Positions 1 through 64,000 of a DNA stretch of 64,000 bases are shown here, piece after piece. The stretch lies in NCBI GenBank assembly GCA_951406725.2, contig OX597815.1, positions 147,684,001-147,748,000 on the forward strand. The letters are read 5' to 3'. A model generated the notes under the pieces. The model was not told the origin of the DNA, made no database searches, and worked only from the letters and a program-made list of their open reading frames with translations. Position numbers and translations under genes: made by a program. This DNA comes from Octopus vulgaris (Eukaryota). Every line of letters begins with the position of its first letter. The stretch's first letter is position 1.

Positions 1-544
1 ACGCCTCTCAGCTGTAGCAAGCTCAAAGTGCCAAACGAACGGTGAAATTTGAAGCGATGAAACGATTCTATAATAAACAGATTGTAACTATTTGTGTACT
101 TCTAAATGCCAGTAATATAATCTTGAATATCATGCATTCTTTCGGTAGATTCGGTTGGTTCCCAATCTCTGATAATTTTTGGAAATGCTTCGTTGTTATT
201 TCAACACCAGACGCCATCTTTGAGAGAAAAGCAAATAGAGACGACGCAAAATGTCAAGGGCAGTAACTCTTATTTTTACATGAAGCTCTAGCGTTTTTGG
301 ATGTTGTCGCACATCGCTGTTTACAATCATTACAACCACAATGACTATTTGGTGGGATTTCAAAGTATTCGGTCGCTGAAACTTCACAACAACCTACAAC
401 AACATCAAAATTACAAAAACAGAAACAAACAAAAAATCGAAGCAAAACAATATCAATTCATGGCTATGGTACATTGCTAAAATGCCATCTTTATCAAATG
501 AAGTGAATAATATGAGATTACGAAGCTAACATGTTGGTCGTATA

Positions 545-795
545 TCCAAGCTTTACCGTTATGCATTTCTAGAAATTTTGTAGGTTATTCTGTGTTAATA
601 TAGTTGGAAAAATTATGTAATATATTGATTCCAAAGTCTGGAGCACGAACAGCAAGTTGGAGTAAAGAGGTATACTATCGACACCCAAAGGTTAAGTCGA
701 ATTCCGTGGAATTTGAACTAATGCATAAAAACGAACGAAATGCCTCTAACACAATTGCCCTGCGTCCTGAAGATTCTGCCAGCTCACTGCCATAG
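545..795 (-). mobile_element. Decayed tRNA-derived SINE (family B)
   Basis: Similar to the 46.4-46.85 kb copies: tatcgacac-caaagg, gtcga-ttccgtggaatttgaact, ctgccagctcactgcc. Confidence 0.55.
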
Positions 796-998
796 CTATT
801 GCAAATTATTAAACTCCGAACTATTCACTGAATCATTTAATATGTAGTTCCTGTAATTGAAAATTAAAAACATATCTTGTTCTCCTTTCCTGAATCATTT
901 ACAACCTCGGTTTCCACGAACACACATACGAAATTACGCGCGCACACCCACATATACACATATAGGCATAAACATATGTAAAACGATATATATGTGAG

Positions 999-1036
<38 letters not shown>

Positions 1037-1160
1037 TATGCTTATATATGTATATGTTTACATATATATATACACACATATCTAGGCATACATGTATATA
1101 AATACACATGCACACATGTATGTATATATATATATATATATACGCTTATGTATGTATATA

Positions 1161-1191
<31 letters not shown>

Positions 1192-1213
1192 TCACATGTG
1201 TGCCTGTGTTGAC

Positions 1214-1267
<54 letters not shown>

Positions 1268-2059
1268 GTATGTATTTGAGGATAAAACTCTGAGATATTG
1301 CCTTTAATATATGCATTTAATTATTAAATTTTCAATACAAATTGAATTTCAATTCCTACATTAGTCTCCCATTAACAAAAAAAAAAAAATATTTGTAGTT
1401 CAGAATATGCACTTTACATTAACGGATGTACACTTCGTTAATGGCCTTAATAAACTACATTATTAATAGATTATCCAGTTCATTGGCGATTTACATTTTC
1501 CCTAAATATCAATTACGAAGAAGTTTAACATAACACGGCGATATTAAAAGCATGTACTGAAATATCAATGAATATTTAACTATTAACAGCTAACTATAAA
1601 TATACTATGTAAGATAGTTAAGTAATACTAGTAAAAATATAAATATACTATGTAATGAACGCTCTAAATAAATTGTATGAATCTCTCAGATATAAACGAA
1701 GAATAGATCACTACAATTATATTTAACAGATATTTAACTTGATGAAGTTTTCTTGCATATATTTTTTACTACATCTTTGAGTACTAGAGACCTTAGCAGC
1801 ATTTAAGACAGCAATTAAAAGTATATTTGGAGATAAACTGGCCTGCAAATTAATAACTGATTATAAGGGGAATATTGCCGAAATAACGTCAATTAGTTAA
1901 ATAAATCTTGTTGTAATTCTGAATTTCGTGATTATATAAAATTAAATATGATTAATAAAGCAGGATGACTTATTACATTAGAATCTATGAATGATAACAG
2001 CTGAAAGCTACTATTAAAATGCTGCATTTATAATATCGATTTCAAATGTTGGTACAAAG

Positions 2060-2230
2060 CAAGCAATTTAGGGGGATGGAGTAAGTCAATTACATCGATC
2101 CTATTGCTCAATGAGTACTTATATAATCGACCCCGAAAGAATGAAAGGCAAATCAATGTCGACGGGATATGAGCTCGGACCTTAAATATTTTCCCTAGGA
2201 TGCTAACGACTCTACCAGTTTGCTGCCTTA
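2060..2230 (-). mobile_element. Decayed SINE family B fragment
   Basis: tatcgaccccgaaagaatgaaaggcaaa core shared with the 46.7 kb copy. Confidence 0.6.
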
Positions 2231-2499
2231 CTTTGAGGAATATTAAGTAGTAGTGGTGAAAATTCAAACTCAAAGAAACGAAAGGGGCAGTGAATGCCGT
2301 GGATATCAACTCATTTTCTTCTCAAATTGAAGACCTGTATGACCCACGATTTGCGACAACACATGTAAGAGAACTGCAGTCTGCCAGTCACTCTTCACTC
2401 ATATTGTATCCACCCTTAACAGCACCACTAATGTCCACATAAATTTTATGAAATCAATTGGAAGGTAAACAATTTTAGGTGAAATAGAGTCAGACAAAT

Positions 2500-3110
2500 A
2501 CTAGAAATGGCACTCGCTTCTATTGTAGAAAACTTAAATAACAATATATCTGGCGTAAATGGATTAATACTGAGATTCTCAAACATGGAGGTGAGAAGGG
2601 GAAAAACTTTGACACGGTAATATTACGTTGTCGGTGTGTGGATAAGGTACTGCAAGACTGGATTGAAGCTATCATGGTCTCCCTTTCCAAATCAGATACG
2701 AAGAAACAATGTCAGAATTTTAGGTGTGTTTCACTATTGTCAGTTTTCAGTAATTTCTAGAGCGTTTCCTTTTGGTGCAACATAATATATTCATGGCGCA
2801 AACAGTCATATTCGATATAATGCCTTCTGGGGGTGGAAAAAAGCACTAATGACAAGAGCTTTACATTCAGATAACATCAGGAAAAATTTGTCGAACAGAA
2901 ACTCAGACACTCGATTCTGTTTATAGAAATGCATAATGGGTCAGGTTGCCTAAATTTAGACGTTCACAAATGTTTGTGAATGCATAGAAATCTCTTCATA
3001 AAGATATGAAAACCAAAATAAAATTGAGAGCACACCCTCAAGCCTTTCTCCCATGAAATGTGGTTTGAAAGAACCAAGCATTGATGCACCTAATCTTTGG
3101 AATTACCAAA
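2500..3110 (+). pseudogene. Highly decayed RTE-like LINE reverse transcriptase fragment
   Basis: Hand translation near 2645-2760 gives VLQDWIEAIMVSLSKSDTKKQCQNFRCVSLLSVFS, matching the non-LTR RT motif PQDW..A.IV.L.K.G....C.NYRGISLLS; broken by stops and frameshifts. Confidence 0.6.
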
Positions 3111-4099
3111 ACATCAGTGAAAGTTTAAGGAAAACGTCACTAATTTTAGTAATGTTTAATTGTTTTATTAAGACGGAAAGGAAACAAGTACTTCCATATC
3201 ATTATTTACTAATTGTTTAGGTGCCTACACTATATAATACATACTTCAATTTTTTTGCATTCTTCCATACATCATTTATCAGGAAGATTTTTTTTTTACT
3301 TTTCTCCTATTCTTTATAATGTTGTTTACAATGTACTATAACAAGATTTTGAAATTAAGTTATTTCTCGATTAATTCCATTATGTATTGTGATAGATTGT
3401 AACATTCTTATAAAATGAGAATTTTAAGAGATATTTGGGAGTCGCATAACAATCATAAATTTCTTTTCAAGAAATAAAGATATACGATTTAGTACAATTT
3501 CAGAGTTTGTGGTAAATAATGAACAACTTACAATTGGTAGATGATGAATATTTCATTTTTTTAACGAAAAAATACAATTCCCAATAAACCCATTTAATCA
3601 CATATGCACATATATATATATACATACATACATACATACATATATACATACATACATACATACATACATACATGCATGCATGCATATACATACATTCATA
3701 CATACATAAACGTTTATATGTTTGTGTTGCAAGATTCCAGATGTGAAACCGTGTGTTGAAACATATTGTTGTATTTGAGGATAGTAATTTTTTAGACAAA
3801 TATTCACACGCACTATATATTCGCTCTTCGTTCGTTTGTTACTGTTCTTATTTTAACTCGTCCATTTTCCGGAGATATTTCGCCACACCAGGCGATCCTC
3901 AGCAACACCGTCCTTCCTCGTGTGTACTCCTGCTCCGCTTATTTTAGTGGTGTTGACACCGTCGGATTGAATGCTGCTGCTCAGGTGTCGAAACCATAAT
4001 GATATTCGTGTAGCAGTTGATGATGGAAGCATGTTGCATTGTTGCTATGGCTGTTGTTGTATATGTGGAGTAGTATTATTGTTATAACACATCCTTTTG

Positions 4100-4131
<32 letters not shown>

Positions 4132-5623
4132 AGGTTATTTGAAATATGTTTGTCACATATTTCAACTGCTAAGAGGCATACACAGTGGAGAAAAGAAAAC
4201 CCTCTTATGATTAAAATGTCATGAAAAGGGACAGCACTCATAGAGCATAAAATGTTGGACTGGAAATAAACATCATGTCTCTAAAAAAATATACACAACG
4301 CTAGTGAAAAGAGGAAGTTGCAGAATTGATTATCTACGTAATGCACTCATATTTGATATTTATAATATAATTATACGAAAATTAATTTATTCTACTTCAG
4401 TACAACAAACGTATGTCCTTAGATCATCAAGTAACCATCAAAGATAGTACATGCTACATGTATATTAGATTTTAGCACGTCGCACACGACGATGATGAGA
4501 TGAACCAGCAATTAATTTGTGGAAATAAATGATGGAAATAAATGTTTGCAGAAGAATCATCATTTTTGAGGCTTTGATTTCTATTTATGTTCAACTATTT
4601 TGCCTCAATATTTGTTAGTTTTATATAACATCAGCGTCTCCACTCTTTTCGACTTCTTGCAATATCTCTCACGTGTGTTTCTGCTCACTTAGTTTAGTTT
4701 ATCATTTAATTTGTCTTCATATTATAATGGTGTTTGTCCATATCCACCTGTGTCAATCGCATACTGATAATACTCCAAAGGTTATACCAAGAGTTCATGT
4801 TGAAGGTAAAGCTCGAAAGGCATTCGTCTGTTAATTTATCACAGATCAACTATGACAAATTATGTCAGTTCGTGAAATGATTGAAGTAAATGTAACGAAA
4901 GGAATGGGAATCAGAAATTTGGCAAACCCTATGAGAGTCTTTGAAATCCCCCATGGATTTTCGAAAGTAGGAATATTCGTAGAAAACAGTTACCTGAACC
5001 ATCCTCTTACATGGGATTGAGTCTTAAAAAACTTCGTTATAATCATAACAGGCAATTGAATATTCATAACACTAGGTTAGTGCAAAATTATGCAATATAA
5101 AACTGTAGACAAAGGGAAGGGTGATATTCTGTGAATTATAATATCAGAACTCAAAGGAAACAAGGCTCCTCGGGGCAACGTTTGCACGAGATGTTGTTTC
5201 GAGACCCCTCATGAGGTCTTCAACTCTTTCGATCAAAAAGAGTTTCACAACATAATATTTACATGCTGTAACATCTAGCTTATATGTATTTTAAGAACTG
5301 CTTCCAAACAAGAATTTCTCTCGAAAGTCTGTAAATTGTTCTGACTTTTTTAACGTATATATAAATATATATCAAAGAGAGCCATGGAATAAGTTTTGGT
5401 ATTATTTATTTGGCATTACACAAAATTGTTCATGTAGAAAAACTATGTAAAACATCCCAATTAGAAATTCTTCAGACAGATAACCAAATAATGCTCATAT
5501 TTAATATTATAATATTTGATTCCCTGTCTGAATTGAATCGCAAATAGGTAATGTTTTACAGGATTTTCCCGCATGTGCAATTCTGTAATTCTTATTAACA
5601 AATGAAACAATTGTAATGGTCAA

Positions 5624-5719
<96 letters not shown>

Positions 5720-6176
5720 GTATTCATGTACTTGTATATATTACAGGTTTCTTATAAGAAAGTTATGCCTTTTTTGTTTCTCTTAAGAAAACTTTCATAT
5801 AGACAGAATATGTTTATTGCGAAATGTCTATCGCATGGGATGTTTCAAAGTATAGCTAGAGGAGTTGTCTGGAAAGGTTTCGTTAACAATATGTTAATCA
5901 AAGTAATAATAAAACATGACAAGGATGATGATGATGATGATGATGACGACGACGATGACGTTAATAACGTTAATGATAATAATAATTATAGTAATAATAA
6001 TAGCATTAATAATAATGATGATAATGATATTAATAAAACAATAATAATGATGAAGATGATAACTATGAAGATGATCATGATGTTGATGGTCATGAATTTT
6101 TAAATAAAAAAAACAGCAGCAATAATGAAATTTTGAGTAGCACTAAAAAAAAACGAGATTTTTATTTATTTTTACA

Positions 6177-6253
<77 letters not shown>

Positions 6254-7560
6254 GTTATTATTGTTGCTCTTCTTGTTGTTGTTGTTGTTGTTATTACTAT
6301 TACTATTACTTCTTCAATATTACTGAGTAGTGTTGTTTTGTCTCTGCAAACTATTTTTCATTGCACGAGTAATGAAAATATGACCTAAATCCATTTAGCT
6401 GATGAAGTATTGTAATTAATCCGCATGATTAAGTGAAAACATCAACATATGGCTCGATTAGCCGCTAGGTTCTCGGAAGATAATAAATATACTTCATGTA
6501 TATGTGATTAGACAGAAAAATATTGAAATTGCAATACTGACCAACTTTTTGATGGCTACGATAGTGGAATAGGGAACATAATATTTCCTTGCATATAATT
6601 TAAGGTATATAATTGGATTGAGATTTATTTCATTTTATTTACGTTCAGATTGTATACAAAACAATATTACCTTGTTAATCTAACACGTACAATTATGGAA
6701 AATACATATGATACCAGGAAAGCGATAACTAAGTGTTCTTCCTTTACATAAATGGCCACATTATCGAACGTATATTTTCTATAATATACTCTAAGATTGG
6801 ATATAAAATAAATTCGGTGGCTGTATTTATCAAATCTATCAAACACATGCGGGTTTCTGAATCGTGTCGACGAGGAAGTGCTATTGTTTATGTCGTTATG
6901 TTTAATTCTGTGTTACTTCTGACTATTATGGCGCATAATCAAAATTATTGGCCTACAAGAAACGTCACTGCTAGTTCTATTTCACAGCTTTATAAATATT
7001 AGTGAAATGCATAACCAATTAACGAATTAAATTATCGATTACTTCTCTAGTTATTTCACCAATCTATCAAGCAGCTGGTGTGTTAGTCTGTAAATTGTTC
7101 TTACTGTCTCCCCTTCTTAAAATTTATGAGCTATATGATCTATGAGAATGTGTGTTTCATGAGTGGGTGAAAGTCTGAGCAAGTGGACGGGCGAAATTGA
7201 GAGAGAATGATGGTTCTTTGAGAGAAAGAAAGTGTATTTTAAAAAAATGAGTTGGATAGCACAATAGTCACCGTCGCAATTTTTTATAATCATATTTCCA
7301 TTTAAAAGAGCTTGCACATCGAAAACAGAGAATGTAAGAAACCTTCAAACCAGCTGTACAAAAGCTAAGAAGAGGAAAACAGGAAAATATAAAACTAGAA
7401 AATTGCATACATCCCAGGAATTGGTTTCAAATTTTGGTAGTGCCAGGAAGTTTGAGGCAGTGGATAGGCCGACGACATCGAATCCTACGGTTTATGTATG
7501 TATGTATGTATGTATGTATGTTTGTATGTATGTATGTATGTATGTATGTATGTATGTATG

Positions 7561-7605
<45 letters not shown>

Positions 7606-7698
7606 GTATATATATGTAAAAGTGTGTGTATGTGTGTGTGTGTTTGTGTGTGTATAGTGTTGTACCTCGGTTTTTGAACAACTCTGATGGAATAAATG

Positions 7699-7738
<40 letters not shown>

Positions 7739-8118
7739 GGACGCGTCTGAAAGGATTGGAGACAAACACTTTCCTTTCTGGTCAATCTCTCATCAAGTTT
7801 TTCAAGTATCATTTGAAAAGGAAAGTGAGAGTACAGAGGCAAGTTTTGTCTAGCGAATGTTTCAAGGAAAGATGGGTGAATGTAACAAGGATGGCACGTA
7901 TGAATGACGAAGCCACCTTGAGCATAATCCTATGAACCCGCAAAATTTTAAACGAGTGACATTCAGTAACAATACCCTAGAGTAAGCATAATTTGGCAGC
8001 ATTACGGGGCAGCAATAGATAGGACGAATGCCACTCTTATTTGGACCCAGAAATCATCGTCTTCAGCTAGCTATATATTGCTTCTAACCAGGGCTGCCAC
8101 TATAATTTAGCAAATAGT

Positions 8119-8175
<57 letters not shown>

Positions 8176-8224
8176 GCATGCATTCATATACATATGTGTA
8201 TACAGATATATATATATACAAACA

Positions 8225-8281
<57 letters not shown>

Positions 8282-8282
<1 letters not shown>

Positions 8283-8510
8283 ATTGCAGTTGGAAGGTGT
8301 TTATAAGCCATTTAAGAAACACTCAAAACCGTTAGATTCACTTCAACATATAAATTTAATTTGTCAATATTTTTGTCGCTTTGAGAGCGCGACCTGTTCA
8401 ATGACAATGTGTTTCTTAAATGGCTTATAAACACCTTCCAAGCTGCAATTGTTTTCGTTCCAGCATGCGATCTTAGATCAAGTTACTCGCTTTGCAAGTA
8501 CATCTCCGTA
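8282..8510. mobile_element. Small fold-back element (about 41-bp inverted arms) between TA tracts, probable Penelope pLTR remnant
   Basis: 8282-8322 is the reverse complement of 8409-8450; the loop holds a degenerate hammerhead-like fold on the minus strand (8361-8407). Confidence 0.55.
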
Positions 8511-8591
<81 letters not shown>

Positions 8592-8641
8592 TATATGTAC
8601 AGATATATACACACACACACACATTTATATATATACATACA

Positions 8642-8687
<46 letters not shown>

Positions 8688-8759
8688 TATATATATACAT
8701 ACACATACACATACACACATACACACACACACATATATATATATGTAAATATTTATATA

Positions 8760-8834
<75 letters not shown>

Positions 8835-9237
8835 TGTGTGATAGGTAAGCAGTCGCCATCCGCATGGTATGCTCACTTACGGATATGGGTACATGCGTAC
8901 ATATATACATATATAAACACATATATCGCGAACTCACTGTTACATGCTCAGATGCAGTGCGAAGTTTTGTCAGTGAACTGTTCGCGGCTTCAAAGTGAAG
9001 ATAATGTTTTGACACAAATGAAATGTGTTCTTCAATGGGTTACAAACTAATTACATCCTGCAAAACCATTATTGACTACAGGACATTTTATACCATGACG
9101 ACAACGGTATCACATTTTGTATATGGCTGTACATCTGTCTGTGAGAGTATATAAATGTATGTGTGTTTCTATTTCTCTGTGTGTGTGTGTGTGTGTGTAT
9201 TTTCGTGTTAGGGACGTTATTACATCTGCACACACAC

Positions 9238-9282
<45 letters not shown>

Positions 9283-9478
9283 ACGTAGCGGTACGTTATT
9301 AACTACACACACACACATACACAGACATATACATATGTGACGATTGATATGCTTCAATACACGAACTTACATACATAATTTTGAAAAACAAATCCCAACA
9401 CGAAATATATATATATATATATTAGTGAATTGAAGAAATGGAGTTGAACGAAGATTGAACAGAAATCGTTTTATTGCA

Positions 9479-9558
9479 TTCTACACGTGTTTCGAAAGCC
9501 ACAATTTACCAAATTCCGATTGAATAAGGAGACCATATTGAGTCTTTCTCTTCAGGAA
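9479..9558 (-). ncRNA. Type I minimal hammerhead ribozyme
   Basis: Reverse-complement copy of 9710-9789 with an intact CTGAAGA / GAAA / GTA core. Confidence 0.75.
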
Positions 9559-9709
9559 GAAATAGGAAATCCGTACATGGGCACATGCGTACATATATAC
9601 ATATATAAACACATATATATCGCGAACTCACTGTTACATGGTCAGATGCAGTGCGAAGTTTTGTCAGTGAACTGTTCGCGGCTTCAAAGTGTTCGCGGCT
9701 TCCTATTTC

Positions 9710-9789
9710 TTCCTGAAGAGAAAGACACAATATGGTCTCCTTATTCAATCGGATTTTGGTAAATTGTGGCTTTCGAAACACGTGTAGAA
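9710..9789 (+). ncRNA. Type I minimal hammerhead ribozyme
   Basis: ttc-CTGAAGA-gaaagacacaat...attgtggctttc-GAAA-cacgtg-TA-gaa: stems I and II pair, stem III is palindromic, GUA cleavage triplet. Confidence 0.8.
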
Positions 9790-9999
9790 TGCAATAAAAC
9801 GATTTCTGTTCAATCTTCGTTCAACTCCATTTCTTCAATTCACTAATAATATTAAAATTCAATTATCCGCACCAACGCATGGTTGCAACACCATATGGTT
9901 GTACCTCCAACCGTGCTGTCTTCTGCTGTGATTTTTGCTACCAAGGTATCGGTTAAACTTTTGATTAATCTGCAATAAGATTATTCATCTTTCTATTTC

Positions 10000-10099
<100 letters not shown>

Positions 10100-12627
10100 T
10101 ATATATGGACAGAGAGAAAGAAAAAGTGTAAGGGAGATAGAGGGATAGATATAGATTGATGATCAGAGGTCCAATTGATGCTTCGGTATACCACGTTTTA
10201 CACAAACTTGGACACACACACGCACACACAAGCACTCACCAGCATACACATACACACACACACACGCATATATATATATATATACATATATATATATGAG
10301 TGTGTGTGTATGAGTATATCTATATCTATATCTATATTTCTATCGATCGATTTATGTATGTAAATTTCATATGGGCATCAAAAGAACATTTCACATTTAA
10401 GTAAAACTGTCGAACATATTCCAAAATATTTTACTACTACTTATATAAAACCACAGAGAAATCGAAAATTCTCGAGAGTAGTCACAATAAGTTCCATTCC
10501 GTTTTGAATTAAGAAAAAAGAAAGATATTATCAGAGTTTAAAGAAATGGGTAAAGGAACCTTCTAACATACTGGAATCTGTTATTCAGAAGATGAAGTGA
10601 TTTCCATGTTACTTCACTAATAATATTGACTATGTATATATATAAAAAAAAAACCTCAAAAAAGAGAAAGGAACTAACAAAAGAACAAATACAGTATTCC
10701 TATAAAAATATATAACACGGTCTATATCTGTTAATAGGACTTTTAGCTTCCACTTTGTTTAATATGTTTAACAAAATCAGTTTAGTGAAGGAAATAATAC
10801 ACTGGATGTTAAGTTTCAATGAAATCTATTTGAGATTGGTGTATTCATTCCAATTCACAATTATAGACATAAACACATATACACCCAGGCTCTTAATCAC
10901 AAAATAATCATACATACACAAAATCGTATTCAAGTGTCTTTGAGAGTGTGTCTGTGTACGTGCGTTTGTACGATTATAAATATATTCTTGTTTATGCTTA
11001 AATATACCACATATAATCTGATAGTTAAACGTTTTTTCTTGTAACGCTGTAGTTGTAAGGAATAGATTTTTTAAATTATCAATAATTACACAGCATTGCA
11101 TTTCATCATTCTGAAAGTCAACTGATAAACCTAATGTGTGCCCTTTTCACATGTTCAGATGAAATGAATGGGTTGGAATATTAGATTCTAGATTACGAAT
11201 GAAACGAGAATTAGTAACACTCTTGCTCAAGGAATTTTCAGCCTCAGATTTAACATGGAAGGTGAACTATGTATAAGGATGTGGAATGGTTAGCCTGGTC
11301 TGAGTAGCTCTTCATATTAAAAGGATTACTTCTCCTCTCAGCATTTAGTACTATTCATATTGTTTATTTCTAATAAGTGCAGAGAATTTCGTTATGCCAC
11401 TATGATATACTACCAAGTATATCAAAGGCTTATAAGACACTATTTTTTGTTATGAAATATTGTGATATATCAGTCCTGGCTCTAATTTCTATAGAAAATC
11501 TGTAGAGATAAATTTACAACGAAATCATATTATGTCATACAATATTATACCATTGGATCGCAGCCGAAATAGTGTAACAGGATAAACCATGTTTCTGCCT
11601 TGATTGAAATTTCAAGAGCAAATTTAAAATACAGTGTTTTGAAAAGTCGAACTAGCCAAAATAAATATTTATTAAGCCTGTGATCCTCCACAAGCTTTTT
11701 TTGTTTTTGCAAAATTCCAGTCTCAACGACAGAAATGTATGCATACTTGTGTCACATAATTAAAGATATACAACAATGAATCACACGCAACAATGTAAAA
11801 AAACTACAGAAAATATAGATTACTTTCTATGGGTTACTGGTTTCTTCAGCAGAGTACATTAAATGCTCGCACAGTTAATATTAACACTCATCTTGCAAAT
11901 AAATGGCAAGTATATTCTTTTGTTCTTTATGTCTCAGTGAAACAAGTAGTTATTAAGTTGGCTTAGAGGTTATTTAATGAATATTCTTCAAGGTTTATAT
12001 GGCATGCAAAATGTCTTCTGTCAGTGTGACAGATAATAAATTCCTCAAAGTACATTCTTTTCACAGCATAGGGACCTATAATTCGTCAATGAAAAGTAGG
12101 GTTTCTATTTTATCATTTTTATTCGTCGGCAATAATTTTCTCTTGTCAGTCTTTATAATACTAACTTAGTTGGGATGTTACTGGAATTTCCTTATACATT
12201 GTGTTGATAAAGATACAAATGGATGTCTTAATATAAGAGTAATATTTGTTAATCAATGATACGAGGTTAATTTCTACAAGGAATTGACTCCAGGGCCCTA
12301 TTACGTATTGCATAATTTTACGATATTGTCGTACTTCTACGACAGCTAGGGGTGAACAAATTTAGGCTCACAATTTCTTGTCACTGGTGAAACAACTCAT
12401 CAATTTTCCTTTTTGATGTATGCAATCATACATTACACAATTATATATATATACAGAGAGAGAGAGAGAGAGAGAGAGAACAATGTGCACGCACGCCACT
12501 ATATATATATATATATATATATATTATATCAAATTAGAGACAAAACCACTATTATGCAAATCAAACAAAGAAAGACTTAAGCCAATACATAAAATAATTT
12601 ACATAAATTAAAATTTAACATATGAAT

Positions 12628-12679
12628 AACCACTACGATCGTTTCGTGTCAGCACATCTTAGACATTCTTCAGGTGGTT
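12628..12679 (-). ncRNA. Type I minimal hammerhead ribozyme
   Basis: Minus strand reads aaccac-CTGAAGA-atgtc...gacac-GAAA-cgatcg-TA-gtggtt: 6-bp stem I, palindromic stem III. Confidence 0.85.
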
Positions 12680-12743
12680 TCAAAATCTTCTTAGCGAGTT
12701 TTAAATTAAGTTCATAATTTAAAACTCGCTAAGAAGGTTTTGA

Positions 12744-12795
12744 AACCACATGAAGAATGTCTAAGATGTGCTGACACGAAACGATCGTAGTGGTT
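12744..12795 (+). ncRNA. Hammerhead ribozyme copy with C3>A core mutation
   Basis: aaccac-ATGAAGA-...-GAAA-cgatcg-TA-gtggtt. Confidence 0.7.
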
Positions 12796-13010
12796 ATTCA
12801 TATGTTAAATTTTAATTTATATAAATTATTTTATGTATTGGCTTAAGTCTTTCTTTGTTTGATTTGCATAATAGTTGTTTTGTCTCTAATTTGATATAAT
12901 ATAATATTTTATTATAAAATTGGATTCAATCTTAAATCTGATTTTTCCTTGTAAATTTGGATTTATTCCCTAATATTTATTATTATTATTATATATATAT
13001 ATATACAACA

Positions 13011-13581
13011 TGGGACAAGAACGCAAAACATTCGGACAGCTAAGTGATAGAAAAAGGGACAGCAAAACATCCACATAGACGATACAAAGAAAACAAGAAG
13101 GGGTCATTCGAAGTCTTTGTTCTTCAGTCAAGTACCAGATTATCCTCGTAATTTCGGCTGATTAATCTTGAGATTGCTCCAATCTGGCCACCCGAAGGAA
13201 AAACTAAGCTAAGAGCATTAGATTCTTTGGAAGAAAACAGCTTATCTATACAAAAACAAAGGTTCATTTTCACACACGCTAGCTTAATTCAATGCGTCCT
13301 TAGTCGAAAGACACCTGTTAATATGTCCTGTTGTTATTAGTATTGTATTTTTTAATTGTATTTCTCCGTCTTTGTTTTTGTATACATTCGAAGCTTTTTT
13401 CCAAGGAAACTAATGCTCTTCGCTTAGTTTTTCCTTGAGGCTGGCCAGATTGGAGCAATCTCAAGAATAATCAGCCGTAATTGCGAGGATAATCTGGTGC
13501 TTGACTGAAAAAAAATAATTTCGAATGACCTGTCCTTGTTTTATTTGTATCGTCTATCTGGATGTTTGTGTTTTTGTCCCA
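13011..13581. mobile_element. Diverged fold-back element (arms about 13055-13261 and 13370-13581)
   Basis: cttgagattgctccaatctggcca and its reverse complement tggccagattggagcaatctcaag; flanked by TA/TC tracts. Confidence 0.65.
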
Positions 13582-13643
13582 TTCTCTCTCTCTCTCTCTC
13601 TCTCTGTATAAATATATATATATATATACACACAAACACACAC

Positions 13644-14140
13644 ATAAATTAGAAGCGGAAACCAAAACTATTAATTGAACAATTAAATAATTTAATCATT
13701 AAATGATAAATTCAATTCAAATTTTCCTATTTCATACAAAAAATATTTCATGAGATATTTAAGAAGGTATGTCGATCTGCTGAAATCTCATTATATTTAA
13801 ACGATATTTATTATTCCTGAAAAATTGTTTTTTATTATTGGAGTTCAAACAGCTGTAAGTTATGAGATGTATCATTTGTTTGCATAAAATATTAAAATTG
13901 AATTGAATTGAATTTATCATTTAATGATTAAACTATTTAATTATTCAAGTTATTGTTTAGGTTTCCATTTCTAATTTATATTTTTATATTGATAAACTCT
14001 ATGTTTATTTTATTTATTTACCTATTTGTTAAGAGCAATAGTTCATAACATTGTTATTCATATAGGTAAAAAAAAAACAAGTAAGTTCTTCGGATATTTA
14101 ATATCCCCTGAAGCTGGTTATTTAACACCTGGCTAAATTG
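13644..14140. mobile_element. Old AT-rich fold-back element (arms about 13644-13718 and 13900-13980)
   Basis: tttaatcattaaatgataaattcaattcaa versus ttgaattgaatttatcatttaatgattaaa; decayed CTGAAAA...cAAA-cagctg-TA near 13818-13857. Confidence 0.5.
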
Positions 14141-14141
14141 T

Positions 14142-14241
<100 letters not shown>

Positions 14242-14269
14242 TGATGGACTCTGTCGTCGGTTTCGACGC

Positions 14270-17190
14270 ATGACGCTTCGACAACGCACTCTTTCTTTGT
14301 CAGCCATAATGCTTACGTCGAATGTGACATTTAATCCGGTCAACAAGGTGCAAAGAAGGCCACAGATTTTGCAAGTATGACCACTACAGATCAGTGCATG
14401 TGATATATTTGCAGCCCATCTTATCATTTGCTTTGCACCCAAAACCTGTTAATGCAACTTGCAACAAAGTTTATCATACCATTTTGAGACAATAATTTCC
14501 ATTTTGTTCGTTCCAATGCTACTCACTCAAAGATGATTTGAGCCATCTTCTTCTCGAAGAGATTACTCTTCAGTTTTTCCTTATATCTGAGCTATGGTCG
14601 ACCAACATTCCTGTGCTCACTCTCAAGCTGGGTGTTTGGGTATTCTTTCGCCACACATTCTGACGATGTGGCCAGCCCAGCACAATTGTGATTATATGTG
14701 GAAGCTCTCAATTTCACCAATATTACGCTTGCTAAACAAGTCGGCTTTTAGAGACTTTGTCTGTTAGTGAATAATCGTAGCTTGCTTTCAGGCAGTCTTT
14801 GTGGAAAATGACTAGTTGGTTAACGAGTCGACTATAGGGTATCCACAATTCTGAGCTATACAAGATAGGAGTCAAGTTTGATGCTCTTTCATTCTATGGG
14901 CGATTATGGAGTTTTCCAAATGCATTGGTTGCCTTTGCAAGATGGTGGACGATTTCATCACCAGGGAAGCACTCAAATTCACTTTATTTCTAAGATATGT
15001 AAATGACTTTACAAAACGTAGGCTTTTCCCATCAACCTGTATAGGAGTGGGGGGAAAATTGTGAACCGGTAGCCTCTGATTGACGCCTCGAAGCTGTTTA
15101 GGAGTAAGGCAAATTTGGTTGATTACTTTCGTCTTCTTTATGCTGATGGTCAAACCAAAGGCTTTACATGCAGCAGAAAAACTGGTCCAGAAGTTCCTGA
15201 GCTTCCTCTACGGAGGTCGCTACTAGTGCAGCATCATCTGTAAAAAGCAGATTACGAATGATATTGGTCTTTGTATGTCAACAAAAGCATACCTCTGCAT
15301 CACTGACAAGAAGATTGCAAATAAAATAAGGGCCATAACACAACCTTGCTTCGTGTCGCTTGTATCGTCGAAGGAAGCCGAATATTCCCCACTGGACAAG
15401 CCAGCAACCTTCATTCCCACATGAAAAGAGATGATAACATTCAACATATTGTCCGGTATACTAAGGTTGTTCAGAACTTTCCATATTGCTTGCTGGTTAA
15501 CAGCGTCGAAGTCTTTAGTACGGTCAGCGAATATGAATAACAACTGTTGATTTTTCTCATGTACCTTTTCCATGACCATTCTGAGGTAAAAGATAATTTC
15601 GATAGTGCAACAACCATAGCGAAATCCGCACTGAGATTCTGGATAGATATAATTTACAAAGTGTTTGATGATTTTGTCAAGAATGAGTCGAGCAAGGATC
15701 TAACCAGCAATAGACAGAAGCGACATTCCACGATAATTATCACAGACACTTCTGTCGCCTTTTTTCTTATACAGATGTTGAATTGAGGTATCCTTGAAGT
15801 CCTGTGGTACACAGCCTACCTTTCAAATGTTTATGAAGAGATCATGCAGTTTCTTAAATTGCTTCTGCCCACTATGTCTGTAGATTTCAGAAGGGATAGC
15901 ATCACTGCAAGGTAATTTACCAGAAGAAATCTGCTTAATAAAGTTTACCACTTCCAGGAAGGTCGGCTCCAGAGATAGTTCCGATATTTCAGTATGCTGT
16001 TAAACTGACATTATGTCGCAATCATTAGTGAATGAAGGGCTTCAAAATGATCATTATGTTAGATTTGTCAGTCAGCAGTGTCGTTCTATTCGATGACAAA
16101 TAGCAGTAACAACGTGCACTTCAGGACAATACACTTTCTCCAAGCCATCATAAAAGGCTTTAGAATCATTTCTGTTTCCAATTTCTTGGTGTTTAGAAGC
16201 CCTGAAAGACCACCAAGCCTCCATCACCTGTTTCAGAGCATGTTGTACTTGGCCTCTGCATTTCTTGTAGGCATTCTCTTTTAAGGATGAACTCTTATAA
16301 TTTATCCATCTTTTGGAATAGCTGTGCATTTTATCTATCAACTGTTGAACATCTGCTTTGTTATCGTTGAACCAATCTGGAATTTTACAAGCAGGAAGTC
16401 CAAGGACCCCTACAGATGCAGAGTGCGTTCCATCATGCAGAAACTTCCTAAATCCTTCTATGTCATCACTGATATCAACAGTGTCGAGTGTAGTATACTA
16501 GTTTGATAGAAAGCTCAGCCTGATTTTCAGTAGTTTTCAAGGACAGAACATTAATGCGCTTAAGAACTGACGAATTTTGTAATTTTCTGTTTCAGATGGA
16601 ACGTAGCCTTACTACGGAGAAGAGAATGGTCGGAGAAACTGAAGATGTTATGAAAGGAACGTGTCATATTAAAGTCCATAATATCTCGATTTTTAGTAAT
16701 AACATAATCTCTGAGATGTCAATTCTTAGATCTAGGATGCACCAAGGTCGTCTTGCAAGAATTTCGCTTTTGAAAAAAAGGTATTTGTTATGCTTAGACT
16801 GCATTCCATGCAGATGGAGAGCATACTATGGCGACCAAGTCCTCCCCATGCCTGATAGTCAGTACCAACACGCGTGTTAAAATCACTCATAAGAATTAGT
16901 TTACTCCTATAGTGAGGACCGGAGATGACATCACGGAGCTGGTTGTAAAATTTTTCCTTTTCCTGCTCAGTGCTGGTCACGGTTGGAGCATAGCAACTGA
17001 CAACCGTAGCACAAGTGTTGTGATCAAGTTCCAGTGTTAGTGTCATGATGCGATCAGAGATACATTCGAGTAGAGAAAGGATGGATCTAGCTATTTCTGT
17101 TTTGATAGCAAAACCATCACCAGTGTGGTGTGGCTCTTCTTCATTTCTTCCACACCAGAAACATATGTATCCACCTTTACTATTCATGTA
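14270..17190 (-). pseudogene. Decayed RTE-clade LINE (APE endonuclease + RT)
   Basis: ORF fragments GYICFWCG..TGDGFAIK, SDRIMTL, VSCYAPT, EKFY (APE); FADRTKDFDAVN, KQGCVMALILF (RT); C-terminal CKIC knuckle; many stops. Confidence 0.85.
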
Positions 17191-17836
17191 GCTGCGATGC
17201 TCCCAACAGTATAACTATTTTTGGAGAGATTTGACTTTCAAAGTAGTAGGTCAAGGAACCACATTAAATCTCAATCGATGGTTCGATTTCTCACCTATTT
17301 CACCGCTGTTAATTACTTAATCAATATATAATTGTTAAACAGTCACAACGCATATCTAGTGCATTATAACTAATTTCCTTAAGATTGAATGTAATCCATT
17401 TACCTGAACGCAGCAAATTTAAGCATCCTGTACCATATACCTGCTATCAAGCACAACACAATGGGCTGCACATCATGAAAATATGCTTGTTATCATACGC
17501 AATGTGCTTATATTTCGAGATGTGACATGCATGAATTCTCTCGGTATACTGGACAATGGTGGTCATTGGTGGCGAATAGCTTTAATCTACATTTACATTT
17601 ATTTTGATTTTAATGGATAATTTTCACATCGAGAGTGTTTATATTGGTAACATTATTGTTGATATATTCAGATGTATGCAGATTAATCTAAGTCTCAATA
17701 AATGACTCTACTGATATAATATAATCCAAGCTGAATAAATCCCTCCGTCTCAAGTATAAGGAAAGTAGCTTGATGTATATGACAGATGTATTAGTATTTG
17801 ACGTGACGTCAATGGATAATATATACATATATATAA

Positions 17837-17907
<71 letters not shown>

Positions 17908-18003
17908 CATATATATATATATATACATATATATATACATATATTTACACATATGTATATATATTTATATACATATATATGTATATATATATAAATGTGT
18001 GTG

Positions 18004-18047
<44 letters not shown>

Positions 18048-18873
18048 TACACACACAAACAAACACACACGCATATATATATATATTTAATGACTCCAGC
18101 TCTGAACGGCGTGTATAAGTTTGTCTGATACTCTCTTTTTGTAGCTGCATGTGTTGCTTGAAAGTTAATATGAAAGATGTACTTCTGATACCTCCCTTTG
18201 TTATAAAAAAGCACTGAGTAACAAGGGAAATCATGTAACAATGTAATATTATGGACGCGTATTTTAGCAAGAACTTTTTTCAAATATATATTTACATATA
18301 CACACACACACATACATTGCTATATATATGTAGGTGTAAATGTGTATGTATATATGTATGTATATGTATATATATATATATATATCTTTTAAGAACTTAG
18401 CCGCCATATATATTAATCTCTGTCTCCATATATATATATATATATATATATATCCACATGTGCATACACTCGTATATAAATATCATACATATACAAATAT
18501 GTATTCGTGTTGATGTTACATCTCATATTCTGAAATCCCAAGTTATGTTTAAAATACCGTTCGAAATAAAAGTAATTTTTTATGTTATTTTATATGTCCT
18601 TCTAACAGTAATCAAGAAGTGTCACACAACTTACGAAAATACTTGATGGTTTTCTTTCTACTTAATATTACTTCATAAATTACCGAATGTTCGAAATATT
18701 TTTCGAGAAAAAACTAATTCACTTCGATGTTTGAATTTAATTATCTTACGTTATTTGGCTGCGTATTGGCATATACGGTCGGCAAATACAAATTTTCCAT
18801 GTCCTCTGACTTGCATTCCACCGAAGTGAGTTTTATCGTGTATTCATTCAATGTCATTGTATTAAGTATACAA

Positions 18874-18932
<59 letters not shown>

Positions 18933-19399
18933 ACTGGGTCGTTATTCTGACTTCATCCCGATCTACTTATTCCTGCCTTTACATCTCTAGGTTCAAGAAT
19001 AATTTAAGTTCCTGTTTATGAAAGAATAGGAGTATCATTTGTTGTTTAATTTTCTTCAAGGGTATCGATAGCTTATCAGAAAGTAAAATCTAGCCATAGG
19101 CATATGAATAATTTGCAGATTGGAAACATCGATGGACAGACCAATACACAACACAGTATGCCTCAATGTAGTATAGAAATCGAAGACCAGTTGATCAAAG
19201 AAGTTTTAACTTTCACAAAGAAGTCAACTAAAATTTAGATTTAATGGAAGAAATTAAATGAGGTACATGGAACGAATCCCTTAACTTCAATTTTATCAAT
19301 AATGTGAAGTGGGAATTGAAGGCTACTGTAGTAGCCGTACTAGCCTCTAATCATGTGGAAAGGTGAGTTTCACAATACTGACGATATGTCATACTCTTC

Positions 19400-20390
19400 C
19401 TTTCAGAAAACATCTGCTGAAGTCATATGGATTTGAAGCCACCGTTTGCGATTAACTGAATGTTCTTCACAAAGGCTACCATAAATTATATGACCAGGAA
19501 TATTTATGTAATTTATACACTGTATACGGCCAGAGATGTTCATTCCATGTGCAATGTTTTTGGTTCGTACAATAAAAAATATGCAAATTTGTTGTTTTTC
19601 TGATTAAAAAGTTAATAATTACTCCCCTTGAATAAGACTGCAGCAATGGCAACACAATTCTATGCTGTTGTATTTAGTTTTCGTTTCAGAAACCTCAGTC
19701 AAAAACTCTTTCAAAAATGAAAAAAGGAAAACTTGTATTAATCTCTATAACCTCGTTACTAACCAAGTTGTATTGAGATGATGCCTCGGATATAGCTGAT
19801 AATTCCTTGCACTAAAGTTGAGATCTCGATAGCGATACTGAAATCAAGAAATGCATTTTCCTGGATTTTCAGCTTAGAAAGAAAACTATAATGAATTTGT
19901 AGAGAATGCTAGCTGCATATTATTTCTCCTAATATACATGTGTTGATGAGATTGTATTGTCGTTATGCTGACGTAATATTTATTATTCTCTATAAAGTTT
20001 GACTGGGCAGCTGAAATATCTCCATAGAAACCATATCATAGCTCCATGAGCAGAAATTAGTTTTTTCTTACTTCGTAAAGCATAGCTGCCAGAAATAGGA
20101 AAAAAAAAAAAAAAAGTTGGAGCAAATGACGAAGTGAGTTTGCACCTGCAGCTCGTTGAAGATTGTTTGGATTGGTTCCTTACAGAAGAATTAATTAATA
20201 CAAAAGTGTTAAGTTGTTGCATTTCGAGGAGCGCTGCATTTGGACAGTGACAGGTAATCCATAATGCAACAGTTGGAACAATGTCACTATCCTTTGCTTT
20301 AGTAAATTTTAAGCAAATCAAAGAAGATACAATAACTAGAAATGAACATGTATGCCAGGATTGGACGGTAATTGAAATTATAAAATACAA
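19400..20390 (+). pseudogene. Possible highly decayed MULE/Mutator transposase remnant
   Basis: Broken-frame motifs NLYTVYG / FIPCAMFL / EIKKCIF..RKK / TRNEHVCQDW loosely follow MULE QLYTIHG..PC.F.L..I.GC.FH..RTNN.CE.W. Confidence 0.3.
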
Positions 20391-22368
20391 TGATATAGTT
20401 CGGACACAAAAACAAGCTTCTCTTTCTTATTTCAGATCTAAATGTTTCCGTTCGAAATATTTAAAGGCGTATGTAGATAAACGGACACGGACACGCACAC
20501 ACACGCATACATACACACATGCAAATATATACATGTATACATACTTCTATGTGTGTTCTTGTGTGTACCTGCGAAAATAGTGATGAGGATAATGTTATCA
20601 TCTAATACCATTCATGTTTGCCTGTACGGCAATTTGCCAGGCGTGGGATACAAACCATTTGCCCAATCGTTTCAACAATTAACCACAGAAAAATAAAGTA
20701 AGCCGTGTTTAGTAATCGATTAGGAGGTGTTTTAATTTACAAGTTTAAACACCTGTGTTATCTATATATATCTACAAAGCTCAGAGTTCTGATGCGTCAC
20801 GAACCGTCGTCGCTTTGCGATCCTTCAGGGTTCCCAGTATTTCTCGATTGTTGATACATAGATACAAGAACATTGCATAGCAAACACAGTCTGGATTGAA
20901 AAAATGACAGACTCTGCAAACTTAATCCGTTCACTTATGCTTAACCTGAAACGTACAGAATTTCAGAAATAAATAAATGTTATATTATTTATTAGAATTG
21001 CTGAAAATAATATATTGCACGAAGTGATTATTTATGATTTTCGTCTACAGTGTATTCTCTCTAATAGTACATATAACCTCTCATACTTAAAGTTGTTGGG
21101 AAAATTAGTTGTATTCTTTATAGTAAGACATAAACGCAGAGAAGTTTCTGTGGTTAAGAAGATTGCACGACATTCATATGGTTCCTGCTTCAGTCACACA
21201 TAATCCGAGAGCGACAACGCATTGTGAGAGAATTTCGTGAGCGGAAACATTGTCGGTGCCCATCGTATGTATGTATGAATGTATTATGTATGTATATATG
21301 TACATATATATATATACATATATATATAAACATATATATACATATATGTATGTATATGCATGTATAGGTATATATATATATCAATGGTGGTGTCTCAGCA
21401 TAGCAGCAGCCTATAAGGCTGAAGCATATAAAAAAAGAATATCTATATATATAAAGTTAGATAGATTGTTAGATAGATAGAAAGACAGACAGACAGAATA
21501 TTGCTGCCGTTCAATGAGAGTTCTTAATCAGGTAGCCATACATTCACCTGCTAACAAACTTACAGTAATATAATATCGTTACGCTGAGCTATTTAGATTC
21601 ATGTATATTTAAGCAGACAGTACGAAAGCAGCGTACAAAAGATGATGTGCAGTCTGAACCTGAGTAATATATTTCGAAATATCATCTTGAATATTCGAAG
21701 TATAATCATATATAGGATATATTCATCGAGTTTAAACGGAAATTCTATTTACATACTAAATGTACTTTTTGCAATATAAATTAATCGTTTCTAGTAGGCT
21801 TCATGCAAATGTAGGCCAATTATTGTATATATATATATTCATAGATATCACACAGCTAGTGGCCAACTAAACTACAGCGTTTAATAAGTAGAATATCCAG
21901 CTCTAACATTCGAATACCTAATGAGAATAATAATCCTATCCATCAATGTCCTTGTAAGGTTGCAGTTCACATGTAGTTCAACTACAAGGAGACATATACG
22001 TTCTTCAATAGGTCAACTCCTACTGCCACTCACGTTCTGCGATCTACTACCTATAAGAGAAAGCATAATAGAAAAATTCATTTATTTTTTGCATAAATTT
22101 ACATATTACATTGGGTAAGTATGATTAAAATTTCAGCTTGAAATCACATGATTAAACATTTGACTTGAAAGAAATTCACCAATTTAATTAAATGCAGTAA
22201 CGATATATTAAATGTCAGAGTTTCATAGCGTGGACTTATAATTAATATGAATTTCTTGAAAATGAGAAATATTAAATAAACGCAATGTATATTGCTACTA
22301 CAATTTAGATAGAAGGCATCAGCACTACACAATAACATAAAGACAACTCTTATATATATATACATATA

Positions 22369-22770
22369 GGCGTAGAAGTGGCTGTGTGGTAAGTCGTTTG
22401 CTTACCAACCACATGGTTCCGGGTTCATTCCTACTGCGTGGCAACTTGGGCAAGTGTACTCTACTATAACCTCGGGCCGTCCAAAGACTTGTGAGTTGAT
22501 TTGGTAGACGGAAACTGAAAGAAGCCCGTCGTATATATGTATACATATATATGTATATTTCTGTTACTGTGTTTGCCCCCTAAACATCGCTTGACAACAG
22601 ATGCTGGTGTATTTACATCCCTGTAACTTAGCGACTCAGCAAGAAAGACCGATGGAATAAGTACTAGGCATCCAAAGAATAAGCCCCGGGGCCGATGTGA
22701 CGACTAAAGGCGGTGCTCCAGCATGGCCACTGCAAAATGACTGAATCAAGGAAAAGTGTAAAAGAGTAAA
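22369..22770 (+). mobile_element. tRNA-derived SINE family A (CORE-like, internal microsatellite)
   Basis: A box tggctgtgtggtaag, B box ggttcattcc, cttgggcaagtg core, 3' ggcggtgctccagcatggcc, gtaaaaga tail. Confidence 0.9.
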
Positions 22771-22782
22771 ACAATATATATT

Positions 22783-22941
22783 GGAGTGGATGTGTGGTAA
22801 GTTGCTTGCTTACCAACCACATGGTTCCGGATTCAGTCCCTCTGCGTGGCACCTTGGGCAAGTGTCTTCTACTATCGCATCGGGCCCAACAAAGCCTTGA
22901 GAGTGGAATTGGTAGAAGGAAACTGAAAGAAGCCCGTCGTA

Positions 22942-22974
<33 letters not shown>

Positions 22975-23195
22975 TTGCGTGCGTGTTTGTGTGTCTATGT
23001 TTGTCCCCCTAGCATTGCTTGACAACCGATGCTGGTGTGTTTATGTCCCCGTCACTTAGCGGTTCGGCTAAATTGACCGATAGAATAAGTACTGGGCTTA
23101 CAAAGAATAAGTCCCGGGGTCGATTTGCTCGATTACAGGTGGTGCTCCAGCATGGCCGCAGTCAAATAACTGAAACAAGTAAAAGAGTAAAATAG
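22783..23195 (+). mobile_element. SINE family A, tandem second copy
   Basis: Same head, core and tail as 22369-22770. Confidence 0.9.
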
Positions 23196-23197
23196 TA

Positions 23198-23314
<117 letters not shown>

Positions 23315-23400
23315 CATATATATATATATTTCAACAATTGAGGGTAAAATTAATTAGCAATTAATCTAATCAATTTCACCAAGTATTCAGTATGTAAAGG

Positions 23401-23499
<99 letters not shown>

Positions 23500-23561
23500 T
23501 TTATATATATATATATGTATATAGTGGAACCGCAAAGGATGGAACCAAACAGCGCACACGG

Positions 23562-23957
23562 GTGTGTATGTTCTACCTGAGAGGTTCCTGCTGGCATGGA
23601 AAGGAAGGTGCAGGCTGCCGCTTTGCACATCGGGGACCCTGCCACAGAGACACGAGGCAGATGGACAAACCATCAACACAAAGAAAAGGGATGGACCACG
23701 CACCACCTGCACCAAAGCGGAGGTACGCAGATGTTGTGCGCGCCACAAACAGCCAACATGATGTTGTCGAAAGAGCAGCTGCTGAGCAACAATCTTTTTT
23801 GTGCATGGCACTAAATATTGTACAGCAGCTGACCTGGCTTCATCAAACCCAAGCCCGCAGGTGGGACTACCCACTATATAACAGACCACCACAGCAAACA
23901 GACACAGGATGGACACCGCCGGCAACAACGTACACCTCACCTCGATACTCCTACTGA
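23562..23957 (+). CDS. LINE ORF1 C-terminal remnant with a CCCH-type zinc finger
   Basis: [22 protein letters not shown] (C-x7-C-x8-C-x3-H); overlaps ORF2 by 49 nt. Confidence 0.6.
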
Positions 23958-26905
23958 ACATCAGAGGACTGCAAACACTCAGTAACAGGACAAAGATCCC
24001 GTTCCTGAGAGACTTTGTTGCATGCAATCAAGCCATATGCATAGCACTTACAGAAACGCACCTGAAACCGGACATAGCAGATGCGGAGTTACACATACCA
24101 CAGTATGCTGTACTACGGACCGACAGGAAAGAAAGGAGTCATGGAGGTGTTGCTATGTACATCCGTGAGGACCTCACACCCCAGGTCCTCTTGTCATACT
24201 CAAACTCGGTGTGTGACACACTAATTGTACATATTAGGCAACTTGATGTAGTTGTGTGTGCTACATATCGCCCTCCAGATGCCCCAAGCCATGTGGGCAA
24301 GATTGAAGACTGCCTTATAAAAATAGAAGAAATTCTAACCACATTAGAACAACACATAGGTGTGCTTCTTATGGGAGACTTCAATCTGCCCAATGTCAGA
24401 TGGCCCGAGGGCCTTTCTCTCCCAGGAATGACAAGATGTGAACGAGGACAGGCGAGGTCCCTCCTGAACGTCAACAACACCCTGTACATGGAGCAGGTAA
24501 TACTCCAACCAACCAGGGCAGGTAACACACTGGATCCCTGCTTCACAAATGACATGGATCTCATCCATAACGTGAAAGTGACACCGACACTACTCTCGGA
24601 TCACAACATGATAGAGCTGACCATGTACGGGCCAAAAGAGAGCACGGACATGCAGCCTACAAGAAACCCTCAAAATCTTTCCAGCTTGAACTACCATAAG
24701 GCAAACTGGAAACAAATTGAGAAAGAGATCCTCAAACAAAACTGGCCTAAATGTCTCTCCTCGCCAGACATCGACGTGAAACTTCAACAATTCATGTCTG
24801 TAATGCAAGCCATATGCTACAAATGTGTCCCAGAGAGAAAGGCCACTGTACACAAGAACAAAATCCCCAGAGAGAGGAAAATTTTAATGAGACGGCGTAC
24901 GAAATTTTCAAATCGCCTAAACAAACAGATTGAAAGCAGTGAAAAGTCCCGCCTAAAAATAAAACTGTTGGAAATCGAAAAATGTCTGCAACTCTCCCAT
25001 GAAAAAGAAAGAGCAGACAAAGAAGCCTGGGCTATAGAAAACATAAAATCTAACCCCAGAGCTTTCTACAGGTATGCCAAAGAAACAGCTACAGTGCACT
25101 GTAGAATAGGGCCACTCCTCGAAAAGGATGGCACACTTACAGGAAAACCAATGAGGGTAAGTGAAATACTGAATGAGCAATTCAAGAGTGTTTTCACTCC
25201 ACCCCTTGGGCATCTCCAAATCACCAATCCAACTGACTTTTTTACCACTGCAGATATAAAATCAGAGGCGGCGACGATAGATTACATCGATATAAAGGAA
25301 GACGATGTAACGAAGGCTATAGATGAAATGAAAACAGACTCAGCTACTGGCCCCGATGGATTCCCGGCAATCCTCCTAAAAGCATGTAAGAGAGTCCTAG
25401 CAAGACCACTGCAGTTCCTCTTTCAGAGCTTCCTTGCAGCTGGCAAACTTCCAGGAAAACTGAAGGAAGGTAAAATATGCCCCATTCATAAAGGAGGTAG
25501 CAGAGCGGAAGCCAAGAACTATAGACCTATCTCTCTGACCTCACACATCAGCAAGGTCATGGAACGAATAGTCAGAAGGAAGCTGATCACCTTCCTTGAA
25601 GAGAATGACTTGCTGCCCGACACCCAACATGGTTTCCGACCAGGGAGAAGCTGTTTAACTCAGCTCCTACAACACTATGACTGGGTGCTGAAACGGCTGC
25701 TCAACCACTCAAATGTGGAAGTGATATATCTCGACTTTGCAAAGGCCTTTGATAAAGTCGATCATGGAATGATATGTCACAAACTGCGTGATCTCAACAT
25801 AGTTGGAAAACTGGGAGAATGGCTTCATGACTTTCTGAAGGATAGAAGTCAGGTGGTAGTAGCCAATGGGGCCACCTCCATTAACACACAAATAGTGAGC
25901 GGTGTTCCGCAGGGCACTGTTCTGGGACCACTACTGTTCATAATGGCCCTCTCAGACATGCCCTCAGCCACGCAGAGAGCCACGATCACAAGTTATGCAG
26001 ATGATACAAAAGTTTCACAGGCAATACAGAACCCTGAGGACACTAAACACCTGCAATGTGAGCTGGACGAAATATACAAGTGGGCTGAAAAGAATAGCAT
26101 GCAGTTCAATGCTGGAAAGTTTCAAGCTTTATACTATCAGCATGCAAAACTGAATGCAATACCCAATGAATACACTGGACCCGGAGGGATTGCAATCCCA
26201 GAGGCACAATCAGTGCGTGACCTGGGTATTCACATGAGTGATGACGCGACCTTTCATGTACATGTTGCTAAACTGACAATGAAATGTAGACGGCTGGCTG
26301 GATGGATTCTTAGAACCTTTAGAACAAGAGAACAAGAAACCATGATGGTCCTCTGGAAGACACTTGTCCTAAGCCACTTTGACTATTGCTCTCAGCTATG
26401 GTCACCATCCAGTGTCAAGTTGATCACAGAACTTGAGGCGATCCAACGAAGCTACACAAAGAAGATAGCCTCTATGCAGAATGTAAGCTACTGGGAAAGA
26501 CTCAAGAGATTAAAATTATATTCCCTGGAGCGTAGGCGGGAAATATATGCCATAATATACATCTGGAAGATCCTGGAGGGAAGTGTCCTGAACTTTGGCA
26601 TCGAGAGTTACGCAAATGCCAGAACTGGGCGCCACTGCGTGGTGCCTAGGACTCCAAACCTGCCATCAAGATGTAGGACAAGATACTGTGATAGCCTGGG
26701 CTTCCGAGGCCCACAGCTCTTCAATATCCTCCCGAAGAACCTGAGAGACCTGCATGGGATGGATACAGATGTCTTTAAAATGAAGCTGGATCTCCTCCTG
26801 TCAGGTGTCCCAGATGAACCAACTTCACGGCAGGAGGGGCAGATGAGGGCAGCTGCATCGAACTCTCTCATGCACCAAATATCAGCTGCTAGAAAGCCTC
26901 CATGA
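23909..26905 (+). CDS. LINE ORF2: AP endonuclease + reverse transcriptase, uninterrupted 998 aa
   Basis: APE motifs LNIRGL, LTETHL, YRPP, GDFN, SDH; RT motifs [37 protein letters not shown]; CR1-type C-terminus [16 protein letters not shown]. Confidence 0.97.
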
Positions 26906-27183
26906 AGTGAAACCAAGTAGCAACAAAAAATGGCGGTGCCCCAGCATGGCCACAGCTCATAAGCTGAAACTAGAATCAATCAATCAATCAATCAATCATA
27001 TGTATGTATTGTGTGTGCGTCTTTATGGGTAACGTTTGTGTGTGAGCGTGTGTGTATGTTTGTAAAAACTTATTTTATAAGGGTCCATTCTATTATGTAC
27101 CCACAGTCACATCCACGCACAGGAAAATCGTATTTATGCTCCCATATTTACATATATTTAAATAAAATATATATGCTTGCTTC

Positions 27184-27237
<54 letters not shown>

Positions 27238-27320
27238 GGTCCCGGGTTGATTCGGGGTTAACCACAGTAAATAAGGTACTCAATACATAGCAGAGTAAAA
27301 TTAATTTATTATATAGAAGG

Positions 27321-27371
27321 AGCTTCTACAGGACTAGAACTGTTTCATTCAAGAGAAATCTTCAGGAAGCT
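27321..27371 (-). ncRNA. Type I hammerhead ribozyme
   Basis: Reverse complement of 29390-29440. Confidence 0.8.
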
Positions 27372-27641
27372 AGTTAACAAGAATTGTATTGGCATTTATA
27401 CATTTAGGCAGGTTTATAGGGGTGGTGGTGGGGGACTTTTTGGGGGTAGGCATAGTGCAAAAAAATCATACTTGGGGGAGTGGTCAAGGTGTCAGTGGTA
27501 AATTAGATAGAAGAATAAATAAAAGAATAAAAAAATAAAAAAATATAAAAATATATAGAAGAATAGAGTTTTAGGTAAATAAGGAAATTCTCAATACACA
27601 CACATATACATACACACATACATACACACACACCCATATAA

Positions 27642-27676
<35 letters not shown>

Positions 27677-27956
27677 TATACATACATATATCTACATATA
27701 TATATATATATACATATACATATACATACATACACATATACATGCATATACATATACACACACACATGTATATATACACACACACGACCACACATACACA
27801 TACACACAAAAAAATATATACATACACACACATACACATACTCACATACACACACATATCCACATACACACATGCACACACAACACACAAGTCCCTATAT
27901 ACTCATATATACATATACACATATATGTATGCATACACACACACATATACATATAT

Positions 27957-28002
<46 letters not shown>

Positions 28003-28527
28003 GTGTACCCATTCATACACATATGGATGTATACACACACACACACATACATATATATACACATACATACATACATATGTGTACCTATTCATACCTACAC
28101 ATACACACATATATACATACAATTACAAACCCATTCCCTAATTTTAATTTTATTATCTTCATTTATTACTTTTGTTATCTTTGACCGCTGGTCACAAACA
28201 TCTTGGCTAGTCCCTTTTATCTTTCTACTTGAGCACAAACACTCACTCACGCACGCACACTCATTAGCACGCACACACACTCTCATTCGTACACTCATAC
28301 ACATACACGCACGCACGCGTTATATTCATACATACATACATCTACATACATACACGTATATACACATACATACGCGTACCTACAGATTCATGTCTACAAT
28401 CTTAGAAGACTAGTCTATACATATACACCAAATATATATACACACATACATATACACCTACATACAAATACATACATACATATATATACACTCATATATA
28501 TATATACATACACATATACACATACAC

Positions 28528-28560
<33 letters not shown>

Positions 28561-28763
28561 CACACATATATACATATATATACATATACATATATATATA
28601 CACACATCCGCATACATACATACATACATACACCCATACATACATACATATATACACACATATGTGTAGGTATGAATAGGTACACATATGTATGTATGTA
28701 TGTGTATATATATGTATGTGTGTGTGTGTGTATACATACATATGTGTGTATGAATGGGTACAC

Positions 28764-28813
<50 letters not shown>

Positions 28814-29037
28814 ATGTGTGTGTGTGTATGCATACATATATGTGTATATGTATATATGAGTATATAGGGACTTGTGTGTTGTGTGTGCATGTGTGTATGT
28901 GGATATGTGTGTGTATGTGAGTATGTGTATGTGTATGTATGTATATATTTTTGTGTGCGTATGTGTATGTGTGGTCGTGTGTGTGTATATATACATGTGT
29001 GTGTGTATATGTATATGCATGTATATGTGTATGTATG

Positions 29038-29076
<39 letters not shown>

Positions 29077-29095
29077 GTAGATATATGTATGTATA

Positions 29096-29126
<31 letters not shown>

Positions 29127-29389
29127 TTATATGGGTGTGTGTGTATGTATGTGTGTATGTATATGTGTGTGTGTTGAGAATTTCCTTATTTACCTAAAAC
29201 TCTATTCTTCTATATATTTTTATATTTTTTAATTTTTTTATTCTTTTATTTATTCTTCTATCTAATTTACCACTGACTCCTTGACCACTCCCCCAAGTAT
29301 GATTTTTTTGCACTATGCCTACCCCCAAAAAGTCCCCCCCCCTATAAACCTGCCTAAATGTATAAATGCCAATACAATTCTTGTTAACT

Positions 29390-29440
29390 AGCTTCCTGAA
29401 GATTTCTCTTGAATGAAACAGTTCTAGTCCTGTAGAAGCT
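29390..29440 (+). ncRNA. Type I hammerhead ribozyme
   Basis: agcttc-CTGAAGA-tttctcttgaat-GAAA-cag ttctagtc ctg-TA-gaagct: 6-bp stem I, weak stem II, 3-bp stem III. Confidence 0.8.
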
Positions 29441-29455
29441 CCTTCTATATAATAA

Positions 29456-29488
<33 letters not shown>

Positions 29489-29624
29489 CACATACGCAAA
29501 CAAATATATATATATGTAGTTATTGTCAGGTTAACATGGCAGTCCAGCAATATAAGACTTATGCTGCCGTTGAATAGCTTCAATAGTTCATCGCCTCTAG
29601 ATAACTATGTGACACACAAATCTC

Positions 29625-29730
29625 TCGCCAGGATGAAAGGCAGAGTTGACCTCGGCGAAATTTTTACTCAGACAAAACACCGCTAAACATCTCGCCCGGC
29701 ATGCTAACGATTCTGCCATCTCGCCGCCTT
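29625..29730 (-). mobile_element. SINE family B 5' fragment
   Basis: ggatgaaaggcagagttgacctcggcgaaattt...ttctgccatctcgccgcctt. Confidence 0.7.
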
Positions 29731-30043
29731 AGTAATATAAATATTATGGAGATGAAATGAATTACGTGTTCGAATATGCTCATCCTGACTTCTAAAAGGG
29801 CAGTTTGAATCAGTAAGATATCATGTTTAAACATCTAAAGAATATTCTTCCATTTCATCCGCAATTATTTAAGATAAATGATACTTCTATTAACAGTATC
29901 ATGTTAGAGAAACTGCTTTTTCTACCTGTCTCCTCTCTTTTTAACACTTTTGTGTTCTAGGTTATTAGCAGGAGAAGAGGAATGAGAAGCAGAACAGAAT
30001 GCAGCAGTGGTATGCCATGCTATTGTCATACCACCCCTGCATT

Positions 30044-30540
30044 GCTGTTGTTGTTGTTGTTGTTGTTGTCGTTATTCTTCTTCTTCTTCCTATTCTTCTT
30101 CTTCTTCTTCTTCTTCTTCTTCTTCTTCTTCTTCTTCTCATTCTTCTTCTTTTGCTCCTTCTTCCACTTCTTCTTGTTCTTCTTGTTCTCCTTCTTCTTC
30201 CTCTTCTTCTTCTCCTTCTTCTTCTTCCTCTTCTTCTTCTTCCTATTCTTCTTTTTCTTCTTCTTGTTCTTTTTCTTCTTCTTCCCCTTCTTCTTGGTTT
30301 TGTTCTTCTTGTTCTTCTTCTTTTTCTTCTTTTTCCTCATCTTGTTCTTGTTCTTCTTGTTCTTTTTGTTGTTGTTCTTCTTCTTTTATTTCTTTTTCTT
30401 CTTGTTCTTCTTCTTCCTATTCTTCTTCTTCTTCTTCCTATTCTTCTTCTTCCTCTCATTCCTCTTCTTCTTCTTCTTCTTTTTCTCTTCTTCTTCATTT
30501 TCTTTTTCTTCTTCTTCTTCTTCTTCTTCTTCTCTTATCT
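30044..30540. repeat. Degenerate (GTT)n/(CTT)n polypyrimidine tract
   Basis: Seen directly; source of the poly-F/L/S/K pseudo-ORFs. Confidence 0.95.
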
Positions 30541-30743
30541 ACTACTACTGCCGCTTAAACAATCAAAGACAAGAATTCATATCAAACTACTACTAACAAC
30601 TGCTAGAACTCACAAGATTAAAAAATGACAAGACGGGTAGAAAAAACGAAAATGTCCCTTCCATTTGAAAACTATGAAAATAATAAAAAAAAAAAATTCA
30701 TTTAACTATTTCACAATTTAATTGTATTTCATATTTTACACCA

Positions 30744-30777
30744 AGTTGAAAAAGTCGCAATAACTGAAACCGGTACT
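30744..30777 (+). ncRNA. Minimal hammerhead-like motif, U3:A8 variant
   Basis: ag-TTGAAAA-agtc gcaat aact-GAAA-ccgg-TA-ct; flanks homologous to 57.25-57.55 kb. Confidence 0.55.
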
Positions 30778-30823
30778 AAAATGTTCTTCACGATAACATT
30801 ATTTTAGCATTTTCTACCTTGCC

Positions 30824-31440
30824 AAGGAGATCCGCTTGATAGAACTCACTGTGTTTTATGAAACCTGGAGTTAAGATGCCCATGTTTAAAAGAGAGAAAA
30901 CTACGCCGACTTGGCCAGAGACCAGAGAGACGCTGGATTCAAAACGAAAGCCTCCGCACTCGAGATTGGCGTTAGGGGATTTGTAGGAACGTCTGCCTAC
31001 AGCCTCATAAAACAGCTGTCCACCTCTGGAAGAAATAGGACTAGAACTATCAAGGCCATGGGAGAAACGGCGGCGAATGCTTCAAGTTGGATCTGGTCGA
31101 GGAGGAACAAAGGCTAACTTCATAAGGCTTAATTTGCCCCAATCCAAGCGAGTACCAAATTGCTATAGCCCTCACACCTGGTCGTCCGCCCGCTTACTAG
31201 AGTACCCAGATGGGAACGGGTACTTAGCCCCTCTAATGGTCGCAGCACACGTTACACAGCAGTGTGGGAAACCAGACAAAACCAATCCCACCTAAGGCGT
31301 ACTAAAACGGACAGCAGGTGAACATCTAGAAGTTATGATAGGTAGGGGCCCGACGTCCCTAGAGTGTCAGGAATTAAGGGCCGAAAAACTTGCCTAAAAG
31401 GGGTTTCTCCTCTGAGGACCAACTGCTGTTACGCTGTCCC
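30824..31440 (+). pseudogene. 3' fragment of an RLE-type (HERO/R2-superfamily-like) non-LTR retrotransposon with 3' UTR
   Basis: LIELTVFYE...K.ENYADL...GF....LEIGVRGF...ASSWIWSRR, the typical restriction-like endonuclease C-terminus. Confidence 0.7.
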
Positions 31441-31831
31441 CGATATTTATTTCCAATATATATGTAAAGTCGCATGGCATAGGGATATGAGTGTTTCACA
31501 CACAATTGTGAGTGTAGTTACTTCGATTCCCTAGTCGGGTATGGCGTGGTGTTCTTTAGTATAACACTTCATTGAAAGTGTTTTTGCTATTGTTTCATTG
31601 TCTCACATGTGGCACATCGCGCACCTTTACAGGTGATGTGAATTTCATAAAGGGAATGAGGTTATGTGATCACCATAAACATATAATCTATATGGTTGTT
31701 CAGCAAGGAACTGTAGAGCACTCATACGTCGGGTATATAGGAGAATCCATAATGATGATGATAATGACGACGTGAAATTATTGTTGCTGCTGCTGATGTT
31801 GATGATATATACATACATACATACATACATA

Positions 31832-32237
31832 GGCGCAGGAGTGGCTGTGTGGTAAGTAGCTTGCTAACCAACCACATGGTTCTGGGTTCAGTCCCACTCC
31901 GTGGCACCTTGGGCAAGTGTCTTCTACTTTAGCCTCGGGCCGACCAAAGCCTTGTGAGTGGACTTGGTAGACGGAAACTGAAAGAAGCCCGTCGTATATA
32001 TGTATATATATATGCGTGTGTGTTTGTGTGTGTCTGTGTTTGTCCCCCTAGTATTACTTGACAACCGATGCTGGTGTGTTTATGTCCCCGTTACTTAGCG
32101 GTTCGGCAAAAAGAGACCGATAGAATAAGTACTGGGCTTACAAAAGAATAAGTCCCGGGTCGAGTTGCTCGATTAAAGGCGGTGCTCCAGCATGGCCGCA
32201 GTCAAATGACTGAAACAAGTAAAAGAGTAAAGAGTAA
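31832..32237 (+). mobile_element. SINE family A, well-preserved copy
   Basis: Full head, core and tail, near-identical to 22783-23195. Confidence 0.92.
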
Positions 32238-32330
32238 TACATACACACACACACACACACGTGACCTCGTGAGTGCCACTGGCGATTTTTCTCCTCTGTC
32301 TTCCCTTCTCGGGATCTTTCCTTCTCCTAT

Positions 32331-32365
32331 GTTTCCGACGAAGAGCTCCGCTGGAAACGTTAAAC
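32331..32365 (+). ncRNA. Degenerate minimal hammerhead-like motif in a short repeat
   Basis: gttt-CCGACGA-agagctccgctg-GAAA-cg-TT-aaac; U4>C change and a stem II mismatch. Confidence 0.4.
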
Positions 32366-32526
32366 CCTCCTTCTACCCTTCTTTCCTGAGCGTCCAATAA
32401 TACTTTATTTGTCCCACATCCTCGCGTTGTTGTGATCTTTTGCTTTTTTGTGTTTTCTTGTTTAGATTATATATATATATATATATATATATATGAGTGA
32501 GAATGAAGCAACAAGAATGGATAGGT

Positions 32527-32617
32527 TTTTAGTACAATCGTTTCATACAAGGACAGGTTTTATTAAAAGTTGCAAAAATTACAGCATATAAACGTGTCCC
32601 GTACTCATCAGCTAAAA
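32527..32617 (-). ncRNA. Hammerhead ribozyme in the 3' pLTR
   Basis: Reverse complement of 36560-36650. Confidence 0.82.
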
Positions 32618-34083
32618 TACATGTGAGTTCTCTAGACATCCTAGTGGTTGAGGCTATACTCATGAAGTAATGTAGATAATTAAGTAACATAAACAGATTT
32701 CAAAAGTTCATTAAAGTTCTTTAAAGATGATGTACAGTCTTATCACAGAATTTAAAAAAAAATCTTAATAGCATCACAGAGGAGGTGACCTAATCCATAG
32801 TGCACATGTGAATTTCCAGAGATATGATGAGGGGTTACATACTCACAGAAGACAAATTTATCCATTGTTAATTACAACGAGGTGGGTTTCAATTCCTGCT
32901 TATTAGCATTACAGAGAGGGTGAATTAATCCTTTGTATAGATGCACAATTTCCAATGGTGTAGATGTAAATTTCCAAGGAATTTCATATTCACAGGCGAT
33001 AAATTTATCAATGGTTGAACACAATGAGGTAGGTATCAATTCTTGTTATATGATTAGGTATTTGCCACATTAATCACATTACTGCTATTTACAAGAGGCC
33101 GTAGCTATTTAACTTTTAAAGGCTGAAGGGCTTTCTAGAGCTGTATAGAATAGAAAAGGGAAGGGAATAGAAGAAGAGAGAGAAAATAAAGGAGGAGGGA
33201 GCAAAAAGGGGGGGAAGGGGGACTCAAAGAGAAGAGAAAAGGAAAAAGAGAATAAGAAGAAAAAGAAAAAAGAGAAAAGAGAAAGAAATAGGGAAGGAAG
33301 GGAAAAAAGAAAAAAGAGGAAAGAAGAAAGAAAAAGAAAAAAAGAGGGTTCTAGTTATACAGAAGAATTAGTAGACGGCAAGTCTGGTTTTAATTTACAG
33401 GCATCTAGGAATTATAGGAGAATATTATTCTTTGACCAGTAAAACTGCTAATTTATTGCTGTTGGAATCAGCTATGAATTTAAAGAGAATCTAAAGAGAT
33501 AACACAGTTAGGGGTTTAGAGGTCAGATGCTAAAATCACCAGAAAATACATTAGGAAAAACTAGGTATAATCTTATCAAAAAGTCATTAAAATTTACTTA
33601 TTTAATTTATTCATTTTATTGTCTTAAGGAGTTGCCGTTATTATTCATACATTGACGGACTACAGGTCAAATCTTAGAAGATCATTTAAAAGGTGTTAGG
33701 GGATTGTCTATCATAATGAAGATAATCATATTATCACCGAGGGAATAGCCTTATTTATTTAATTTTGAAATAGAATTATGGGTCTATAGTAACTCAATTT
33801 AATTAATTAGAGTTATGCTAATTTAATTAGATTGAGTTAGGAATTAAAATTAAAAATTACAATTAAGATTTAAAATTAAGAACTTAAAAATTGTGAGTTT
33901 GAAATTAAATAAGCCTCAATTAAGCAGCGAATGAGTGCTATTCATTTCCCTGTTCTCAAAAAACTGATGCAGATATAAGGAAAAAGATAAATGTAGTGTG
34001 AGAACTCTTAGTTATCTACTTAAAGCAGTGCTATACCAGTAGAAATCAAGTTATATCTATCTATCTAGTTAAGAATATTCTAA

Positions 34084-36045
34084 TCATTTAAAATATTTTA
34101 AAGTCTTCAATTTAGCGTGGACACAAACTTGACCTAGTTCGATATGGTTATTCAATAGGTTTCTATGTTTTCTATGCTTTAGAATTTCATATGTTTCCAT
34201 GGAGCATAGTTGACAACCAACCCTACTATTTTTATACGGAATTGCTCTCCTAACTATTTCCCAATTAAGGTTATAATTTTTATTATTATTTTTGAGTTCC
34301 CAGATTTTGTTTGAAAGTGTGGTGGTACCAGCTTTATGACGTAATTTAAAAGTCGAGATGTGATTTCTAACTCTAGCTAAAAAATTAATTGTACATCCAA
34401 TGTAACAATATTTGTTATTCTCCGTGGATATGGTACATTTATAGATTACATTATTTTCCCCACATAGACCAGGTGCCGGGCATTTTGATTTTATTCTACA
34501 CTTACACACAGGAGGAACACCTTCAGGCTTTGGATTATTCTTGGGTAGATGTTTTAGGTTCCTATTATTTTGATTATCATTTCTATAGTTGGTGCTGATA
34601 TCTAAAGTATTGCTATTATTTCTTGATCCTTCTGTTTCATCATTTAGCTCTAAAGTCCTACCATGATTTCTTATATTATTGGTAATGTTAATATTATTGC
34701 TAGTCTTTTTATCCGACTGCATATTGTTGTTATAGATATCACTAATATTTTCATTCTTCTTATTTTCTCTATTATCCCTATTTCTATTATTTCTATTATT
34801 AACATTATTACTTCTATTAATATCGGCATTGCTATTATTACTATTAATGTTAATGTTATTAGTCATTCTGTGGTTACTAATTTCACCTATGTTTTGATAG
34901 TTACTATTGCTGTTTTTATTGTTGGTAGTATTATTACAATTGCTATTGGTATTCATGCTGATATTATTATTTTTATTTCTATCTTTCCTGGCTAGTTTAA
35001 TGTTGTTATTATTAATCTTAGCTATTAAAGTGGACATATTTGGGAGGGTTGAATAAGAAATCCTAACTGTTTTCCTAGAAATAATTCTATGATATCTATG
35101 AGAGATAGGGACATTTTTTTCCAAAATCACTTTGAATTTGTTCTGTATATCCGATTGTATCGCACAGTTGAAAGGAATATTCAGCCATAATATATCTTTT
35201 TTATTAAATTTAGGGTTCGTAGAATTATTACTATTCATCTCACCGGAGTTATTGTATTTATTACCATTATTTTTATCTTTATTTGTGTGCATCTTAGGTT
35301 TATCTACTTCAATATTATCCGAGTTACCTATGTTCTGGTCAATGTTTCTATTTGAATTGTTGGGCCTGTACGCTAGATTAGCGTTTACCGTTAGTTTAAT
35401 TCTACTTTTATTTCGGGCTTGGTCTTTATTGCTGCTTACGTGATTATTGATAACTTCATTATTAGGAATACGTGAGTTCCCCTTATCAACGAATGTAATC
35501 TTTTGGTTGTATCCAGCCTTAGTTAACGCCGCATTATAATGCTCAAAATGGGAGTTAAAAATATCCTTATTGGATGATAATTTTGAAATTCTTAATGAAA
35601 TATTTCTTACTAAAGATTCTATAATATTTGGGGGATGATTTGATAATTTATTTACGTAATTCGTGATTTCGCCTTCCTTTCTAAATGGGTGATGTAGCTT
35701 GGAGTTAAGGTCTAGCGTAATATCTAGGAAATTAACTATTTTAGTGCCCGGTTCATACGTTATACTGAGGTTGAAATCCCTAAAGAACTTATTAATTTTC
35801 TTTCTAATCCTTTCTATAACAGATTTATTATTACTAGGGATAACAAACAGAGCATCATCCCTATATAGACCCCCCTGTAATTCTGGGATATCCTTGCTTA
35901 TGCATTTTAATAGATATGCGCCTACTAGATTGGTTACCTCAGCCGAATCACTGGAACCCATTGGTATATCAAAAAAATTAGGTGTATCTGCTCTAGTCCA
36001 TAATTTATCTTCAAATTCTATAAATGTCTTCCTAGCTAGTAGCAC
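34084..36045 (-). CDS. Penelope-like RT + Asn-rich linker + GIY-YIG endonuclease (main frame)
   Basis: FDIPMGS, GLYRDD, VNFLDITL, SNHPP; CKC..CP..GLC, VIYKC..YIG, CQLCSME, C-terminal CVH. Confidence 0.92.
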   Translation of the reverse strand: MLLARKTFIEFEDKLWTRADTPNFFDIPMGSSDSAEVTNLVGAYLLKCISKDIPELQGGLYRDDALFVIPSNNKSVIERIRKKINKFFRDFNLSITYEPGTKIVNFLDITLDLNSKLHHPFRKEGEITNYVNKLSNHPPNIIESLVRNISLRISKLSSNKDIFNSHFEHYNAALTKAGYNQKITFVDKGNSRIPNNEVINNHVSSNKDQARNKSRIKLTVNANLAYRPNNSNRNIDQNIGNSDNIEVDKPKMHTNKDKNNGNKYNNSGEMNSNNSTNPKFNKKDILWLNIPFNCAIQSDIQNKFKVILEKNVPISHRYHRIISRKTVRISYSTLPNMSTLIAKINNNNIKLARKDRNKNNNISMNTNSNCNNTTNNKNSNSNYQNIGEISNHRMTNNININSNNSNADINRSNNVNNRNNRNRDNRENKKNENISDIYNNNMQSDKKTSNNINITNNIRNHGRTLELNDETEGSRNNSNTLDISTNYRNDNQNNRNLKHLPKNNPKPEGVPPVCKCRIKSKCPAPGLCGENNVIYKCTISTENNKYCYIGCTINFLARVRNHISTFKLRHKAGTTTLSNKIWELKNNNKNYNLNWEIVRRAIPYKNSRVGCQLCSMETYEILKHRKHRNLLNNHIELGQVCVHAKLKTLKYFK

Positions 36046-36393
36046 AATATTGATTTCTTCCCCTTAGATATGAGGGAGTGATTCATGGCAAATATTAGTG
36101 ATTTGTTGAGTAAGATAGGGGAAATGCTAGAGTAATAACTATTAATATCGAACTGAATAAAGGACAGACTACTAGTATTAGTTAGAGAGTTAAACCATTT
36201 TAGAACTTCATCGGTACTTAGCCATAGGTTTAAGGGGAGAAGAGGGGTTATTTGGGGTAGAACAGTATCCAATAGATTTACTAAGTCGGCCAATGTCCGA
36301 CTTAGTTGGACAGATCAGCCTTACCGAAGGGTTTTCCAAGAAGTTCTTTTTGTGGTATTTAAGGTTGATTCTGGGCTCACACGGTTTAAGTGG
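36036..36393 (-). pseudogene. Frameshifted N-terminal part of the Penelope RT
   Basis: LKYHKKNFLENPSVRLICPTKSDIGRLSK, then LWLSTDEVLKWF and FIQFDINSYYSSI; frame changes near 36280 and 36060. Confidence 0.8.
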
Positions 36394-36559
36394 CTCCTCT
36401 GTGATGCTATTAAGACTTTTTTAAAATTCTGTGATAAGACCGTACATCATCTTTAAAGAACTTTAATGAACTTTTGAAATCTGTTTATGTTACTTAATTA
36501 TCTACATTACTTCATGAGTATAGCCTCAACCACTAGGATGTCTAGAGAACTCACATGTA

Positions 36560-36650
36560 TTTTAGCTGATGAGTACGGGACACGTTTATATGCTGTAATT
36601 TTTGCAACTTTTAATAAAACCTGTCCTTGTATGAAACGATTGTACTAAAA
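36560..36650 (+). ncRNA. Hammerhead ribozyme in the inverted 5' pLTR
   Basis: ttttag-CTGATGA-gtacgggaca...tgtccttgtat-GAAA-cgattg-TA-ctaaaa. Confidence 0.85.
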
Positions 36651-36797
36651 ACCTATCCATTCTTGTTGCTTCATTCTCACTTATAATCACCCCACATTAC
36701 TGTATTGTTAAATCAGTATAGTTTTTTTTGGTGCATCTAAGTTAGGTACCATATTCAAGTAAATTCATTTAAATTAACTTGAATATTTATTGCTTTT

Positions 36798-36855
<58 letters not shown>

Positions 36856-37256
36856 TCGGATTACTATCAAACCGTATATTTAACTAGAGTCTTCTACAAA
36901 TATATATATACAGCATGAAATGTCTAAATTGTCGCAATTTGTTATTATTAATTTTGCGCATGTGCACTTTTTTGGGTGTTGTCAACTGCACCGAATAGTA
37001 CGCTCAGTGAGGAACCGTTTGTGAGAAAAACAGCACCATGACGCAATACCCCAACCTAACCTAGGTGACCGTTCAGAAGAGTTGCACAGGTGATTCAGAC
37101 ATCATCTGGAGTTTGTGGCTGTAGCCAATCGCCATTTTATTGAATACATTTACTTTTTTATATTCCAAGAATCCAAGGATCTCTTGTTTAATTTGGGTAA
37201 ATATATCTGTTAAAATGTGACGTGAGTGCCATTTTAATTTTTGTGTAAATTAGACG

Positions 37257-37306
<50 letters not shown>

Positions 37307-37666
37307 TATACAATATATATATACATATATGTGTGTGCGTGTGTAGCCCATACTAGCACTGACCACTCCCAACACACACACCACACAATACCGCGCCACA
37401 TCACATCACAACACCCCACACACACTAGTACTGACCACTTCCCAGCACCAACATCATCATCCACATACCCATACATTACAGACGCACACAACTACACACT
37501 CACAGAAACGCGCACGCACACCTTCGTTTTGGGATCACCAGTACTTTATTGTCTCCCCTTCTTCCTCGGTCTCCTGTCTAACCACCTCTGTCCAGCCAGC
37601 CGCCACGATTAATCGCTGACCGCTAAAGGTTTTAAATATTCTCTCTCTGCGTATTTTCTCGCGTTC

Positions 37667-37702
37667 CTTTCTGTAGAAGAGAGTAGGCTCGAAATGTGAA
37701 AG
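37667..37702 (+). ncRNA. Degenerate hammerhead-like motif (same repeat family as 44087)
   Basis: cttt-CTGTAGA-agagagtaggctc-GAAA-tgtg-aaag. Confidence 0.35.
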
Positions 37703-37964
37703 ACTTTCGCACCTTCCTGAGTTTTAAACTAATACACGTATCTGTTGTTTATACACCTATCTTCGCCTATATACACCTATATATATATATAACACCAGGG
37801 TGTTAGAAAGCCAACATTTCTAGAAATAAGAATAAAGCTCTAATGATGTAGTTAAAGCACTTAATTATATGCATATGTACCGTAATCGCCCACCTAAAAG
37901 CACCGTTCGAGAATTCCCTGTACTGATCGATCAGTTTCGGCTAATTATATATACATAGAAATAT

Positions 37965-38369
37965 ACAACCGAGCAATTATGGAATGCCCTTCAGGAAGAA
38001 TTGAATAAGATCACCTTGCAAGAAATTGAAAATTTAATTTCCTCATGCAGTTGAAGATGTCAAAGTCTGATTGAAGCTAAAGAGCTTCACACTAAATATT
38101 AAATAATTCCAGTATTCTCTGTCATTTTTGATTATTTTGTTATTTTTTCAACCGTTCTGATCATTTTGGCCGCCATGGGTTTTGCAGTAAATCCCTAAAT
38201 CATCCATAACTTTTGTATTATCCTTTTAAATTACATTAAAATCTCAGACAATAATAATTGATATTGTATTTATTGTCTGTGAAAATTATAGAATATAAAA
38301 CAACTTTGATAAAAACTTATACCTACTTTTCTGGCGAAAACGATGCCGTTCTGAACATTTTGACCGCAA

Positions 38370-38372
<3 letters not shown>
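37965..38372 (+). mobile_element. Tc1/mariner 3' end: transposase C-terminus and right TIR with inner direct repeat
   Basis: QLWNALQEELNKI...NLISSCS*RCQSLIEAKELHTKY*; end reads ccgttctgaacattttgaccgcaactg|TA with an inner copy near 38151-38174. Confidence 0.8.
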
Positions 38373-38445
<73 letters not shown>

Positions 38446-38490
38446 ATATATATATTTTCATTTATTTATTTATTCAATTGTTTATTTATT

Positions 38491-38775
38491 TGTGCAATTG
38501 ACCAGTGGTTAGGGCAGCGGACTCACCGTTTCAATTCCCAGATCGGGCGTTCTGTGTGTTTATTGAGCGTAAACACCTAAAGATCCACGAGGCTGCTGTA
38601 GGGGGATAGCGACCCCTGTTGTGCTCTTTCACCCCAACTTTCTCTCACTCTTTCTTCCTGTTTATTGAGTAACGCTTCGATGGACTAGCGTCTCGTCCAG
38701 CGGGGGGGAACACATACGCCATAGTAACCGTGAAACCGGGCACGTGAGACTGGCTATGCTTGAAAATGGAGCCTA
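38491..38775 (+). mobile_element. tRNA-derived SINE family C with a V-domain-like segment
   Basis: Head tgaccagtggttagggcagcggact; cgatggactagcgtctcgtccag segment; gaaaccggg near the 3' end. Confidence 0.6.
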
Positions 38776-38841
38776 AAAAATTATATATATATATATATAT
38801 AATTTTGTATGTATGTATATATATCTACTTATATATCTCTG

Positions 38842-38873
<32 letters not shown>

Positions 38874-41519
38874 CGTGCTGATATACAATGTACATACCTG
38901 CTTGCAAACATACACGTTTTAATAGCATTTAATCATAATGTTATTTAGCTATAATCATGCTATGAGTTTAGCTGTGTCTGCTTTGGGAACCTTGATGTGT
39001 CCAAACGGAATTGAAGATTTATTGGCATTAATTCATACTTAAATATATTGATTGCTAATTGGCAATCTATCTCTCTGAAATGTGTGATTATATATGCACC
39101 CAGATAATTTTGTATGAATATGCTATTTCTGAGAACAACAATAATATGCAGTATGATGATTATGTTGGTTATTTTTATTGTTGTTGTTGGTTTTGTTACT
39201 GTTGTTGTTGTGGTTCTTGTTACTATAATAGTGTTGTGGGCGATTTTCTTAATGATGAACATGACAATGACGGTTATGGCGGTAATTTACACTGTTATTG
39301 CCACAATTAGATCTTCATTATATTTCTTATGATATAATAATAATAATTTCCCGAATTTTTACTGTTGTTGTTGTTTGCAATAAGGAAAGATACATAAGTA
39401 TTCTTACAATTAAATCAATTGCTTATCTTCATTAATTCATAAAAGATGTCATGTCTATTCTTAATTCTTCTGAGTTATAGGAATTGAATCTTTTGAATCA
39501 GCTGAGTGGAAAAAATATCGTATATTTTTTTCTAGATACTTGCTTATTTCTATAAATATAAATTTTGTTTCCTCATCTTAATGTCTGGAACAATTTAGAA
39601 CGTTGTTTCGTTAAAAATATTTTACTCAAAACTGAATTCAAGAACATTGTTGTAACATGTTGTTGGAAAGCAAAAAGAAAGATAAATAGCGACAACGCGT
39701 GTAAATCAATTGCAATGTAACACCATAAATAAGGAATTGAAATTGTGCACACAAAAACCGTTGGTAAAGTAAAAACAGCAATAATTGTTGTAAATCTTCT
39801 ATCAAAGTTGCATGTAAAATTGAAATTTGGTTCACAGGACAAATTTTATTACAAAAGTGGATCAGATATATCCCGATGTTGATTAGGTTGAAATTCGGAT
39901 CCCTATATGTATAGAATCATAAAAAGTTTGCGAATGACGAAAGGGATTTCAGGATAAAGGTAGATAGCCATGGACACCAACAAAATATCTAAATGCAAAA
40001 AAAAAATGTATTGTCAACAAACGTCTGCATGTTTTCTTCCAGATACATACCTTTGTAACGGTGAATGATTAAAATAGCTCCTGGAGAAATGATGATCCTT
40101 AAATTGTTTTCAAATATTTATTAATTCGTAATTCATTTCTTGTTAAGATTTTCCTTCCTAAGCACATGTTAGAATCTGTTGATATTTGAAATAAAGTAAT
40201 ATCTGCTGTAGATTATGATGAATTGATTTTAAAGTATAACATCCAAAATATCCTCATTTTACTTTTGATTTATATTGATTCGCTAAGAAAATTTCATAGT
40301 TTATAACTTGACTACACTTCATATATTCTTTGATACATCAGCACAACTTTGGAGAAAGACAATTAGGTGTATCGTTGTCAGAGTTACTGTTCTTTCTGCT
40401 GCGGGCTCTTCTATAGACTTTCTTCTATGTTCTTTTTGCTGTTCTTCGTTTGTTCTTTTGCTGTTCTTCTTTTTGCTGTTTCCTCTTCTGTAGATTGCCT
40501 TCTACGTTGCTGCTATTTCATGACCCTGTTGCTTCTGTGCCACTGTTTCCTCGAACTTTAATGTTTCTTTTCAAGTTGTTCGTTTTGTATATATTAGAGT
40601 GGTCAGTTTAACTTCCTTTGTATTTATTACGATTGAGGTGCTTTTGCCTCTAATTCGTTTTATCATTGTTGCTATCTTATTTCTTGTTTATTTTACTGTC
40701 TTGTTCGGTGTTATAGAATGATTGACTATCGGCCTCTCATGCAATAACTGGTCTCCTGTAATACATACATCAGACGCTCACTCAGTAAGAAATCATCGCA
40801 TTTTCTATGTATGACGTCATCAATCATATATCATCGAAATCAACTCATCTTAAACATTGAATTGAGAGTGGTCAATTACAAGTCATAATTGGTCACACTT
40901 AGAAAGAGTTCCAGATCCAACTGTTCAAATATTGTTTTAGGAGCATTTTGTGTCGTCGTCGTTGCAAAATGCTAAATTTATCCAAATCGAAAGCTAAGAT
41001 TTTAGCGACTTCTATGCTGTGATGAAGGGACTTCATTCTGCGAACGCAATGTGTGGAATAAATTATAAAATACCATAAATGGAAACGCCATAGTCTAGAA
41101 GAAATCTTCCATGACAGGAATATAGAATATTTTGTCTTAAATGGTATCAATTATCGTATTATTACGTTCGTTGCAATTCGACCACTTTAAAAATTCATTA
41201 CTATTTCCCTATCACTGGCATCATTAGTGAAAAACGTATTAAAACGATACCCACTATATATCTCCTTTGTTTATCTCGCTGATTGTCTTTGAAGTACCTC
41301 CACTCATTTAAAAAGAAATTAGCTTTTCATAAATGGATACATTTTGTGAAGAGTATTTACAGCAACTCTTGTAAAACGTAATATTTTATCAACATTCTTC
41401 TTGTAGAATTGTGGGAGATGTATTTTATCCTCAGTTTATCTTTGGCCATTGTCAATCTTGCAAAACTCTGATCTCGTGTTAAATGATGATGATGGCGATG
41501 GTGATGATTATGACGATCC

Positions 41520-41985
41520 TTTCGATTATAGGCACAATGCCGGAAAGTTGGTGAAAAAGAGTGCTCCTCGATTATATCGACCCTGGTGTTCAGCTGGAAC
41601 GTACTTTATCGACTCTAAAACGATAAAAGGCAAGAACGACCACTGCAGATTTTGAGCTCAAAGACACACGAAATATTCCCAAGCATTTTGCTTGGCGTTC
41701 TAACAATTCTGCCTGCGCCTTTCTTTTGAATATGAGGTAGATATTTGTAAGATACCGAAATACTGAATTGAATCACATATTTTGCAATATTAGTCTCCAA
41801 TTTTGTGGCAAAAAGCCATCATATCCTGAGGGGAGGGAAGTTAGTTACATCGATCTCAGTTCTCTCCTGATACTCATTAAAGGCGAAGACGACCTTGGCA
41901 GAATTTGAACTCAGAATGTAGAGACAGGTGAAATACCGCGAAGCTTTCACTCTGCGTCTAAACGACTCTGGCAGCTCGTCGTCTT
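41520..41985 (-). mobile_element. Two decayed SINE family B copies (about 41520-41720 and 41790-41985)
   Basis: gaccttggcagaatttgaactcagaa, aaataccgc, ggcagctcgtcgtctt. Confidence 0.65.
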
Positions 41986-42111
41986 AAATGATAATGATGA
42001 TAATGATGATGATGAGAAAAAGAAAAAGAATGAGAAAAAGAAGAAGAAGAAGAAAAATAAGAAGAAGAAGAAGGAGAAGAAGAAGAAGTAGAAGAAGAAG
42101 AAGAAGAAGAA

Positions 42112-42143
<32 letters not shown>

Positions 42144-42150
42144 AGAAGAA
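41986..42150. repeat. (GAT)n/(GAA)n microsatellite
   Basis: Seen directly. Confidence 0.95.
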
Positions 42151-44086
42151 ATTTAGGTCGTGAGAAGAGGAATAGCATAAAGTGGGTGTTGGAACGAGGC
42201 TGATGACATTGATGAAGTGTAGAGTAAATGAGGCAGAAGATATGTGGAGGAGAGAGAGAGGGTGTGTAGTCGGAGGGTTATTTGCTTTGAGCGAAATTCA
42301 AACGAAACTAATTGCGAGATGTTACGTCTTTAACGCTATTTATAATTGGAACATACTACAACTGTCGAGAGGTGTTGATTGAGGTGTATGTCTAGGTCTA
42401 ATATTGTCTATTTAATGTTCAAGGAAATCTACTTTTAAAATGATCTGCTATAACCTTAGTAAATTAGTAATTGATTAATAAACAAGATTTACTTTAAAGC
42501 AAAGTGCCTACCATTTAATTAGTTTTGATTGGTGCTAGAAGCTGTAGACCTCTTGTGTTGACCATCAAAATGTCTGCTTCGTTTTGTATAAAATGGAGTT
42601 GAATTTTCATTTCCGAGTTTATCTTTAAATATTTATCGCATTTTGTAGCCTGCAGGTTTGTACATAGATATTTTATGCTGATCTCCATTCATTATTGGTG
42701 AAGAGAATTAAAGTGATCCGGTTTTACATCCTACTTGACATGTCTTCGTATTATAAGTGTTCTTGACATTGTAAACCAACAAACAGTTATATATATTTGA
42801 GTGGACTTACTACTTAGGTCAGAATATTTAATATAACTAATGCATTGCTAAGAAGCCATCATCAGGGAAAAATAAATATCCATTCATTGGTTATAATACA
42901 AGGCAACTGATGGAGAAAAACAAGAACAATAAATGCAAAAACATATAAACAATACAATTATTGTTTTATCTCTTGAGAAGTTTGATAATTAATTTAATTT
43001 TATGAACTTTCGAAACTATGAGTTTCTTAATAAAACTTTGTATTTTGTCTTCCCTGACAGTAAAAGACTATTCTTAGCAAATTAAGAAATAATAGCATTT
43101 CTCTTGCTACGCTGTGACCAGACTAATTTTTTCGAAGAAACCACCTTTGTAGAAATAGTGATAGTGATCGTTCAAATCTGAAACGCAAAGCTATCGGTTC
43201 TGATGAAGATGATGGTCGATCACATCGACTTGTGATTGACTTGTAATTCATTTCATCTTACGGGGTCAAAGATATATTTGTTCAGAATGTAATGAACATA
43301 TTGAATAGAATTCAATGTATTGCATATATGCACAAGGGCTGAATAACCATACCGTATAAAGAGGTGGACCAAATTCATTTTCTGACCATTTAACTATATT
43401 ACCTGATCAGCGCTTTAGAAAATACAGATAAAATAATTGATTAACATATATTTTGGTGAAATTTCTTCTGAAAGTAACATTCTCTGCCCAGATCATATTG
43501 TGACATTCGATCTAGTGTCAATATGGAAAAAGTATCACTATTCTCGGAGAGAAAATGTGCAATATTCTAAGTAGACAGTCCAAATATGAAAGGTAACAGG
43601 AAGTTCGTCATCAGAACATTTAGAGAAGTCATAAACCGAGGTATTACATCCTGTGTAATATAATTCTAGATGTACTATGCCTGAAAAAGTAACACCCATT
43701 AGGTTTTCCTGCACTGAAGATATGACCAATCGGACGGTTCCTGGTTCAGAAAAAGAAGTAACAAAAAGCAATAAAAACAAGAGCATCAACGACACCTGGG
43801 TTTACTTGTAATCATTCTAATATTTCACAACATTTAAAGTAAGAGTTACATTAAAATACCTGTGACTATTATTCATTAGCTTATCAGTATAAAATTTCTA
43901 TTAACAAAAGTAGAATAAAGAACAGTAACTTATCCTTTAACTAGCATATTATTTATAATTTGTTTATTAATCTAGTAAGCAAGATAAGTAGTTTTCAACT
44001 GTAACTGTTTTCTTATACAATTTGAGTGAATATATATATATATATATATATGTATGTATTTTCTCTCTTTATTTTCTCTTCTTGTT

Positions 44087-44125
44087 TCTTTCTATGAAAG
44101 AGCGTAGGCTCGAAACGTTAAAGAC
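44087..44125 (+). ncRNA. Degenerate hammerhead-like motif
   Basis: tcttt-CTATGAA-agagc gtag gctc-GAAA-cg-TT-aaaga: stems I and II intact, core altered. Confidence 0.4.
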
Positions 44126-44326
44126 TTTTTCACTTCCCGAGCGTTATACTAATACATCTCTTTGTTGTCTACACCACCTGTCTTCGCCTTTTTTTATATA
44201 TCGAATGACCCGTCCGTTTTTTTGTGTCATCTTTTTGAATGTTTTGTGTTCTTGTTCCATTTTATATTTTTATATATATTTTTTTATACATATATATATA
44301 TACACAAACACACACACACACACACA

Positions 44327-44391
<65 letters not shown>

Positions 44392-45244
44392 GTAAACATT
44401 TTTGTTTACATATATATATATATATATATTGACATAAAATATGGTTTCGTATTTACACGTGCCTGAGTTTCTACAGCGAATGTGTTAGTAGAGACAACGA
44501 GGTGCTAATTTTTATTGTGTGGTAGAAGAGTTTACCCCGCTACACAAAGCCTCATATATTAGAAAGCTATTTCCAGCAAGCAAGAAGGTGATATTGGCAG
44601 TAGTAATGTTGTTTTTTTTCCTTGCAGTGTCTACCTAACAAAGCAAGAGTTTTTCTTATAGTGAAAACAGTACCTGTAAATGAAATCTAACATGCAGAAT
44701 GAATTAATATCTTAAGTACTTTAGTATCATATCATATCAACTATATTTCGCCTGTTTCACAGTGTTACATACTAGAAGCATAGAAATTACTAAATGCTAA
44801 TTCCCATCTCTATTTACAAAAAGACAATTATAACTTCCGATGTCGTTAATTCCAACATAATACTTTACAAATTCCAGCAAGAAATCTCATATGTGAGATT
44901 ACATTCAATCTCAATTTGGATTAAGTCAATCAAATACATCTTATTAACTTCCTCGTGAATGGGAAAAATCTAATGTATGGTTCAACAATGGTACCCCTTT
45001 ATTCCGTAATACAAATGGAATTATATTTTGATTATTTTGATCTGATATTGCGCAAATTCTTTTCCCAAAGAGAAACGAATATGAAGTATCTCCACCTACT
45101 CTTGATTATTTATGTTGTTGAAGATGTTGGTAAGGCATGTGTATATTATTTAGAGTTTGTATTGCTTTTCAGTGGAAATTTAGAACGGGGTTTTAAATGC
45201 AATTTGCTATTATTCCGAGCACGGAGCCCACGCATTATCATTTA

Positions 45245-45610
45245 TGCTTTTACTTGTTTCACTCAATAGACTTCAGCCATGCTTGGGTAGATACTGATTC
45301 TATAGGCTTCTTTTTCCGAACCGCTAAGCTACAGGGATTGGAAAAATACTGACGCAAAGAACACACACACACACACACATATATTCGCACACACACACAT
45401 ATTCGCACACACACACGCACACACACAAACACACACACACACACATACACACACACACAATACCCACATATATATACGATGGACTTCTTTCTGTATCCAT
45501 GTAAGAACTTCAGCCACACAGATTTAGTTGGCTCCAGGCTATAGTAGAAGACACTTCACCAATATGCCATATGGTTGGACAACAAGCTTGTTACTACACA
45601 CCCACGCCTA
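45245..45610 (-). mobile_element. Decayed SINE family A
   Basis: ttacttgtttca, ccgaaccgctaag, ggctatagtagaagacactt. Confidence 0.65.
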
Positions 45611-45839
45611 TGCTTATAGTCTACTTTTGAAAATATTTCTGAGTTTGTTGAACTCTGAAACTGTGAGTTATTCAAAAGCGTTTCGAGTAAGTTTTATTTT
45701 AACAGTTCTTAGGAAGATGGTTAAATACGCAAGCTTTTGCGGCTTATAAACAAAAATGTATACATATTGTAATTATCTCCTATATAGACGCAAGCATGGA
45801 TGTCTGTTTAATAAGGTGAATTTAAAGCTATGTCATATT

Positions 45840-46230
45840 GCGTTCAGCACCATTGAACGGCACCCTGGTACAGTGTCCACTATTATAGCTTTCAGCCGAC
45901 CAACGCCTTGTCATTGGATTCTGAGACGAAAACTCTGGAAGTTTATCATTTTTGTATGTATGGATATATATGAGTGTGTGTGTGCGTGTGTGAAGTGTTT
46001 GTGTGCGGATGTGTGTGAGCGTGGGAAAGGGTATGCTAACTGTCTTTACGTTTGCTTCACCCCACCAGTTTGTGTCTGTTCGCATCTCTATAAAATAGTG
46101 GTTTGGCAAAAGAGACGGTTACAATAAACACCATACGTAAAGATATATACAGGTGTTGATTTGTCTCACTAAACTCTTCATAGAAATGCTCCTGCGCGGC
46201 CACACTTTAATGGATGTGACATATGAAGCA
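45840..46230 (+). mobile_element. Very decayed SINE family A
   Basis: gccgaccaacgccttgt, tttggcaaaagagac, tgctcctgcgcggccac. Confidence 0.5.
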
Positions 46231-46421
46231 AGAATGAAAGAAGCAAGATTTGGTATTCTAAATTTGGCACTCAAAAAAATAATGTCCTTCACAAAATTTT
46301 AATTCCACGATTACCCAACCTGATTGATGATGCCAACTGTAATAGCGTTGCACAGTGCATGTAGTTTATAACAACTATAAAACGAGATTAGTTGTTACAT
46401 TAATTAAATTTATTAGATATA

Positions 46422-46854
46422 TTCTTTTCTACTCTAGACACAAGGCCTGAAATTTTTGGTGAGGGGTCTAGTCGATTAGATCGACCCCAGTACGAAACAG
46501 GTACTTAATTTATCGACCTCGAATGTATGAAATGCAAAGTCGACCTCGGCAGAATTTGAACTCAGAAGATACAGACAGACGAAATACCGCTAAGCATTTC
46601 GCCCTGTGTGCTAACGTTTCTGCCTGCTCACCGCCTTTACTCTTTTCTCTTCAAGTCACAAGGCCCGAAATGTTTGGGGAGGGGGCCAGTCGATTAGATC
46701 GACCCCAGTACGCCACTGGTACTTAATTTATCGACCCCGAAAGGATGAAAGGCAAGGTCTACCTCGGCGAAATTTGAACTCAAAACGTACAGTCAGACGA
46801 AATAACGCTGAGCAATTCGCCCGATGTGCAAACGTTTCTGCACCTCGCCGCCTT
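46422..46854 (-). mobile_element. Two tandem copies of tRNA-SINE family B (46422-46637, 46641-46854)
   Basis: Minus strand: ggcggcgag-ggcagaaacgtt (A box), gagttcaaatt (B box), gcctttcatcctttcggggtcgataaattaagtacc central domain. Confidence 0.88.
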
Positions 46855-47919
46855 AAAATTGGTAGAAATATTACTGTGAAAGTTTTATCCATGTATACTA
46901 AATTAGGAATCGTAAAGTCATGCTCTTCTAGCACACCGTGTATACCTACTTGTTGACAATACATTTCAGATGGAAATTTTAAAGTATATCGGCAGTATCT
47001 CGCTCTAAAATGATGCAACACCCACTTCCTGGGATGGAAATCTTTAGTAGATAAATTTTTGTTTCACTCAACGTTAACGGGAGCAACTGCATAGGCGGAC
47101 ACCTCATGAGGTACTGTACAATATACCGGATGTCAGTATAGAATAATAAACTGCAGATAAAGATACAATGAGCATGTGAAATATGGAGTGAAAATGAAAA
47201 TAAACCGGAAATAGTGTGACAGAAGAATTCTTGAAATGGAATGATGAGGAACGTTTTGTGTAAGAATGAACGCGTTTGGAAGGTAAAACATATCAACTGA
47301 CAATGTAATTGGAAAAAAAAGTATTAGAATGAGGATGAAGGGAAATAAATTTATATAGAAGCGGGTGGAGTGAAATGGTATTCAGTATTAGGATAAAAGA
47401 ATAACGAATGAGAGAATAAATAAATGAAGGAATGAAAGAAACACAAACAAAGAAAATGTCAGGAAAGGTGAAAGAAAATGCGAAAAAGGTTCTGATTATG
47501 TTCGATATACTTCCCTCAGAAAGAGAGTATAAGGCCGATTCGTTAATCAATAATTTGATGTGATATCTTGCTTAGTGAGTAAAAGTTATGACGCGTGCTT
47601 CTTAGTTCCATTAAATGTATTGTGAAGACTTGGGTTGTACTGAATAATTCTGAAAATCAACATCAGCCTTAAAAGTTCGCTTAACAAAAGAGTGGATGAT
47701 CTGTGCATGTTTGGGTGTGTATGTACCTATGTATGTATGTATGCATGTATGTATGTATGCATGTATGTATGTATGTATGTATGTATGAATGTATGTATGT
47801 ATGTATGTATGTATGTATGTATGTATGCATGTATGTATGTATGCATGTATGTATGTATTATGTATGTATGTATGTATGTATCTATCTATCTCTCTCTCTC
47901 TTTATATATATATCCCGAT

Positions 47920-47955
<36 letters not shown>

Positions 47956-49069
47956 GCCTATTTGCGTGAGGGTGTGTCAGATTACGTGCTGTTTTCTTCA
48001 ATTCTGGAAACTGGTTCCTCTCTCTATTTCTGATTTTCTCTATTCATTTTGAAATATTCGATTATTTCATGAATCCATTTGAAACTCCTTTATGTTCTTC
48101 GTCTCACCTTTTCCTACCACCTCACTATTTCAGTTAATTTCTGTTTCTTATATTTTTTCTTTTAATATTATTTTATTTGCATACCGCTTGCTGAGTAATG
48201 TGGGTTAACACAAGCTATAAGAGTCGTATCCGTTTTTCTTTCATCTTTCTCTATTCTACACACCGTTTATGAACGTAGCAATTCTAGTCGATAAAATATA
48301 GGCTCTTCTCTTCTATAGCGATATTAATGCTATATATTTTGCCAGAAAATATGTTACATGCGTAAAATTTTCTTAGTATTTATTTTAATGATAACTATCA
48401 AATACCTAATATAACAGAGCCTCTTGAACGCATACATTACGAAAAGTATACTCCAAAACGTTATAGCTGTATAAGATACATCCATTATAGTATTACATTT
48501 TATTACCAGGGCTTATTTTATTATGAATTAAACATAATCTACTCCATGTAGATAGTTTTATTGATATTGTGCCCTAGGTACACTTTTTAAGAGAAAACTA
48601 TAACTCGAGATATAAAGAGACTTCTTGCTGAAAGATATCAGATATGGCCAGCGCAATGTTTTATGCAGGCCTCAAATGACACTGATATATCACGGTCTAG
48701 AATTGATTTTTAAGCTGGGTATAAATTTTTATTTTTCAGCTGTGTTAAAATGTTTAATGGGCCGAGTAATATTAAAGATCCCTAAAATATTCATGAGGTG
48801 AGCTGATAAAGAAAAAGCACAATAAGAACACAGTGGATAAGGGAACACAGTGGATAAGGGAACACAGATTCAGGCAGCTGCTAAAAGTATGAGATAATAT
48901 CTCGGCAAGTACAAGGTAAGTCAGCAGACAGTAAACAACTAATTTATTGTCACACTCAGGTAAAGAAAGATTCCATTGTAAATAACTTAGTAGGGAAGAC
49001 AAGATAAATAAGAAAACTATCATGACAAAACATTGGTTGGCGCAGGAGACATGAATTGGAGTGATAACA

Positions 49070-49330
49070 TTGAATTCATATGTCAAACGCTCGAGGATAT
49101 GCTTACAATATGAAAAATAACAAGACAGAACCCATGACTTTCCGAAGTACTTTTGCATGCCCGAAACTGCTGATGCATGGAATAAACTACCTGCATTAAT
49201 TGTTCGCTGTCGAGACACTACATTCTATAAAATGTCCATGCTTCCTGAAAATCGCCAACACTACATCTTATGCCGTTTACTTTTGTTGTACACCTGAGCA
49301 CGTTATACAGCCATTTAATTATTATCATTA
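49070..49330 (+). pseudogene. CR1/L2-type LINE 3' remnant
   Basis: SNARGYAY...KYF...AWNKLPALIVRC...FYK, resembling TRGH...FF..RV..WN.LP..VV...FK. Confidence 0.55.
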
Positions 49331-51633
49331 TTATTATTTAATTTCTCCTCTTATTATCAAGCAATGAATTCGTTTACGTGAAAACTTTTTAATATAGAAA
49401 ACCTAATAACTTTTGTTTCATCTTAATAATTTTAGAGAGAAAGAAATGGTACAGAGGATGAAACCGAATGTATGTGATTTACCTAGGAACTTTTCAACTT
49501 ATAAAATTAAAATTATTTGGTTATTCTACATTTTCGATCGAAAGTTCTCCATGCTTGAAACTGCGTAACCATCTGCTACGGAGTGAACTCGTAAATTATA
49601 AGAGTAAAACATTGTCATTTTTACTTGGACATCAAATTCCATCACATGATTAAACTCCTTTTACTCTTACTTTTTTAATCAGTTTAACATCACTCCAACT
49701 ACAAATTCTTTTCTATCAGAGATAGTGACCTTGTTTATACTCAAATACTAATACTACTCTAATATTTGATGTTAGATGTTACTTATATTGTTTGTATTAA
49801 ATATAAAAAAGAGACAGAATTTCTAGATACAACTTTATGATTCCTGCAGCTTCAGGGTAAAATAATAAGATATTATTCATTGGTATATTTTAGCCTTTCA
49901 CCTCTCACCTTTCAATTATCTGCTTCAATAATTACACACCCTTTTCCGTCTATGAATAACAGAATTTTGAATCGATATATACTAGTAGTATAAAAGTGCT
50001 CCTTCTATAAAAAATAATCCTCAAGGCAGTAGTGAAAATGATAAATTTAAAATACATCTAGAACACAATACAAAGCAAAACAAAACACAATGTAGAAAAA
50101 CTTCCATAAATGTAAACAGGACATATAATTCAATGTTCTCCTTATTTTGTAGCTTACGGGGAAATTTTTATGAATATTACAAAAAAAGAAACAAACGAAA
50201 AATCAAGGAAAATGATGACTCATGCAATACAAAATAAATAAAATGTAAGACAAAAATAATTCCTTCTTTCTCTAGTAAAATAAATAAATCACACACTATA
50301 TATATCTATCTATATATATATAAGCTGTATTTTTTAACACACTACACGTTTCCCTCACGTAAAATTACAACAGACTATAAGTTGATTTTACAGAATGTCA
50401 TAAAATATATTTAGAGAATGCCATTTCATTTTATCTAATAGTCGAGGATAGAAGAAACTGAAAATGTATGTTGTAAAGAAAATTATAAATGCATGTTTCC
50501 AAAAGTATTGAACATTTTCCAGTTATCAAAGAGTACTAGATCTCTGTTACTCTATCTTTTGTATATATTGCGAGGAACGAGACAGAAAATATAAGTACCT
50601 TCAGATTATTCAGTTGTTGCTATCCTTCGAAATGACGGTTAACATTTCAAAGTACACACACACCCGCACACACATTTGTACTTCCTTTTCAATCACATTC
50701 ATTACTACTAGTCCTAAGGCGGTGGCATAGCTGGAACAACACCTATCGCATATGTACCTTTAACAATACTTTTAGGTGAATGATAAAATTCTAGATCGCT
50801 GATTTCGGTTGTGTTTATGACAATGATATGAGATATCCTGGAACCGAAGTAAGTAGAATATCTTGCTGGTTTGAGACTACATTTATGCCCACCCCATGTA
50901 GGCTTCTCAAGTTCTTTGACGGAATATTAAATTAGGGTGTGTGTTTTAAAACTAGGCGTTTCCAATTTTTGTTCCGACTCCTGATTGAGCGGCAGGTATT
51001 TCAAGACTATGCAAAAGCGGTTGATTTATATATAAACGCTAACATAAAAAAAGACACACACACAACACACAAACAAACATGCAACGGAGCACAGGCATTA
51101 ACATTCTGTTATTATCATGTTTGGCATTTACATGTTAATGTTACGGAAATAGTTTTTTTAAAAATATTAATGGCTAACATTGGCAATAATTACTTGAAGA
51201 GCTAGTAGTTTAAAACGATTTAATAATAGAAAACAATTACCTGAAGGATTAAATAATAATGATAATAGCAATCATGCAATTATTATTACTATTATTGTTG
51301 ATGGTATTGATTAACTAATTAATTGATTGATTAATTATATTAATAACAATTCTTTCTCTTTTTGGCGTAAGACCCGCAATTTGAAGCGAAGGATTACTCT
51401 CTTACGTTTTATTTGCTACTTTAATATATGAACGAATAAGCAGTGAATGGCGAAGTTGATTCTGGCTGAACTTGAATTCATACGTAATGATTTGTAAGAA
51501 GAGAAAAGACTCTGCCTGGCATTCTACCTATTCTCCTAGCTCGCCGTTTTAAAAACAAGGACAATAGTAATAATGACGAAGACGATGATGATAATGATGA
51601 TGATAACAACAACAACAAAAACAATAGTAATTT

Positions 51634-53135
51634 ATAAATTACTCACGCTTCTATGCAAATCTCCTCCTAAAACATTCAGGAATTACCCCATACTGTAAAT
51701 ACACAACAAAATGAATAAATCCCATATGCGCAATAAAAGACAGATACAGAACACCACCTGCGCTGCAGAAAACAACGCACAATACAAGAAATAATACAAC
51801 AGAAGACACAAACCAAGCCACATAACAAAGCATACAATTCAATATTGCGAGCAACTATAGACTTACCAATAGTGCGAAAACTGTTAACAGGATTTCTTTC
51901 AGAAAGTATTTGCGAGCACCTTGACAACTAGAATTTACTGCCATAAGAACTGAAAGGTTAGAGGAACGCATGATCTTTTATACATAGACAAAGCATTTCT
52001 TAATGAAGTAAAACATAGAAAGAAAAAAATCTAGCAGTAGCATGAATAGATTATAGGAAAGCATATGACATGATCCAACAAACATCGATAAGTGAATGTT
52101 TCAGTATATTCAGAATAACAGACAACATAAGAGAATTAATTAGCTTTAGCATGAAGAAATGGAAAATAGATCCCTACAGAGGCAACAAACTCTTGGGGAA
52201 AGTTAATATTGAAAGATGAAATTTCCAGGGAGACCTGTTGTCTCCTTTAATATTTGTGTTATGTTTGATCACCCCACGTTTAGTATTAAGGAAGGTAAAG
52301 ACAGGGTATCAATTCAGAAATAGTTAGAGAAAAATTAACCATTTGCTCTACATGGATCATCTGAATCTTTTTAGTAAGAATGGAAAAGTGATAGAATCCT
52401 TAATACATATTGTAAGACTCTACAGTAAATATATAGGCATGGACGCATATTTGCCATATGTAAATGAGCATCTTAGAAAATGAACAAGTGTCTCCGCTAT
52501 GCCGCATCTGCAATAGAGTGATTGAAACAATTGCTCATATAATGAATGGATGCCCTAGACTTGCCCAAAGCCATTACAAGTTGTGGAGATACGATCATGT
52601 AGCGAAAGTGCTACGTTGGAAACTGCGAAAAGTGGGGTATAGAGAAAGGTCAGAGAGTGGCGGAGATGAGGACTAGCAAAATACTCTGGGATTTCCCAAT
52701 CCAAACAGATCAGCTGCTGAATCATAACAAACTGGACCTAGTGTTACTGAAGAAGGTGCACCACTTATGCTATATAGTTGATGTTGCACGCCTCTTTGAT
52801 CCACGAATATTCAAGTAGGAAGACGAAAAGGTAGACAGATACAACCCTCTTAAGTACGAAATAGCCTGGCTTTAGAAAATGAAGAATATGTGAAGATAGT
52901 GCCAGTTATTGTGGTGTCCTTGGGAACAGTATCTGAAGGCATCAAGAGTAACATAAAGGAAATTGGAATTGTGTGCCTAGTCAAACGTTTACAAATGTTT
53001 TGCCTCCTTGACACGGCCAGAATAATCAGGTAAGTATTAGATATCTAATTAGAATGGATAGCATGGTAACGTAGGCTGCAGATAGTAAGCCCACTACGCA
53101 GGTAAGACGCCAAGAGCTTCACCAAAACCTGTGAT
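51634..53135 (+). pseudogene. Decayed R4/Dong-clade non-LTR retrotransposon (RT + CCHC + RLE), internally deleted
   Basis: IDYRKAYD, FQGDLLSPLIF, HLLYMD, CRIC..ETIAHIMNGC, ILWDFPIQTD; lies in AAT/GAT repeats. Confidence 0.85.
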
Positions 53136-53164
53136 AAAGAGAAATAATGATAATAGATATAAAT

Positions 53165-53692
53165 GCCCTGATGTAGAAACAGGCACCGGCTCTGATGCCT
53201 TCTGATCTTAATTGATTGTTTTGTTATAAAAGACAGGCTTCAGCGACTATTATGCTCAGTACCAAATATTTGCTTGTCAGTTGCCTGACCTTAACCATTG
53301 AGCCTGTCCCATAGGTTTGACGATATGTGCAACCCTGATCTTGCCCTAAAGTATTGGGGGATTTTCATAGTCAGGTGTTTAGAGTAATTCTTTGGGGATT
53401 GAATACTTAACCTCTACAAACATGTTTTTTTATCGTACAACTTCCTTAACGAACCCTTATATAGGGACTTTTCAGTGGGATGAGGTACACGACTCGAAGA
53501 AAATTACTAAAAGAGCCCCACCTGCAAGGCCATGCACTGCTTATTTTGATATGTGATCACCGTGTCGCCAACATATGGCTGTGATGCAAGTACCTGATGT
53601 ACTCCTATCAGGCGGGTAATCGTGATGGGTATACTGGGTTTCGTATATTTTACCCCAATATCCCTTTGATGGCATGCACTGTTCTCTCACTC
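53165..53692. mobile_element. About 530-bp non-coding interspersed repeat adjoining (AAT)n, diverged copy
   Basis: Homologous along its length to 61198-61727. Confidence 0.8.
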
Positions 53693-53716
53693 AATAATAA
53701 TAATAATAATGATAAC

Positions 53717-53841
<125 letters not shown>

Positions 53842-53849
53842 TTTGTGGG

Positions 53850-54020
53850 ACGTGTGTAAGTCGATTCTATCAACCCCAGTGTTGAATTCATTTTTCGACC
53901 CCGAAATTATTACAGACAAATTTGACTTCGCTTGAATTGGAACTCAGAACATATAGACGGACGAAATGCCACCGAATATTTTTTACTATAATGTTTACGA
54001 TTCTGTCAGTTCGCCATCAT
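53850..54020 (-). mobile_element. Decayed SINE family B
   Basis: tcgaccccgaaa, gaactcagaac, gacgaaatgcc, ttctgtcagttcgcc. Confidence 0.6.
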
Positions 54021-54293
54021 AAACTCAATGAATATAATAGAAATTTAGATATATTTCTTGTATTTCCATCCTGGTGACCTTCATATATAACAGTAAATGT
54101 ATTTATGGAGGTAGTTATAGATGTTATGGTTATGGAGGTGGTTATGAGATGGTTGAAATTTAATATGCTTAGCAATACTGGACTGTAAATTATGATCTAC
54201 AATTATCAAAGGTGAAGTACAAAACCATGAGAAGTATTGAAGAATACAGATTCTATAAATTATAAAACATATTGTTTAAAATTTTAACTACTT

Positions 54294-54466
54294 CGTAGTA
54301 GTGGCTGTGTGGTCAGTAGCTTGTTTACAAACCACATGGTTCCGGGTTCAGTCCCACTGCATGGAATCTTGGGCAAATGTCTTCTACTATAGCCTCGGGC
54401 CGACGAAAGCCTTGTAAGTGGATTTGGTAGACGAAAACTGAAAGAAGCCCACCGTATATATGTATG

Positions 54467-54556
<90 letters not shown>

Positions 54557-54790
54557 CATATATGTATGTGTGTGTGTATGTTTGTGTGTCTGTGTTTGTC
54601 CCCTAACATCGCTTGACAACCGACGCTAGTGTGTTTACGTCCCCGTAACCTAACGGTTCGGCAAAAGAGACCGATAGAATAAGTACTAGGCTTACAAAGA
54701 ATAAGTCTTGGGATCGATTTGGTCGACTAAAGGCGGTGCTCCAGCATAGTCACTGTCAATTGACTGAAACAATTAAAAGAGTAAAAAAGT
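54294..54790 (+). mobile_element. SINE family A
   Basis: Full head, core and tail with expanded internal CA/TA tract. Confidence 0.9.
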
Positions 54791-56108
54791 GGAAATATTT
54801 AAATAATGTCTGTGAAGCAGCAGAATAGCAAAGTCAGACAAACACAAATAAAATTTGTATTGTAAATAGTAACACGAAACACAATTGAGAACTGGCTAAA
54901 TCTAAACATCAATAAAGGATAAAGAAATTATTCTACGCGCCATGCAACAAACGCGCTTGAGTTGGTGGAACGTGGGAATTTCAAATATAGTCAACCTGGA
55001 ACGGCTGCACTCAAGTAACTCGAAAAATACATACAATGAAAAATTGGAAATAACAAAAATTGCCAGAGAAGAGTAGAAAGAGTAAAAAAGAAAGTGGTGG
55101 TGGTGGTGGTGTTGGGATCAAAATTTTTCAACTGGAATACAATACAACAGTAAATTTGATAAACAAATTTACGTCAATGAACTAAGGTGCCGTTAATTCA
55201 TTGGTAACAATACGTCGCAATTGTTTTACCAAGATATAAAGAGAAATTGCAAAAATCAATGACGCGACGACGCCAAGAGAAGTAAACACAGTTTGAAAAG
55301 CATGGACAAGCAATGAATCAATACGGAAAAAATGTTAAAACAAGAAAAGTGACACTTCAAGAAGTGTGTCAGGGAATGATAACACTTAAATTAGCTCACA
55401 CGCTACTACTAAACATGAAAAATCCACGCTAACAATACAAATGCTAGAATTACAAACTACTCGATGAAATATTAAACAGCAAAGCACTAAGTGCTTGCAA
55501 AAGTATTTAATGATTCATTAACATTGCCAGTAACAAGAAATGGATGCCTCAATGAAGTGAGATATAATCTGTCATACAATTCAAATGTACAGAAATAGAA
55601 GGAATGACAACCAGGATGTTTAGACGGAAAAAAAAAAACGCCGATCTCAACGACAGTCGCTTTTTGGGAGTTATTAAATCTGCTGCAGACATATGTAACC
55701 ATAACTACCTTACGTACTTCCATACACATCACATTCAAATTATTACTCAAAGGAATTAGAGACAAAAATTACGTTTACTACATTTCCTAAAAGTAATTTT
55801 TAAAAAAAAACTACAAACGAAAGACAGCCAATTGTGCAGAGAATGTAGACAATACGTATAAGTCAAATGAAATGGAAGGACAATCGTGAGATTTTCTTTA
55901 CAAAAGACAAATAAATAAAGAGATAAATAAAAAAAAAAACCACAAGTAATATGCGTCACATAATACTCAACGGAAATGAAAAGATAAAACTGTGATTCAC
56001 AAAGAGTATTACTATTATACGTTGTAGAAGGCACCATGATAGAAACGGAGAAGAGAATGTTTAGAAATATTACTATCATATTTCCTGAAATAAAATATGA
56101 TATTAGTA

Positions 56109-56405
56109 GGCGAAGGCGTAGCTCTGTGGTAAGAAGCTTGCTTCCCGACTCCATGGTTCCGGGTTCGGTATATGGCATCTTGGGCAAGTGACTTCTACTA
56201 TAGCCACAGGCGGACTCCAGCCTTGTGAGTAGATTTGATATACGAAAACTGAAAAAAAGCTCGTCGAATATATATATATATATATAAGATTCAGTTGAAT
56301 TAGGTACTAAAACTGAGCGACCATGCTACTTCAATATAACTGCCAAAAGACAGTGCTCCAGTATAGCTGCAGTCAAATGACTCAAACAAGTAAAAGACTA
56401 AAAGA
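56109..56405 (+). mobile_element. SINE family A, internally deleted
   Basis: Head to gaaaactgaaa, then gtgctccagtatagctgcagtcaaatgact tail. Confidence 0.75.
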
Positions 56406-56439
56406 TATATCAACAATATTATTTGAATATTGAATATCA

Positions 56440-56673
56440 AGACTCCGGTAGTGGGTGGTGGCGAACCACACTGTACTCTTTTAACAAAACTTTCTCTCAC
56501 CCTTTCTACCTCTTCCTCTTGACCTTGTATTTTCAAAGGGCCAGTCTTGTCACACTCTGTGTCACGCTGAATCTCCCTTGGAGTGGTCGGCCACTACACG
56601 TCAATTGCACGAGCAGATTATTCCGTTGATCTGATCGACTGGAACCCTGGTCATCGTAACCGAGGGAGTGCCA
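56440..56673 (+). mobile_element. SINE fragment sharing its middle module with family C but with a different 3' part
   Basis: ctgtactcttt..caaaactttctctcac matches 38617-38650; downstream sequence differs. Confidence 0.5.
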
Positions 56674-56715
56674 CAGTATACATACATGCAGGCATACATA
56701 CATACACACACACAC

Positions 56716-56767
<52 letters not shown>

Positions 56768-56769
56768 GT

Positions 56770-57147
56770 ACTCTTTTTAATCTTTTATTTGGTTCAGTCA
56801 TTTGACTGCGGCCATGCCAGGACACCGTCTTTAGTCGAAGAAATCGACCCCAGGACTTATTCTTTGTAAGCCTAGTATTTATTCTATCGGATTATTCTGC
56901 CGAACCGCTAAGTTAAGGAAACGTAAACAAAGCAGCATCGGTTGTCAAGCAATGTTGGGGGACAAACACAGACAGACAAACACATACACACATATACATA
57001 CATACATATTTATATATATATATATGTATATATATACAACAGGCTTCTTTCAGTTTCCGTCTACCAAATCCACTCACAAGGTTTTGCATGGCCTGAGGCT
57101 GTAGTAGAAGATACTTGCCCAAGAAGACACGCAGTGGGACAGAACCC
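56770..57147 (-). mobile_element. SINE family A, 5'-truncated, reverse orientation
   Basis: ttcagtcatttgactgcggccatg, gccgaaccgctaagt, cttctttcagtttccgtctacc. Confidence 0.88.
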
Positions 57148-57159
57148 ATATATATATAC

Positions 57160-57244
<85 letters not shown>

Positions 57245-57246
<2 letters not shown>

Positions 57247-58240
57247 TATAAAGGTGAACAGGAACACACGAGTTGATATATATGAAAAAACAAGTCAAGA
57301 TAGAAAATGATAAAATAATTTTATAAAGAACATTTCAGTACCGGTTTCGGTCACTTGAGACCTTTTCAACTCTAACGATGAAATAATTAAATTTAGAAAA
57401 CTTGAAAGAAAAGTTTTTTAAAGGAATATTTGTATAGTGTTCAAATATAAGTGGCATTTTCCTTGTTTCTGTCTTTCTCTGTCTCTCTTGTTTACACTTG
57501 TGGGTTCGAGGTCGTTGTGAATTCTTGGTAGGGTAGTAGAAGAAGAAGAAGAAGAAGAAGAAGGATGATGAGGAGAAGGGGTTGGAAAATTTGGGAGTGC
57601 CTTGATTGTCGTATTTTGAATGGTCAGTGGCGGCTAGCAGTTGCAGTTCAGTTCATGAGAATATATTCTATTGAAAGGTTTGTTTATAGAATTTGCGTAG
57701 TTGTCATACTAAAAAGCATTAGTGATAAAGTTAAGAAGTAGAAGGTGGAGCAGAAGAAGAAGAAGAAGAAGATGATGATGATGATGATGATGATGGTGAC
57801 GTTGTTGATGATGAAGAAGAAGAAGGAGACGGAGAAGAAGAAGCAGAAGAGGAAGAAGAAGAAGATGGTGATGATGTTGATGATGATGACGATGATGATG
57901 ATGATGATAATGTTGACGATGAAGAAGAAGAAGAGAGAAGAAAGAGAAGGGAGAATATGAATGAGTGGAAGTAGTGAGGTGTTGTATGACTTGAAGTTGG
58001 CACGTTATGGGTTATAGCTGTGATTGGGGCTGATTTGTAATGAATTCTTTGGAATGTAATATTTACGTGTGTATTTGTGTTATTCTAAAGCTGAGGTGTA
58101 TATATCGTTTGTCGTAGCCCCGTCGAGAAGTGGCCAGTTATTTTGTAATAAAGAGAGTTTCTTTACTTATTCGTTGTCTCGAGGTTGTATCGTCCCTGAA
58201 TTGGTAGAGGGGGAAAATCCTGAAGCTTGGTGTTTTGTTA
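57245..58240 (-). mobile_element. Decayed Penelope-like 3' end with long CTT/CAT-rich UTR
   Basis: Minus strand RISKETLFITK near 58145-58180 resembles a GIY-YIG C-terminus; terminal region homologous to 30560-30820; carries a hammerhead variant. Confidence 0.5.
57336..57372 (-). ncRNA. Minimal hammerhead-like motif, U3:A8 variant
   Basis: Minus strand: ag-TTGAAAA-ggtc tcaagt gacc-GAAA-ccgg-TA-ct. Confidence 0.65.
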
Positions 58241-59321
58241 TATACATATGCATATATACATAAACTGAAAAACCAAGGAAAATGAGACGCTGTTAACACT
58301 CGCTACGAAATATCAACGTTACGAAATCACTAGACATTTAAAAATGTAAAGCATGTGTATATACGAGTAGAAGGCAAGACTGAGCTCTTGCAGAATGCGT
58401 AAAATCAAACCAGTCGACACATGCAGGGCATGAAAATCTGTTAATCTTGAAATATATGATATATCTGAATAAATGACTATAAGAATACACTAAAAACATT
58501 TATTTTACCTTTTATTTACGGCACCAATGCCTGAATACACACTGTGATTTTAAATACACCACTGACGGAGAAATCGGTTGTTATATCTAGCTGCGGACGT
58601 CTGTCAATCATACGGAAAAAGTCACGTGACATTGCAGTAGCTGCGAGGTAAGGGAATGGTTATTTCATGCGAGGATTATAAACACGCTGGCTTTTATACA
58701 CCACAAAACCATATGATTGGTTCTCTCATTGTAAATAACGCAGAATCCGCTTTAAGAGATAAATATTACCGTTTAGTATCAGCACTGATTATGTCGGCAT
58801 TAATTATATTAAAAGCATAAAAGCATAATTATTACGACTAAGCTTATACGATAAGTTAATGAAACGATAATGTGACACAATATACAATTATTTCAGCTAC
58901 AATCTACCAAATGTATAGCTCCCTTTAGACATATCTGAATAATGTTTATTTTTGAAAGGATATTATATTGTAATACTTTTCCGATTCATTTTGAAACTGT
59001 CATGATATATCGTTAAGTAAATGCGGTATTAAGAAATGAGCTTTTTCTCAATAAATGGGGAACAATTAAATGAGCGGTTATTAAATATATACGCAATATA
59101 TATATATATAATAAACCTAATTACTAAATGATATGTGTAATGCATATGATGTGAGATGTTACTAAATATATGAGCAAATTATATAATCAGATATTAATAA
59201 TTGATTGCGCAATGTATACAATGATCTATACACAAGATATGTAAGCTATTTCAGACGTCTCTCATAGTAAAATTTAAACAATTCAATATCCATTAATATT
59301 AGAAAAAGGTAAAAAATATGT

Positions 59322-59366
<45 letters not shown>

Positions 59367-59526
59367 TTAATAATAATGATAATGATGATGATGATGATCA
59401 TGATCATGATAATGATAATAATAATAATAATAATGATAATAATAATAATGATGATGATGATGATGGTAGTGGTAGTGGTGGTGGTGGTGGTGTTGATGAT
59501 GGTGGTGATGATGGTGATGGTGATGG

Positions 59527-59563
<37 letters not shown>

Positions 59564-59570
59564 AATAAGA

Positions 59571-61197
<1,627 letters not shown>

Positions 61198-61727
61198 ACC
61201 AGGCAGTGGCTCTCATGGCTTCTGATCTTAACTGATTGGAAGTGTTATCATGTACATTGTTTTGTCTTGGTATAAAATATGGGCTACAGCTCAATACCAC
61301 AGATTTGCTTGTCAGTTGTTTGACCATAACCAGTTGAGCATGTCCCTTAGTGGCTGACGATAAGTGCATCTCTGATCACGAGCAGAAGTAGTGGGGGAGC
61401 ATCATAGCCATGTGTTGAGAGGGATTCTTTGGGGTTTGAAAAATTCACCTCTGGAAACATGGGTGGTTCTTTAAACATCCTTAAACAACCCTTATTCAGG
61501 GACCTTTTGAGCGGGATGGGCTACTCAAACTGAAGAAAATTCTAACTAGGCCCCACCTGCAATGTCATGCGCTGTTTATCTTGATATGAGATCACCATGT
61601 CGCGCACATATGGTTGTGATGCATGTACCTGGTGTACCCTTATCAGACGGGTAGACATGATGGGTATATTGGGCTTCGTATATTTTACCCCAGTGTCACT
61701 TTGATGGCATGAACTGCTCTCTCACTC
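61198..61727. mobile_element. About 530-bp non-coding interspersed repeat inserted in (AAT)n
   Basis: Flanked by AAT arrays on both sides; second copy at 53165-53692. Confidence 0.8.
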
Positions 61728-61767
<40 letters not shown>

Positions 61768-61808
61768 GTAATAATAATAATAATATTAATAATAATAATA
61801 ATAATAAT

Positions 61809-61840
<32 letters not shown>

Positions 61841-61883
61841 GAAGAAGAATTACAATAACAATAACAATAACAATAACAATAAC

Positions 61884-61954
<71 letters not shown>

Positions 61955-61969
61955 TAATAACAATAATAC

Positions 61970-62056
<87 letters not shown>

Positions 62057-62077
62057 GAAGAAGAAGAAGAAGAAGAA
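61728..62077. repeat. (AAT)n array ending in (AAG)n
   Basis: Seen directly. Confidence 0.95.
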
Positions 62078-64000
62078 GAAGGAAGACACCGGGGACGTTG
62101 AAGGAAGACACCGGGGACGTTTAAGATGTAAGAAGGAAAATACAGAGCTCCGAAATCTATCCACAAACATCGAAAACAAGGACACCCTATGGAGCCAAAG
62201 ATTTACTAACAAAGAATTGGACTATATCCGAGTAAGTAATACGAATTGAAATTTATTACTATTTTCGAAACGAAATGATGTATTTTGACTCGATATTATC
62301 TCCACCTCTAAAACAACACATGTAAACATGCGTGGAACAACACGATCATCCCCGACCTCAAACACCATGTACAAAGGAACTACGAAGAAATTAAATGCCA
62401 CCGATACTATTCAACCCAAGAATAACAATCGAGCGGTACGTACATTAAACCTACAACAAAAAATGTACGAAAAACTACACGTGCGAAATAATGTGACAAC
62501 AGAAATAAACGGACCGGTACCCTACGAAAATGACGACCGTCAAAATAATGGGCCGGACGTTGTACCTCATGTCTCGCAATTAAAACCCAAAAGACGTAAA
62601 TGGACACGTGAGGAATACATTTCTATCTTACACGCATACTTCACAGCAATGCTCTACCCACAAAATGAAAATACAACACATACATATAAGATATGGAAGG
62701 AAAATAATAGAGATATAGACTTGGATACAGCAATGAACCCTAATAAATTAGCTAACGTACGAAGATACATTCTCAAAGCCAAAAAAATATCAGAAATAGA
62801 AATAGAACATTTAAAAGAAAAAATACACCAGGAAAATGTAGATAGAAGCCACACAACAATGCCCAATAATATAAACACTGAAACTGTAAAACACGAAGAC
62901 AAACGCAACATTCCCAACAAACACGATGTAAACAACGAAGGGGAGCCTAATGATTATGATAATATAAAAAATAAAATAATCAAAGAACTAAAAACCACAG
63001 AGCTCAAAATGGACCACCGACCATACCTCCCAAGAATAAAAATAAACGAAATAACAACACCAATTATAAACAACATAAACCTAGCCGTCACTGAACTAGC
63101 CACTGAAAAAAAAAAAAAGTGATATCACTGAACTAAATGACTTGATATACGCAGCAGCCACTGCAGCCACAAAAGAAGCTGGATGCTCACCCAAACCCGC
63201 CCAAACAGGAGTACCACCACCCAAACAAACCCTATGGATAAATAACATCCAAAACAAAAAAAAAAAATTAGAAAAGACCTGTCGATTCTTAATGAAATCA
63301 GCAAACAAGCAACGCTACTGAGCAACAAAAAGAGAACAAAAATGCTCCGCAAATATAACATCACAGAAAAAGATTTGCCGGAGATAAAAGAAAAGCTGAA
63401 GCAAGATATCCTTGCCAAAGCTCAAAGGATCCGCCGGTACGAGAAACGCCAACGCTCCTTTGAACAGAACAAAAAGTTCAACTCCGACCCCAAAAAGTTC
63501 TACCAAGAACTGGGCAAAAATAAAATAGAAGTCACTGCAGCACCAACGGCAGAAGAATTGGAAGAATTCTGGAAAGAAATATGGTCGGCGAACGAACCAC
63601 CAAAAAAAAGGAGTATCAAAATAACAAACTCGGCATCTGAACAACTTTGGACCCCCATAACAACTGAAGAGGTCACCCAGGCACTGCAAAAACTAAGCAA
63701 CTGGAAGGCACCTGGGCATGACAAGATCCCCAACTTCTGGTTGAAATATCTAACAGGAATGCACAAAAAGCTGGCTGAAAACTTTAACAGCATACTAGCA
63801 GAGCCAGAGACAATGCTTGAATGGCTCACGAAGGGGAAAACCATCTTAATTCCCAAATCAAATGAAACAACAAAACCAGAAAACTACAGACCAATAACCT
63901 GCCTCCCTACTATGTTCAAGGCATTTACTGCAGTGATATCGCAAAGGCTGAACAAGCACCTGGACGAAAACAAACTGTCCCCAGAAGAGCAGAAAGGATG
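62078..64000 (+). mobile_element. 5' portion of an R4/Dong-clade retrotransposon, running off the window; ORF begins at 62328
   Basis: KRRKWTREE Myb-like N-terminus; later QNKKFNSDPKKFYQEL, NWKAPGHDKIPNFWLK, GKTILIPK, NYRPITCLPT, EEQKG; frameshifts at A-runs. Confidence 0.9.

Follow-up and report, generated by a model that had tools for sequence, protein, structure and literature searches.

Background

Head-to-head Penelope-like elements (PLEs), host DNA lying between their pseudo-LTRs (pLTRs), and templated insertions at the junctions of L1 and other LINE elements are already known. The accessible portions of two reports give a one-sided tail of 30-40 bp, 5' truncation and an inverted copy as hallmarks of PLEs (PMC8557442, PMC3846280). 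The origin of PLE inverted repeats has been called unresolved (PMC8557442), and self-priming has been proposed for them (PMC3846280). In biochemical work, as far as its accessible text describes it, a purified PLE protein cleaved AT-rich DNA and carried out synthesis from both strands, starting at two sites, one at each end of the tail, on uncleaved RNA (PMC11167929). Dual hammerhead motifs 100-700 bp apart on opposite strands have been reported from Schistosoma, according to the available part of the source (PMC4209133).

Copies of nearby DNA are known from other insertion and repair systems, which we cite from the parts of the reports that are accessible. Templated insertions at L1 were seen in 22 cases in about 3,600 insertions, were shorter than 250 bp, and usually derived from DNA no more than 15 bp from the site (10.1101/2024.08.27.596794). 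The zebrafish element ZfL2-2 acquires extra 5' nucleotides derived from its flank (PMC4245944), and resection of up to 10 kb has been invoked at breaks made by L1 (10.1101/2024.12.14.628481). In polymerase theta (Pol theta) end joining, synthesis primed by one end on the resected strand of the other goes through aborted rounds and gives templated insertions in direct repeat; scars are typically 3-30 bp, with insertions of up to 157 bp (PMC7165422).

Here we describe an inverted PLE in a 64-kb stretch of Octopus vulgaris DNA (hereafter, the window). In the accessible literature we found no inner junction of a PLE whose captured DNA had been followed back to a local source. We regard the locus as a variant of these known kinds, distinguished by the combination of a templated insertion with a PLE inner junction and by the distance to the source.

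Results and discussion

Structure of the element

Read from its letters, the element consists of two 5'-truncated PLE pLTRs with a minimal hammerhead, placed head-to-head in a (TA)n run (Table 1). The arms match over 149 nt each (9420-9568 and 9700-9848) with two differences, at 9727 and 9754, and the inner end of the left arm exceeds that of the right by 6 nt. Family sequence private to one arm thus comprises 9569-9574 on the left and 9849-10002 on the right. The 3' ends of both arms face outward into (TA)n runs, and other copies of the family likewise end on (TA)n. Both edges of the element sit in (TA)n, and no empty site appears in the contig alignment, which began to the right of the left flank's repeats. 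The arrangement is that of an inverted, 5'-truncated, head-to-head PLE in an AT-rich, microsatellite target.

Table 1. Positions of the element, its flanks and its junctions in the window
Feature	Positions	Strand	Basis
Seven nucleotides whose reverse complement is the left arm inner end, 9569-9575; candidate snap-back site	8878-8884	+	7-mer search, duplex prediction
Spacer source: TA-rich head and older-repeat remnant	8885-8997	+	pairwise alignment
Degenerate older dispersed repeat, extending beyond the copied segment	8927-9035		folding, likeness to 8323-8408, contig depth
(TA)n target run, left side	9405-9422		sequence; element edge ambiguous inside run
Left arm, 5'-truncated PLE pLTR with its outer end at the short family terminus	9420-9574	-	arm comparison, contig loose ends
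Minimal type I hammerhead motif, left arm, stem II 7/9 pairs	9479-9558	-	motif scan
Left junction patch, identical to 8889-8895	9573-9579	+	overlaps arm by 2-3 nt, long copy by 3 nt
Long copy of 8885-8997	9577-9691	+	pairwise alignment
Right junction patch, identical to 8979-8991	9690-9702	+	2-nt overlap with long copy, 3-nt overlap with right arm
Right arm, 5'-truncated PLE pLTR	9700-9848	+	arm comparison, contig depth
Minimal type I hammerhead motif, right arm, cleavage triplet 9784-9786	9710-9789	+	motif scan
One-sided tail, family sequence beyond the inverted repeat	9849-10002	+	contig depth; right edge placed at (AT)n start
(TA)n target run, right side	10003-10054		sequence

Contigs from three runs and raw reads from one (4 of 24 runs) were aligned to 9285-10000; in the contig alignment, the left flank and the spacer's TA-rich head were masked as repeats. 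The numbers of matching contigs (1142, 342 and 927 in the three runs) are those of a dispersed multi-copy family. In the raw-read run, X21, which carries the same species label, a single read of 12.9 million matched 9285-10000, a result at odds with the contig depths and with a high-copy family; this run yields neither a copy number nor a junction.

Contigs have loose ends behind 9574 (X2) and behind 9845/9852 (X3, X2). Three X2 contigs among those listed track the left arm up to 9574 and then diverge. Other family copies stop at 9845-9852 and continue as (TA)n, which is the same terminus as the outer end of the left arm. Summed depth is high without a break over 9700-10000, and contigs match up to 10000. 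Because of this unbroken depth, we conclude that the right arm probably continues for about 150 nt as family sequence to the (AT)n at 10003. Depth is also continuous over 9848, but the best contig there has only 24 letters leftward of that position, fewer than the 31 that the alignment rule asks for. The first-pass annotation had closed the element at 9847; that boundary has to be moved to about 10002, to include the tail of about 150 nt, and family sequence of the left arm reaches 9574.

Both arms carry letters that are in the minority in the family at 9740 and 9769. Since these letters are common to both, the arms appear to derive from one template or source copy, or alternatively the shared letters could reflect conversion between arms. 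The truncated copy has no open reading frame over 9700-10002, and an autonomous partner, which for an EN+ PLE would encode a reverse transcriptase and a GIY-YIG endonuclease, is absent from the 64-kb window. The frame at 34084-36063 is that of another PLE family.

Hammerhead motifs

A hammerhead motif with core and three stems is present in both arms. The motif of the right arm has the conserved core, a stem I of 3 bp, a stem II with 8 of 9 possible pairs and a palindromic 8-nt stem III. A relaxed scan returned five hammerhead motifs in the window, every one in inverted arms; shuffled sequences gave 2 in 20. Rfam yielded no matches at gathering score over the window and recognised no hammerhead in the arms, and its low-score matches to miRNA-type hairpins (E<=10) were dismissed as chance. 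The hammerhead motif is not the minimum-energy fold of the arms (z +1.38 and +1.06), as may be expected by analogy with dimeric or protein-assisted forms, and self-cleavage is putative. Truncation of the arms at the ribozyme cut was considered and rejected, because the cleavage triplet lies inside both arms.

Origin of the spacer

The annotation had proposed that the DNA between the arms duplicates nearby upstream DNA, and alignment bears this out. The spacer, 9577-9691, matches 8885-8997 in the same orientation with 96.5% identity (111 of 115 columns; E ~1e-49 against the window). The two differ by substitutions at 9582/8890 and 9641/8947 and by one additional TA unit. Within the 64 kb, 8885-8997 is the sole non-simple match to the spacer. 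The copied length is 113 nt, and the distance from template to insertion is 423-535 bp. Local capture of flank DNA is supported by the direction of copying and by the differing centres of other family copies, both described below.

The direction of copying can be read from an older repeat. Likeness to 8323-8408 spans 8967-9035 at the source (score 49, reached by none of 300 shuffles); in the spacer it ends at 9689 (score 34, reached by 1 of 300 shuffles). Because the likeness extends to 9035 at the upstream locus but stops at the junction in the spacer, the alignments identify 8885-8997 as the original and the spacer as its copy. The same observation, that the older repeat continues past the upstream copy and not past the spacer, led us to reject the interpretation of 8885-8997 and 9577-9691 as a long target-site duplication. 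Substitutions are alike in arms (2/149) and spacer (2/113), with Fisher p=1.0 in a test that has almost no power; the divergence of arms and spacer is compatible, weakly, with a single event.

Summed contig depth is 7,000-27,000 over 9645-9692 and 485-1245 over 9621-9644. On account of the former value, we take 9645-9692 to be a medium-copy dispersed repeat. The possibility, raised in the annotation, that the spacer is a high-copy repeat accordingly holds for this right-hand part, as a medium-copy repeat, and is very improbable as an explanation of the whole match. The quasi-palindrome that had been noted in the copied segment exists at about 8927-8986, although its folding is no more stable than that of shuffled sequences (z -1.16 and -0.60), and we infer that it is a feature of the older medium-copy repeat itself. 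A spacer hairpin acting as a special structure was discarded for the same lack of folding stability. A small fold-back at 8282-8510, with 42-nt arms, an 86-nt centre and an extension of about 60 nt, has a centre related to the old repeat of the copied segment.

Junction patchwork

The anatomy of the centre, its patchwork and its overlaps are evident on letter-by-letter comparison. The centre can be rebuilt from three pieces of the flank (8889-8895, 8885-8997 and 8979-8991) with zero unexplained bases. Joins overlap by 2-3 nt at the left arm, by 3 and 2 nt between pieces, and by 3 nt at the right arm. The 7-nt left patch matches 14 sites in the window, counting both strands, and is weak evidence alone. 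On the right, the micro-duplication that the annotation had placed at the arm junction is indeed present, as a 13-mer that starts at 9673 and again at 9690; it derives from 8979, and the window has no further occurrence.

The site at 8878-8884 directly adjoins the copied segment, and its 7-mer is single-copy on each strand of the 64 kb. In a permissive sliding test of abutting complementarity, 312 of 63600 positions pass (about 0.5% chance). For the family-supported 9565-9574, this is the best predicted duplex site within 7420-9410 (-7.5 kcal/mol, compared with -5.8 kcal/mol at the next distinct site). The snap-back pairing is within the minimum-energy fold at 20 C, with an ensemble probability of only 2-3%. 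This complementarity was noticed post hoc, and we treat the modelled pairing as a lead, not a result.

Other family copies and inverted structures

Summed depth is 20,000-890,000 in the arms and lower by one to three orders of magnitude in the spacer. Six arm-to-arm joints occur among the contigs listed, two with 2 and 12 letters between the arms and four of unspecified interval; such joints are insecure. Judging from these contigs, the spacer is not family consensus, and other copies have different or near-empty centres. The alternative that the spacer is an internal part of the consensus, which the annotation had named as a potential refutation, is contradicted by these centres and by the drop in depth from arms to spacer. 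Pattern scans for family copies in metagenome, viral and prokaryote collections gave nothing.

Local capture is seen in one of six inverted structures of the window. The spacers of the structures at 8282, 12515, 13043, 27235 and 32492 have no non-simple match outside themselves in the window. This count of six omits 83% inverted pairs at 54.3-57.1 kb, which are dispersed, and microsatellite pairs, which are simple. The suggestion that such elements are a route to local sequence duplication thus has one case in its favour, at a frequency of one in six here. All five inverted structures whose edges were inspected have one arm on (TA)n and the other with an extension of 70-155 nt that is followed by (TA)n.

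A near-perfect fold-back at 12515-12990 has arms of about 190 nt (the pair spans 12515-12907), a centre of about 6 nt and a one-sided extension of about 90 nt; its hammerhead core is intact only in the left arm. An older inverted repeat at 13043-13593 has arms of about 200 nt (83-86%) and a 108-nt centre without a match elsewhere in the window. At 27235-29457, 800-nt arms that are 95% alike and are largely a mosaic of TA and CA microsatellites flank a 557-nt centre, with a 70-nt left extension and (TA)n on both sides; the mosaic may be element or captured host DNA, and a hammerhead-like core seen by eye was not returned by scans.

The window is rich in microsatellites and appears to hold other retroelements. 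An uninterrupted 1007-aa frame at 23882-26905 looks like a non-LTR retrotransposon endonuclease-RT protein, presumably CR1/L2-like. Fragmented frames at 14872-17214 and 59569-63122 resemble non-LTR elements, which we take to be RTE-like and R4/Dong-like. A large PLE of another family at 32492-36800 has the same layout, with a one-sided extension of about 115 nt, (TA)n on both sides, and hammerhead arms that are 98% alike, with CTGATGA cores at 32611 (minus strand) and 36566 (plus strand). Its 659-aa minus-strand frame (34084-36063) has RT-like and GIY-YIG-like regions split by a long Asn-rich stretch, which recalls the N-rich inserts of Adineta PLEs as presented in the accessible part of their description (PMC3846280). 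For the neighbouring ORF, neither Pfam nor PDB gave a match; the best protein match to an ORF near the element is a named protein of Octopus sinensis, at 85% identity, which points to an octopus genome.

A model for formation of the element

We think it somewhat more likely than not that the locus arose by double-primed PLE insertion, with repair-type microhomology bridging on the left flank at the time of insertion. In this model, a single PLE would have inserted into (TA)n, with both DNA ends priming reverse transcription on element RNA. The left arm cDNA would start at the short terminus of the family, and the cDNA of right arm and tail about 150 nt further 3'; both would halt just upstream of the hammerhead. 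Bridging would then be needed because the two cDNA 3' ends are not complementary, and several rounds of synthesis on the left flank, each primed by microhomology, would join them.

The geometry we favour has the left flank resected over more than 500 nt, which would expose the top strand as a template for direct copying by the right cDNA and as a snap-back strand for the left cDNA. The right cDNA would prime at 8989-8991, copy 10 nt, slip back and copy the segment down to 8885. A second slip-back would be followed by annealing to the left cDNA end, possibly held at 8878-8884. Between source and insertion, (GT)n and (CA)n runs at 9179-9340 form a long hairpin in the predicted top-strand ssDNA fold, which could bring the template nearer the insertion. 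Double priming, resection, the strand of synthesis, the snap-back and the enzyme are all steps that we infer from the product. The junctions are equally readable as top-strand synthesis, and a Pol theta-type host enzyme seems somewhat likelier than the RT as the bridging enzyme.

The model is favoured by the outer end of the left arm, which coincides with a terminus that recurs in the family next to (TA)n, and by the layout common to the five inverted structures with inspected edges. Since each arm has family sequence that the other lacks, neither is a plain fold-back copy, and simple fold-back copying of one arm was rejected as the sole cause. The private sequences also speak against self-priming, a model built on palindromic junctions. 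Against the bridging step stands the copied length of 113 nt at 423-535 bp, which exceeds typical Pol theta scars and L1 templated insertions. In a bolder version, head-to-head PLE repeats would form at double-strand breaks with deep resection, each end of the break priming one cDNA, and not through self-priming on an antisense template. The junction described here would then preserve the synaptic intermediate, in which one cDNA snapped back at 8878-8884 and closed a loop of about 700 nt while the other copied part of this loop as far as the anchor. This version is tentative, and we consider it less likely than not. Should it be true and such centres recur among the many octopus copies, the centres would map resection tracts and open PLE end-joining to direct tests, and PLEs would be a steady source of short displaced duplications.

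Alternative explanations

The product would be identical if, after double priming, the PLE RT had jumped from RNA to local DNA or to a nascent transcript of 8885-8997. As far as the accessible parts of the sources go, several points favour this reading: L1 templated insertions have been proposed to arise when growing cDNA dissociates from its RNA and anneals to DNA close by (10.1101/2024.08.27.596794), template jumps have been proposed for PLE captures (PMC3846280), and 113 nt is long for Pol theta (PMC7165422). However, slip-back patches at both ends and overlaps of 2-3 nt are the traces of aborted end-joining rounds in the portion available of a Pol theta account (PMC7165422), the flank-derived extra nucleotides of zebrafish LINEs vary with the host cell, according to the accessible text (PMC4245944), and the sequence shows no splice or poly(A) mark of an RNA template. 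We consider such a jump unlikely. The template switching onto local DNA or RNA that the annotation had suggested is upheld as to local capture; a role for the RT is possible, and host microhomology synthesis fits the four joins at least as well. It is still less likely that a near-perfect palindrome was inserted whose centre broke later, by hairpin or cruciform cleavage, and was filled from the flank. Long palindromes are unstable, the arms would pair stably (-191 kcal/mol as DNA), and nearly spacer-less centres occur in other copies (2 and 12 letters; about 6 nt at 12515-12907). Divergence between spacer and source is, however, no less than that between the arms, a weak point, and later repair needs a second event besides resection across the whole left arm, a reach that our preferred model of bridging at insertion also has.

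Two further explanations concern the assembly and the repeat content. It is very improbable that an assembler or a chimeric read placed a copy of the upstream segment between repeat arms. Among the 24 records listed of 2434, none bridges either spacer junction. One X1 contig of 301 nt, at depth 49, is an exact match to 9626-9691 and then extends for 200 letters at variance with the arm. By its length, this contig would reach the GT run beyond the source, and it may represent the source locus, an uninserted individual or a simplified graph. It carries the letter of the spacer at 9641, which is therefore no one-off error, and says nothing on the junctions. Yet three places distinguish the spacer from its source and two distinguish the arms from each other, and both junctions have ordered slip-back patches with microhomology; misassembly is unlikely. 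Scarcely credible is the view that the spacer is ordinary family interior, or an unrelated copy of a common repeat with an incidental upstream match. The depths that mark a dispersed repeat within the spacer (7,000-27,000, and up to 485-1245 beside it) would suit this view, but depth is lower in the spacer than in the arms by orders of magnitude, family contigs part from the window sequence at 9574, and the six joints listed have other centres. In addition, the copy spans the join between TA-rich head and old repeat at 96.5%, and the other relative in the window is far looser.

Double priming with bridging on the flank remains our preferred account. The locus is a single genomic scar with no evident function and small impact, and it is of value as a pattern for surveying inner junctions across the genome.

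Comparison with known systems

The statements about published systems in this section apply to the accessible portions of the reports. The octopus motif resembles the minimal hammerheads of PLEs (PMC4209133) in its long helix II, short helix I and palindromic helix III suited to dimers. It differs in that helix I is 4-5 bp there and 3 bp here, and in its long loop II region, with 55 nt between the core halves. A MITE or fold-back DNA transposon was rejected, since the ends are asymmetric (one has the tail) and inner truncation points and centres vary between copies.

As in Pol theta-mediated end joining (TMEJ) and SD-MMEJ, the insert is a direct-repeat copy from the opposite end, identical to the flank, with microhomologies of 2-3 nt, signs of aborted rounds and an AT-rich setting (PMC7165422). 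The copy is longer and far more distant than expected, at 113 nt and 423-535 bp, where 3-30 bp near the break would be typical, and the ends joined are cDNAs (PMC7165422). Because of this length and distance, it would work like a Pol theta insertion but as an atypical member. L1 twin priming likewise places two primed cDNAs head-to-head and copies in non-element templates; its arms, when overlapping, overlap by a median of 22 bp, compared with 149 nt here, and its RT is of another class (10.1101/2024.08.27.596794).

Among PLEs, captures by Adineta vaga pLTRs also enclose non-element DNA, but they involve whole genes or stretches of 0.9-1.5 kb, the enclosing pLTRs are direct, and the text available names no adjacent source (PMC3846280). 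The octopus capture is of 113 nt, at a head-to-head junction, from a source 0.4-0.5 kb away. The inverted-pLTR PLEs (PMC8557442, PMC3846280, PMC11167929) are among the closest, with their head-to-head arrangement of 5'-truncated copies, AT-rich or microsatellite target and pLTR hammerhead, and with a tail on one side that the octopus copy probably shares. They have tails of 30-40 bp (PMC8557442, PMC3846280), in contrast to about 150 nt here, and in Adineta the inner junction is a palindrome or an overlap (PMC3846280), whereas the octopus copy has flank-derived DNA at this point and no ORF. Extension from two starts on uncleaved RNA (PMC11167929) would account for two outward-pointing cDNAs, one of them tailed and both running through the ribozyme site. 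Host DNA between arms with private sequences fits such two-end priming, with repair-type joining, better than it fits fold-back.
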